Of a stretch of 64,000 nucleotides of DNA, positions 1 through 64,000 are shown piece after piece. Within the stretch, counting starts at the first letter, position 1. The number at the start of each line of letters is the position of its first letter. The translations under genes were made by a program, and so were the position numbers. The DNA is from Dimorphilus gyrociliatus (taxonomy: Eukaryota; Animalia; Annelida): assembly GCA_904063045.1 (NCBI GenBank), contig CAJFCJ010000019.1, positions 372,001-436,000 of the forward strand, given 5' to 3'. The notes beneath the pieces were generated by a model. It did no database searches. It saw nothing but the letters and a program-made list of their open reading frames with translations, and had not been told where the DNA came from.

Positions 1-295
1 CGCCCGAGTGAAGCGCAAAAAAGACTACACAGCGCGCGACGCCGTCTACAAATCTACTGCAAGCAATCAATAAACGTTTGACGTCACAAGGTTGTGGTGG
101 GTAACGTTTTTCGGCTACACGCATACCCCACGAGTATTAGTTAGCTTTTGAGCTCTGCAAAGAAGCATTGCAGGTGTAGTGCTATTGCTATAAATATAAT
201 TTATATATAAAGTGGTAGTACTAGTAGCCTGCTGTGTTAGCACAGAGTTGTCCATCAAAAAGGGAAGTACTCATAAATAAATATCCATACTTGGA

Positions 296-731
296 TTAAA
301 ACGGAAGAACACTTCTAGAATCATTGTTCACACCACATAAAATACAGTCCATCTCATAAAATTGACATTCGTCACCGTATTCATCTTGATCCACCCAAAA
401 GACGTGCGTATGTTCAGCAATGATGTGCAAACAGTTTGGGCATTGATCTAGAAATTTTCGTTTAGCCTTCCTATGTGCCTTTTTTGTTAAGATATACTCA
501 CGAGTAAACTTTATCGTTTCCTCTCCATCTTCTTCTAGGACGCTTCTTCCTACCTCTACAGGCGGAAGTCTTTCGGAACATTGTCGGCAGGCTAAATAGT
601 TGAGAACATAGCATCCGGTATCTAGACAAATGCTCTGTGGATTTTGTTAAAAGGTCGTTATTCCATTTTATTAACGAATGATAAAAACTAACACGCTCGG
701 GTCTTATAACTTTGACGCAGTCAACACACAT
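296..731 (-). CDS. CHURC1: Churchill zinc-binding protein (3 exons)
   Basis: Spliced translation MCVDCVKVIRPER|SICLDTGCYVLNYLACRQCSERLPPVEVGRSVLEEDGEETIKFT|HQCPNCLHIIAEHTHVFWVDQDEYGDECQFYEMDCILCGVNNDSRSVLPF* matches the Churchill pattern (MCxDC, CxxC, EEDGEE, HxCxNCxHxIAxH, CxLCG). Introns are GT-AG. Confidence 0.9.
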
Positions 732-887
732 TTTCTAACTTTTTTCACGTCTGTATCCGCAAGACAATTTTTCGCATTATAAACTGGTAGAAGTTTACAA
801 CTAAACAACACTATCATGTGACTACTACTACCGCACTATTTTGGGATGTTGTTGGATGAATATTAGTCATTAATCCCCTTGATACTT

Positions 888-1607
888 ATGGTACCTATTG
901 CTCCTCCGCCACCCCCTCTTTTGAGTGGGTCTGCTGAAGGAGAGAGGGTCACCAAGGAGTCAAGTAATAACTGGTCCTACGAAAAGGATTTGAGAAGAGC
1001 AAACGATAGAATTTGGAGCTTTTTAGGCCCGAGCTATGACCTATCTGTTATAAAAACTAATTTTCGACTTCAGAATGGGCCTCAATGCGGCTTAGTCGTT
1101 TTGGAGCTGTGTTGTAATTTGGTGGGAAAAAATTTAAATGTCACTGTTGAAGAATTGTTAAGCGAAAGTCAACGCTTGGGTTTTACAAGATATGGTGAAC
1201 TTTTTTCGTGTTACAGCGCATATTCACTTGCAACAAACTATTTAAATCGCGACAGAGTTGAACTAGTGACTGAATTAACTCCTAACAAACAAGAGCAAAT
1301 GCTGAACGGTTTATTTGATAAACGCTGCGTTATTTTGTTTCCTTATGACAAAGGTCCAGATCATGGTCCTGTTATTCGTAAAGGACACTCAGCTCACTGG
1401 TGCTTACTGATTGGTGCTGCCAAGTCACAACGTGATTTATTGGTTCTAGTTAGGCAAGGTAAAAGTAAATGGATGGGTGTGTACAAATGGAATGATATGC
1501 TAGAGAGCAACAGGAATTTGGTAGAATCATCACCGACTCTGACTCGTGACTTTATTACGAAGCCATTTTGCCTAGCAAATACCGCGATTGTAATATATAC
1601 TGTATAA
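888..1607 (+). CDS. ACTMAP: Actin maturation protease (C19orf54/UPF0692 family), intronless
   Basis: Pro-rich N-terminus, QNGPQCGLVVL (catalytic Cys), LFPYDKGPDHGP and GHSAHWCLLIG (catalytic His). First ATG at 888; the ORF track starts at TTG 879. Confidence 0.85.
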   Translation: MVPIAPPPPPLLSGSAEGERVTKESSNNWSYEKDLRRANDRIWSFLGPSYDLSVIKTNFRLQNGPQCGLVVLELCCNLVGKNLNVTVEELLSESQRLGFTRYGELFSCYSAYSLATNYLNRDRVELVTELTPNKQEQMLNGLFDKRCVILFPYDKGPDHGPVIRKGHSAHWCLLIGAAKSQRDLLVLVRQGKSKWMGVYKWNDMLESNRNLVESSPTLTRDFITKPFCLANTAIVIYTV

Positions 1608-1910
1608 CTCATGATAAAAATACGTTATCAGACTGTATTAAACAATACACAAAAAAAGAGAAATGGTATACCAATAATAAACGAACATTCGTCGCTACCA
1701 GATACCCATACTACTATTTAAGACGCCTGTTAAAACGTAAAATCTCTTTCAGTGAATACAATATGCTGTTCATATGTTTTGGTTTACCTTGTACAATTAT
1801 AACATAAGCAACGATGCTGGAGTAGCAGCTAGGAACTTGAAAATTATATAAACAAAATACAAACGCTGAAACAAAATGTGATAAAATTTTCCAATTAATC
1901 ATATTATCTT

Positions 1911-4331
1911 TTATTGTGAAGGTGGTGGTCCAGGTGGGAGGCCAGGAGGAAGCGGTTCAGTAGGGGGCAATTGAATAGAATCTAAACTTTCCATTGGTTT
2001 TGCATCATCGGGGGTTGGAATTTGTTGCAAATCTATTTCACTAGATTTGATATCAACTTTCTTCTTTCTTTCTGTTTCTGACCTATCCCTACCTCTAGAT
2101 CTGCTGCGGGAGCTAGAATGACTGCCATTATTGCTAGAACTACTACTGTTACTGCTGCTACTGCTGGAAGAGCGACGTCTCTTATGGCTAGTATTGCGTG
2201 AATCACGTCGTGTTCTGGCTCTTACTGGGCTACGCGAGTGTCGGCGTCTAGGTTTTGATATGGGTGAGCGACGCCGTCTATAGTCAGAGGGTCTGTCATT
2301 ACGACTGTATTTATAATCATGACCTCGTCTGCTTTTCTCCTGTATATTGGGGCGATGCTTCATGCGATTTCTAATATCTCTGTCACTACTACGTCTTCTG
2401 CGCCTTTCCCCCCTATAGTCCTTTTTGTCTAAACTGCTATCCCTTCCCTTTTCTGGCCGTTTATGTGTATCAGGAGTGGATTTCTTAGACGATTTGAAAT
2501 CATTCCTCTGTTTAGACGTATCTTCATTTTCTTCCTTTTTATTATCCTTTATTTTGTCTGATGGTTCCTCTTCTTTAGTATCGGTTGCTGTTTTAACGTC
2601 GCTCTGAACTGTTGGTGTACTACTCTCCATATTCTCAACAACTTGATTTTCCTCTTGTGGGATAATTTTTTCACCAGTAATGACATTTTCACTTAAATCA
2701 ACATCTTTATCAAGTTGTTCAATCATTTGTTTATCTTTGCTTCCCTTAACACTTTTCTGATCATTATTATCAAAAATTTGCTCTCGTTCAGGACTTTGAT
2801 CAGACTCTGAACTACCAGAGGACGACCTAGACCTACGACTACGTATATGATGCTTACTACTACTAACGCTTGTACTTGTATTTTCCTTCATCGACTCACT
2901 GAACTTTTTATCTCTCGCAAGCGCGGCGTTTTGAATCTTCTCTAATTCGAGATTTAAAGCCTTTTTCCTTTTCTCAATATCAGCTAATTGAACAATATTT
3001 GATTACCTAACTGGTGAGAGCCGAAATTTTACTAACTCACCCTCTAGTAGATCTTCTGTTTCCTTCCTGAGCTTTTCAGACTCAGGAATATGAGACTTTG
3101 GGGCGTAAAAAATCTGTGGCTTAGCTTTCGTACGAATGAATTTTGTTAAGCGACGAGTTTCTCTTTCCCACAGCTCATGCTGTTTAATATTTGAATTGAA
3201 ATTAGGCACGAACATAAAGAGATAATTTACTTACGTTTTCCATTATTGATACTTTTAATTCGGCTGTTCGCAGTTCCCTTTGGCGAGTCTTTCTTTCTTG
3301 AAAAAGTTGTTCTCTCTCCTTACGCATCTCTTCTTTCTCAGCCTCTTCCTTTTTTTCCAATTTTTTCAAAAGCTCAGCTCTTTGTTCCTCCTTTGTACGA
3401 ACACAAAAACTGCAAATATTTTTCAGGAAAATAAACTATAAATACCTTTTCTTTATCTTTATTTTGATCTTTCTGAAATTTCTTTAGAGTTCCCAGCAGA
3501 GCACCAAACATCCGTTGATTTCTATTAACATATATATTTTAATAAAAGTTTGATAATTATAATAGAAAATCTTACCTAGCTTTATCCTTATTTAGAACTT
3601 GAACAATATCTTTCTTGGCTGGTCCTGTTGAAGGCGCAGCAACAACCGAAGATTGAACTTTTCTCTGAAGATAAAGTAGAAAGAATTATTATCCGCCTTC
3701 ATTTTAAATTGGGTTAGGATACCTTAACGTGAGCTTCGTCATCATCATCCTCATTATAATCTTCGTTTGCTTGTTGACGCATTCCTAATCTAGATCTTAC
3801 GCCTGCGGTCGAAGGTCTTGGGCCCAATCTGATTATTTTTGATCAAATCTATATCCCATAGGAGATTGATAAACACAACTTACCTATCAAAAGCACTCCC
3901 CATAGCACGTTTTTTTACGGGAGGTGCAGTATTTCCGTCATCATCTTGATTTCTCCTGGAATAAAAAATTTTCTTTCATAAATGTTCAGAACAAACAAAG
4001 CGAATTCTAACCTTGTTTGGAATTTTCTACCTACACCTGGACCGACTGTAACAATTCCACGTCTTCGGCGCTCCTCAGGTCGTAAAACTTCATCGGATCG
4101 ACTGTTTAGAATGCAGATGCAAATAATTTGTTTCGACTTTTTTGTGTACGGACACGCCGCATGAAGAAAACGTCGGAATACATTGGAAGTTTAGTAGTAA
4201 AATGGCACTTACTCATTACGCCTCTCTGATGGATCACGACCCGTCAATTTCTTTATATTAACATCCAAATCTCTAAGACTTTCTTTTGCTTTTATTAATT
4301 CTTCACGGAGAGACTGCGTTTCGACAGCCAT
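1911..4331 (-). CDS. PNN: Pinin (SDK3/memA), multi-exon
   Basis: Exon 1 MAVETQSLREELIKAKESLRDLDVNIKKLTGRDPSE matches the pinin N-terminus. The central exons include the pinin core (FIRTKAKPQIFYAPK). The last exon is an acidic plus RS-rich tail (ORF 1911..2891). Confidence 0.92.
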
Positions 4332-4425
4332 TTTGGAACGATCGAATTTACTAAGCGGAAACGGAAATGGGGAATCACTAACTCATTTCTAGCAGACGAA
4401 TTTTCAAAGTAATAACAAAGTTTCT

Positions 4426-5361
4426 ATGAAAAGTTTGTCAGCGATGGCCATTGGAAATGTAATTCTTCTTCTCCTAATTACTTTCTATTTAGTAATTTCA
4501 ATATTAAGTTTTTTCATCGTTGGAGCTTTGTTATCGAATCAATCATCATTTAACGGTCATTGCCTTTTATACGCCAATGGAGAATGGGAAAATACAACCA
4601 CACCTGAAGGATCTCACTTAATTAATATAGAATGGGGACAGACAAGTAATTGTTACTTTCCCATTGTTTCAAGTGTGTTAAATATTTTACTGAGCAGTGT
4701 CTTTGTCACTTGGCTCAGCGTTTGCATTTTCAGAAATCTAGACGTGTGAGTATATCAAATTACGGAATATCATAGATAATTATTATGAAAAAAATTACAA
4801 GCTATAGATTATTTGTTCAACAGATCATGGCTCTCAGCATTTACCTGTACAGTTACCAGTATGGTGTGTTCGTTATTCACTTTGATTTCCGGTTCCATAA
4901 CTACTGCTGGATTAAAAAAGTGGTGTGCCCTAATATCAACTAAACTGGGCAGGTAAATTAGAAATAGCTATTGTTTCATATTATTGTTTTAATTTGTTTT
5001 TATTAATTTTTTATATGAAATGTTGAATTTTAGATGCGAAATTGGAGATTACGTTAAATTTGCAGATGATGTTGATCCTTCAAATTCGCTCATTGAAATG
5101 GGGATATCAATTGTAAGTTAGCTCTCTTTTAGAGACAGATAAGCGTTATAAAACATTTCATATTTCCTTATCTTATATTTTTTTCATTAGTTTTGTTTGT
5201 GGGCAAACTGGCTCTTATGGATATTTGTCTGCACACTAGCTGCTATTAAACTATATTCTTATAATAAAGAAGAGAATTTTTTCACAAGTCTAAGAAGAGA
5301 AAGAGAGAGATTTGCCAGAAGCATTCCAGGGGCTAATCGTTATACAAATATCAAAGTTTAA
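4426..5361 (+). CDS. TMEM179: Transmembrane protein 179 family (4 exons)
   Basis: TM1 followed by FNGHCLLYANGEW...EWGQTSNCYF, further TM exons, and last exon ...FTSLRRERERFARSIPGANRYTNIKV*. Confidence 0.85.
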
Positions 5362-5896
5362 GAATGAACATGAAATGTTACACTTTCCATTGATATTGTC
5401 ATGTTTTGTCTTAAGACGTATTATATATTTTTTGCACACGTTTCACACTTTGTATGAAACTGTATCCACTTGATTCTTTTATGAACATCTGGCGACGTAA
5501 TACATTAACTAATTGAACTGTTTCTTAAACGACCGAAAGTCCTTTATTCTTATTTTCATAGTTCTCAAGTCCATAGTATTGTTAGAAAATTTCCATTTTT
5601 AGCGTGCAGCATAAATATCGTCTTTGAATTACTATTGTTGTCGGGAGAGCCCTTTGTTTCTCTTTTCACACTTTATACTTCTATTCACATTCTTCTGGGT
5701 AACTTCGACAACCAACGGTTAGAGTATCCCAACAGATATGGACTAATTTTAATTAAGCCTATTAATTGGCCTCATATGGCACTTTGTTTCCGCAGTGTCA
5801 TATTGCTCAGAAAATTTGTCAAAAATAAAGCAGAGTTGCAGACTTTAAACGTGTTTCTTTACAGTTTGTTAGGGCGAGAGAGGTTTATTTAGGATT

Positions 5897-7174
5897 ATGT
5901 TGGAATTATTTGGTGTTGAAGAAGAAAAAGTAGACAGTTTAGTTTTGGTAAGTTTATTAGAGATGTTTTTATTGTTTTCATTAATAGATGATAATGATAG
6001 CGATACTATTGATACAGTATAATGTGGTAGGAGTTAACTTTTGTAATTTGATAAAGATTTTTTTTTTACATTTTCTGCAAGTATGTTTAACTACAATCTA
6101 ATGGATATGCTGGTAAAAATTGTCCTTCATAAAAAGCTACGACCTTGTAATTCTATCTCTCCCCCTTACAGGTACCAACCAATTCTACTGCGGATTTTGA
6201 CGATTTGCAGTCCTACTTCCAACATAGCCAATCCTCATCAAACTCTTTAGCCGAACAAGAAGACGACGCTATCAAGCCGTATAAAGGTGGGAGAAAACGA
6301 CAGGAGCCGCCTCCAGTATTTGAATCAGAAGAAGATTTGAAGATATGGAAAAAAGAGCGTGTCAGAAAGGATAACCATAATAAAGGTTATAGAATATAGA
6401 ATTAACTATAAGGATTAAGAAGCAACGAATATAATACTTATTACAGTGGAAAGAAGACGGCGTTACAATATAAATGATCAAATAAAGGAATTAGGAAAAT
6501 TATTGACTGAAAATTATGACCAGTATATATTTATTCTATTTATAGTACTGTTACATAATCTATACTTATTAATAAATTAATGAATGTTTTGTTGTTCTTT
6601 TTTTTCCATTTTCTAATTTTATCTATTTTTATTATCTTTTCTTTTGTTTTCAATCACAGACCTGTTTGCGAGGCACGTTTAAATAAGGGAAACATACTCA
6701 AGGAATCAGTAGCATATATTCAAAAAATGAAAAGGAATCAAGAACGTATGGAAAATATCGAAGAACAGAATAGAATTATGGCGGCAACAAACCGAAAACT
6801 TTTACTAAAAATTCAGGTTCTTTTAAATTATTACTATTAAATTCTTTTCGTATTTTTCCTGTTAATCTTCATATCTTTTCCTTTTTTTTGCGCCCTCTAT
6901 ATGCCTCTTCTTATATTTTTCACTGTATCTGTCTATCTATTTTAATTTATCTACAATTTTATAACTTTCTTAGGGAATGGAAAAAGTTTTAAAAGCCCAC
7001 GGAATTCCTTGCATTGACGATGATTTAGACAATAGTGACTTATCTGATGAACTACTCGGACATGTGCCGCCATCTATCATTTGTAAATCAGAGAATTCCC
7101 CCACAAATGAATGCTCTTTAACATATTCAAATAATTTTGACAAGTTAAGTGTTTTAAGTAACTCAGTATTATAA
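5897..7174 (+). CDS. Mitf: MiT/TFE-family bHLH-Zip transcription factor (short form; alternative first exon at 6083)
   Basis: Spliced ERVRKDNHNK|VERRRRYNINDQIKELGKLL...RLNKGNILKESVAYIQKMK...NRKLLLKIQ|EMEKVLKAHG matches the MITF/TFEB basic-HLH-zipper. Two phase-0 candidate first exons (5897-5947 and 6083-6112) can join the acceptor at 6172. Confidence 0.88.
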
Positions 7175-7673
7175 ATTGTTACGCAATGAATTGGGAGGTG
7201 ACGTACGACATTATATTTACATGCAAAAAGTTATTAATACATCTAATTATTGATTTATCTAATCTAAAAATCGTCAATAAAACCGGTTATCTATCGCTTA
7301 TTACAAGAACGTTTTATTTATTTAAATAATCGGTGCCTTTTTAATGAGTATCGTATCATTTTTCGAAGCGGTTAATTGATTTGCAACAAACCGCAGCCAA
7401 CGTCGTAACCGGCTGTAAAGGAAGCATTTCGTACTTGATTTGTTCACAAGTTGAACCAAGTGGTCGTATAAAGTTCTTAATTGTTGCATATCTGAATGAT
7501 AAGAAGAGTGCTTTTTAACATCTATCAACTCCTATTCCAACGCCGAAAGAAGTAATTTAAAATCTTTACCGTGACATTACTATGGCTTGGTAAATGAACT
7601 AAGTTTTATAGGCCTGAAAAAGATTATTTGAACAAAAAGAATTTTGAATATTTTTATTGAATATTTACGGAAA

Positions 7674-10658
7674 ATGTCTAATTCACTGTCCGATCAAAAC
7701 TCACGTTCTTCACTACTCTCTTTCTACAAGTCTTCTTCAAGATTGAACTCAATAGACAATGATTTTAACCAATGGAATATTCAACCAAGACTAATTAGAA
7801 CGAAAAAATCTAAGGATAATAATAGTATACAAAAATCTGAAAGTGGTAATAAAGTAAGGCTTTTTATATAGTATTTTTAAAGAATTTCATATATTTGTCT
7901 TTTTAATCAAGAATATTAAAAATCTCTTCCGTAAAACTGCAACAACTGCACTTATTCTAATAAGGACAATGTATGAACATGACTTAAGGTTGTAAAAATA
8001 AAGCTGCAAAATTGCCAAGTTATAAGTAGTAAATAATTTCTTAATAGAGTTAATATTGAGGATGATCTAACTCCTTATATAAGTGATTTACACTTTTATG
8101 GAACAAAGGATTTACAATTCGAAAAAGGTATACCGAAAAGAATTAAAATGGTTAGGAGGCATGGGGAAATGGATTTTGATCCTAGAGATTACAAGGCTAA
8201 CAGACAAGTGCGTATAGGCCTTTAATTTTTATAACATTTATTAGTTTTACTATATTTACTAATATACTGTATATATATATAAAATATATCGTGTGTTTAT
8301 GTTTCGTTCATTCTGTATAATTATAATTAGTTAAGGATATCCGAACAACTAAGGCGAAGTTTGACAAAACCTGCAAATGAAAGGAATCAGGAAGAGATTC
8401 GCCAGGTATGAATATATTTTTTCTCTACTTTTTTTGTTTGCTAAGTAAAGAAAAGATGAAACGAAATTATTTACTTTTAATAGATTACTGTAGCCTTAAG
8501 GAATATAGAAACGTTTGGGGAATATCCTATTAGAATGCAAGAAAAGATTGCTGCAGTTGGAAATTACGAAAGGTAATTAAATCGGCCGTTAAGACAAACT
8601 AAGAGAAAATAATACAAACAATCTCTGTTGAAGGTATGAGGGTAAACGCGTAATACTTCGGCAGGGGCACCCTGCGCATGCTTTCTACTTTATATTATCC
8701 GGATGCGGTAAGTAATTTGTTGCTCAGTCTTCATTTAAATACCAAGGTGTAATTTTAAGTTCAATCAACCAGTAACATTTCCTTTTCCAGTCGTTGTCAT
8801 GGTAACCGACAAGGAATCCTCTTTTACAAAGCCGGTAGCTTATTTGCCTCGAGGAAAGAGTTTTGGAGTAAATTGAATATTTAATAAGCATACATCCGAT
8901 ATAATTATATTCTTTCATTACATATTGAAGGAATTAGCCATAATCAATCGAACAAGTAGGCAATCGAGTGTTATTGCTAAGGAGCCCGTCGAGTTATTAA
9001 GCATCTCCGTAGAAGATTTTAACAGAATATTTATGGATGGAGGTTCAAAAAACACCAACGATCCTGATCATTATAGATTTCTAAAGTAAGCGAAATTAAA
9101 TGACATATTTATTGGTCTTTTATTAATAATAAAGATTTTAAATCTTACAGGGAAATTTACTTTTTGAAGGGTTTTGATTTGATGATATTTAAAAACAATC
9201 CATCAAAATGCCTATTTCACTATTTCAAGTAATGAAAACATTAATTAACACTTTTATACACACGTATTGTAAATACATGCATATTTATATAGTATTTATA
9301 AATATGAGGTAATTACAAACAACTAATGATCTTTCTTAGACGAGGTGAAGTTTTGGTAAAAGACAGCAATTATTTTGATTGGTTGATTATAGTAAAATCG
9401 GTAAGTTAGAGTAATTTTTTTGCATATATATCTATAAGAAATTATTCATTGTTAGGGAAGTCTGCAAGTGATTAAAAAGCTTCGACGACCCTTCCGATTT
9501 TTGGACAAACGACATCAACAATGTAAAAACTCTATGTTTGATATATGACCATATAAATACTTATTAATATTCTCTATACTATATATATATAAATCGTATA
9601 TTTATACAAGTTTTTATTACGTAAGGGGTTTTTACGTTGAAATTAATTGCGCCACTTTTTATATAATAGTGCTGCAAGACTTTGAAAGAAAACGACAGAA
9701 GGAAAAGGAAGAGGAATTATTAAATCAGCAAAGACAACAAACTTTACCAGATTTAAGAATATCTCTTCTCTCTCCGGAATGCGTAAATAGTGAAAAAAAT
9801 GTCTCTTTATCCTTACCAAATATAACAAGTACGGATTTTAAAGATCAATCTCTAAAATCTTTTCTGGGTCGTTTTTCATCAAGAGAAAAGAAAAGACTAA
9901 TTGAAAACAGTGATAATAAACCGTATCTTTCACGAAGTTTGGCATCCTTTACCACTTCACCTAAAACGATAATCGGTTCTTCCTTCAATTTTCCGGAAGA
10001 CAAAGTGAAAGATTACAATGTGAAGAAAAAGGATAAAGAAGAAATAGACGACGGTTTGCACATTAACTATTTTACATTAACTATTTACATCAAATTATCC
10101 TTTCGACCTTAATAGATTTATCCAAGGTTAAACAGGAAGTTAGAACTATTGCAACTGATTTAGATTCTGCTTATAAAAACAAAAAGAAGGACGCCTGCGA
10201 AGCTGATATTGATCCTATATACGTAGAAATTCAAACATTAACAAAAGGCCAAGTTTTTGTAAGCTTTTTATATATTGATAATCGTCCGCCTCCCAACCTT
10301 TTATCGTCAATCTAATTACAATATCTTATTATTTATAGGGATTACAGCATTGCTTCCTAGACAATCAGCCATCTCTTTCCGTTGTGTCAAACGGTACGGA
10401 ATGCATACTCATTGATAAAAAGTTGTATAAAATGCAATTAACTACAAGTGGAATTGAAGAATTAAAATTAGAAGTAATTATATTTTTGTTTATCATTTGT
10501 TAATTGAATATCGTCAAATTTAATTCTCGTACTACCGATAGATGGCATCTTATCCGTCCGATGAATTCTTCCAGCGGCTTATTGACGACAGAGCAGAATG
10601 GCAAGCTTATCGCTTGAAGGCTTTAAAGAACACTTTAAAGTGTCTAAGTTTAAATTAG
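7674..10658 (+). CDS. Cyclic nucleotide-binding domain protein, CNBD2-like (many short exons, two cNMP domains)
   Basis: Exons translate to ...FGEYPIRMQEKIAAVG, YEGKRVILRQGHPAHAFYFILSG, LPRGKSFG|ELAIINRTSRQSSV, RGEVLVKDSNYFDWLIIVKS, LTKGQVF|GLQHC..., and last exon ...EWQAYRLKALKNTLKCLSLN*. Confidence 0.75.
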
Positions 10659-11748
10659 AAACTAGAAACATGACTTTTCTTTTTAAATAAATGAAAAATT
10701 TGTCAGTAGCAATTTAAATTCTTACACGTGCACAAACGATTAATTACAGATTGAAGGCCGAAAGCTAGCTGATCAGAGTGACGTCATAACATAAATCATC
10801 ACGATTCCACCTTCAGCTGTTGTTTGCTCTCACACCTTCCAGCAGACGAGCGCACGCGGATGAAATTTATATCAGACTGCAAACTCGTTTATCCAGTTTG
10901 CATCTGCCATAGGCGATAGATCAGTTTGGCTCGTTTTGCTGATAAAGTGCTTACAGAACGTAAGGTTGTTCCAACGATACTGCCAGCCTTTTTCGATGAG
11001 CCGTTATCTTCGGCAATCGCTAAGTTATATTATAGCCAGTAGATAACAAACTATTTGTTTCTAATAACCCTTCATGTATCAGTACCATTTTATATTTATA
11101 TGTGTATTGCAATACTATAGGGTGATAGATTGTAGATTATTTCTAAATAATAACCTAATTTATACATGCCGCAAATTTACTACTGCTTATCGTAGGACTA
11201 TGTAAATAGAAGCGTATAATTCTAAGCATACTTTGGCCGCATCGAACAACTTGCAGAAATGAGCGGAATTCGACCGGTTGCAGTCGGCAAAACTTGACGT
11301 GCAGCTCTTCAACAGGTTATGAAAAATTCGCCCCAAGTTTTCCAGTTGTTGCTTTTACTCTTCACTGACTACTGCATTAGACGTTGATGGTTTCTGTGAT
11401 ATCTTTATAGACAGAAAATACTCGCCTATTTCGTTTTGCCTGTTTTCATCCATTCTAAAAACTTTCTTTAGTGAAGGATTTATCGACATTAAATATAAAA
11501 TCATTCCTATTTACAAAACGGAATTATCACTTAATAGTTTCCTTTTTAAAAGTGCAAACAAGCGAGAAAAATTGGTGAATAAAAAGCGAGAAAAAACAAT
11601 AAGCGACCCGTAAAGGGAACAAAGCTGTAGAGAGGAGAGCGCTGATTGGTTGGTAACTGGTCGTCAATCATGGATTAGCAATCGGGCTCCGCCTACATTT
11701 GATGCTTTGGCACCGGCTAACAGGCGGAGACGGCTGGCATAAAGGAGA

Positions 11749-12693
11749 ATGAGCTGTTTGGATGTAATGTATCAACCGTATTCGGCTTATTTGCCTTCCT
11801 ACCGTAATACAGACGAATTGTTCAAGGTAATTAACGCTTTATCGCCTGTTTATGCGAGAAAAATTCCATTCGACCGACACTGTTTTGCAGAAATATGCCA
11901 ACCACGCTCGTTATGACGCATTGCAGCCAAAAGTCGAAGTGGATAATTCAAGCGGAGAACAGGCCCAAAGTACAGTCTATCTAAGTTCGAATTGCGTTGT
12001 TTATTCATACTTTTCCGGAGATGCTTCTGCAGTCGTGGATGAGCATTTTAATAGAGCCTTAAGTCAACCATCATTTTCTCCAGAACATCCTGGTAATAAG
12101 CCTGGACAGCCGTGGAAAGGTATTAATTGATTTATTTATGCTTGTAACAAAAGAGCTTTCTTTTCATCGCCATACAATTACGTAATAGCGAAACGTAAAG
12201 AATTATGAATGTTTTTATCGAGTGTCGCATTGTTTGTTGTGTTTTTTTGCATCGCTTGACTATAATTCTAGATGTGACGCCCTTCCCAACGCATCGTTCT
12301 TGCTTGACGTCGACGCTTTGGCAGACGCCGCCCGCTCAATACATGCAGCAGGACGTCGCCGACAGTTACTTGACCGCTCCGACTTTCCTTCAACATTCTC
12401 ATACGCAGCAAGATAGCAGTGCCTCTTGGCTGCAGCACTACTCTTTACCTCATTACTATACTCGGCTGCACTATCCAGCCCTGCATCATCATAGACCAGC
12501 ACCGCCGCCAACACCCTGCTGGCAGAATTATGATACACAAACGCGTAAGTGTTTTTTAGACTTTTCCATTTTATCGGATAATTTATTCATTTCCTTGCTT
12601 CCAACAGCCGCTCTCCAGTCACCGCCCACTAATACAGCAAACCCCTGTCCTCTACCTTCAGAGACGAAAAGGGAAAATTATTATTGGATATAA
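11749..12693 (+). CDS. vg: Vestigial / VGLL1-3 family TEAD co-activator (4 exons)
   Basis: N-terminus MSCLDVMYQPY, Tondu domain SNCVVYSYFSGDASAVVDEHFNRALS, His/Pro-rich C-terminal half, and terminal YYWI*. Confidence 0.92.
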
Positions 12694-12776
12694 ATAAACA
12701 GTACCAGTGTATAATCAACAATACGGACGTATATATTATGAGAATTAATATATACGAATCATATTGTAATTGTGGC

Positions 12777-12807
<31 letters not shown>

Positions 12808-12813
12808 TATACA

Positions 12814-12847
<34 letters not shown>
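12777..12847. repeat. (AT)n microsatellite, interrupted, 3' of vestigial
   Basis: Direct reading. Further (AT)n tracts lie at about 13024-13049 and 13674-13696. Confidence 0.95.
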
Positions 12848-12850
<3 letters not shown>

Positions 12851-15080
12851 CTAGTCAAGAAAATTAAAAGAAAGTTTCTCTTTTTTTCTACTGGACAGTA
12901 TTTTTTGCCGATATAAAAAAAAATGCTATTTGTCATTTATAAACAGTGCATATATGTATTTATTTATAAATGTATATTTTCCAGACAGTATAAGCATATG
13001 TGTGCTATAATTATTTTATATTCATATATATATATATATATATATATATGTATACTTATATACATGTTTATTCTGTGCATCTTTTCATTTTAAAGTGGCT
13101 GTAATAAAAATATACACGATATATTCTTTATCTTAATTACTAGTTTACGGAGTTTTTTTTCCTGGAAGGAAAACGATAAACGTAGCCTTTTAAATAATAA
13201 TTAAAGGAGGCGACTTAAACATGCGCTGTCATCACGTGACCTGTCACTATGGCGACGTTCACGCGGAGAGGCGATTGGCTCAATTATTCGACCGATTATT
13301 GTTTTAGCGGCAACATCAATACAGGCGACTTTGGCAATCTCTTTATGTAAAAACCATTGGTGGTTCTATTCATTTGTTCTTTCTTTCCTTTCCATCTTCT
13401 ATCAAACCCTTTTTTATGTTAATAAAACAAATTCCAGTCTGTCTTTCTTTTTTTATAAGACGAAATTGTAAGCGGCTAATTAACGATCAACATCAAACAG
13501 AATGATATGAAAATGAATAAAAAGAGGACAAGGTGTAGAATGACATATAAAAGCGAAAATATATTAGGAAAAACCGTCTCGAATTATTCTTATCGATCCA
13601 ACAATTTATCTTCGGTACTTTTCGACGATGCGAAAAAGCAGCCAGTATAATTTATAGGTTTATATAAAAGGCGTATATATATATATATATATATATGTAT
13701 ATTTGTATGTACAAATATTTCATCCATTTAAGAAATACATATGTTTATACTGAGGGTTTATCAATGAATATGAAAAATGTATTGCTATGAGTTTTATTAA
13801 AGGAAAGAGCTGGAATCAAAGACACATAAAACGTGTTTTTTAATGGATTATTATATACAAATTATACACAAGACATACACAGCGTATGGAGAGGAATCGT
13901 AGATTAAACTTGCACAAGTATATTTATTTGAAGGATCGCAATAATAGCTAGCGAACGTAAACTGACTAAACACTCGAGTAAAAGAGCAAATAGATTTAAA
14001 AGTGGTTCCCACCAACTGGTGCTTTCAATTTGTGCCATCATTTCTCGCTCTCGCGCCTTTACCGCCCTCAGGCGAATCCCTTATCAGACGTCACCTAGTC
14101 GTAAAGCGTTACTGATTACTTACACGTGACAATTCCCGAGAAAGGAGCGTCGAAAAATTCCAAAATCCGGCCGGTCATAGGCGCAAGGTTAGGAAACGAT
14201 ATAAAAACGTCCTCGGGCTTCAGAGACGTTTTTTTATAGAAACAAAATATCATTTTGGCCCGCGGGCAATAAGTGCAAGTTGCCGAAAACAAGCCGAAGC
14301 GGACAGATAAGAAAGGTTTGAAGATGAGCTAGATAACAGACGCTTATCGGTCGGACGCGTTTTGTGAGAAAAACTTCCGCCAACTAGGATCCGCTCATTG
14401 ACAGAATGCAGAATTCAGAGTTTGCGACGGAAAGTCGCGTGTCAAGTCGGTTGCACAGTATCAAAACCGTCAAGGGCGTAACGCCAAGGAATATTTGGTT
14501 TGGCTGCCAGTTCTATTGACGGAATGTAATTGGATGAGAAGCGCCAATTCCAGACTTTCGCAGCAGCAGGTCACTATCTTACGTCATTTAACAGAGATTG
14601 GCCGTTCCGGGGAATTTCTTCCAGTCTTGCGATGCAAACTAACAAAATAAGTCAATAAAGGAAATAAAATGACTTATTAACGATAAGCTTTCGATTAAAT
14701 TTCACTCGGCTTTCCGCCCGACATGCGTTAATCGGTTAATGCGCGTATACATTATACGTATATATCAATTTAATACACTCTTCTTATGTACATTGTATAA
14801 AGGGATAAAAGCGATCGGCCAACTGATAAATGCAATTGCGTGGTCAGCGAGTGGTCAAGTGACTCCCGCAGAGAACAAGGCAGATAACGGAAAAATCACT
14901 TTCGTATGCTTTATATACATATTATACTATTTTCTTCACTCTGCACTTTAAAACTATAAACATTGTTGTCTATATCAAGAATTGAAACATGATAAAAAAA
15001 ACAAGTTATGTAACATAAATATAGCTATAAACTTTTCTGAAAGTGTCAAATAGGATTCGTTGAGCGAATCGGCAATGCCA

Positions 15081-17312
15081 CTATGACGTCATATCCGCTA
15101 AAGCTTCCTTAGCTTTATTCTTGCTTTCAATTTCCTTTGCCTCTTTATCCAATAGATATTCATGCCATTTTTTATCGCGCAACTTTCTTTCTTCATCTGT
15201 TTCTTTAATAGCATATTTTGTGCGACCGTCCCATCTCTCGGCTTTCAGCTGCCTGGACGCGTACCATCTCCCGTGTAAATTTTCAATGCACTTATCAGCG
15301 GATTCGAATTCTTTAAAGTATACTTGAACGACGCCTTCAGGGTGTCTATCATGGAGTACAACTTTTTGAAGATTATCAAACTTTTCACACTCTTCTCGCA
15401 TATCTCGCTTGATTTCATCGATTAAAATGGGATTCGTCTGCAAGATCATACGAAGGAACGTTAGTTATGTATGTAGTAGAATAGGGTCGCGCCCTTGGAT
15501 AAGCCCGGTTGCGGTTAAAGGTGCCTGTCACAACACGTAGAGTAAAAACGGACCCCCCGAGGCACGTCCGTGCCCACTTGAGCCCCATCAACGCCCATAT
15601 TTGGACGTCGCATTATATGAGCATGGTCACAGTATTAACCTACTTTCTACCAAATCGTCAGGGAAACGAAATCTGCAATGTATTACGATACGAAACTAAT
15701 AAGAAACGCCTTTCTTTAAGAACGAGACGTTAATTTATTGCAAAGCGTCGAGTGGACAGGGGCGATGACGTTTGACGGCTGCGTTACGGCCCTTAAACTC
15801 ATATAAAGAAGCCAACAAAGAGGCTCGTACGCGTTATCTTCGCTGTATGTCAGACGATGAAAGACCAAACGTTGATTAGATACTAATTGCAGGCGCGCAA
15901 CTGCGCCCCCGCCCTCACCTGTTCGCTTATGCATCAAGGCTGCAGTTCTTTCCGTTTAAATAAATTATACAATCTTTTTTCATTCAACTTAAGAAAGAAA
16001 ACTTTCAAACCTCAAATTGCTTTGGATCAAAGACGTTCTGTAAAATTACAATCTTTTCATTCTTGGATCTTTCTCCTAAAAGCTTTTCCGGTTGCCAAGC
16101 CAACAATCTGTAAGAAAGTGATTAGTATTCATGAAAAGAAATATTCTACTTTAGCTGATACATACTTTTCTTCTTTCAATTTCATTTTCTTCTTCTCTTT
16201 GTTTGTTAACTTTCTTCTCTTTTTTGTTGGGTCATATTCTCCTTTTAACTCAAACTTGGCCTTCTCGACTGATATTTTATAACCTCTAATATCTGACCCA
16301 TCCAATATTTGTAAAGCTAAATCTACAGATTCACTCTGTTGGGGAACAGTTGTTTAAGTGAATATAATGCGCCATCTATCATCGTAAATAGAAACTAACT
16401 TTTATATAGCAACAACGCCCATCTCCTTTTGGATTACCTTCGTCGTCTTTATACAGTTTTAGCTTAGGTTTATTAGTTAAAGGATCGAATTGGATAAGGC
16501 CAACTTTCTTCATAAAATTTTCAAACTCATCAAATGTTACATCAAATGGCAATCCAGCAACGTAAACTGTACAATTTTTACCTTCATCAACATCGAACCA
16601 ACCTATAAGCACAAAAGTATGTAAGTAATTAAGACAGAATGTTATTGATAACCTTACCTTCAGTCTTATTTTCCTCAACAGGTTTTTTATCGCCTTTTTT
16701 CTCAGTTTTAGCACTTTGTTGATTCTTTTTTTTATCTTCTGCTTTCGCTTCATTTAACGCCGTTCCTGGATTTACATAGGCCGCATACCATTCCCAATAA
16801 CTTAGTTTATCCTTCTCATCCACGGTTGGAAGGTAAGTGTCCGTATAATATTTATAATAGTGTGCATGATGATAATCTGTTTCTTGTTTATTCGCTTCGC
16901 CTCCGCTTTGATTATCAGTTTTATTATAAAATATGTCTAAGTATTTATTGTATGCTTGAGACATTTCCTTCGAATCGAATGTTGATTCAGTACTTGTGCT
17001 TCCACTGGAAGTTTGGTAATTTTGATTGTACCATTGGTAGAAATGGCTGTAGTCTGTTGTAGTAGGATTTGCGGTCGTTGCTGTAGTAGTCACACAGGAG
17101 GTTGAAGAAGTAACATTACATCCATAGTTTAACTGATATTGTGCTAAAAAATCGGCGTCGATCTTTGGGAACCAAGCTTCTTTGACTGGATCCCATTCGA
17201 AAACAGTGCCATCATCATCGGTTCTCGTTTTAGCATGGCCTTTTTTTTCAGACTCTTCGTAGATTTTTTGCAGGCGAATTTGTTCTTCAAAATCCTCGTC
17301 GCTGTCCCCCAT
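15081..17312 (-). CDS. HTATSF1: HIV Tat-specific factor 1 / Cus2 / barricade (U2 snRNP factor, RRM + UHM)
   Basis: DDDGTVFEWDPVKEAWFPKIDADFLAQYQLNYG, RRM1 VYVAGLPFDVTFDEF...KLKLYKDDEGNPKGDGRCCYIK, and UHM KIVILQNVFDP...IKRDMREECEKF...HPEGVVQVYF...LHGRWYASRQLKAERWDG. Confidence 0.95.
16369..16382 (-). promoter_or_regulatory. CTCF-like motif in an HTATSF1 intron
   Basis: Minus strand ATGATAGATGGCGC versus CTCF core CCACTAGATGGCGC. Confidence 0.4.
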
Positions 17313-17749
17313 TGCTATCGATACCTCTTTTATCGTTCTCTTAAGTTTTAAAGAAATAGGTATGTATAACTTGAAATAAGGTGAAAACTAAATATCAAAT
17401 GAAGTGTAGTTTCGATTAAATTTCTTGTGCTTTGAAGATATTGTTTATTTCAGTACTTTAATAAGAAACCTCAATGATCAACGATTCATAAACGTTAATT
17501 TGTTTTCAAAGTTTTCAGATGTATTATTTCTATGAGAAAACAATAATGGAATGTTTTGTCAATCTGTATGCGCCATTTTGAAAGTTTTCTTTTGTCATTA
17601 CCTTCATGTTTGTTTCGAATCATATTCGATTTAGATTCGATATCCAAGGCATTCCTACATTTACTATTATTAAAAATCGTGCTAACGGCACTCTTCTAAG
17701 AACATCATTTTGTACTTCTTCTTGAAAAGGTGTTTTTGCTATTCCTGAC

Positions 17750-18469
17750 ATGAAGAGGATTTGCAGTCCGTATAGATTACTGATATATTCGGTAACGATG
17801 TTTATTTTATTCCTCATTTATTTGTCTCTCAAACCATCATCCGCTCGAAATGCGTGGTATACAAGAAAAGCCAAGTGCAGTTATCCATCATCTCATACTC
17901 AGGACCTTGTTAGTCTAGCAAAAAAAATTAAATTAACTTTAGAAAAGACTGATATTGAATTTTTTTTATGCTATGGATCATTGTGGGGTGCTATACGGAT
18001 AAAGCGTCAACTACCTTGGGATAAAAACTTAGATTTTTGCATTATGAACGAAGACTTAACAAAAATTGAAGAAGCTACAATATACAGAGCTTTTCGTCAT
18101 ACAGGTGTTACAGTGAGTTATAATCCCAAAGAGGGAGAATATACAGCATACTTTCAGTCGGCGACTGCTTCTCTCACAGTCTTTCAGCTATCTGAAGATT
18201 ATGCATCCCTTGAAAGAATAGGTTGGAGTCATAAATTATTTAAAAATTCTCCTGGTCAACAATTTCCAAGTAGACTGGCTGCTCCACCATTACCATTCAT
18301 AAAGTTTTTTAATGAATCAATGCCTGTTCCCAAGTAAGACTTATTTTTATAAATATATGATTATTTAAGATACTAATATTTCTTAATATATAACAGAGGT
18401 GATATTGAAATTCAAAAATTTCTCTATCCGGACAATTGGTTTCGCGAAATGAAACCTCCAGGATGTTAA
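17750..18469 (+). CDS. LicD/fukutin/FKRP-like nucleotidyltransferase-fold type II membrane protein (2 exons)
   Basis: N-terminal signal anchor, FLCYGSLWGAIR...LPWDKNLDF motif, and exon 2 PRGDIEIQKFLYPDNWFREMKPPGC*. Confidence 0.8.
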
Positions 18470-19073
18470 ACTGATTTGTCACTACAACAAGATCTGTTTT
18501 CTTCACTAAGTGAATATTTTATAACTATATTTAACCAACACTGTTTAACTTGTATTGCATAATCTTTGATATAGCAATCATTGGTACTGAAAAACTGTGT
18601 AAAAAGTATTTACAAACAAATGTAAAAAGGTTATTCAATAAACATGAAATCAAATTGAAAAAAAGAAAACGCATAATATTTTTCTTTCGTTATGACAAAA
18701 ACTTTTAATGAGTTTTTTCTTTTTATAATAAGATTTATATAATTTAACTTTTTTTCTTTTTAAAGGATTTTTAAAATATCTGCAGAAAGAAAGAAAAGAA
18801 AAAAGATACCTTTTTCTTTTTTTGTTTTCATTTTTCGCATTTGCAGTTTTAGATTTAAACAAAGAAAATAAAACAAAATATAACAAACAATACAATTAAA
18901 GCAATAAAATTAATGTTTTATTTTTCCTAATTTGAAAAACTATAGAATATTTGGTACAAGTGTGATAATTATGAATACTGACTGCATGTAAAGCTTTTGA
19001 ATGGCGAATTTGAATATTACATATAAAATAATACGTGGCAAGGCGACGGTTGCACCGGGGAACTATTAATTAA

Positions 19074-21031
19074 TTAGTCGAAGAACTCGTCTTTTTCCGT
19101 ATTTTTTTTACCAGTTGCGCTAAAATTCTGCTTCCTTTGAAAAGCGTAATCGAAACTGTCAGCCGTGCTTGCTGACAAACCAGACATTCTTGCTTTGCGT
19201 TCGGCACTCCCTCGAACCGCCGTTAGCTGTTTGTGTGGGCTTTCTCTACCTGAATAAATTCTCTCTGACATATCAGCTGTATTAGCCTCGCCGTCGAGCC
19301 ACGAGTCGTCTATGAATAAATTATGTAAATTATACACAAGTGTAACCACAAAGTGAAAAGCTTACTATCATCGTTGTTATACTGTTCGTCCTTTTCTACT
19401 TCATTGTAATCCATTCCGCCGCCTTCCTCTATTTCTTTTTGCTTCTTTGCTCTTTCTAAAGCTCTCTTGGCTCGTTCTTCTCTAGCCCTTTTCTTTTCTT
19501 CCTGTTGACGACGTTTTGCCTCTCGGTTTTTATCTGCTGATTTAAGTTTTTCTTCTATTTCTTGAGCTTTTTCGGTGTTGCTATGATCGAATTCCTTGGC
19601 TTGTTGAAGGGCTAATCTCTTTTTAGAAGTTTTCCTACTCTTTTGTTTAATCTTTTCCAATTGCTAGAAAAAGAACGAAAATGTTTATAGAGTCAACAAG
19701 TAAATTCAATTATTCTCAGGCACGCACCTTTTGACGTTTCTCTTCTGCAATTCGTTGCTTTTCTTCCAATTCACTGGCCGTTAGCTTAGGAGCATCGGCA
19801 AGAGGGTCTAATTGCAATCTCTAAGTATACGTACGAATGTTATCAGTCTTTTATGATGTTAAAACTTTAAAATTACCTGAAGTCTCCTAGGTGGTTTTTT
19901 GAGTAAGTTATCAATGCGATCCTGGCCATCAAGTGAAACGCAAAAAGCTACCGGTTTGTTAACTGAAAGAAGACGGTATCATTAAAACTGATCACGAACA
20001 GTGAGAGAAGTCTGTATAAATTGCAAATCGATAAGCTTTTAAACAGAATAAACCTAGTTAATTGTGGTTGCGGTTGGTGACGTAGACTTTATTAAGGAAT
20101 AAAGAAAGCATTGCTGAGTAAATATTTCCTTAATAAATTATAAATTCACAACTCCTTACGACTGTTATGTAGTTGACAATTAAAAGCTTTAAAACTTGTT
20201 TAAAGTATAAATAAATCAGGATCACTTTTTAAGTCTACGAGAGTGAATGTCCCTTTAATATCTCTCTTCGGTAAAGGCATTAAAATATACAGTATATACT
20301 ATTATATTTATTATCTTTGTATTGAGATATGCACTTATATATTATTTTATAAAGGGAGATTATTCTGGTATTAAATAATTATTGTTATTTGGAAATCAAC
20401 TTCTTTTGAGTTTGAACAGATATAAAAGGCTTAATAGCTTTACTTGTATAAAGTATATTTAATTGTTCTAATATAATTTTAATCAAGGAGAGAGTTTATA
20501 CAAGCTGATGTACAGTTATTAAATGGATCATCTGAATAATGTAAACGTCTAGTTGAAAGAGAAACAGGCAGACTAAGAGAGAAAGAGAGAAAGAGAAGAG
20601 AAAGCGAAATATAAGATGTGAGTAGTAAATTATCTTAAGATTAAAAGTAATCTTTTTTCTGGCGATTTTTTTGTACTCATGTATACCTTTCGTCAAAGAA
20701 TGTTTTCTTATAGCTACAAGAACAGGTGTAGTCCGATAAAACATTTGTTAAGGTTTGCTTATGGAAATATTCTTATCGATTAGAAATAAATCGATATTTA
20801 ACAACCTAGAACTTTTTTAAAAAACTTACGAGGTAAGACAGGTAATTCGGATTGTTCCAACGATGGTTGAACTTTTGCAGATCTTCTACTACCTGAACTT
20901 GGCTTGCTGATTGTTCCATTTTTATGTTCCTTTTCTGACTCTTTATTTTCTTGAACGTTTTCTTTCTCATCATCATTCTTTTTGTTTTGTTCATTTTCAA
21001 CTTCTGCTTGGGCAGACGCGCCACAGCCCAT
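19074..21031 (-). CDS. Stathmin-domain protein (STMND1-like) with N-terminal acylation motif
   Basis: MGCGAS N-terminus. Spliced internal exons AFCVSLDGQDRIDNLLKKPPRRLQ|RLQLDPLADAPKLTASELEEKQRIAEEKRQK| then coiled coil IEEKLKSADKNRE...RAREERAKRA (stathmin KKPPxRL and EEKxxxAEExR motifs). Confidence 0.7.
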
Positions 21032-21935
21032 TTCCTTCTATACGGATAGAGTTTATTAACTGCAATCCCTTTTTAATCTTTTTTAATAGCCCTTGAATAA
21101 GCTCTTAGTGATGAACAAAGTCCAGATTATAAAAAATTGCTGACAATTATAATTCTCTATTTTTCAGCAAAATAGTTTAATACGAAATCTGAAAAGAAAC
21201 ATGTTTGCAGAGTGTCAACTGATCGATTAGTATTTAGAACTCTACATGACTTGTAAACATAAATGGTCTGTCAAGTCCACAACGTACTTGGCAAACCATT
21301 GATCCACGTGAGAAAAAGTTTGTTATATATTTTCTCTCTTGTGTACAATCAACTCTAATTAATTAGTATCTTTCTTAAGCTGTTTATATTTACCTGTTTT
21401 TTCTATTCTATTGGTATTGGAATAGAGTTTACATTTTCATTAGAAATGACGTCGAAAAAATTCTTCGACACTCAGATAATGCAGGAATGTGTGTGATCGG
21501 CGCGCCATGGCGACTAGTATAAACAGTAGAGGGCGTCGTTTTAATAATATATAAAATTTCTATTAATTTGTTTTTGAAGAATAAAAATTTTTACAATATA
21601 AAATAGATTACAAAATCATTTTTGTATTTTATACGAAAACTATGCTTAGCTATTGACTTCCGGTGTACCAAAACTGATTGTTACAATTATTTCGATTTTT
21701 AACATGAATGAGTTATGAGCCTAAACGAAAGAGGGAAATTGCCTCAGACTATTCAGAGGAAGCAACTTGTTAAATAATTGCTTTCTTAAACAAATTACTT
21801 TCAAATTATTCCCTTACACATGATTCGTAATTGAATTCATAAAAATTCCATTTACAAAAATAAAAATCACCTATAACTTCCGCTTCAATAAAGCTGTAAA
21901 TTTAGATTTATTAGTTTCTGGGATATTTTTGACTT

Positions 21936-22892
21936 TTACATCATCATTGGTATTCCTCCCATCATACTCGGCGTTCTCATAGGAATATTCATGGGCATTT
22001 GCATACTTTGAGCCATTGGCCCCATTGACATCATCATGCTAGGGCTTCTCATTGGCATACCCATCATACTGGGAGTTTGCATTCCACCCATCATACTTGC
22101 GGTCCTCATAGGCATGCCTCCACCCATCATCCCTGGACCTGCCATCATACCGGCTCCCCCCATTGGCATACCCCCTCCCATCATTCCATGAGTCCCCATT
22201 TGCATCATGCCACCCATATTGTTCATCATACTTGGAGTTCTCATAGGCATACCGCCTCCCACGCCACCCATTCCTCCCATCATACTGGGTGTTCTCATAG
22301 GCATACCCCCTCCCATACTACCCATTCCTCCCATCATACTTGGCGTCCTCATAGGCATACCTGAACCCATTGCCCCCATCATACTTTGAGTTCTAGCAGG
22401 CCCCATCATACTTGGGGTTCTTCTAGTCACGCCACCACCCATCATACTCGGTGTTCTGTTGGGTGGGCCGCCAATCATGTTAGGTGTCATGGCAACAGAG
22501 CCTCCACTTATCAATTACATAAAACAAAGTTATACATAAAATATTGAACGGGAGAGCCATTATATCGATTATTCTTTTGTTTTAGCTTACCTATGGATAT
22601 ACGACGTGGCTCTACCAGCTCTAGTGCTTGTTATTGACGGTTGTGTGTTCTGGCTAATTACACCCATTGAAAATTCAGCATCTATTTTTGATTGTTGATA
22701 CTTCCTAATAGCTCTAATTAATAAATAAGTAACTGCATACCCAAAAAGTGCCACGCCAACTGAACTAGATAAAACGATAGCTAGAGAAGCAGCTTCAGAA
22801 AGTTCGTCATCTTCTAAGTCATTAGTATTTCCGTTATCACATAAAAGGGCAGTAAAACTTTGGCATAGTATATAAAGACTAATTAAAAACAT
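21936..22892 (-). CDS. Orphan single-pass membrane protein with Met/Gly/Pro-rich repeat cytoplasmic tail (2 exons)
   Basis: Signal peptide MFLISLYILCQSFTALLC, acidic ectodomain and TM (LAIVLSSSVGVALFGYAVTYLLI). A phase-2 GT-AG intron (22590-22507) joins in frame to a tail with 10 copies of [RQ][TS][PQA]SMM. Confidence 0.75.
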
Positions 22893-23179
22893 TACTTAAT
22901 AGACAATTATTTCGGTAGTATATTGCTTATGTTTGTAAGTAGTTCATTATATAGAAAAATATCTTTAAAATATATTTATTATATAATAATTATTCAATAA
23001 CATCTCCATTAACACATTCTCCAGTCTTTTATCAAGTAAGAAAATATTTAAAAATTAATATATATCATTTTTAAACGTGTAATAAAAATATGAATAATTC
23101 TACAAATTCTAAAAGTAAAATCTAGTGTAGAATACCTAAAGAAACAAGAATGTTTGAACAAGTAACAAAGCAAATATAC

Positions 23180-23210
<31 letters not shown>

Positions 23211-23334
23211 CGTTAATAAAATTGATGAGCTGTCTAATAATGGTAATGAATTTCAGCAAATTAATCAGTTGAATAATAAATAGTAATGTATAATAAATTG
23301 ATTAAATTTCAATATATTAAAACTAATAAAACTT

Positions 23335-23751
23335 CTATCTGTTTATATCTTTATAGCTTCTTACCCAAGATAATGGGACTAAGCCACTTGCACTTTTACC
23401 GTGCAATTCTCGACCTATGGCACTTTTTTCCTTATTTCTTTTCCTACGTTTACGTTTCTTCCGTTTTCTTTTATGTCTAACATTATCTATTCGGCTAATT
23501 GATTTTTCACTCTGAATTCTTGCACTTAATTTACTTGCTGCTGCTATACTAAAATTACTCTTTGATATAACACTAATATCATTGAAATATTCAGTTAAGT
23601 CTTTAGCTTGTTGTTTTTGTAATATTAGTATTAATATTGCTGATATAAACAATCCAACAAGAAATAATATGATTGTCAAACATAATATTTTAATTATTCT
23701 ATCACTTGAAAATAAATTAACTGGTATTTCTGATAGAAAATTCTCGGCCAT
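23335..23751 (-). CDS. Orphan protein with one N-terminal TM helix and a polybasic stretch; 3' end uncertain
   Basis: ATG in good context (AAAAAATGGCCG), hydrophobic segment ILCLTIILFLVGLFISAILILIL, and KRKRKKRKRRKRNKEK. A strong donor (TGG|GTAAGA) near 23364 suggests another exon that I did not find. Confidence 0.5.
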   Translation of the reverse strand: MAENFLSEIPVNLFSSDRIIKILCLTIILFLVGLFISAILILILQKQQAKDLTEYFNDISVISKSNFSIAAASKLSARIQSEKSISRIDNVRHKRKRKKRKRRKRNKEKSAIGRELHGKSASGLVPLSWVRSYKDINR

Positions 23752-23841
23752 TTTTTGTTTTCGTTAAGTACTTTCAAAAAAGTCTTACGATGTTTTTATA
23801 ACTTAGATAAAAATCAAATTCTTTTTTAAATATATTCATAT

Positions 23842-23855
23842 CCGCTAGATGTCGT
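23842..23855 (+). promoter_or_regulatory. CTCF-like motif between the orphan TM gene and the BHMT 3' end
   Basis: CCGCTAGATGTCGT (12/14 to CCGCTAGATGGCGC), isolated in very AT-rich DNA. Confidence 0.55.
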
Positions 23856-24283
23856 ATTTATTATATTTAATATATCTATGTATACAATCTATATTTTTCT
23901 TTCCTTTGTAAAGTCGTCTTATCCCCTCTATCTTTTACCTTCTAAGAAATGTCTTCTAAAGGCAAATCTATTGAAAAATATTTAATTTTATATGAGTATA
24001 TAGGCCTTACTAAACCTATATCTTTTCAAATACATTATATCCGAAAAATAAGACACCCAACTGTTAGCAAACACTTCTCAGTAAGTTTTATAATCAACCA
24101 TGACCTAGTTTAATCAAATCCTCAAAAAGTACGCTTATAAAAAAAGACGGAGCAATTTATTTAAATGGACGACATTTTATTGAAAAAGAAAAAGATTTTA
24201 TAATCAAAAGTTTTCATTCGACATGTTCAAAATATCATCAAGTCTATGTCTGTTAATTAAATGAAAATTAACCCATATCTAGT

Positions 24284-25607
24284 TCACTTTCTATTACGAT
24301 TGGTTATCAATTGATTAATTTCAGTATCAGTTGTTACATCTTTCTTTTGCTTCAAAATATCATCTCCCTAAAAATAGAACAATTATTGATAAATAGATAA
24401 ATACTGTAAACAATAACTTGATAATATACTTACAGCAGTGACACCCCAGGCGTCTGGTTCCGACATAGAGGGGCATAACGGCCTACCAGAACCTGGTTTC
24501 AAGTTTTCCCAATAATCTTTTCTTGCTCTAGCTCTTACCCACGGTTTCGTGTGAAGACGTAAACCTTCACCCCATTTATCGTGCTTTTCTGAAGCATTGC
24601 AAGATTTTCCTCGCTCTTTCTCCAACTCTTCCGAGATAGCTCTAATATGATAGGGTTCGAAACCGCAACAGCCGCCAATATATCTTACACCTATTTCATA
24701 CGCTTCTCTAGCATATTTTTGAATATCCCAGCGGGTGCATATTCTTGATTCAAGAGCGAAGGGAAATTCTGGTAAGTCTATGAAACCTTGTTTATTACAG
24801 TCGGGAGTCATAAAGGCTAGTGGTTGACTCATCAAGAAAGGTTTAAGACCTGCAGCATCCAAGCCTTTCTTCATCTCTCTAATACCTTCAAGAACGGTAG
24901 GGGGATCGAAATGGCAATTAATACCAACAATATCTGCTCCTGCCTTTGCCATTCTTACACCGCATTCGGCCGTGCTAATATTGTGCAAATCTCCTTCTGG
25001 TCCAATACACATAGTTGAAGCAACAGGTAGTCCAGATTCTTTACAAACAGAAATAGCCCATTCCATCTCTTCTATATGCTCAAAGTATTCGCATAATAGG
25101 AAATCTACTTTGTTGTCGACGAAAACCTTCACTTGTTTACGGAAAATTTCTTGAACAGCTGCTTTGCCGTCACCGCTCAAATAGGTGGGAGTTTGAGAAA
25201 TACCTCCCAATATCAAGGCGTCTCCTTCATTAGCCACTTGTCTGGCAATATCACAAGCGGCTTTATTAATTTTCTCACCTGTATATTGGGACTGAGCCTT
25301 ATTTCCTCTATTTTCCAACTTGTCATCGCTAGCGTAGAAAGTAAAAGCTTGCATAACATCAGCTCCGGCGTTTAAAAATTCTCTGTGCAATTGACGAACA
25401 CCATCTGGATTTTCAACAGTTGCCTCGGGTGTCCAAGGCCCAGCTTTAACGTATCCTCTCTTTTCGAGAGCGAAAACAAATCCTCCGTCTCCTACAACAA
25501 CACCATCTCTAAGACGTTCAAGAATTCCTTTCTTCGGCTATATGAGAAGAAATAAAAGGCATTGTTTTAATGATATACATTAAGTTGGCTATTGAGTTAC
25601 TCACCAT
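24284..25607 (-). CDS. BHMT: Betaine-homocysteine S-methyltransferase (3 exons)
   Basis: M|[39 protein letters not shown]...[12 protein letters not shown], Zn ligands in GINCHFDP and [14 protein letters not shown], and last exon [27 protein letters not shown]. Confidence 0.97.
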
Positions 25608-26215
25608 AATTGCAACTGACCAAGTCTGAATAGGTTGTAACGTCTTAACTGTTTTTAAACTAAATAAATGGGTGATCTAACTAGATATGTTTAGGTAAGT
25701 AGCTACATGAACTTGACTTGTATTATTCATGCAAATCAAAAGTTATCACCAAGTTGTTTATAGCCAATTTATAGATTGTATTTATTTATTCTTTAATGTT
25801 TAGCATACTTTAGGAATATAATTAGTCTTTATCAGTAATGTTCTTTCCATGAGTCAACACCCCTATTCCTTGTTGTAAACTCAGCTTTTGGTGAGCCAAG
25901 TTCGTTTCATCCTGAGACAGTCCGAAACCGGTTAAATCTAGTTGTTATTTTCTCCAAGCCTGCCTGGAGGATTACTCAAGTCGAAAGGTCGTACATGTTT
26001 ACCTTTAAAAGCTGAGTGTTAAATTAAAAGCTTAAGATATCAATGTAAAAGCGTCTATACAAAACATCTATTGCTATTTGTTTACAGTTTAATCTATTAT
26101 CGAATGAAAAAGTATTACCTTTGTTTGTTTTCTTTTGACAATAAAAAGTCAGAGTCAAATTCAAACAATTTCATAAAGTGAGATGCTTTGGTAAGAACGC
26201 TTATTCCTCGAAGTA

Positions 26216-29127
26216 ATGAAGCGTCTTCTTTTCAACATAGGCCGAAATTCGGCTTGTCAACAATGGTCTAGATATTTTTCCAGGTGTGTATCATATAAAA
26301 GATAATGATTATTTTGTTCAAAAAAGGCCTAGATTGCCTGTGAGACTTTCTTAGATAAGAAAATAATAATAATTATATTGAATAGTGAACCATCTTCTCA
26401 AGCCAGTACTGTTGTCATCGGAGGAGGATGCTGTGGTGTAAGTTTAGCTTATCATTTGGCAAAGGCTGGTCAGAAGGATGTAGTTCTTCTGGAAAAAACA
26501 GAATTAACGGCTGGTTCAACTTGGCACGCAGCTGGTTTAACAACCTATTACAATCCTGGTATCAATATGAAGAAAATCCACCATTACAGTTTAAGCCTGT
26601 TCAACCAACTGGAGAAGGAAACAGGTCAGCCTGTTGGTCTTCATAAGTGTGGTAGTTTGAGAATTGCACAAACACCAGACAGAGTGGATGAATTTCGTCA
26701 TCAAATGTCGAGACAAGGGTGGAATGAAGCCGAACAGAGACTGGTATTACCAGAAGAAATAAAAGAGATGTTTCCTCTTTTAAACATGGATACGGTAAGA
26801 TCTTATCTTGTCTATTTGATTTTCATTACTTTATATTGATACATTTATAGATATTGGCTGGTTTATACAATCCTGGAGACGGCCACATAGATCCATATTC
26901 CTTAACACAGGCCATGGCCGCAGGGGCTAGAAAATATGGAGCCAAACTTATTCAAAATGCGCCTGTTCATGGTTTAAAACAGAGATCTGACGGAAAATGG
27001 GAAGTAGATACCGTCGGTGGAACTATTATTGCTGACAGGATTGTCAACACTGCTGGGTTTTGGGGAAAACACGTGGGTGAATTGGCTGGTATCCATCACC
27101 CTTTGGTGCCCATTCATCATCAATACGTCGTGACGAAAACCATACCTGAAGTTAAGGCGTTGAAAAAAGAACCACCCGTTCTAAGAGATCTTGAAAATTC
27201 TTATTATCTTAGACAAGAACGAGATGGACTATTAATAGGTCCTTATGAACGACAAAGTCTCATGAAAATGAGCGTTGATTGGTATGATGACGCTCCACCT
27301 GCAGATTTTGGTCGAGAATTATTTGAATCTGATTTGGAAAGGCTGGAAGATTATTTATCAGCCGCTATGTCACTGATTCCAGCTATGGAGAATGCTGAGA
27401 TACAAACTGTTGTTTGTGGTCCGATAACTTATTCTCCAGATCTGTTGCCAATGGTCGGCCCACACAGGGAAGCAGACAATTATTGGACTATCATTGGAGC
27501 CTCCTACGGGATAATTCATTCTGGTGGATTGGGAAAATACGTTAGCGACTGGATAATTAATGGGGAGCCTAGTTTCGATCTGATTGAAACCGACCCCAAT
27601 CGATACTCAACTTGGACAAATCGAGAATATACTCTGGCAAAAATTAGAGAAAGCTATGGTATGAATAACGCGCTGGCTGTTCCTCATGAAGAAAGAGAAG
27701 CGGGAAGACCTACTATAAGGGTCAACATGGAACTTTTCAAGGCGTTGAAAGCCAAAGGTGGAGAATTCGGCTTTAAATCAGGGTGGGAAAGTCCATTATG
27801 GTTTGCGAAAGAGGGAGATGAGTCAGGCTATAAGCCAAGCTTCAGGAGAACGAACTGGTTCGAACCTGTTCGAAGAGAAACAGAGTTGGTCATGGAAAAA
27901 GTAGGAGTTATTGACTTGACATCTTTCGCTAAATTTAACGTTGAGGGAAAAGACGCGTCAGCTTTTATGGACTATGTAGGGGCTAATAATATCCCAAAAG
28001 AAGGCAAGATTGCTTTGTGTCATTTACTCACGCCCAGTGGAAAGGTCTATGGAGAGTTAACCGTGTCTGCCTTACCCGACGGCTCCTATTTTTGTGTGAC
28101 CGGTACCATTTTTCTTTATATTAAATAATGAATATCTATTAACTACTCGTTATTCAAAATTAGGTGCTGGATCAGAATTTCACGATTTACGATGGATGGA
28201 GACGATTGCTAAAGAAAAGGGGTTCAATGTTTCTATTTCCAATTGCACAGAGAAATATGGCTGCCTCGGTCTTGCCGGACCAAAGTCGAGAGATGTTATG
28301 AAACGTTTAGTTGATAATGATTTAGATATTTCCAACGAAGCTTGGAATTTTATGGAAGTCAAAGATATTCAAATGAAAGGTATAAATGTGCGGGCCTTAA
28401 GAGTATCGTATACTGGTGAATTGGGCTGGGAATTATATATGGATATGGCAGATACAATAAAGATTTATAATATGATCCAAGAAGAGGGAGAATCATTTGG
28501 AGTAGGTGATTTCGGAGGCTTTGCGCTAAATAGTTTGAGATTGGACAAGGGCCTTAGGGCTTGGGGATTAGAGGTAAGCATAAATCTTTGATTAAATGCT
28601 GACAACTGATTAATGTCATTTACAATTATATAGATGAATATGGATAAAGATCCCATTCAAGCTGGTCTTGGAATGTTTATTAAAACAAATAAGGTTTGCT
28701 GAGTACTTAGACAAGTTTTTTTTTTGTTTTTTAAATAAATAACTCTAAATAACTCTTACTAATTGCCCAGAAAGTGGATTTCGTTGGAAAGGAGGCGATT
28801 AAAAAAATGCTGTCCAATAGGCCTACAAATGTGTTGAGTTTTCTACACATAAAAACTGATGATATTGATTCCGAAGGCAACGAATCGGTATGGTATAATG
28901 GAAAAGTCGTCGGTAATACAACATCCGGAACGTATAGTTACACAGTCAACACAAATGTTGCATTCGCATATTTACCAATTGATTTAAGTGTTCCCGGAAG
29001 TAAAGTTCAAGTAGAACTTTTGGGCAAGTTTTATGACGCAATAGTACAAAAAGGACCACCGTTAAAGATTGAAAGTGTAAGAGCACCGGAAGAAATAGAG
29101 GAGATACGTAAACACTTTACTAATTAA
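26216..29127 (+). CDS. DMGDH: Dimethylglycine dehydrogenase, mitochondrial (multi-exon)
   Basis: Presequence-like exon [25 protein letters not shown] motif VVIGGGCCG, covalent-flavin His in [24 protein letters not shown] (DMGDH-type rather than SARDH-type), and a GcvT-like C-terminal half ([11 protein letters not shown]). Confidence 0.95.
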
Positions 29128-29622
29128 AATATTAATAACAGTAATAAAAAATTATAATAAATAATATACGTGTCGTTTCTATTGAAATAAATGTTCTAAT
29201 TATCTAAAAGTGTTCTCTTCTTTCTTTTACCTTATTTGGCACGTAACACTTTAATCGAAGGAGAATTTATTAACGAAACTAGCACTGCAGGGTACGACAA
29301 CTACAATTCTATTTCTTCACGTTTTTATTTTATTGTTTATATTTCGGGAAGTAACAGATAGTTATCCACAATCTGGGGCTTTTTTTATATAAACTAAATT
29401 AATTATACAGTTAAGTAATGATACAGTAATTAGACACTTTATAATCCAGGTAAAGTTGATAAAAACAAATACGCTTTTTCTTTTATAAGTGGAGCATGTT
29501 TTGAGAAGAAAAAAAACTAAAGCTAAAAAGTAGGGCAAAGTTGAATACTAATCAATACTAATCTGCTACAAAAATGACAAAATAGATAGGAAAAAGTAAA
29601 GAGAAATCATCCACAGTAGATA

Positions 29623-30846
29623 TTAATTACTTAGAACTATTAATTTTGATTTGGAATCAATGATGTAAACTTTTATCTGATCAAAATGATAATGAGAGTC
29701 CATTACGCAAACGGGATTCTCAAGATCAATAATATTATCGACGAAATTTCCTTCTTTATTTATCATCCTTAAAAGTGTTTTTGACGATTCAGCAATTAAA
29801 TAACCGCATGGTAAAGTAGTAATAATAATTGATTCGCTCAAATCTTTTAAAAGTCTCACATCGGTTAATGGACTATAATTAATACTTTTAATCATTTCTC
29901 CATTTTCTATATCGCATATTTCGAGCGATTCACCTTGGAAGACAACAAAATGTTTCTTGTTGCTTGATAATTTAATACTTTTAACCATTTGGCAGGTTAT
30001 TCTCCATAATAGAACAGTTGTGTCGTATTTGTACAAAGCAACCCAATTCTTAAACGAGCTACCAACTAGTAAACCTTTTTCTGCGCATTCTATAAAGTTT
30101 GCATTTAATTCTCCACGCCAACTAACAAATTCTAAGTTAGGAAAGTCTCCCTTCAATATAAATCTGGCTCCATTGTCGGCAACGTGTATGAGATACATGC
30201 TCTCCATGCAGCTACTTAAAGCTAAATCGTCCATGAAAGTATTAGCCGAGTAAATCTCTTTAATAAAAGACCCTTTAAGGTCGTAGAAGTCTATTCTAGA
30301 AACTGATCCAGTATAAATTAATAGATATAAGCCTCTACAGCATGAAACGATACTGTAAATTTCTTGTCTTCCTTCTCTTAAGTTCACAACATTTTTTATT
30401 TTTAGACGAACTTCTTGAACGCCTGTACAATTTTTTATTTGGACAATTTCTCCAATTTCCGTTTCGTCATTTTGCCACAACAATTTAACTTTTGTTAACA
30501 AAATGTCTTTCCTTCTATTTAATAATTTGCTTTTAAGCTTTATTCTCTCTTCTATAAACTCAACAGGATCCAAATTTCGGAGAGCGTCGAACAACTCTTT
30601 AAACTCATCAACTTTTCTCCTCTTTAGGTTAAAAGCGTCCCTTAAATCCTGAGTAATCCTAATTACACTGTTGTCGTCGTCATCGTGCCGAATTTGCTGT
30701 ATTCTTTCATCTAGTCTCCTTGATAATTCTGCTTCTTCCGATTCAATTTTCTCTAATATGTATTCTATTTGATGAATAACAAGATCATAATTAGCGTCTA
30801 AACTATGCACATCTTCAATTTCATCTTCACCCTCCCAGGTAGCCAT
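29623..30846 (-). CDS. Uncharacterised intronless protein: N-terminal coiled coil plus probable beta-propeller (TRIM/NHL-like tail without RING/B-box)
   Basis: 407-codon open frame from ATG 30846. Heptad-rich N-terminal third, then repeating short beta-strand pattern. The fold call is inference. Confidence 0.7.
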   Translation of the reverse strand: MATWEGEDEIEDVHSLDANYDLVIHQIEYILEKIESEEAELSRRLDERIQQIRHDDDDNSVIRITQDLRDAFNLKRRKVDEFKELFDALRNLDPVEFIEERIKLKSKLLNRRKDILLTKVKLLWQNDETEIGEIVQIKNCTGVQEVRLKIKNVVNLREGRQEIYSIVSCCRGLYLLIYTGSVSRIDFYDLKGSFIKEIYSANTFMDDLALSSCMESMYLIHVADNGARFILKGDFPNLEFVSWRGELNANFIECAEKGLLVGSSFKNWVALYKYDTTVLLWRITCQMVKSIKLSSNKKHFVVFQGESLEICDIENGEMIKSINYSPLTDVRLLKDLSESIIITTLPCGYLIAESSKTLLRMINKEGNFVDNIIDLENPVCVMDSHYHFDQIKVYIIDSKSKLIVLSN

Positions 30847-31173
30847 ATCCTTTATAAAAAAGAAGGGAGATACGTGATGAGACGAATTTCTTCGAAATGA
30901 ATTGAACAAATGAACGAATAGTTAGAAACAAATAAAAGTGAGCTGTATTCTAATTAGGCTTAAGTTTTTTTTGTATTTAGAAAAACAACAACAAAAAATA
31001 ACCTTATTTTCCTCCATTTTGCTTTAAAGAATACAACTTTTTCGATTGGAATATAAGTATGGAGTTTATTCTTATAAATAAAAATAATTATATGTATTGT
31101 ATATATATTTAAAAAAAAAACCAACTTAAAATAACATATATATAGTATATATAGAGATTTATTAAAAAGTGAA

Positions 31174-31187
31174 GCGCCATCTATTCG
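31174..31187 (-). promoter_or_regulatory. CTCF-like motif between the FANCB 3' end and the next gene
   Basis: Minus strand CGAATAGATGGCGC in AT-rich intergenic DNA. Confidence 0.5.
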
Positions 31188-31206
31188 CTCTTTTCCCATT
31201 ACTGCA

Positions 31207-33348
31207 TTACTGGTCAGTTAAGTTGGAATCTGCAGGCAAATGCTTTCTCAAGGCGCATTTCAACAATTTCATTTGACCGTTGTCATTGGCGAAACAAGTC
31301 AATTTAAGAGTTGAGATTGATTCCTTTCCTATAGTTAGACGTATGCCGGCTAGAGATCCTTCATCTATCGCATAACTGTTACAATTTCTATTTAAACGTA
31401 GTTTCAATATGTTTACTAATAATTCTATTGGTATGTATGACGATTGTGATCGTATAGTCCATTTTTGTTCCAATTGTGCAGTATTCAGGGCAAGCAAATT
31501 TCTTTGGACAGTCAATAAATCATCGGAAATGTTTAATAAAGAAGCGTTGAATGTTGGGTTAAGTGCTTTATCGACATCGAAGGTTATTTTTTCTAGAAAT
31601 TTACTTCGTCCTTCTTTTAAATAACAAACGAATAAATCCAATTTAAAATCATTAGGAAAATCTACATCCATATTAAATTTAAAGCAAGTAGTTTGATAAG
31701 AATTTTCTTCCTTCTTCTTAGTTTTCAGAGGAGGAGGCGCAGACATTTTAACGTCAAATTTCTTTTGCTTGAAATTCAACTCCATATAATTTAGGTCATT
31801 TAAAGTATTTTTTGATGGGATCAATCTATATTCACAAAAATCTGGTAGGGTCGAGCTAGAACAAGAAGAATTCTATACAATTTTCGTTAGTGCTAATATT
31901 AACTATCAAACCTGTCTATTCCAATAATCCAATTACTATTGTAGAACTTTTCCCATATATCATATTTAAATGCGATCTGACTGTCCAATAGAGACAGTTC
32001 TTGGAAAGATTCTCGAATAAATTCATCTTTTTGCTTTGATAGTGATTTCAATTTCTCAACATAGTTGGCTTGTCGCTATCAATTAAAAAGAAGATAAAAT
32101 CACGTGATTAATTATTCTAAGGAAAAAATTAAACCTGTAAGGATAAATGAAGTGAACTAAAAACTTTATTCATAGTGGCAGATGGTTTGTCAGTTTCTTT
32201 CCTATTATCTGTCGTTTTTCGATCGACAATATCGTCTTTTTGTGAGCAATTAATAAGGCGAAGTTTTTCTGGAGTTTCGTTGTAAATTAACAATAGTTGA
32301 TTGGTTCCATCCAACAAAAAATCATCTATAAAAGTTTGCCGAACATTATTCTCCCGAGTTATTTCCTAGAAAAAGAAATTCTATACATATATACATAAAT
32401 ATATTGATTATCAATAATAATATTAGTTAGCTTAATAGGACGTACTTTTAAGTCAGACAATCTATAAATGACCAAAGAATGAGATGAATTTGAAACTATT
32501 AAATAATCATTGAATAAATTATCTAATATATTCATTCTTTGTATATTTTGAAGGTAAACATTAAAGCAGTTGATAAGTTTTCCATCTTTTAAGTGATGTA
32601 CAACAGATGAAGAAGTTGCAATGATTAGTTCCGAGGAAAATCGTGCTTCACTTTCGAAGTATTGTATTTTAATGCACTTTATACATTCTACAACCGATTG
32701 ATATTCTTTTGGAATCAGTTGACTGCAGTCAAATTCATCAGCAGAGTCGTCGTGCAGCAAAAATCCATGAAATCTTTCTTCTTTTTCAGTTTCGAGAAAA
32801 TATTTCCACATTATGGCACAGCAATTCTCCGATAACATCTTAGAATACAGTAGACGAGATATTCTTATCTTTTTATCCTTGAAGAAAACTGCCGATCCAA
32901 TAACTTTGAGCTTGGAAGATGGACGACCGAACGAACTTGGAACATAGCATATGACATTATCTTCAGGATAGACCCATAATAATGACGGACCGTCAAGGAA
33001 ATGTATAGGATTATTACTAAATCTTTTACATCTAAAATTATATAATTGGCGAAATTCTTCCGATTCTTCATCGACATAGCATACACTAAAATTGGGTTTT
33101 TTTGATGATTGAGTTAAAATACATATACCATTCCTCCCTTCACTCCTCGCTAAGCATATTTCACAGTCTATTACAACAAAGCTAGTTACTCCTATTTGCT
33201 CTTCTTTATGTAGGAGAATATCTCCATTCGCCAGTAAGCTTCCATTATCGCTCAAATTCAATCGAAATTTCCTCAAAGTTAGACTAGTATCCGTTTTACG
33301 TACTTCATATAACTTTCCTAAGTAATTGACAACTTTCTTAAAAGTCAT
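31207..33348 (-). CDS. FANCB: Fanconi anemia group B protein-like (multi-exon)
   Basis: FLDGPSLLW, LIPKEYQSVV and exon 2 FIDDFLLDGTNQLLLIY align with human FANCB VLNGPLILW, IIPPAYSSVV and LIDDFIGSGTEQVLLLF. Confidence 0.75.
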
Positions 33349-33433
33349 GATACTTTAGTTAAATAATCAGTTTTATAAAGCAAGAAAATTATCTTTATAT
33401 TATTCGTTAGTAGAAAAGTTACATTTATAAATA

Positions 33434-33447
33434 GCGCCCCCTTGTTG
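33434..33447 (-). promoter_or_regulatory. CTCF-like motif just upstream of the FANCB start
   Basis: Minus strand CAACAAGGGGGCGC(TA) versus CCACCAGGGGGCGC(TA). Confidence 0.6.
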
Positions 33448-34859
33448 ACAAATGATATTTAATACTAATTTGTTACAATATAATTTGGTAATAAAGATAG
33501 ATTGAAGTACGAAATGGAAGAGAATAAAAGATTCTTTAACTGTGATAATCATCTCCTACATTTACAAAATGATAGAAAAAGGCTAATGGATAACTACTTA
33601 CAGAAACCATAAACTAGTTTAGGCAAATATCCGAAATATGATCAGCGTCTCCCCTTGCACGTTCTCGAAACGCTCAAAATTGGTTATCATGTTTACTCGA
33701 ATCTTTTACTTCTCTTACTTCTTATAAATATATATACATTTGTATATATTGTTGTTGACTGGGAAAATTACTCTTTATCATATAAATAACGGTAAATAAT
33801 ATGCAGATATTGAGATCAAAACGTCACTATTCCAACTGTAATATATGGAAACCTATTCCAACCTTTAGGGCATAATCTTAAAATGACTATAAGTTTTTTT
33901 TTAAGTCGATTAATTAGAACGAGGATCGAGTTTTCTTATAAAAGACAGTATTACAAATAGTAATTAAAAATGCTAAACTAATTTTCTCCAACTTAATGAA
34001 GAGAGGGGAGAGAGTAAAGATCTATTGGAATAACAAGGAACAAAACAAAGAGAATAATGAGGATTAAAGAAAAAAAATATATATGGAGTTTCGTTTAACG
34101 AAGGATATCGTGGAAGATTAAAGAACTAATTTTTGTCTGCTAGTGTGCTAGTTTTTAAGGTCTTTGTCCAATGCCTATTTCATTTATCTAGGAAGATGTA
34201 GGATTAGGCTAAGGTACCTGGGGAAATTTTGTCAATTCTATTCAAACTATACATAGTCGAGATTTAAATCAATAGTGGCGGTCGTCCAGAAAATTACTTC
34301 TAATTAAGCCGGAAAGTGGTCCGATACTTATTGGAATGGAAGCTGCTACTATATGCATTCGCCTTCTTGGAAGATTAAATGCATCGATAGGCCTGTATTC
34401 TTTAAAGGCTTATGGTGAAAAGAAATTAGAATAACACGCAATGCACGGATTGGGAAAGTAGAAATCGTCGTTGGCGTCAATTAATGAGCCTGTACTCTCG
34501 CTCCAGTGATCCCTTTGCAGTATTGGATATAATTTGTATGGAAATAAGCGACAAAACACGTCGGCACGATCCCTTGACATGTAATATATGAGCATTCAGT
34601 AAAGCTGTCAAGATACGTTAACTTAACGATTTTCCTGTCAAAACAATACCGACGCAAAAAATGACGCTTGGCGATGCTTTGTTTTATATCTATATTTATT
34701 TTTTTCCAACACAAATTCATTCCTTTTTCAGGTATACAATTATTTTAACGCTCGACTGTTTGCAACGCCCTCCTGCGTCGATTCTAGACGCCTTTTAGTA
34801 GCAGGAAGTTTGGTCGTCTCCCTCTCTATAGCAGTGCCGACAATCACTGCAAACATCGC

Positions 34860-34911
<52 letters not shown>
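34860..34911. repeat. (TC)n microsatellite
   Basis: About 25 TC units read directly. A shorter (TC)n tract lies at about 52879-52908. Confidence 0.95.
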
Positions 34912-34915
<4 letters not shown>

Positions 34916-35596
34916 AGCTTTGGTCTGAATACTTTTCATTATATTTCCTTCAAGGTTGAAACTTTTCAGGTAAACAAAATACAATAATAATGCGTAAATT
35001 TTTGTTTTTTTATTAACGTCGACCTAATTACAAATCACGTGACAACGTCATTAGCACGTATATTCGGATGAAGAGCGCCAAGGGCGTTACTCGCTAACTC
35101 CTCGACCTTTAAACAAACAAAGAGATGCTATTAGAGTTTTTCGATTAAAGTAATTGGAAGGGAGGGGGAAGGGGTGGAGAGGTAATTTTTTCTTTTCTCT
35201 CCTTTTCACTCCTACGATTTTTGAAATATACTTTTTTCAAATGTAAAATAATGAAAAGGCTACTCGCGTTTGATCTTAACGCGTGTTGGTTTTAAGCGAA
35301 TTAAGGCCTAGTAGACGAATGCTGATTGGCTAATTTGATTTCCGTCGACGTTATAGTTCTGCTCGAAGTAACGCTGATTGCTCGTATTCTTTCATAGATA
35401 TATACCGTTCGGCTTTTAACGAATCAATACGTGTGTATATAGGAGAGAGGAAGACGCCGCATCTAGATTTAGACGCTTCCTGTTTCGGGCGCGCCAGCTG
35501 TAACGCGTTCCAAGGTAGAACGAAGCAGAAGCAAACTTTCTCACGGATAGAAATACTATTTTCTCATCGCTATAGCCTGCAGTCAAAATCGGAATT

Positions 35597-36756
35597 ATGA
35601 TAATTTTCCGTCTTATCCTTTTCACTTCGTTGGCAACATCCCTACGAGCGTTCGTTGTGAAAACAAGTAGGCTTTCAAAGCGTTTCTTTCATTTTTTTCC
35701 TTATTCTTTATAGTAACGTTTTTTATATCCTTCTTTCAAACTAATCGATTGTATTCTTCGCCTATTCTTCGCTCTACCGTCCGCCTTTCTAGTTTACCTT
35801 GACAACGCCAGAGAGTGCCAAACTCGTCTAAGGATTGTAAGAGATGGATTGAACAAGGGTGATACATTTGAAATAAAGTCTGAATCTCTGCCGAGTGAAA
35901 TGACCAATCAACCTCCAGCTGGTATTTAGCTAAATTAAATATAATCGAATCCTATCCAACTATTATTCTCCCTCTTATATTCCCATTGCCTCTTACTTTC
36001 AAATTAATTTCCATCAAATTACAAATAATGTATTACAGAGTGCGGGCCACACGTATTCAATTTCGGAGGTAGATTAGTTAGAGTAAAGGTACACAAATGG
36101 CAGTGCAATATCACTAGGAATAACCCATATATTGCCTTCTACGACAGTTGTGAAACGGAGAGGAATAAGAAGAAACTATTGGTAAGCATTAGTACTTTAA
36201 TGTTAAATATAATCGTTAATTAGAAATATACACAACAGGCAAAGTATTATATATATAATTGCACGGATGCAAACCGTCCAAAACCGATTACGTCCAACGG
36301 AGCCTGCTTATCCATATATCATTACAAAGGGAGTGACAAGATGAAAATGTTAAAATCGGATTATTCGTTTACCTTAGAGGTTATTGCAGGAGAAGGTATG
36401 AATCTTTCACACGTCTAGATAGCTAATTCATAGATTTTAACACCTTATACTTTTATAAAATAATCAAATAAAACTATGTTAACACTACAGAAATCGTTTC
36501 CTTCCCGGCTGGAATTATTGCTGGAATTATTATTGGAAGTATGATTGTAATAATGATTCTGGTCAAGGTCGTCTGTGTTCTGACCGGTTATGAAGACAAA
36601 TTACCTCAAGTCATCTTAGCCAATTCGCCTCAGAAGGAGAGCCTAATTCAGCGTAGCAATGATGCTCTTCGAGTATCGGACGAGAATATAGGTTGGCGTC
36701 TAACAAGTTTGGGTTTTGTAGAGAGCACAGATAAGCATGATTTACCCTTTTCCTAA
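35597..36756 (+). CDS. Type I membrane protein with one CUB-like ectodomain (5 exons)
   Basis: Phase-consistent splicing gives signal peptide MIIFRLILFTSLATSLRA, IYLDNAREC..., ECGPHVFNF...IAFYDSC..., YNCTDANRPKPITSNGACLSIY...FTLEV, TM AGIIAGIIIGSMIVIMILVKVVCV, and a short tail. The CUB-like call is inference from the Cys/strand pattern. Confidence 0.7.
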
Positions 36757-37077
36757 ACACCCTTCTATACTCCTCGTCCTTCCCACTTACTCCTTCTCAT
36801 TCCTTTTTATACTCTTATTCATTAGAAATTTTACCCATTGGCTTTATACTTCTCAACTTCTTTTTCCGAAAGCTTGCTTTGTATCAATAGATATAGGCGA
36901 GGCGGCCGGAACATCTCACCAACGCCGAGCAACAACAAGTAGGTCGATGAAAGAAGAGTTGTCCCTGGTTGACGATGACTTAGAAATGACTAAAATACAA
37001 CGCTACCCTAGTTTTAAAGGTCACTCTTCCAAACTGTTCTGATATTGTTATTTTCTTTTCTAATGAAAGTATTTTAT

Positions 37078-37091
37078 ACGCCATCTGGCGA
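37078..37091 (-). promoter_or_regulatory. CTCF-like motif between the CUB-like gene and the pseudokinase
   Basis: Minus strand TCGCCAGATGGCGT (12/14 to CCGCCAGATGGCGC). Confidence 0.55.
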
Positions 37092-37727
37092 TGTATAATA
37101 AATTCGTTTTATAAAAGTCAAATTGTTGATAATTTTTTAATTAGCTAACAAAGTAAAGTTGTTCGTGCCTGAATAAGAATTGACCTGGCGAAATTGTGAC
37201 AACCACGCAGTAAAATTGTAATTCTATATGAAAAATCGAAATATGAAGCGTACTCGAATCTCTATAGTGGCTAATCTCCATCCCTTCATACCCTCGAATC
37301 CCTTTCATTACTATTCTACTCGAAAAATCAACTATTTTCCTTAAACCGAAGAAACCTTACACACAGCAAACTAATAAACTCTTTTCTTTAAAACCAGAAA
37401 ATAAATAGCCATAACGTTCTTTTATCCTCACTTCCTGGGGAGTCTTTCCAATCTCAATAAAAAGGAATTTTCTTTCTCCTTGGTAGCGGTAAAAAAGAGT
37501 AAAATTTCCTTTCTTCATTTCCTATACAGTACTACCTAATTTAGAAAGAGATAATTATAGTAATTGAATTATTTTACTCGACAAAGCCTACGAAAGGCGC
37601 TATTTCTCATATTTCTTGTACATCCGTTCAATTAGACATTGAAATGTATTAATTTTCTTCCTTTTCTTTGTTTTCTTTTTATAAAAACGTCAAACTAATT
37701 TTCAAAATATATTAAATAATTATTTCA

Positions 37728-39444
37728 ATGTCTCATGATAGAACTTCCCCTATGTCGTCTATCTATCGTCTACAGACCGACAGAAGAGGCTACATCGACG
37801 ATCTTGCATCAAGGACGTCATCCATTATGTCATTTACAAGCGTTGCTAATCCTAGCCCGAACGAGTTAAAAGACAGTGATGAATTGGAACTTAGACAATT
37901 TTTGGAGGAAGAAGATAAGGAATTAGCCAAGTTGTTAAGCTATTGCGACGATATGAAAAAATCGAGGGTAAAAAACGAGGAAAGTGAGTACTCCATTCTC
38001 TATTTGTTAAAGCTTCTGCTATTTTCTAGATTTTCTTTTCAGAATTGCAACGTTCTTCAAGCCAAAACCTTACGAATTCACCTCACAGCGTAATTGTTCG
38101 TCGTGGAGGTCGTAGTTCAACGGATGGGGTTGTGGCTTACGAGTCCCTGGGCGGGTTTGACAAGAATTTGAGCAACACCCTAAAAATTGACATACCAGAT
38201 GTACCGAAATCAAAGAAAGAAAAACCCAAATTGCCACTAGTTACAAACCCTTATACTGGTGTCCACTTAGAGTTTGATCAAGAGGAAAGAACTCAAGAGG
38301 CTGATTATAGGCTTTTAAGAACAAAATGGAGTAGATCTTACGCTGAGGTAACTGGGGCCAAACGTGGTATGGGAGCGGTCGAATGTATTCTTCCTCAGTT
38401 ACCAGTTTTAAATTCTAACGAGGTTTGTATATTTGCAAACAATGTATATTTTTCTCTAGCCAATCTTTAGCCAACTTCAATCATAAAACTAAATTGATGC
38501 AGGTAAAGTTCATTCGACAAAAAGAAACAGGCGAACCTATATGTCTGGGATCAGGATCAAGGGCAGCGTGTTTTTTAGGGGAATTTCAGAATCATACAGT
38601 CTGCGTAAAGATTTATAATAATGCGAATGTCGTTCTGGTTGTCAAAGAGGCTAAAATGATGCAACATCTTTATCAATCTGATCCAAATATTGCTCCCAAA
38701 TTTTTTGGCTTTATACATTTAGCACCCCATTTAGAGCACCCATTCGTCAGTATTGCTTTAGTAGTAGAGTTCATTGGTGATTACGAAAGGCAACAATCGA
38801 CCAGCCTACAACAATTAGTCGATATGGAACAGGCGAGAAGGGCGGCAGGAACTCACTTTATGAGAAATGTAGAATGGTTAGCTCTACTGTTAAAAGTCGG
38901 TACCGTATTAGAACAAGTGCATCGCAAATTGATTATACTTGGTGGAATGAGAGCGAGACATATTGGATTAAAATGGAAAGGATTCGGATATGATAAACCG
39001 TGTATACTTAATGTGTTTAGGGCAAGACTTCTTTCAGTTTCTACAATTAAACATCAAAAGGATAAGGATGAAATAATAAAAATTGGTAATACCGGCCACG
39101 AGACTGATGCAACATCAATGGCTGCCTTAGTGTCCGACATAAATAAAGCACTTAAACTTGGGTTGGATGAGGCTACGTCCCATGCCAGAAGAGACGCTCC
39201 ACTTAACGATTGGTGGGGCCTTCGTGACACAATTCGATTTTTAGCAACACGGCTTAACGCGGCCCTTGGTTCAGAGGCCGGAGGCGATCGAAATAAAAAT
39301 AACACGCTTCCGTCGAAGACCGAAAAATGTTTATGGAACAAAGTTATAGAAAGCTCGAAAAATCCATCAGTTAAAAGTCCTTTGACAAATTTCAGATCAA
39401 TAGACCCTACTTCGGCCGATCTATCATCTATTCAATCCAAGTAA
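37728..39444 (+). CDS. Protein kinase-fold pseudokinase (3 exons)
   Basis: LGSGSRAAC (Gly loop), VCVK (beta3 Lys) and KEAKMM (alphaC Glu) are present. The catalytic loop reads VHRKLIILGGMRARHI and the DFG position reads ILNVFRAR. Confidence 0.75.
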
Positions 39445-39821
39445 CAAGGATACGATGACAAAAGAAATAAAACGAAAATTTATTTCTTTCAGAGACTCTC
39501 CTTAATAAAAATCTTTAAATGAGTACTAATTATATATTCTTTTGCTGTCCAATGGTGCTTTAGTAATTACTGGAATAGATTGCTAAAGAAAACGATTAAA
39601 TACATCCGCACCGAAGTGACAATAGTTAAAATTTGCTTTAGTCCAATCTTGTTGACCCATGCGATGCTGAATCAACTGGATGATCTGTGACGTAATCGTC
39701 AGTATTACCGCAAAAAACTCTCATAGCCATTTTCCAAAATCTTTCAATAATCGATCCTTTATTAGACTAATTAGGATAAGAAAAGCCTCATTTAGCCTAT
39801 CATATTTAAATTTATCAAATA

Positions 39822-40303
39822 TCAGTTTACGCTAACCTGATCTTCTGTGTACAAACCGTGATCAATGTGACAATGTTTTCGTATAAGATCTTCCAAATTA
39901 TCGCCGCTTGCCCCGCATATTTCATCAATTTTCTTCTGATGTTTATATAATACAAACGTTGGTAAAGATGTAATCCCTTGCCTTTCGGCAATGTTCTTTA
40001 TAGAACGAAAAATATTAATTATGTCAAAGCGATATTTAACAAATAGAGGTATAACCTCAAATACTTCAATGTCAAGTTTAATAAAAACAACATCTTTATA
40101 TTTGTTGGCTAGCTGTTTATACTTGGGTACCATCTTTCGACAAGGTCCACACCTAATTTATTCACTATGTTGTGTACAGTATAGAATAGTTATTAACATT
40201 ACCATGCAGCAAAAAAGTCGACAACAACAATTTTATCGTCCGCTTCTTTCAACAACTCATTAAAATGAGATTCTGATGTTAAAACTATAACTTTTCCTGT
40301 CAT
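39822..40303 (-). CDS. TXN: Thioredoxin (3 exons)
   Basis: MTGKVIVLTSESHFNELLKEADDKIVVVDFFAAW|CGPCRKMVP...FIKLDI...|NIAERQGITSLPTF; WCGPC active site and cis-Pro motif. Confidence 0.9.
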
Positions 40304-40537
40304 TACTGTTACTATTCTAATTATTTCTTTTTCATTCTTTATTTATATAATATAAAAATAAACATTCCGTTTTTTTTCAACATTTAAACACAATTTAGCC
40401 TATATTTTGTAGAAGATATACATTATTCATGAATATGCACGTATATATATACAGTTATATATATATATACCGTTTAGTTAAAATATACATAAATTTACAC
40501 GTTTGTATATAAAAGAAAAATGTTTACAAACATATTA

Positions 40538-41375
40538 TTACTGTTTTGTTGAGTTTTCTAGTGCTTGTAGTTCTTTTTCTAGCGAAATGCATGCACTCTC
40601 TATTTCATAATTTTTACCAACAAGTACCACCCAACGTTCTTCTAATTCCTTAAGATTACCACCAGTTGTCGTTTGCTCACTCTTCCTATTCCAATTTATA
40701 TCTTGAATTTCTTTCCTAAGATATAAGAAAGATAATTAGAATAGTTATTATTTTAGAACAAAGAAGAATGCGATTTTTTTAAGATCTTACTTCAAAGCGC
40801 TAAGCTGCTTCTGCGCACTGCGAAGCATGTATTGGAGGGTGTCGTTATGTTGCTTCCATACTTCAGGACCATAAGTTGATAAAAGGTTCAAGTTCATTAT
40901 TCTTAATGCCTAAGGATTAAATACAATATAATTAGGGCTAAATTAGTTATATTTTTTAATATTCTGTAAAAATATCTTTTACTTGATGTTCCAATTGAGC
41001 GTGAGAATTATTTACGCTCTCTTGCCAAGAACTAAAGTCTGTTACTTTGCCAGCTGGAGGCTGAGGTAATTCATAACGTTTCATGCTTAATACTTCCATT
41101 GGAGCTCTAGCTTGTAATCTTTCAAATTCTTGTTTCATTACGTCTGTTTCAAAAGCTGTGTAATTGGCAGAGGGTAAATGTTCCAGATAGTTTTTAGTAG
41201 GTCTATATCGACGTGTTTCTTCATCAACTAAAGATTGAGCCTGAAGCCGATTGAAATCTAACGATAATGGGGTGATATGAAATATTAAAAGAAATCTTAC
41301 AGCTTCCCTAACGCCTGGATCTTCATATCCTTGATCGTAGTAAGGCAATGCATCCACTAAAACTTCTGATGCCAT
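40538..41375 (-). CDS. BCAS2: Pre-mRNA splicing factor SPF27 (4 exons)
   Basis: [25 protein letters not shown]|[23 protein letters not shown]...[11 protein letters not shown]...NSHAQLEHQ|[10 protein letters not shown]...|[12 protein letters not shown]...KNYEIESAC. Confidence 0.96.
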
Positions 41376-42426
41376 TCTTGAGCAGAAATAGTAAGGAAGT
41401 AATAAGAAACAAAACAAAGATTATAGCCGAAAATTTGCAAACGATAGCGGTATAACAAATAGTCAAGTTCTTAAATCAAATCTTATTCAAGATTTTTCTC
41501 GGTGTCCATGGTTGAACAAATTTTCAAAATACTTTTTTACGTACTAAAACACACACATAAAATCCTAATTATACAAAATTCTTTAATATTTTAAAGAAAA
41601 AAAATAATTATAATAATATTCATATCTCCGTTTGCTTACAATTTTTATAGGTTAATTTATTATACTAATTAGTATGTTTTACATACAAATGAGTTCTATA
41701 AATTTCAGCAGTTTCTTTCGAACATTATTCAAATAGTTTAAAGGGAAATATGGTTAAACGATGAATAATACCTGTTAGGTGTATTTTAAAACTAAACTTA
41801 TAGTACAACCATTCTTGTTTCTGTGTTTTAAATTTTTAAATTCGTTTAAAGAAGTAAACCTTTTTATTGCTCTGATAAATTTAGTTTAATACATGTTTTT
41901 CAAATGTAATTTAATTACAATAATGCACAAATGCGTTTCTATGGACAATTTATTGTACTTCAATTTTTTACGGTTGTTGTAATGGGCTTTTTGAATATAA
42001 CGGCGGGTTATATATGACTCTCTGAAACTAAAAATAACTTATGATCTGTACTTTGTTTTTATGACGGAGTGATAATGGACGTTTTAGCGAATCAGCATTC
42101 TTTCTCGATAAAAAGTGATAGGATTGAGAAAGCCCTCAAAAAGAAAAATGAAGTCAGTTAAAATAGTTCGTCATAGGTTAACTACTTTTTTAATATATTT
42201 TATCCCAAATTGCTGACTATTACTAAAATATGTAAATAGATTTCACTGGAAATAATTATATAAAGCATTTGAGTCACATTTATAACTTTTAATAAATATC
42301 GCGTAGTAATACATATGACAGTTAGCGAACTTACGCGCAGCTCCGGACTTCCGGTATAATCCATTTCATTTATACCTTAATTGATAAAAGGCGTGAGTAT
42401 CCGGAATTTCTTGTAGCGTGGCATAC

Positions 42427-43827
42427 ATGACTTCATTACGCCGACAAGATCCTAGGTTAAATTGTTTCAAAGCTGATTATGCTTTGATAACAAGAATAGC
42501 GACCAACATTGACTCATCATCAAGTTATCCCTATGTTCAACAAAACTCAAAAATTGACGTACCCAGGGCAAGAGAAGAACAGGAGGAATTCATTGATGTC
42601 CTTCGTAGAATAGCTATTGATGTTATAGAATTGCCCTGTGACGAAAGACATCCAGATGGCCTATTCATTGGTGATTGTGCTGTTGTGATTAATGGAACTG
42701 CATTAATCTGTAACCCACCATCTGAAGATGGAGCCCCTCCCAGGCAAGGTGAATTAACGGTAGTAAGACAGGTGCTGAAAAAAGAGTTGGGACTGAAAAT
42801 CGTTGAAGTTGACAGCGAAAAAGGAAAGGCAGTAGTTTGTGGTTAGTAGTTCGAAAGTAATTTTGTTATTACTAGAGATATTAGACAAAAAATTATTTTT
42901 TTTAAGTTAAATATAAATTAAGTATTATATTACATTGTATCTATAAATAATGTGTATAAGTAATGTTTAAAGTGTTGATGTAATCTTATATCTACCACCG
43001 TTTAGCCTTAGATAACCTGAGTTGTAAACATTATTTTGGATAAAAATCTTGGGAATCAGTATATATATACACAAGCGTAGATTCTATATAGACATTTGAT
43101 ATTGAACACATTCTGCATATATATAAACACAATATATATAATGATAGGAAATAATATAAGATTAACTTAATGGGTCATTATCTATTCCTCCAATTTTATA
43201 CACTATTACTATTTATTAGGAATTTGTTAATCTTTCGTTCCATTCAATCAGAAGTAGATTTTCATCGTTATGCATATTTTATCTGTTGACTAGTCAAACA
43301 TTAGGTCTTAATAGTCCTTATCTATTATTCCAGGCACGGACGTTCTATGGACAGGTCGCGAAATTTTTGTTGGCATAGGGAAAAGAACCAATATTTTAGG
43401 GGCTCAATCTGTGGCAAAAGCTTTTCCTGAATACAGTACATCGATAGTAAACGTCCGCGAACCGTATCTTCATCTTAAAGACTGCGTTTCTCTATGTGGT
43501 CCTGAAATTTTGGCGATTGCTAAATCAAATGCTGCGAAAGAAATGCTAAGGGAGATGAGAAAAGCTGGCCATGGATATAAGATGATCGAAGTTGAAGAGG
43601 ATCTAGCTGCCAACACCATTTATTGTAATAATACCGTAATTCACTTGTCCAGTGATACTATACCCAGAAGTATAGGTCTGTTCAAAGATAAATTGGATTT
43701 CCAATGTGTGCCTGTTGAAATCAAAGAGCCGCTCAAAAGAGGCGCAGGCCTATCAAATATTGTTCTATTAGTTAATAAGCAGAAACATTTAAGAAGTATC
43801 ATGACTACTGCTACTTCAGCTCAGTAG
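42427..43827 (+). CDS. DDAH: Dimethylarginine dimethylaminohydrolase-like protein, predicted catalytically inactive (2 exons)
   Basis: IDVPRAREEQ, ELPCDERHPDGLFIGDCAVV, G|TDVLWTGREIFVGIGKRTN, YLHLKDCVSLCGP, EDLAANTIY and GAGLSNIVLL. Intron 42842-43333. Confidence 0.9.
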
Positions 43828-45011
43828 TACTTGGTATTACATTAATAGAATCGTATTGAATAGTCGAATTTTGCACTAAAAAATTTTACAAAGTGCTAGT
43901 AAAAAAAGAGAGAAGGTAGAAAAAAATTCGATTATCTAGTATGGAATATGATTATCTTTGGCTTATATGTTCTTTTTTTCCTTCTTTTTTTTTACGTTTG
44001 TCTGCATAAATGTACTAGTTAACTGACTAAAAAACTTGCTTAACTTACCTGTTTTTTGTTTACTAAATAAGGTGACAATTAATAATAATATGTTTCCTTG
44101 GTTTATATACTTAGAAAAAGAGATTGAACACTATTTACGAAGTAATTAATATCGAAAATTGTAAAAATTAGTTTTTTTATTATTTTATAAGAGAAAAGCT
44201 TGTTCTACTTAACCATTTAAGAAAGATTAACACACACATATATATATCTATATATACTTTTTTTGATAATCAAAAAGATAAGTTTTTGTTTTCAAGTTAC
44301 AGTTAACTAGTGTCCAAGCTAGATATTCTTCTGAGTATGAATGTATTCTGTTCATAAAAATGTATACTTAATTAATTGAAAGGTTTTAAACCTCCCGAGT
44401 TTTCTACTGTAGCTTGAATGTTATTGCTAACTGTAGCTTTTCTGCTGCATTGATATTTTTCAATTCTGAATACTGTAGATTTTTCTATAATTATTATAAG
44501 ATGTGTCTTCTACGTTGGTTTTTAGCCATTAGATTGTGCGATTAGTTACCAATACAGTGTATATTAAAAAATGAAATGAGTAAAAAAAATCATAATATGT
44601 TAATTTACTTTAAAAACTATTTTAAAAATTTACCTGAGTCAAATTTGCCCTACTTTTCCTAATATTTATATAATTATATAATATAACATACCTGTGATTA
44701 AAATACTATTCATAATAAATATTTATTGGATGTAAATTATACGAAAATAATACTAAACAAATAATAGTTAAATCATTAGAAATTTATTAATTTGTTGAAT
44801 TTTTATTGTTTAAACAAGATCAAAAGTCCATCCTCCTTTTTTTGTCTTTCCTTTGTTCAAATAATTCATAAGAAGTATAGTGTAAATACAATAATATTAG
44901 TAATTGTACACTATTCTTCGTTTAATTATTGAATATTTGTGCCAATATGAAGTATTCTTTTAATACCATCTTCAAAGTGGAAAAATTGATAAAATAATTT
45001 CTCAAACTCAT

Positions 45012-45025
45012 ACGCCATCTATGGG
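45012..45025 (-). promoter_or_regulatory. CTCF-like motif in the DDAH-LRR intergenic region
   Basis: Minus strand CCCATAGATGGCGT, isolated in AT-rich DNA. Confidence 0.45.
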
Positions 45026-46380
45026 ATTTGAATGAGAATAGTTTTTTATTTAAAAAGTTGAAAGAGACTACTCCTTAATTTAAGAATTAAGTCATTTTTC
45101 TGTAAAGTTCGAGTATAAATATGGTCAAAAAAGGTTGGTTAATAGTTGATTGTTAGTGGTTGAATATACAGTATCATACTCATGTTGGATTAACCAAGAT
45201 TAATAACAGTCCCTAGAAAAATTTATTAAAAATCCTTGATAATCTAATTTATTTTCATTTATTTTAATCATAAACTTCGAGATCAGATGTAAAATAATAT
45301 TAGAAATACCCAAATGAATACGTATTCCGAGAATGATGTGATTAGTCAGAATTTTACACACTCCCTAGGACATTGACACCGATAAAGCAATTGTGATGGA
45401 GAGAATAAGAAACAAACTGTGTTGTTAAGATGGATGGTTAATGAAAATTTTGGAGAAGAATAGAGCTTTTTTTTTTCTTTTTAAAAAAAACTCCATCAAT
45501 CTCTATGATTGATTGTTTCTTTGAACAAAAGATATTATTGATTCATATTTTTAACTTTTTAATTCCCGAGATATGCTACTTGAAAATTCATGCTATTTAC
45601 TCTCTTTATATTCTTACATTATGTAGAAATGTTGATCAATAGTAAGGAAAATAGTTCAAAGGAAATAGTTTAACGATATTATTGTATATCGTATAAATAT
45701 AGTCTTATTATAGACAGATATATGATCCATTAGTTTTTATAATAATAAAAAAATGCTCATAATACACTTCCGGTTTCTGAAAATAAAACTTTCTTTACTT
45801 TTTTCTCTCTCTATTACTCTCCCTCTCTTCTGATTTCGATTTTTATGCAAAGCGTCCATTCATTAATCGTTAAATACAACACTTCCGATCTGGAGTAATC
45901 GTAAAGCCTTGTCTCAGTAGCTATTCTTAAAAATCAGGCTAATGAGATTAAATTATCTATAAAAAAAAACTTCTATCTAATTATTCGTTATCAAGTAGAT
46001 AATTTAACAATAAGTAGTACTCGTGTAGTATGAGTTTGTACCTAGCATAGACTTTGCAGCCTAATATTGTAAATACATTTCAATACGAATGATACGATAA
46101 GATGCCTTATCTATTATAATTATACCTAATGGGTGTGAATTTCAGTCGACTTAATATCTTCGTTTGATGTTTTAAGGTAGTGTTTAGTCACGAATCGTTC
46201 AAAGAAAGATTAATCCCGGTAAATACCTTTGAAAAATAGAGTTGATTTTTCGAACAGCATAAGAATAAAATAAGGCCATTTTTGGTTGATACTAAAAGTT
46301 GACCTTTGTTCTGCGAAAACTTCTCCAGACATTTTTTTCAATTTTTTTCGTTATTAGAGAAGGAACACAGTGACATTATT

Positions 46381-47940
46381 ATGTTTCTTCATCGGATCAC
46401 AATTTTATTGCTAATATCGTGGACATCTGTTGCACTTAATTGTCCGGAAAGCTTGGATGATGTTAGATGTAGCTGCGAAAATGAAAAAAATCTTCTAAAA
46501 ATATATTGCAGAGATTGGGATAAACGAATTGTTTTTCCAGTTTTCGATAAAGAAGTACGAAAAAGCACATTTCTTTTGAATTTAGCAGATAATCGAATAA
46601 CTTCTGTAGCTAGAGAAAATTTAAGTTATTTTTTTAAACTAACTCAACTAGATATTTCCAACAATAGAATATCGCTGTTATCAACTAATTTACTTTCAGC
46701 TTGTATTGTTTTGGAAAGACTAAATCTTTCAGGAAATCTTATCTCGGAAAGATCGCTCAGTCAGAAGGTCTTTCTGCAAAATAAGAATTTAAAAATTTTG
46801 GACTTGAGTCGGAACAAATTAAGTGGAATATTATCTTATAACAACTTTGCTGGACTTGATAAATTAGATACATTAATATTGGAGCATAATGATATTAGAG
46901 GATTCCAAGCAAATACATTTAAAGACATGGTCAATTTAAAACATTTACGTTTGAATGAAAATAGACTTGATATTCTAGATACGTATTTTCAACCGTTAAA
47001 AAGTCTTGTTGCCTTGGAATTACAGTTTTGCTCTATTAAAAGGATAAGACCAATGGCGTTTAATCAATCAATTGAATTGGCAACTTTAGATTTAAGCAAA
47101 AATAGGCTAGAAGAAGTTCCTATTAAAAGCTTAAAGTTTTTAAGACATTTAACCGTCCTACTTTTAAATAAGAACAATTTTACGACAATACCATCTTATT
47201 CATTCACATTTCTTGGTAGGTTACAAGAATTACGATTATCCCATATGCAACATTTAAAAAGTGTTCAAGATTACGCATTTGACGGATTACATTCTATTAT
47301 AGAGCTTCACATGTCTAATAATCCCAAATTATCTTATATAAGTAATAAGGCTTTTCAAGAGATGGCAACTCCTAAAGTTCTTTCTTTACACTCCAACAAT
47401 TTAACTACTATAGGCAATGACGCCTTACGCTGGTACGGCATATCAGTAAAGGAGCTCTATATGAATCCTTGGAATTGTAACTGCTCTCTTAGATTCTTAA
47501 TTCACTTATTAAAGCGTAATAAAGGAAAACCCGATGAGAAAATCATTTGTCAAACACCAGCTAACTTAAAGGATAAAGCAGTTATTAATTTAAGAGATCC
47601 AGAAGTTTGTCAATCTATTGATCAATCTTCATTGGCATCTTCAAATAATACAACAAGTGATAATAGCCAAGTATGGATAATAGCTCCAATTTGCAGTATT
47701 GTTGCAGTAGTAATCATTGTTATTGTAATTGGAATTTTTATATGGAAGAAAAGGAACAAAGATAAAGGTTATCAAAGAACTCAACAGGCAAAAGAGTTTG
47801 ACGATTTTTCGGATAAGAGTAGAAGTCACTACTCGATAACTGAAGACGACGACGGTTTTGCGTGGGATGATACAACTACTGGCAATTGGGTTCCAAGGAC
47901 AGCTGAAACAAAGAACACAGGAAGTTTAATCAATGCATAA
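46381..47940 (+). CDS. Intronless LRRNT-LRR-LRRCT single-pass membrane protein
   Basis: Signal peptide, CPESLDDVRCSC cap, more than ten LxxLxLxxN repeats, NPWNCNCSL...IICQTP LRRCT cap, TM WIIAPICSIVAVVIIVIVIGIFIW, and an acidic cytoplasmic tail. Confidence 0.92.
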   Translation: MFLHRITILLLISWTSVALNCPESLDDVRCSCENEKNLLKIYCRDWDKRIVFPVFDKEVRKSTFLLNLADNRITSVARENLSYFFKLTQLDISNNRISLLSTNLLSACIVLERLNLSGNLISERSLSQKVFLQNKNLKILDLSRNKLSGILSYNNFAGLDKLDTLILEHNDIRGFQANTFKDMVNLKHLRLNENRLDILDTYFQPLKSLVALELQFCSIKRIRPMAFNQSIELATLDLSKNRLEEVPIKSLKFLRHLTVLLLNKNNFTTIPSYSFTFLGRLQELRLSHMQHLKSVQDYAFDGLHSIIELHMSNNPKLSYISNKAFQEMATPKVLSLHSNNLTTIGNDALRWYGISVKELYMNPWNCNCSLRFLIHLLKRNKGKPDEKIICQTPANLKDKAVINLRDPEVCQSIDQSSLASSNNTTSDNSQVWIIAPICSIVAVVIIVIVIGIFIWKKRNKDKGYQRTQQAKEFDDFSDKSRSHYSITEDDDGFAWDDTTTGNWVPRTAETKNTGSLINA

Positions 47941-48342
47941 ACAAATTCTATTGTTAATGACTGCTATAGGATCCTTATTTTTCATACTTTATATTGATTC
48001 AAACTTAATGTAACAAAGCATATCATTATTTAATAATAAATGTTAAATAGTATGAAAAGGTAATACTTGAAAGAATTATTCACTTTCTTTCGAATAAAAC
48101 CATTATAGCTTAATTGATTTATTTGTTGATAATCAGGATCTCAATTATACTTGTCTGTCCAGAGTCTTTGTTGATCATCTGCCAATATGCTATCTAAGCA
48201 AAACAGCATATGATCAATGACCATGCAGAGCAGAAACAATTCGAATATATAAATATAAAAGTGTTTATTAATCAGCTGAAAAATAATTGATGTCAGCAAA
48301 AATTACAATATAGTATGCGTTATAATTAGTTACAACTATTAT

Positions 48343-48702
48343 TTAACAACACAATCCTATATCGATGGATTCTCGTTCATCATCGACTCTAAACGAAGCT
48401 TGTTCAATATTACCCACGCATTTCATGTCTAGAATTTTAATAACCTTAGGCTAATTAATTTGTATGAAAATTTAAACGTTCAAATCAACTGATGGGGCAA
48501 TTATTTGTAACAAAAGCGTTTTTGTAGCCAAAAAAAAAGAAAAAAGAATAAAAAATGTTCTTTAGTTGAAGAAGAAAAAAGAAAGAAAAAAAGGGACAAA
48601 TGCTATTTTTAGGGTATTTTGACTTATTTAAATTTTTTCTTTCGTTCTTTTTCCTTTTTTTCAATTACATTCAAATGTCGTCTCTTTTGTTGGTTCGAAC
48701 AT
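48343..48702 (-). CDS. Candidate 40-aa two-exon micro-protein ending in Cys-Cys, divergent from NDUFAF8
   Basis: MFEPTKETTFE|YMKCVGNIEQASFRVDDERESIDIGLCC* via a phase-1 GTAATT...TTCTAG intron (48668-48429). No homolog recognised. Confidence 0.3.
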
Positions 48703-48835
48703 CTAATTTTGGTATTATAATAGAAATAACTATAGATGGAGCTAGTGTGTGAGCAAATAGTAGCTAACTGTGTATCATTATTGATAAATTTTCCCGCTTT
48801 TTTCCACATAAAAAAGTTTACAGTAACCACTAAAT

Positions 48836-49164
48836 ATGCGGGCGACACCAGAAAAGGCTAGGGGATTTAATCAACTTTTAAAAAATTATGGTACAAGAGT
48901 ATCTTCGTGTAAAGCCGAGGTAAGAGCTATTAGACGAGCGATAATTGGAGTTCTGCCAATGAAGTTGACACTATATATTCCAGGGGTCAATTTACGCTAA
49001 ATGTGTAACGGGAAAAGAAAAATTGGAGTTTAATAGCTGTCTGAAGGAATTCAAAGCCCTTAGCGATTGTATAAGAAAGAAGGTAAAGTTCTCGGAAGGT
49101 TATGTCCAATTTAAATGTAGTCTGTCAAAACCTCTTTTTCGCTTTGCAGATGTTGAAAAGATGA
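48836..49164 (+). CDS. NDUFAF8: Complex I assembly factor 8 (twin CX9C protein, 3 exons, 65 aa)
   Basis: Exons 48836-48919, 48984-49082 and 49150-49164 give MRATPEKARGFNQLLKNYGTRVSSCKAEGSIYAKCVTGKEKLEFNSCLKEFKALSDCIRKKMLKR. Two exact CX9C motifs match NDUFAF8 (CxAEAxxYGxC...CxxEFxALxxC). Confidence 0.85.
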
Positions 49165-49645
49165 ATGAGTCGAGAGACTTTGAGGTTGTAGACATTCATT
49201 GTTTACTATAGGGCTCTAAGAAGTATATGCAGGTAGCATTTATTTAACGCAAATTATCCGAAAGGCAACAGCTGCATGCTTGTGCAGTTTAACGAGCCCG
49301 AATAATGCGAGATTTTCCTTGTTCCATATTTTTTTTTAATTGTATAGAAAATAAAGCAGCTGAAAAAAAAAAGTTAAATAAATGGTTATGGTGAAAGTCT
49401 AGGAAGTGTGAAGAGTCATTCTAACTGTTGAGCGCCGACAAAAGGCTTTTGGCGGACACCGAAATCGAGTCGGTCAAATAAAAGTGACGTTAATGTGTCA
49501 TGCCGTCTGCCCCGCAACATCTGATATCGACTTATAATTTACGGATATATTTATCAACCAGTTCATTTATAGATCGGTTATCGCTTATCTGTAAACGTTT
49601 AAGAAAAAGTAGTTGAATTGAGACGTCAAAAGTGACACAGTAAAG

Positions 49646-49936
49646 CAGGTGCGACCCGCCTCGCGAGCTGTAAATAATTGGATCATACTCATTTTTCCGG
49701 CGATCACAGGCCACCAGGTGTCGTTAAGATGACTTCGACGCGTGTTCGGACGTTACTCTAAACGACTTCTTAGGATACGTTTAGGAAAAGGGATAAAACG
49801 TCCATTACGTAAGAACAAAGTACACCGCAAAATTTTGCAGATGCGCGCGTGCACCTGATTAGCAATCAATGGTGCTTATGCTCGGAAATCCGTCGCCAAT
49901 CACCAAATTCACTACAGGTGTGAGAGGCGCCAGATG
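49646..49936. promoter_or_regulatory. Cluster of six class I/II bHLH E-boxes (candidate proneural enhancer of Gfi/senseless)
   Basis: CAGGTG at 49646, 49715 and 49915; CACCTG at 49852; CAGATG at 49838 and 49931. Confidence 0.55.
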
Positions 49937-50538
49937 ACGCGAATCGAACGCGTTTTATTGTTCTGTATTAATCCTTCTGCAGCGTTTCTTTTCTGATGAC
50001 TACGCATATATTTTAAATGGGCAATCAATCGCATTCACGTTTTATAATTACGATTTAACGGTTACATGTTCATATATATATAGACTTTATTGATAAATGG
50101 ATATTGTTTTATGAGATTGTGTGTTTGCAAAGGCTTATGAATCGTATACGTCTTTGATTTTCTCGACCTAGTTTTCCATATTTAACAAATTTCATTTTTA
50201 AACGCCCGAAAGATATAATTTGGACGTATAAACGTTTTCGAAGTTTTTATCAATATATAATATATACAGACACCTGCCGTCGGCGGTCGACCGCCAAAGA
50301 TGTTCGCTTGCGTAACGCTCGTGACGCCTATTACGTGCAGGAGTGAGAGAAGAGCATTTGTTTTCGTTGAATGACGTCATTAATTTAGACGGTCTGTGTT
50401 GGGCGAAAACTCGGGGCGTCAACATCGCGTTGGTCTGCGGAGGCGTCGTCCGTGGCGACGGTAAACATCATAATGACCATATCCTGACCGATTATTACCT
50501 AAAAGTTCGCCCATCATCAAACACTCTTTTGCACCTGC

Positions 50539-50552
50539 CTACTAGGGGGCAG
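50539..50552 (+). promoter_or_regulatory. CTCF motif upstream of Gfi
   Basis: CTACTAGGGGGCAG, 13/14 to CCACTAGGGGGCAG. Confidence 0.65.
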
Positions 50553-53545
50553 AAGGAAAAAAACAGCTGCTGTAACGCAATAGGCCAGAAAAAGAATATT
50601 TGTTGAACTAAATTTCGCACGATGATTGTAATCACATCTTGACATTCTATTCAAAACGAATGACAGATTAATAATCAGTTTGCCTAGGCAGACGTCTGTG
50701 TTTGACTTTCGGTCTATAGGCTATAAATCGTCAATTTTTTCAATACATTTTTACCATTCATTTTATTCATCGAGGGCGCGACCCGCTTAGAGGAGAAGAA
50801 AAAAAAATGGAAAAAGGCACACGAGTATAGTCCATATATTATCGCTTATTTACGTGCGAGAGCCGGGCGAGTATCATTAACGTATACTTGGCATAGCGGC
50901 GCGCGATTTGATTGATGAAAACGAATAGAGAAAAAAATGAAAACGGCTTAAGAGCATTCCAACCTCTCACCCCCAGAAAGTAGCACTTATAAGCCAACAA
51001 CAATTGAACGTAAAATGACGTAATTCATACGTGCGACGCTTTTCAACGCGCTCGATTTAACGGAAATGTTTGCCACTATTTACACGCTTCGTTCGCGCGT
51101 TCCGATTGCTTTCAGTCAGTTTGCCAGAACGTGTGTGTAGACGTACGCCGCGTATTAGACGACGAATGGACGGCCCCAGCTGTGCCGGAAGTCGAAGCGT
51201 CACTGCCCCTCTCTCTCTTTTTTTTTTCTTCTTTCATTTACTTACCCACTTGCTCTTTCACATTCGCTTGCTGCCAAAAAAAAACGAAATCTCGAAAGGT
51301 AGACAGCAGCCCTGCAGTCTGATCGAGTTAAAGACGCCCCTTCCAAGCGTCTAGGGATGGCGTCTGTTTTGCGTCCATGTCGCTTTCAATAGATATTCGA
51401 CTTTTTTTGGCCGGACAGCCTGATCATCAATCGCGCTCACGCATTTCGCCAATATAGAATAAGTTCCACGCGTCTAAACATAGAGCATTCCGAAGTCCAT
51501 CGGGACTATAAGCGTGCATTTTCGAATTCTAAGGGGATTTCAACAAAAATATGACTCATACGATCCTTGACAGATCTCGGATAATTCGAACGTTGAAAAA
51601 TTCATTAAACGAAATGATTGCTCCAGTCCGCTTGGTTTCTTTTGTAAATTTTACTTGATAAATTTTTAATTGAAATTGAACAATGGCCGAAACACCGATT
51701 ACCTCTGAGGTTTCTACGTCAGGTGATTGATGAATACGTGTTGCGACGATTAATTACGCTCCGCTCTTTCCTTGTTTCTCAATTCAGCTTTGATCGCTCC
51801 TTTCGTCACGCCATATTCATACACACTCTTTCATTATTTCGTTACGCTCTTCTTTTTACTCTTTGCTTTCTATCTGTGTATCTGTCTCATTCTCTTCTTC
51901 TCACTATATATCTATATATCTAAATATACTTGTGTATATATAGTAGATATACAGATATATCTTAATATAACAGTGTTTTTTTTTCTTTTCATAGCTGTTC
52001 TTTTTCTATGCGTTTGTATATTTATTTAAATAAACTATATTGACCTATAGTCCTTTAGCTCTGTATGAGAACATAATTTACAGTAACACATTGAAAATCA
52101 ATGTAAATATATACAGTTGTTGTTCACTGTTTGTCATAGCTTAGGGTTGTATGTTTATATTCAGATATGACAATTTATATTTTATACACATTGCGACATG
52201 AATTATTTTATGTAGTCAATATATTTGTCTAAGTATACCATCTAGAGTCGAATTGTTCAATTATTGTTTAAGCCGTTAAAGAAGTTTATCTTGAAAAATA
52301 CAAGTATCTACATGTAGATACATGTAAAGTGCAAACACTATACAATACTATACAATAGTAAATAAGTATATAAGCGTAATTGGACAAGAGATAATTGCAT
52401 GTTAATCATACCAGTTATAGTTAGAAAACTCATACGCAACAGTGTATACCCTGACTGGATTAATGCCTACGAATATATATATATATATATAGGCTATTTA
52501 TATCACGTTTGCATGTATTTTACATTCATTTATTCATTAATCTTGTTTGTATACATCACTTTTCATATAGTTGTATACTTATTACATATTTTTAGTCAGG
52601 AATTTGCACTCAACAGCTTTACGGAAATACCGCCTTTGCATATGTCACAAGAAAGGGGCGGAAGAAGATCTCTATACATCATATTTTTGGGTTCATAACT
52701 GTTGAAAATCTTCTTCTCATCGATGGTTGAACGAGCCCTGCCACCCACCGAGTGCACATGCTGTCACGTTATTTTCGAACAGGGTGTTCGGTTCGCTTCG
52801 CCGACTTCCATCTTTTCGAAACGTTCAAATCCTTAAGCCGCCTATACAGAGTGAACCCGCATAGAAGATCTTTTTTTCTTTCTCTTTCTCTCTCTCTTTC
52901 TCTCTCTCCTTCGTATCTTCTCCTCCATTTCTTTCTCTTTGTCTTTATCCCTTATACATTGGTAGATAAAAAACTATGTACAATTGCAATTTGGTTTGAT
53001 GTATGCGGGGTAATACCAGCAGCTATGCATGTCTATGGCAATTAAATAATTAAATCGTAAACAACTGGTTAAAGTGCCATGTATAACTAACGCTGAACGG
53101 TGAACAGCTGACGTATTCTTTTCTGTTTATAAAGATATGCATACAAAGAACAAGCTTTCCTGCCTATACAATTACGAATAAATCACACGTTCGACTATAT
53201 ATGTGTCATGAGGACTTGTAGAAGTTTTAAAAAGCCTCGAGAAATAGTCTTTTTTTTGTCAGTATTATACACGCTTTCATAATAAGCAGTCAGAAAACGG
53301 CACGAAGGCCGAATAGAAAAATGAAAGCATCGAAGATTACAAAGGCCGACGGCTCTGTGCGCCTATACAATACCGTCTAGTATTAGGTACGGCTAATTTC
53401 TCGTAAAAATTGCAACGGCAGTAAAATCAACCGTTTTAAGTAGCATTATAAGAATACTATATTACAATCAACTGCCCGTATATGTTCAGTTGACCAAGGT
53501 CCGTCAAACGATTTGAATAAAGCAACAACAGCACGCGCACAGAGT

Positions 53546-53624
53546 TGCTGTGATTGGTCGACCGCCTTCTTTGCTCGGCGTTCATTGGATAGAGGTAGAC
53601 GTATGCAAATGAAGGGGGGCGGGC
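53546..53624 (+). promoter_or_regulatory. Gfi/senseless proximal promoter: CCAAT/GFI site, CCAAT box, octamer, GC box
   Basis: TGCTGTGATTGG (53546-53557), ATTGG (about 53584), ATGCAAAT (53603-53610) and GGGGGGCGGGC (53614-53624), directly upstream of ATG 53681. Confidence 0.6.
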
Positions 53625-53680
53625 TTAAGCTACATGAAGTGACTATTACAATGCAGAAGAACGATTGAGCAGCTCACATC

Positions 53681-56818
<3,138 letters not shown>

Positions 56819-56852
56819 CTTGTCCTTATATGGATTGTACAAAATAAAAAAT

Positions 56853-56856
56853 ATAC

Positions 56857-56887
<31 letters not shown>

Positions 56888-56970
56888 GTTATATATATAT
56901 ATATACATATGTAAATACATAAAACAATTATATATCTATGTATGTATAAGTACATATTTATATATACTGT

Positions 56971-57011
<41 letters not shown>

Positions 57012-57180
57012 TTAGGACAGTATATTCTTTTAAAGAGAGGAATTGTCTTCATATCTAGATGTATATATATATATGTATGTATGTATGTATGTCAATATTT
57101 ATACATTTATACATCTAGATTTATGTATATTCTATGTATATACTGATATATATATATGTATGTATATTCTGTATATGCAG
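56853..57180. repeat. (AT)n/(TATG)n low-complexity tract in the Gfi 3' region
   Basis: Direct reading; it starts about 35 nt after the stop codon. Confidence 0.9.
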
Positions 57181-60100
57181 ATGTACTGTATATGCTTTAA
57201 GGCATTTATTAAATTATATACAAAAAATCATAAGTATGATAAAAGGCGGCGTTTATCAATTGCATACGTTGTGTATAATATATACACGCATTATTTTTTA
57301 TTTATGTGGGCAAAGAGTGTTTAATTATGCGTAAGAGGATAAGAGAATAAAAATGACGTAATCAACAGAAAGCGCGTTCGAATAGTTGGAATTTAAAAGG
57401 AAGCCCTCATGCTGGTGACAGGCGCCAGGTCTGAAGGTTGCGGCGTCGATGCGGGCGTCGGACGAATATGACGACTTCGACACGGTCTTGATTAACGGCG
57501 TCTCCAGAGACGCTCGGACGGGTTGTAATCACGACGAAGATGGCCGACGGCGCACTTTTCATTGGCCCCTGAGGCGTAGTCGAGATTTCGTTGGTCGATT
57601 GTTCCATACATAGATCAGTTAGAATTACAGTTCGGCTTAGAAATTGAAGCAAAGAACCGATTTCTATTTCGTTAAAAGAGGTCAATGTCATCCGCCTTTT
57701 CTAGAATAAGGCCGCACTCGGCGTCACTCTTGATCTCATTATGGTGTCAATCTGCGGGCGTAAAGTGGAAATATTTGCGTCTGCTAACGCGTTTAACGCG
57801 AGATCCCTCCGGCTAGCGCCTGTTTGTCGCCCTTACGTAATTCAGGGCGCCCGTTTTCCGATGTTTATCTTCCCTAGTAATAATTTCATCGTGCGCGCGC
57901 AAGCAGTCTGTACCAAATGCTTCGCAATTTCGTTTGTATAGAAAGAGAATTTCTTTGATATCGACACTTCAACTAATATTATTAATAATATAGAATCAAA
58001 GTTAGCATTTAGGTCCTTTATAACTTTTATAAATATAACAGAGTATATATAGAACATATATTGTATCCTGTGTATATAATATATAATTTATACAAATAGC
58101 AAAAAGATTCGTTCCCCGGGCTAAAACGACCGCTAACTTATTTATCATATATTTTCTCGTTTTAAATCGACCGACAACTTCTTCCGTAGACATTCAACTC
58201 ACGATCTTCCCGACGGACGGGGCGAGTTGATGACGAGTCATGCTACTAAGTGATTTAGGCGTCTCTCGAAAGCGGACAATGTGTCTTGTCGATTGTTGTT
58301 CGTGATGTAGAAGGAAAAGTGGCTAGCGGCGGAAGTGAGTCGGTGCTAATTGAAACCCCGATGCTGGAAACGAGCGTTTACGTCAAAACAAAAGTGATGT
58401 AGGGAGGATGAGGGCGTGACTTCCGTTACTTTTACAGCACTTATCGCTAAGCTCATACGCTAATATCATTCTTCCCTTTAGGTAGGTTCCTCTGCATTTA
58501 TTGTTATACAATAAAAAAATTCTTGCGTTGGAACGTCGTTTCACTTCCGATAATAATAGAAAAAAAAAAGAAGTGAGGCAATTCTAACGACGAGGGGGTC
58601 GAAGTGGGGAAAAATGCCCTATAGGCTTCTTTTCTCGCGTTCTTTATCAATTCATGCAGCGGACGTTATGCACGCCGAGCGCGTTCGCCTGCTACATTCC
58701 AATTATGACATTTGACTGCTACTTTTTTAGTCTTTTTTTCTCTCCTCTCTCCCTCTTCTTTCTTTCCTTCTCTTTCTTTTCATTCCTTAAATGATTTAAT
58801 ATTAATGGTTTTTTTTGTAGTTTTCTCTCCTGGATTCTCTTTCTCTCTCTCCATTCTACACCTGAATGCTTGCTTCTATCTTTTTCCGATTGACTGTGCT
58901 ATTACCTTTCGTCCAACTTTTATTGAATACATTTTGGAAAAAGCGCCAAATTCTCTCCATAACCGTAAAACAAAGCCAATCAGAACAATTTGCCGCAAAG
59001 CGGTTACCTCTGGGAAATCATAATGTTTGTACGGATGGAAATTTCATGTGTTATTTTTTCCGGAACGTATAGACATCAAGAGATAGAAAGGAAACAGATA
59101 GACAGACACTTAGTAAGATAGAGCGCTACAAATAGGGACAGTCAACGTTCTCTCTTTAAACCGTCCCTCTCTCATAACATTCAATCAGCGTCGATTTACG
59201 CCGGGACGCTCATTTTGTATTCGACGCCCGTCTTCGTTTATTCGCCGTGTAGGGTACTCGAATAAATGAAGTACGCTGGTACTCAATTCGAACGGAAGCA
59301 GAAGGGCAAACAACAAAGTAACCGCGACGCCCCCTGTTAGCCGCCGCAACGATCCTTCTCTGTCTAACTTGACATAGATGGCCGTAACATCAGAAAGACA
59401 CTTTACAAAGGGCAAACACTGCTAAATGGAAGTTAGACAATGAACACTCTTCTGCGAATTTGCCAAATGTCGCTATTTGAATATTCATAGCTGCGTCAAT
59501 CGCGTTTACTCGAGTGTACAGGTGTTTGCCAATCAGTAAATATAATACGACGATTATATTAAGTGAAAAATTATCGTAAAAAAAACACAAAAAAAAGAAA
59601 CGGAAAAAATTAACGGTTAGAAAATCGAAGGATCATCGATAGAGCGTCGGCGTTAAAAGTAAGAGTAGATCGAAGAGCGTTAAAAACGTCCCTTTTCACA
59701 ACGATCAAAAGAAGAGCGGGAGAGGCAAACATGCAAAACAGATCAATTTTTCCCTTTCCGGCGTCGTACTACCTTTTTTTTACTATTCTTTCTTTCTTTT
59801 TTTTGATATTTATTCAGACGGCAATTTTTACAGACGTCATCTTATTCATATATATTCACGCACAAATCAAACATAAACGAGCTTGAAGAGCTAGTAAAGA
59901 ATTTGACAATTCAATGCCGAACTCGATTGAACTAACATCTTGTCTTACGTAAAATCAATATGCGGAACAACGAAGCGTAGATATCGAAAACGACCAACTA
60001 TTCTGTATAATATTTCATTTTATGGCAATATTTATTCAATAGATTAGCGGTCTTTTGTATAGGTGAAAGATGTTCCAATATCCCCTATACATACAATATT

Positions 60101-63100
60101 TATATGCATATCTATCTATGTATATCTATGTACAAAAAATCCTATATTTGTAATATTCTTCAAAGGAATGAAATTATGTTGATATTGAAATATACCAGCA
60201 TTCGTATAAAAAAATTTATGGACTGCTTTATACTTGCCCACTCATTTCGTGTATAAATAAAAAGTATATATTCACATTTATATAAACAAACAAACAACGC
60301 ATATAAAGTCGTATAAAGACAAATATGACCGCTGCAGCTCTCCACGCGCCTGTCTATACGTATGCATATTTAATCATATAACAACCCCGAAAGTGGTAGC
60401 CATTTGCGGCGACATTTTGGCAGATTTTCGCGGCATTTTCTTTGTGCCACACGCACACAATCTCCTGAAAGGTGCAATCAGATTATAGCGGTGACGTCCG
60501 TCCGCGGGGAGAAACGCCGCAAGTGACGCTGCGTTTGTCCGCATCGCCTTACGCGCATTTCTAGCATTGGCTGTGGGAGAAGGAAAGCGTTGATAGGTTT
60601 GTAAATAATTACTTTTATCCCATCTACTTTTGTCCTATTATGACGCTTTTTATCGTCGTAGAGCCAATAAGATCCGAAACAAATTTCGTATCCTTGTCAT
60701 CCAGGGTATTCGGGGTGTCAGGTGTCTTTTTCAAGCTATAAGAGAAAATGAAATAAGTACATACACTTTGCCATACATACGCGTAAAAGAAATAAAATTA
60801 ATTAACCGGTTCAAAATAATGAACATACGGACGCATGTCACAACACTTTAGGGGCGGTGAGAGGGAAAGCCTTGTGAAACGCTTTAATGATTGAGAAAAT
60901 GGGCGTTATGGAATCCGCTTATGATCTCGCCACTTATTGCCAATTAGCACTCATTTATTACTTAATTCCTTCCGCTTGGCAAACTGTCGCCGTAAAATAT
61001 AATTAATATCGCGTATCAAAAGTGGCGCCGAACGAATACTGAGTGGACAATAGAGAGGCAGCTGCCGGGGTGAAACGCTGAAAAAGAAGCGTATCAAAAG
61101 TGAAATTTCATAAGCAGTTTATTAACGCTACGCCGGGAGCAACACTCCAACATATCGAATTCAGTAGCGGTTGGTTCTTTATCGTTTTATTAAAAGAAAA
61201 TAATATTCAACGCGTCTCAAATTCTAACCGTACGGTGCACGACCGCCTTTACCCCCCTCTCCCGCGCTTAAACCTCTCTCCCGTCTCTTTTACAATGGAA
61301 AGCCTACCTCCCACCGATTGCTATATCTTTTTTTACCGTCTGCCAGATACCCGTATTTATTTAACCCTACACTTTTGCTTGTTCCTGTCCGATGTCGTTA
61401 ACTAACTCGAGTAGAAGGTGAGCAGGAACTATGCGAGTCAACAAACAGCCCCGCCTACAAACGCCCATCGTCCATTTATCGCACAATTGCCGCATTCCAC
61501 CCCCTCGTCTATACTTGACTAACTAGGCGTTAGCGTGATAGCCCTAAATAGGCCTAGGCAACCATATATATAATTAAATCAATATCTGTAAATGCGCCTT
61601 ATTCGGATAGTAATTAATCACAATCATATCTAAGTAGGGCTCAAGTGCTCTTGAACGTTCAATAATGGGCTGTCGATGTATGTAGATGCGACAGCCGAAA
61701 TAAACCTATGAACTTCAAAACAGGCCGACGTTGGAAGGTGAAACTTCAAAAAGGCCTGATTAAAATCTTCGACACCTGGCTTATTTCTCCATAAGTGTCC
61801 ATTTTCCGCTTAAGGATAATTCATCATAAACTCTTTAAAATAACATTTTCTTTAAAATTATGTATGCAAACACATAAATGTTTTTTATAGTTAAAAAAAA
61901 TTTTATTCTTATGGAAAAAGCAAGACAAAGACACTTTTTTATAAATTAAAGCCAGCATGACGATCGTATAATCGAGTTAAAGTGAACGGAAAAGACGTTC
62001 AAGAGAGCATGACGGCGTCTCTTATTCAAAACTGAAACTTGAACAAACTATGCCAGGAGGATATTGAAAGGGGAAATTTTAATTATAGAAATTTTTATAG
62101 ACGTCATCAGATAGGATTGATGATTTATAACGGTAAAAAAAAAAAGAAACGTTTTTTATGCGATCATACTAAAAGCGTAAATGTTTAGGCATAGAAACTC
62201 TAGACGATTGAATTTGATTGAAGACTCACACCGTAACGTCATAATAAAAGAATAAACTTTCAAAAATGGACGGCACCTGCTTAATCTGTTTTTTAACCTA
62301 ATATATATTATTCAGTGTTCAAGCCGCGAAGTCCAATGAGTTTTTCATATATAAAAAAGAAACGAGAATAATTATCGGCGTATCCATCTTACTTATTACA
62401 CAATCGTTTGACAATCAAAGAAAAAAGCAGGTGGCATCCTCAACGACCGTATAGAGGCGATTTGAATGGTGAAAACATCTGCATTTCAGCGCGTGCTTAT
62501 TGTCTGAGGGCAAATCGAGCTTGAACGAGAGCAGCTGAAAAGAGTGGCGACGCTTAATTAGATGATGTCTTAATTGTTGCTCTTTAACTGGCCATTTTAC
62601 GGCTTTAATTGACAGGCAACGTTTTGTAAAAGAGGGAAATCGTTTGCACTTTCCTCAATAATAGTCGATCCGGCTACTTATCTTATCTCTCATGCGCGTA
62701 TAATTGCCGCCTACTTGATTATATCAATCGTTCGCAATTATTTCTTGCCCGTATACAAACAAACATATTTGTGTATATACACACGCATAAAGTTTATACC
62801 GGTACGCAAACAAAGACAGTAAATGTCAGAAAAGCTGAGCACAACACCTCTGAGACGTTGTCAAACCACAATTAGCCAGACAAGACAAAACTGTTCGAAA
62901 TCGATACGGCCCGCCGCAATTCTTTTGCGGCAAAAGGGCAAGTATGGCAGCTATAGAATAGTTTGGCTGCACGTGATCAAGGTCAGGGTCGAACCTGAGC
63001 AAACGTCGTTTAAAAGATTTTAAGTGTTTGACATGTTTTTTATCTGAGGGCGCCGCGCAACTCTTCTTCCGCAAATCTTAGGCGACCTCAAGCGCATTCA

Positions 63101-63377
63101 TCCTTTAACAAAGGCTTGTATGCCAGTTATTGAAATAACGAATGCGGGCTCAATCTCTTTTTACTCGATGAAACGGGGCACAGTCGTAAAAATGGACAAG
63201 TCATAAAATCCCCTCTTTCGACATATGCGCCGGTCGTAAAAACAAATGCGATTCGTTGTGATTATCAGAGGCTTTTAAGCGATAAAATGAGCTGCCATCT
63301 ACCGAATAAGCTATTTGACTTACCACAATAAGACATATGTTGCAATTTTCCGCCACTCAGTACTTTTCATAACAATA

Positions 63378-63994
63378 TTATCGCTGGTCAAGCTGTTTTA
63401 ATTCAACAAAGAAGTTTTTTATTGAGAAGTATACCAAGAAGACTTTCAATTTTACGTACTTGAAGGTGTTGACCAACTGCCGGACGTCATCGGAAATGTC
63501 TCGAAAAGCTAATCGAAAATCCTCTAAGAGTGGTGTCATACTGCCGAAAAGAATGATATTGGATAATTTAATAAATTGGGCGAATGCGGAAACGTACGCT
63601 TTGGTCAATTTTTCCATTGTAATTCTCCTCCTGAAACGAATTTGAGTGTACTTGTCGACATCTGGCAAATCGACATCCGTCATAGTCCTCTCATTCTCCT
63701 TTTAAGTAAGAATAAACAAAAGAGTTATTACATAATAACACTTCATTAATGAGGACTTACTGGCTCTTCGAATCTCACTTTATTACAGATTTTCGGGTGG
63801 TAGAATTTCGAAACTTTATCATTTTGAATGTCGGCTTCATTCCGTAAACTATTCCATTTTTCTTTGTTTTTATCATCTTTAGTTTTTCCACCTGATCCAG
63901 TTATAAATTCTGCAGTTGCGTCGGTAAACCAATCTGTAAAATTTTCTTTCACCTTGTCTTCAAAACTTTTCTCGGTACCGACATAAGACGCCAT
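63378..63994 (-). CDS. Uncharacterised spliced protein, possibly 5'-truncated by the window edge
   Basis: MASYVGTEK...KVRFEEP|ENERTMTDVDLPDVDKYTQIRFRRR...VNTFKY|LDQR* with canonical GT-AG junctions. CAGCAG before the ATG could be an acceptor. Confidence 0.6.
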
Positions 63995-64000
63995 CTGCTG

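Follow-up and report, generated by a model that had tools for sequence, protein, structure and literature searches.

A head-to-head pair of BHMT and DMGDH genes in the annelid Dimorphilus gyrociliatus and its conservation among animals

The window analyzed here is a stretch of 64,000 nucleotides of the Dimorphilus gyrociliatus genome (contig CAJFCJ010000019.1, positions 372,001 to 436,000 of the forward strand). In this window, the gene for BHMT occupies positions 24284-25607 of the minus strand and the gene for DMGDH positions 26216-29127 of the plus strand. That is, the two genes stand head-to-head. An earlier note on this DNA had placed the two start codons 608 bp apart on opposite strands in a probable protostome. 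On re-reading, the distance proved to be exactly 608 bp, and the host is indeed a protostome, since D. gyrociliatus is an annelid. The two products catalyze consecutive reactions: cytosolic BHMT converts betaine and homocysteine into methionine and dimethylglycine, and mitochondrial DMGDH converts dimethylglycine into sarcosine, passing the methyl group to folate and the electrons to ETF. Dimethylglycine inhibits BHMT as its product.

The BHMT gene consists of three coding exons encoding 396 aa, separated by introns of 67 and 66 nt. Exon 1 (25605-25607, minus strand) contains the ATG alone and is followed by the 67-nt intron (donor ATG|GTGAGT); the same ATG-only exon is found in a close dinophilid relative (L009). 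Exon 2 (24434-25537, minus strand) encodes 368 aa and contains the entire catalytic barrel with the Zn ligands. Exon 3 (24284-24367, minus strand), of which the AG acceptor and the frame were checked, encodes the C-terminal 27 residues and ends in the TGA stop codon at 24284-24286. The 3' UTR covers at least 24170-24283 on the minus strand, because the X2 and X8 contigs begin at 24170 and enter the last coding exon.

The protein matches the Pfam S-methyl_trans barrel (PF02574) with E = 3.6e-39 and 135.8 bits, against a cut-off of 22. When the frame at 24383-25390, which comprises most of exon 2 and 16 read-through residues, was used as the query, rat BHMT (1umy) was matched with 526 bits and about 72% identity. 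At E <= 1e-30, 2916 homologues, named BHMT across animal phyla, were found. Cys217, Cys299, and Cys300 (rat and human numbering) are the zinc ligands of BHMT, and Cys 159, 241, and 242 of the query align with these residues of 1umy, within the NCHFDP motif and a second motif. The protein also has the animal-type C-terminal extension, as the alignment runs gap-free to rat residue 377 and is followed by the 27-residue final exon. It is collinear with the solved BHMT structures, unlike the shorter plant and fungal HMT type. We regard the gene as an orthologue of BHMT (EC 2.1.1.5) with betaine as the predicted methyl donor; a BHMT2-like preference for S-methylmethionine would also be compatible with the sequence. 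D. gyrociliatus has a second BHMT copy, which is unlinked (C14) and has no DMGDH neighbour. This copy is an independent duplication, separate from mammalian BHMT2.

The DMGDH gene consists of six exons encoding 851 aa, with introns of 102, 56, 61, 60, and 77 nt, the ATG at 26216-26218, and the TAA stop codon at 29125-29127. All exons lie on the plus strand. The 5' UTR covers at least 26069-26215 (X1 record 3 spans 26069-26219), and X2 record 10, which covers 26124-26281 and then splices, also represents this 5' end. Exon 1 (26216-26283) runs from the ATG to a GT donor and is 86% identical to its counterpart in L009. Its 22 residues, as read by eye, form a basic N-terminal presequence lacking acidic residues. 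Exon 2 (26386-26794) carries the FAD-binding GGGxxG motif and the histidine for covalent FAD, and gives 207 bits to human DMGDH (5l46). Exon 3 (26851-28102) contains the rest of the DAO domain, FAO_M, and the start of GCV_T; over 418 residues it matches rat DMGDH (4p9s) with 579 bits and human 5l46 with 574 bits. Exon 4 (28164-28573), flanked by joints of 61 and 60 nt, carries the folate-binding GCV_T domain (Pfam E = 1.2e-30). Exon 5 (28634-28693) encodes 20 aa, is 85% identical to L009, and is bounded by joints of 60 and 77 nt in X8. Exon 6 (28771-29127), of which the frame was checked, carries the GCV_T_C barrel (Pfam E = 1.1e-17) and the stop codon.

The DAO, FAO_M, GCV_T, and GCV_T_C domains follow one another in this order across exons 2-6, all above the Pfam cut-offs. 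The histidine of the TWHAAG motif aligns with human His91, and a histidine 18 residues further on aligns with human His109. The roles of these two human residues have been described, and His91 bears the covalent 8-alpha-N3-histidyl FAD (PMC5082570). Two other genes with FAO_M, paralogues of DMGDH, are present in the annelid genome and are only 30% and 35% identical to it; a search of the ESM Atlas placed these two in generic 'GCV_T' and 'FAD oxidoreductase' clusters and in neither a SARDH nor a PDPR cluster. Judged by its match scores and by these paralogues rather than by a full tree, the gene is the orthologue of DMGDH (EC 1.5.8.4) and not of SARDH or PDPR. Import into mitochondria and electron transfer to ETF are its predicted roles. 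The assignments of both genes in the earlier note are right, as shown by the Pfam domains, the rat and human matches, and the retained key residues.

All introns of both gene models are GT-AG introns, and all seven (two in BHMT, five in DMGDH) were seen as joints in assembled contigs of the public RNA runs X1, X2, X8, and X9, from which transcription start sites cannot be placed. The joint of the 66-nt BHMT intron (24366/24433) is present in contigs of all four runs, and that of the first DMGDH intron (102 nt) in X1, X2, and X8. The joint 25537/25605 of BHMT is present in X8, whose evidence is joined by loose contig ends in X1 and X9 that run on into the letters of exon 1; the BHMT transcript reaches at least to about 25615. 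These results show that both genes are intact and that their transcripts are made and spliced, and chance is ruled out as an issue. The depths of the BHMT contigs were about 3 to 100 times those of the DMGDH contigs, which is unlike a 1:1 output, although contig depths are unfit to rank genes.

The spacer between the two start codons (25608-26215, assigned to no strand) has 32% G+C, and the corresponding distance in L009 is 613 bp. Within the spacer lies a conserved non-coding block with its core at 25890-26040 (no strand) and weaker conservation from about 25855 to about 26045. Its identity to L009 is 88-98% in 40-bp windows, equal to that of first and second codon positions, whereas in the same comparison third codon positions (0.53-0.54) and introns (0.52) are saturated, and flanks are at 0.49. 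A blastn comparison of the block with L009 gave 146 bp at 89% (E = 2e-37). The block contains indels of 1 and 4 nt relative to L009, which argue against coding. An origin from a repeat or transposon was ruled out, as the block is single-copy in the 77.9-Mb genome. As judged from the two dinophilid sequences, this stretch of about 150 bp is under strong purifying selection.

The block begins about 280 and ends about 430 bp upstream of the BHMT start codon. Relative to DMGDH, it is located about 25 to 180 bp upstream of the most 5' letters seen, which come from low-depth RNA contigs. It may be a control element of the pair. It adjoins the 5' end of DMGDH, however, and could serve DMGDH alone. 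Beyond dinophilids, the spacers of ten other species yielded no match above chance level, either by blastn-short of the block or with three motifs chosen by eye (AACCGGTT, TGTTTAC, and AAGGTCR). An exact 24-mer scan of the JGI metagenomes for the block gave no match. The only words that the block has in common with the DNA upstream of the BHMT paralogue and of the two DMGDH paralogues are AT-rich 10-mers expected by chance.

Could the block instead act as a transcribed functional RNA, that is, as an unannotated small RNA gene or as a regulatory 5' leader, for example an element for metabolite or translation control of DMGDH or of a long BHMT isoform? Record 17 of X8 crosses the whole spacer without a break, the conservation is at the level of first and second codon positions, and a minus-strand upstream reading frame of six codons plus a stop lies in a stretch that is invariant in both species. 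Against these points, Rfam gave no match at E <= 1 over 24000-29500 and none at the gathering score in the whole window, and the tRNA search found none. The folding energy is unremarkable (z = -1.4 and -1.5), the 10-nt inverted repeat flanking the block in D. gyrociliatus is not kept in L009, and the low-depth contigs of X1 and X2 begin downstream of the block. We consider a functional RNA rather improbable and leave a structured RNA in the spacer as a minor rival.

Then we surveyed the DNA around the BHMT genes of 11 other animals, in which the orthology of the neighbour was established by tblastn in eight and partially in the chiton. An orthologue of DMGDH was the divergent upstream neighbour of BHMT in Capitella, Owenia, Lingula, the jellyfish Rhopilema, Acanthaster, amphioxus, Darwinula, and the dinophilid relative. 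In the spider the divergent neighbour was recognized at the domain level only, and in the chiton the two genes are adjacent yet in tandem. In Saccoglossus, the sole hemichordate sampled, no neighbour of BHMT was found within 10 kb. Adjacency thus holds in 10 of the 11 animals, which represent seven phyla, and the orientation is divergent in nine of these ten. The neighbouring DMGDHs were 53-67% identical to the annelid protein by tblastn, and the gaps between the gene calls ranged from 0.1 to 5.7 kb (the smallest being 0.12 kb).

The earlier note had claimed a very old pair and had named, as the result that would speak against it, that the genes are unlinked in most invertebrates. Our survey showed the opposite: they are divergent in eight of ten further invertebrates (Annelida, Brachiopoda, Cnidaria, Echinodermata, Cephalochordata, and Arthropoda), with the same layout from jellyfish to amphioxus. 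Because this layout is found in annelids, a brachiopod, a jellyfish, a starfish, amphioxus, an ostracod, a spider (at the domain level), and, according to the literature, mammals, the pair predates the split of cnidarians and bilaterians. These results show that the head-to-head adjacency is ancestral and dates to at least the cnidarian-bilaterian ancestor. The linkage can also be lost, as indicated by the changed orientation in the chiton and the lack of a neighbour within 10 kb in Saccoglossus. A separate origin of the layout in annelids and vertebrates has next to no chance of being right. Nothing specific speaks for it, except that selection for co-regulation could in principle assemble such pairs, and it is contradicted by the same neighbour in the same orientation in nine non-vertebrate species of six phyla, one of them a cnidarian; for any one gene to have a particular other gene as its 5' neighbour, the chance is about 1 in 10,000-25,000 per genome.

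An ancestral pair might nevertheless be kept by inertia, with few harmless breakpoints in a short spacer and no shared regulation, the block being simply the promoter of DMGDH. The very unequal contig depths of the two genes, the position of the block right at the 5' end of DMGDH, the flip in the chiton together with the linkage not seen in Saccoglossus, and the second BHMT copy that lacks a DMGDH neighbour are all in line with such neutral retention. On the other hand, the pair persists in Capitella, Acanthaster, Rhopilema, and the spider with gaps of 2-6 kb, in which breaks would be easy. It has also endured for more than 550 million years, in at least seven phyla, its products are consecutive enzymes, which is rare for chance neighbours, and the mouse data described below show shared enhancers. 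We therefore think that neutral retention is unlikely.

We consider it likely, instead, that BHMT and DMGDH are an ancestral divergent pair of orthologues which has been kept by shared 5' regulatory DNA, including the conserved block. Both genes would rely on regulatory sequences of their common 5' region. Most breaks between the two would then harm at least one of them, and the pair would stay together. In the annelid, the shared element would be the conserved block, in a genome stripped of most distal regulatory DNA. Coupling of the two genes would also match the removal of dimethylglycine to its production. In D. gyrociliatus, open chromatin is mostly found at promoters, and distal elements are few (PMC7854359). 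In mouse ES cells, the DMGDH and BHMT genes have common enhancers bound by SPIC and NANOG and are co-induced (PMC11801372). That is, co-regulation has been shown in the mouse by published work, and in the annelid we infer it from the shortness of the spacer and from the block within it.

The mammalian DMGDH-BHMT2-BHMT(-JMY) cluster (human 5q14.1, mouse chromosome 13) likewise has the same two enzymes as direct neighbours with a common 5' region. Human DMGDH presumably stands head-to-head with BHMT2/BHMT. In mammals, however, the tandem duplicate BHMT2 lies between DMGDH and BHMT and the locus extends over tens of kilobases, whereas the annelid locus has one BHMT, start codons only 608 bp apart, and introns no longer than 102 nt (56-102 nt). 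In line with the head-to-head orientation in human, SNP annotations place introns of DMGDH within 2 kb upstream of BHMT2 (PMC12389381). We also observed that Lingula has kept JMY downstream of BHMT, at a distance of about 4 kb.

Among microsyntenic pairs that have been conserved, a 5'-5' orientation, short spacers, co-expression, and intergenic conservation are over-represented (Irimia et al. 2012, PMC3514665). The present pair resembles the co-regulated 5'-5' class of that study, such as HSPE1-HSPD1 and HADHA-HADHB, in its divergence kept across phyla, its short spacers, and its functionally coupled products. Intergenic conservation was seen for the annelid at the level of the close relative L009 and went undetected in the spacers of other phyla. 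Unlike those examples, BHMT is cytosolic and DMGDH mitochondrial, the two are not subunits of one complex, and their co-expression is known from mammals. BHMT-DMGDH is not named in the main text of PMC3514665, a paper on BHMT evolution mentions neither DMGDH nor synteny (PMC4516251), and our literature searches found no paper on this linkage outside mammals. The annelid pair is a newly documented case of a known class, the conserved bidirectional microsyntenic pair.

Most gene order in animals has been scrambled, and consecutive metabolic enzymes have seldom stayed together as pairs. BHMT-DMGDH, head-to-head in jellyfish and mammals alike, is a clear metabolic case among known pairs that are mainly developmental regulators or subunits of single complexes. 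Its retention suggests unified control of the flow from betaine via dimethylglycine to sarcosine since early in the evolution of animals. In GWAS, the human locus has repeatedly been found for betaine, dimethylglycine, and selenium traits, and its ancient architecture helps to interpret the regulatory variants there. With its 608-bp spacer, a single block of about 150 bp, and ATAC-seq data already published, the annelid locus offers a minimal model for the retention of such pairs.

Bacterial clusters for glycine-betaine demethylation (bhmt, dmgdh, etfAB, and sarcosine oxidase) also encode the same two consecutive reactions side by side, but they are intronless and co-directional or convergent, have other genes between, and contain a DMGDH of 28% identity. 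In a MAG contig of Marinimicrobia type (L033), we found a BHMT with 68% identity to that of the annelid (gap-free) and 73% to that of amphioxus. This gene lies 3.2 kb from a four-domain gene of the DMGDH family, with etfAB (its ETF acceptor) and an Fe-S oxidoreductase, and a second MAG has the same junction at 88-91% nucleotide identity. Metazoan BHMT also departs from the tree-of-life topology (PMC4303824). These findings might be taken to mean that the animal pair is the relic of a bacterial betaine-catabolism operon acquired by horizontal transfer. The DMGDH-family protein of L033, however, is only 28% identical to animal DMGDH, so that there was no recent joint transfer of the two genes. 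In a tree too poorly resolved to give the direction of transfer, the L033 BHMT is placed among animal sequences, and this type was not found in 59 other relatives searched; that an animal gene passed into this bacterial lineage is no less likely than the reverse. We found no evidence for a bacterial cluster as the source of the animal pair, and consider such an operon relic very unlikely. A narrower version, in which only animal BHMT came from a bacterial cluster into the animal stem, was fixed beside a resident DMGDH, and is not vertical kin of the fungal and plant HMTs, also seems improbable to us. If BHMT did have a bacterial origin, the head-to-head pair would represent an operon-like arrangement, made by eukaryotes, for a pathway whose genes are clustered in bacteria too. 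The occurrence of an animal-type BHMT in marine bacteria is of interest in its own right, as a lead to the transfer of genes between animals and their microbes.

We built the gene models of BHMT (betaine-homocysteine S-methyltransferase) and DMGDH (dimethylglycine dehydrogenase) from six-frame open reading frames, Pfam domains and direct reading of the sequence; exons were searched one by one and joined only for a check of frame, stop count and length. The locus contains two compact animal genes with introns, BHMT on the minus strand and DMGDH on the plus strand. The first coding exon of BHMT (25605-25607) is ATG alone; a 67-nt intron with a GTGAGT donor separates it from exon 2 (24434-25537), which contributes 368 residues. 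After a second intron, of 66 nt, the last coding exon, of 84 nt with its TGA at 24284-24286, closes the 396-aa product. The six exons of DMGDH (26216-26283, 26386-26794, 26851-28102, 28164-28573, 28634-28693 and 28771-29127) start at 26216 and encode 851 aa, with introns of 102, 56, 61, 60 and 77 nt that are GT-AG throughout. The two start codons are separated by exactly 608 bp, so that the coordinates and the ATG spacing in the earlier note proved to be exact.

Transcription was checked over window 24000-29400 with Logan contigs, not raw reads, of four public runs. Two of these are RNA according to their records, and the remaining two, whose kind is not recorded, have spliced contigs. Contigs of these runs had clean joints at all seven predicted introns. 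BHMT contigs reached 24170 on the 3' side, and DMGDH contigs extended upstream at least as far as 26069. A deep contig of one run (X8, record 17) extended without interruption from the ATG exon of BHMT across the entire spacer (25608-26215) into DMGDH and was spliced in both genes. That is, the two transcribed regions abut or overlap, or the assembler bridged them; a single transcript is not implied. Record 19 of the same run reached more than 1 kb beyond the stop codon of DMGDH and entered the next gene, which is convergent (ORF 29623-30909 on the minus strand); in so compact a genome, the 3' ends of adjacent transcripts probably overlap. Two runs, X2 (a coral-tank metatranscriptome) and X9, carried the same eight single-letter differences in BHMT (24473-25355), so that the public data include more than one strain or population of the worm.

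The large reading frame of BHMT (24383-25390, most of exon 2) aligned without gaps, at about 72% identity, with rat 1umy (526 bits) and human BHMT. It has cysteines at all positions aligned with Cys217, Cys299 and Cys300, which the BHMT literature gives as the zinc ligands. A word search with exon 2 yielded 2916 proteins at E <= 1e-30, and the named proteins among them were BHMT, from cnidarians, spiralians, arthropods, echinoderms, hemichordates, amphioxus and vertebrates. Exon 3 of DMGDH matched the rat and human DMGDH proteins at 579 and 574 bits, respectively, whereas bacterial dimethylglycine oxidase reached only 113 bits. When exon 2 was aligned to human DMGDH, both His91, the carrier of the covalent FAD, and His109 were kept (residue roles in the human enzyme, PMC5082570). 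Of the three FAO_M-containing genes in the genome, the two elsewhere have only 30% and 35% identity to the one at this locus, which is therefore the DMGDH orthologue. Those two FAO_M/GCV_T genes, at G000:C19:295222-297711 (L030) and G000:C1:1059049-1060669 (L031), are presumably SARDH and PDPR. One of them shares a contig with DMGDH, at a distance of only about 100 kb.

D. gyrociliatus also has a second BHMT copy (G000:C14:833646-834707, minus strand; L029 1620-2564), which is 66% identical, has a long branch and a shorter C-terminus, and is flanked by unrelated genes, a repeat protein upstream and a coiled-coil protein downstream, with no DMGDH-like gene. This copy looks like an independent duplication and is reminiscent of mammalian BHMT2.

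In order to judge the age of the head-to-head layout, up to 10 kb on either side of BHMT was fetched in other animals, and the identity of the neighbour was checked by tblastn with the annelid DMGDH exons. DMGDH was located divergently upstream of BHMT in the annelid Capitella (3.8 kb between gene calls; 53% to the annelid-locus DMGDH). The same arrangement, with identities to D. gyrociliatus DMGDH, was seen in the annelid Owenia (1.7 kb between gene calls; 54%), the brachiopod Lingula (0.57 kb; 58%), the ostracod Darwinula (2.3 kb; 53.5%), the echinoderm Acanthaster (4.1 kb; 67%), the scyphozoan cnidarian Rhopilema (2.3 kb; 60%) and both haplotigs of Branchiostoma belcheri (0.12 kb, one gene model; 62%), as well as in L009, a close dinophilid relative (SRR23372228; 613 bp from ATG to ATG; 82%). 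The spider Parasteatoda has a divergent upstream gene at 5.7 kb, encoding 847 aa with DAO/FAO_M/GCV_T/GCV_T_C domains, which was matched at the domain level, its coding exons lying beyond the fetched flank. In the chiton Liolophura the linkage has been altered: the neighbour is adjacent on the same strand at 9.4 kb, with only its last exon in view. Nothing was called or detected within 10 kb of BHMT in the hemichordate Saccoglossus, where the linkage has perhaps been lost.

The identities of 53-67% among the neighbours, against 28-35% for the paralogues and a bacterial family member, indicate that the neighbours are DMGDH orthologues. Since the cnidarian has the pair, it is older than the cnidarian-bilaterian split, and it is not credible that each lineage assembled it separately. 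Thus the very old gene pair proposed in the earlier note is demonstrated by a divergent DMGDH neighbour from annelids to a cnidarian and amphioxus. We take the human DMGDH and BHMT genes to be head-to-head as well. The human gene order is DMGDH-BHMT2-BHMT-JMY, with DMGDH introns less than 2 kb upstream of BHMT2 (PMC12389381). In Lingula, JMY (L003 17146-20832) follows BHMT about 4 kb downstream, beyond an intervening KxDL gene, so that the order DMGDH-BHMT-JMY is common to Lingula and human.

The mammalian cluster and its co-regulation are already known, as is the class of ancient bidirectional pairs, of which HSPE1-HSPD1 and HADHA-HADHB are textbook examples. Our literature search found no report of BHMT-DMGDH linkage outside mammals, although supplementary lists may still contain the pair. 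The annelid locus is a new, well-documented case of this class, and the conserved block in the dinophilid spacer is a new detail.

This block was recognized by comparison with L009. Amino-acid identity between the two worms is about 88% in the large exons and 82% over the whole of DMGDH, and neutral sites are saturated (third codon positions 0.53-0.54, introns 0.52, flanks 0.49). The spacer block at about 25890-26040 (more weakly 25855-26045) is 88-98% identical in 40-bp windows, the level of first and second codon positions, and blastn aligned 146 bp of it at 89% (E = 2e-37). The block is not coding, because it has indels of 1 and 4 nt relative to L009. It matched no Rfam family or tRNA, folded no better than shuffled sequences, and is single-copy in the 77.9-Mb assembly. 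The edge of the block that faces BHMT is about 280 bp upstream of the ATG of that gene, and the other edge lies 24 nt upstream of the furthest-5' DMGDH letters, which come from a low-depth RNA contig. The length of the whole spacer is kept too (608 vs 613 bp), and the odd ATG-only first exon of BHMT is also present in L009.

By eye, we noted in the block a AACCGGTT palindrome (Grainyhead/CP2-like), TGTTTAC (forkhead-like) and an AAGTCG-AA-AGGTCG direct repeat (nuclear-receptor-like), all invariant between the two worms. As candidate regulatory sites these are leads only: none was enriched in the spacers of other phyla, and the block had no significant words in common with the upstream regions of the paralogues. 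Elsewhere in the window, a 154-bp stretch (33576-33727) outside long ORFs is 86% identical to L009, where a gene with a FANCB_N domain adjoins it; the stretch is a short exon, or else a further conserved non-coding element.

The locus thus comprises two intact, expressed orthologues in the ancestral divergent arrangement, with one strongly constrained non-coding element between them. Most likely, BHMT and DMGDH have stayed linked because both draw on regulatory DNA in the 5' region common to them; in the compacted annelid genome this DNA has probably shrunk to the conserved block, which would act as a bidirectional promoter-proximal module. Dimethylglycine is a product inhibitor of BHMT, and its removal should therefore track its production. 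In mouse, SPIC/NANOG-bound enhancers are common to Bhmt, Bhmt2 and Dmgdh, and the three genes are induced and repressed together (PMC11801372). Among conserved microsyntenic pairs as a class, co-expression and 5'-5' orientation are enriched, as are short spacers and conserved intergenic DNA (PMC3514665). For the annelid we infer co-regulation. Against shared regulation, contig depths differ greatly between BHMT and DMGDH, the block may be an element of DMGDH alone, and the altered chiton arrangement and the absence near Saccoglossus BHMT also weigh against it. As for the host genome, the 77.9-Mb assembly and introns of about 60 nt are consistent with the genome as published, which has 73.8 Mb and a median intron of 66 bp, lacks operons and trans-splicing, and has its open chromatin mostly at promoters (PMC7854359).

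BHMT exon 2 was also scanned against prokaryotic genomes. One match lay in a 16-kb MAG contig (CAZGBZ010000024.1, L033), in a series of dense, intronless, overlapping ORFs with the order universal stress protein, Fe-S/CCG oxidoreductase, BHMT, Fic, ETF alpha (etfA), ETF beta (etfB) and DMGDH-family gene. Its BHMT (375 aa) is 68% identical to annelid BHMT, gap-free and with the animal-type C-terminal part included, and its DMGDH-family protein (838 aa) is 28% identical to annelid DMGDH. From the oxidoreductase to the DMGDH-family gene (1082-10155), this is a predicted bacterial betaine-catabolism cluster. A 2-kb contig of a Candidatus Neomarinimicrobiota MAG (L035) has the same oxidoreductase-BHMT junction at 88-91% nucleotide identity, and a junction common to two MAGs indicates that the BHMT gene is genuinely bacterial there. 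BHMT of this type was not found among 59 other relatives searched. In a poorly resolved tree the L033 BHMT fell among animal sequences (73% identity to amphioxus), and metazoan BHMT shows 'non-tree-of-life' behaviour (PMC4303824). Taken together, these sequence relationships suggest that the gene passed between animals and marine bacteria, in one direction or the other; the MAG cluster does not show an operon origin of the animal pair. Two further BHMT matches in assemblies labelled bacterial, the MAG contig CBDDTI010000458.1 (L036, multi-exon) and a tiny Fredinandcohnia scaffold (L034, 717 bp), look like animal contamination in prokaryotic genome entries.

What the first reader, a model, noticed from the sequence alone, without database searches (positions are those of the whole stretch)
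42427..43827. DDAH pseudoenzyme sharing DDAH2-type substitutions
The DDAH1 nucleophile Cys274 (GLLTCCSVL) aligns to Asn in GAGLSNIVLL (codon 43756-43758), and substrate-binding Glu78 (FVED) is Gly (FIGD, 42670). Catalytic His and Asp are retained. As I recall them, human DDAH2 has LLGD, DGTD and GAGLSS, matching this protein's IGD, GTD and GAGLS, and DDAH2 has been reported not to hydrolyse ADMA. Either a non-catalytic DDAH lineage predates vertebrates or the loss converged, which points to a conserved non-enzymatic function.
Basis: partly seen in the sequence, partly recalled or inferred. Interest (0 to 1): 0.7.

Follow-up and report, generated by a model that had tools for sequence, protein, structure and literature searches.

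The report
Catalytically disabled DDAH in Dimorphilus
The only DDAH-like gene I could find in the tiny annelid Dimorphilus gyrociliatus has lost two of its three catalytic residues but has been kept nearly unchanged by selection in three related lineages. It is therefore a working, probably non-hydrolytic relative of the enzyme that clears the NO-synthase inhibitor ADMA, and it arose independently of vertebrate DDAH2.

Summary
The gene is real. It has two exons (42427-42841 and 43334-43827, + strand) and encodes 302 aa, identical to public DgyrCDS11364 of Dimorphilus gyrociliatus. It is a clear DDAH1 homologue: PDB E 3.5e-42, and an AlphaFold model with pLDDT 92.6 and TM 0.84-0.92 to human DDAH1.

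Gly82 sits at Glu78. Asn280 sits at Cys274, and the Cys that is invariant in annelids aligns to Ile281.

One statement is wrong. The triad acid (Asp127, Glu in annelids) is not retained; it is Cys138. His185 and the amino-acid-binding residues (Asp77, Phe80, Asp83, Arg106, Arg156) are kept.

All 35 other annelid-type homologues sampled keep Glu, His and Cys.

Two further lineages carry the same state. One is a syntenic genomic locus and the other is intron-less transcript contigs, both at about 90% aa identity. Pairwise dN/dS is 0.04-0.08. So this is a selected protein, not decay or an assembly error.

The DDAH2 resemblance (LLGD, DGTD, GAGLSS) is real but convergent. The protein nests inside annelid DDAHs, DDAH2 is a vertebrate duplicate, and an AU test rejects joining them (p 0.0003). 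DDAH2 also keeps Asp127 and has lost Asp73 and Arg145, the opposite pattern.

The scan has no other DDAH note in this genome.

The parts
42300..42406 (+). Conserved block of about 107 nt just upstream of the start codon (promoter and 5' UTR). It holds an ETS-like ACTTCCGG.
   Evidence: It is about 94-97% identical in two related lineages whose synonymous sites differ by dS 0.85-1.2. Identity collapses upstream of 42298. The relatives' transcript contig starts at the position matching 42335. There is no Rfam match.
42427..42841 (+). Exon 1, coding residues 1-138 plus the first base of codon 139. The donor is G|GTTAGT.
   Evidence: It hits hDDAH1 at E 4.2e-12. The same phase-1 junction is seen in the relative's genomic locus L004 and, spliced, in the transcript contig L002.
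42670..42672 (+). Gly82 codon (GGT), at the position of hDDAH1 Glu78.
   Evidence: Gly here is shared with Cys-bearing annelid sequences.
42838..42840 (+). Cys138 codon (TGT), at the position of the triad acid (hDDAH1 Asp127; Glu in 35 of 35 other annelid-type sequences).
   Evidence: Both related lineages have TGC, a synonymous difference, so Cys itself is conserved.
42842..43333 (+). Intron of 492 nt, GT...AG, phase 1.
43334..43827 (+). Exon 2, coding the last two bases of codon 139, residues 140-302 and the stop TAG (43825-43827).
   Evidence: It hits hDDAH1 at E 1.5e-23.
43336..43338 (+). Thr140 codon, at hDDAH1 Gly129, which lines the alkyl (leaving-group) pocket. DDAH2 also has Thr here.
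43471..43473 (+). His185 codon (CAT), the retained triad His (hDDAH1 His173).
   Evidence: The relatives have CAC.
43756..43761 (+). Asn280 and Ile281 codons (AAT ATT). Asn aligns to hDDAH1 Cys274. Ile aligns to Cys275 and to the Cys that is invariant in annelids.
   Evidence: The relatives have Asn-Val, again without Cys.
43828..44077 (+). 3' UTR, with its extent inferred by homology only.
   Evidence: The relative's transcript contig L002 aligns, loosely, as far as window 44077.

Best explanation
This is the Dimorphilus orthologue of annelid DDAH, turned into a non-hydrolytic DDAH-fold protein.

Shown:
- The fold is intact.
- The nucleophile Cys is gone (Asn280-Ile281-Val282) and the triad acid is gone (Cys138).
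- Two residues of the leaving-group pocket are changed (Glu78 to Gly82, Gly129 to Thr140).
- The residues that hold the amino-acid end and the guanidine of the substrate in DDAH1 are all kept: Asp77, Phe80, Asp83, Arg106, Arg156 and His185.
- This state predates the split of three lineages and has since been held by strong purifying selection.

Inferred:
- It cannot form the covalent thiouronium intermediate, so it does not turn over ADMA or L-NMMA.
- It still binds an arginine-type ligand, or a partner protein through the same face, and acts as a binder, sensor or regulator.
- It is functionally analogous to ADMA-independent DDAH2, but independently derived and with a different set of surviving residues.
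For: Identity and fold:
- The exons are identical to DgyrCDS11364.
- The full-length protein scores 33 bits on PF19420 against a cut-off of 23.
- hDDAH1 matches at E 3.5e-42.
- The AF2 model has pLDDT 92.6, and Foldseek to 7ut0 and 2jai gives TM 0.84/0.90-0.92 at rmsd 1.6-2.0 A.

Residue mapping. Residue roles are taken from PMC10958460.

Specificity of the loss:
- Of 94 columns invariant in 27 annelid sequences, the protein keeps 80.
- Twelve of the 14 changes are conservative.
- The only radical ones are Glu138 to Cys and Cys281 to Ile.
- All 35 other annelid-type sequences have Glu, His and Cys.

Selection:
- Transcript-like contigs L002 and L003 (90% aa identity) and the syntenic genomic locus L004 carry the same Gly82, Cys138, His185 and Asn280 and no Cys.
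- Cys138 and His185 differ only synonymously between lineages.
- dN/dS is 0.050, 0.081 and 0.038, with dS 0.6-1.2.

Precedents:
- PaDDAH C249S binds ligand without turnover (1h70).
- DDAH2 is ADMA-independent.
Against: - No activity or binding measurement exists.
- With dN/dS near 0.05 almost every residue is conserved, so retention of the binding residues is not specific proof of ligand binding.
- In the ungapped alignment even the 'canonical' annelid proteins have Ser at Cys274 and their Cys at position 275. It is therefore untested whether the annelid family is a true ADMA hydrolase to begin with.
- A second DDAH gene elsewhere in the genome was not excluded by a whole-genome search.
Confidence: 0.55

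Rival explanations
1. It is still an enzyme, with rebuilt chemistry. The new, conserved Cys138 next to His185 serves as a relocated nucleophile or as part of a metal site. The protein would then hydrolyse or modify a different guanidino or amidino substrate.
For: - Cys138 arose by a three-base change at exactly the residue that partners the catalytic His, and it is conserved through a synonymous TGT/TGC difference in three lineages.
- His185 and the ligand-binding Asp and Arg residues are retained.
- In this family the Cys position already slides between +0, +1 and +2 among lineages.
Against: - In DDAH1 and PaDDAH the acid sits behind the His, away from the substrate carbon. This rests on established structural knowledge and was not measured here.
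- No other sequence among about 250 examined has Cys at this position.
- Conservation at dN/dS 0.05 is general, not specific to Cys138.
Confidence: 0.15
2. It is a pure protein-protein scaffold, as proposed for DDAH2. The old substrate pocket would no longer bind any small molecule.
For: - It shares three local changes with DDAH2: Gly at 78, Thr at 129, and a GAGLS motif without Cys274.
- DDAH2 does not bind ADMA stably.
- The DDAH fold is also used non-catalytically in T. brucei RESC5.
Against: Unlike DDAH2, this protein keeps Asp73, Phe76 and Arg145 (here Asp77, Phe80 and Arg156), the residues that grip the amino-acid moiety.
Confidence: 0.15
3. It belongs to an ancient non-catalytic DDAH lineage shared with vertebrate DDAH2.
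For: The local motif resemblance (LLGD/FIGD, DGTD/CGTD, GAGLSS/GAGLSN) is confirmed.
Against: - The gene tree places it inside the annelid clade (98), with Owenia as sister (96).
- DDAH2 lies within a vertebrate DDAH1+DDAH2 clade (98).
- The AU test rejects the joint clade, with delta lnL 135 and p 0.00026.
- The closest annelid relatives keep the triad.
Confidence: 0.02
4. It is a decaying pseudogene, an assembly error or a mis-spliced model.
For: - Its terminal branch is long: 0.6, against 0.02-0.28 for the Asp82 annelid rows and 0.28 for the median of the whole tree.
- No RNA reads were available for this strain.
Against: - The 302-codon frame is intact in a genome of about 33% GC.
- The same residues appear in three independent assemblies, including intron-less transcript contigs.
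- dN/dS is 0.04-0.08.
- The splice sites are canonical and the intron position is conserved.
- The catalytic-site codons differ by two or three bases from the annelid state.
Confidence: 0.02

Closest known systems
Human and bovine DDAH1 (EC 3.5.3.18; PDB 2jai, 3i2e, 7ut0, 2c6z)
   Same: - Same five-module propeller fold (TM 0.84-0.92) at 34% identity.
- Asp73, Phe76, Asp79, Arg98, Arg145 and His173 are all matched.
   Different: - Cys274 is Asn, Cys275 is Ile, Asp127 is Cys, Glu78 is Gly, Gly129 is Thr and Asp269 is Gly.
- The Asp269 change is shared by all annelid homologues.
Vertebrate DDAH2 ('DDAH family member 2, ADMA-independent')
   Same: - Gly at position 78, Thr at position 129, a GAGLS motif with no Cys at position 274, and His retained.
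- Presumably ADMA-independent.
   Different: - Independent origin (AU p 0.00026).
- DDAH2 keeps Asp127 and a nearby Cys (Cys276 in human, position 275 in snake and skate), and has lost Asp73, Phe76 and Arg145.
- Dimorphilus shows the reverse on all of these points.
Annelid DDAH orthologues (e.g. Ridgeia piscesae P0027, Helobdella robusta P0034 and P0035, and many transcriptome sequences)
   Same: - 52-58% identity (only divergent P0036 lower, 48%), same length class, and the same clade.
- 85% of their invariant positions are kept.
   Different: They all have Glu at 138 and Cys at 281, and most have Asp at 82.
P. aeruginosa DDAH C249S (PDB 1h70)
   Same: A DDAH without its nucleophile that still binds substrate or product. 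It serves as a model for a binding-competent, dead protein.
   Different: It is a laboratory mutant of a bacterial enzyme, and its His-Glu pair is intact.
Trypanosoma brucei RESC5 (PDB 8dpk)
   Same: A DDAH-fold protein used non-catalytically. It is a Foldseek hit at TM about 0.71.
   Different: It has only about 15% identity, belongs to an RNA-editing complex and is unrelated in context.

Membership tests
DDAH family (Pfam PF19420 DDAH_eukar; amidinotransferase-superfamily fold) | Sequence and fold membership. | tested here: met
   PF19420 scores 33 bits against a cut-off of 23. hDDAH1 matches at E 3.5e-42. The AF2 model reaches TM 0.84-0.92 to DDAH1.
Active dimethylargininase (EC 3.5.3.18) | A nucleophilic Cys (hDDAH1 Cys274) that forms the thiouronium intermediate. 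| tested here: not met
   Asn280 stands at position 274, Ile281 stands at position 275 and at the annelid Cys, and Val282 follows.
Active dimethylargininase (EC 3.5.3.18) | Triad His (His173). | tested here: met
   His185.
Active dimethylargininase (EC 3.5.3.18) | Triad acid (Asp127, or Glu). | tested here: not met
   Cys138.
Active dimethylargininase (EC 3.5.3.18) | Substrate-binding residues Asp73, Asp79, Arg98 and Arg145. | tested here: met
   Asp77, Asp83, Arg106 and Arg156.
Active dimethylargininase (EC 3.5.3.18) | Release of citrulline from ADMA or L-NMMA. | not testable with these tools
   This needs a biochemical assay.
Vertebrate DDAH2 lineage | Descent from the vertebrate DDAH1/DDAH2 duplication. 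| tested here: not met
   The tree and the AU test, p 0.00026.
Vertebrate DDAH2 lineage | The DDAH2 substitution set: E78G, G129T, loss of C274, D73 lost, R145W, D127 kept. | tested here: inconclusive
   Three of the six are shared (E78G, G129T, no C274) and three are opposite.
Pseudoenzyme (a conserved homologue of an enzyme that lacks catalytic residues) | Loss of essential catalytic residues together with purifying selection on the protein. | tested here: met
   Two of the three triad residues are lost. dN/dS is 0.04-0.08 among three lineages that share the state.
Pseudoenzyme (a conserved homologue of an enzyme that lacks catalytic residues) | Demonstrated lack of the ancestral activity. 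| not testable with these tools
   This needs an assay.

The most novel reading that the evidence does not exclude
The swap is not a simple loss. The thiol has moved. Cys138, created at the position of the acid that partners the catalytic His and conserved ever since, forms with His185 a new reactive or metal-binding centre in an otherwise intact arginine-binding pocket. That would give the DDAH fold a new chemistry, or a redox- or zinc-gated ligand sensor.
Probability: 0.12. Interest if true: 0.75.

Novelty: new variant of a known kind. Interest (0 to 1): 0.45.

Why it matters
Vertebrate DDAH2 was only recently shown not to hydrolyse ADMA, and its real molecular function remains open.

This annelid protein is an independent natural experiment. 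The same fold lost its nucleophile a second time and stayed under strong selection. It kept the amino-acid-binding residues that DDAH2 lost, and it lost the acid that DDAH2 kept.

Comparing the two could separate what an ADMA-independent DDAH needs (the His, the fold, a remodelled leaving-group pocket) from what it does not need.

If no second copy exists, D. gyrociliatus lacks DDAH-type clearance of methylarginines.

The wider pattern seen in passing, Cys-less DDAH homologues throughout non-annelid Spiralia, suggests that non-canonical DDAHs are common in invertebrates and apparently undescribed.

Tried and rejected
- Exon-by-exon Pfam scans were nearly blank: exon 1 scored 15 bits and exon 2 matched nothing relevant. 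Only the full-length public protein passes the threshold.
No reads of the window's own strain were seen.
- The exact-sequence look-up of P0039 found only the NCBI genome contig. RNA-type evidence came instead from a 90%-identical cluster member.
- Second copy:
  - There is none in the window by tblastn.
  - DgyrCDS11364 is the only D. gyrociliatus entry among the 120 listed homologues.
  - The scan's notes hold no DDAH elsewhere.
  - The canonical neighbours P0031 and P0038 come from unrelated runs.
  - This is not a whole-genome search.
- Rfam found nothing on 41400-44400.
- Paper searches for DDAH with 'pseudoenzyme' (0 papers), with invertebrate terms and with 'catalytically inactive' found nothing relevant.
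- The structure tool gives no coordinates, so distances around Cys138 could not be measured.
Exons were searched by reference, the full-length searches used the identical public protein P0039, and dN/dS was summed exon by exon with split codon 139 left out.

Full report
**Anatomy**

The window is AT-rich eukaryotic DNA. Between 42427 and 43827 there are two long + strand frames. They join through a canonical phase-1 intron, G|GTTAGT ... CCAG|GC. Exon 1 is 42427-42841, the intron is 42842-43333, and exon 2 is 43334-43827 with the stop TAG.

The exon translations are 138/138 and 163/163 identical to a public 302-aa protein, DgyrCDS11364 of Dimorphilus gyrociliatus (P0039). That protein is encoded on CAJFCJ010000019.1 of GCA_904063045.1.

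Full-length searches used the identical public protein.

**What it is**

- Each exon alone hits human DDAH1 in the PDB (E 4.2e-12 and 1.5e-23).
- The full protein gives E 3.5e-42 and passes Pfam PF19420 (33 bits against a cut-off of 23). The single exons do not pass.
- An AlphaFold2 model built on 66 homologues has mean pLDDT 92.6 and pTM 0.90.
- That model superposes on human and bovine DDAH1 with TM 0.84/0.90-0.92 and rmsd 1.6-2.0 A.

**Active site**

The roles of the hDDAH1 residues come from PMC10958460:

- The triad is Cys274, His173 and Asp127.
- Asp79 and Asp269 clamp the guanidine.
- Asp73, with the Leu30 and Val268 carbonyls, holds the alpha-amine.
- Arg145 and Arg98 hold the carboxylate.
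- Glu78 contacts the N-omega.
- Gly129, Leu271 and His173 line the alkyl pocket.

HMMER alignment maps these residues as follows:

| hDDAH1 | Dimorphilus | Status |
|---|---|---|
| Asp73 | Asp77 | kept |
| Phe76 | Phe80 | kept |
| Glu78 | Gly82 | changed |
| Asp79 | Asp83 | kept |
| Arg98 | Arg106 | kept |
| Asp127 | Cys138 | changed |
| Gly129 | Thr140 | changed |
| Arg145 | Arg156 | kept |
| His173 | His185 | kept |
| Cys274 | Asn280 | changed |
| Cys275 | Ile281 | changed |

Cys274 is the first Cys of TCCS. The C274S crystal variant 3p8p reads TSCS in the same alignment.

The statement that the catalytic Asp is retained is wrong, because the triad acid is Cys138, the last full codon of exon 1. 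No alternative donor could supply a Glu or Asp codon there.

**Comparison with relatives**

A word search seeded with the closest fragment found 170 homologues. I aligned the 112 sequences of 240 aa or more held by then.

- All 35 other annelid-type sequences have Glu at 138, His at 185 and a Cys aligned to Ile281. 28 of them have Asp at 82, six have Gly and one has Ser.
- Of 94 columns invariant in 27 core annelid sequences, the Dimorphilus protein keeps 80 (85%), as many as other divergent annelid sequences.
- Twelve of the 14 changes are conservative. The only radical ones are Glu138 to Cys and Cys281 to Ile.
- The damage is thus aimed at the catalytic machinery and not spread over the fold.

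One caveat applies. In the ungapped alignment to hDDAH1, the annelid Cys falls on Cys275 and a Ser falls on Cys274. Whether the annelid 'SSC' proteins are ADMA hydrolases is therefore untested.

**Is it alive?**

The 90%-identity cluster of P0039 holds three Logan-derived members.

- P0291 (302 aa, 90% identical) sits on 1.2-kb contigs with an uninterrupted 909-nt frame (L002 and L003). These contigs are intron-less and transcript-like, and they show the predicted exon junction.
- P0289 and P0290 are the two exons of a third lineage on genomic contigs. Locus L004 has the intron at the same phase-1 position and is collinear with window 38569-45776, so it is the orthologous locus.
- All three lineages have Gly82, Cys138, Thr140, His185 and Asn280, and no Cys at 280-282. 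Position 281 is Ile or Val.
- Cys138 is TGT versus TGC and His185 is CAT versus CAC. These are synonymous differences.

Nei-Gojobori estimates were summed exon by exon with split codon 139 left out:

| Pair | dS | dN | dN/dS |
|---|---|---|---|
| window vs L002 | 1.19 | 0.059 | 0.050 |
| window vs L004 | 0.85 | 0.069 | 0.081 |
| L002 vs L004 | 0.60 | 0.023 | 0.038 |

The largest dS is near saturation, so that ratio is rough.

The disabled state is therefore older than these splits and has been under strong purifying selection since. This excludes a pseudogene, an assembly error and a wrong gene model.

**DDAH2 question**

The consortium paper PMC10256801 states that in human DDAH2 the DDAH1 nucleophile is replaced by Ser274 or Leu275. 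It also states that only Cys276 remains nearby and that DDAH2 does not hydrolyse ADMA. Its Supplementary Fig. 1 shows LLGD, DGTD, KWTN and GAGLSS.

An exhaustive search of the 50%-identity representative library with phmmer (1889 hits at E 0.001 or better) supplied named vertebrate sequences:

- DDAH2 from bat, finch and cobra, and a DDAH2-type skate sequence that NCBI labels DDAH1-like.
- DDAH1 from a seal, and an unnamed DDAH1-like turtle (Caretta) protein.

An ML tree of 65 sequences gives these results:

- The Dimorphilus protein lies inside a 20-sequence annelid clade (SH-aLRT 98), with Owenia as its sister (96), within Spiralia (97).
- DDAH1 and DDAH2 form a vertebrate clade (98) beside a sea urchin sequence.
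- Forcing Dimorphilus to join DDAH2 costs 135 log-likelihood units (AU p 0.00026).

The resemblance is also only partial. DDAH2 keeps Asp127 and has lost Asp73, Phe76 and Arg145, while Dimorphilus keeps those three and has lost the acid. Gly at 78 and Ser or Thr at 129 recur in Cys-bearing annelids.

The similarity is therefore convergent or coincidental, not inherited.

**Mechanism**

Shown: the fold is intact, the covalent-catalysis residues are missing, the ligand-gripping residues are retained, and the protein is under strong constraint.

Inferred: the protein no longer hydrolyses methylarginines but still uses the pocket, most likely to bind an arginine-type ligand or a partner. PaDDAH C249S, which still binds ligand (1h70), shows that this is physically reasonable.

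A minority reading is that Cys138, sitting beside His185, forms a new reactive or metal-binding centre. I could not test the geometry, because the model's coordinates are not returned.

**Second copy**

- There is none in the window.
- DgyrCDS11364 is the only D. gyrociliatus entry among the 120 listed homologues.
- The scan's notes hold no other DDAH for this genome.
- The nearest canonical sequences come from unrelated runs.
- A whole-assembly tblastn remains to be done.

**Novelty**

The gene is annotated but unnamed. I found no paper that links DDAH with pseudoenzymes or that describes invertebrate Cys-less DDAHs. The genome paper does not mention it.

It is a new, independently evolved variant of a known kind, the ADMA-independent DDAH-family protein. 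The finding is solid and moderately interesting.

Noticed in passing
window 42300-42406: A block of about 107 nt directly upstream of the DDAH start codon is 94-97% identical in the two related lineages, whose synonymous sites are near saturation. Identity drops to background upstream of 42298, and the 3' UTR is only about 60-65% identical. The block contains an ETS-like ACTTCCGG and a CGCG-rich near-palindrome. It is a strongly constrained promoter or 5' UTR element of unknown function. Rfam has no match.
   Followed up: partly
proteins P0045-P0124; not in the window: All 24 non-annelid or basal spiralian DDAH homologues sampled have no Cys at the three nucleophile-region positions, and 13 of them also lack the catalytic His. 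They come from Owenia, Lingula, nemerteans, flatworms, bivalves and a bryozoan. Either the Cys was lost many times, or it was lost once in early Spiralia and regained in other annelids. Whether these species have a Cys-bearing paralogue was not checked.
   Followed up: partly
proteins P0070-P0118: A tight group of 38 Logan-derived proteins of about 290-340 aa has Asn at the triad acid and Glu at Arg145, and all but one also have Arg at the triad His. In most of them the Cys is shifted two places. The group nests among arthropod sequences next to mite proteins (Tropilaelaps, Medioppia). It looks like another large, conserved family of disabled DDAHs.
   Followed up: no
P0010 and other annelid, insect and priapulid DDAHs: In the ungapped alignment to human DDAH1 these proteins carry Ser at Cys274 and their conserved Cys at position 275 ('LSSC'). 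Snake DDAH2 shows the same LSSC arrangement, and the skate DDAH2-type protein reads LSFC, with its Cys likewise at position 275. Beetles and human DDAH2 have the Cys one place further on. The position of the nucleophile, or its very existence, in protostome DDAHs seems never to have been tested.
   Followed up: partly
window 42915-43084 (DDAH intron) and 41991-42170 (upstream intergenic): Stretches inside the intron and in the upstream intergenic region stay similar to the related lineage's locus L004 (tblastx segments of 60-90% identity). This hints at conserved non-coding elements.
   Followed up: no
window about 39638-41375, minus strand (L001 212-1949): The public gene model upstream encodes a 374-aa product with both BCAS2 and thioredoxin Pfam hits. 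This may be a fused annotation of two neighbouring genes.
   Followed up: no
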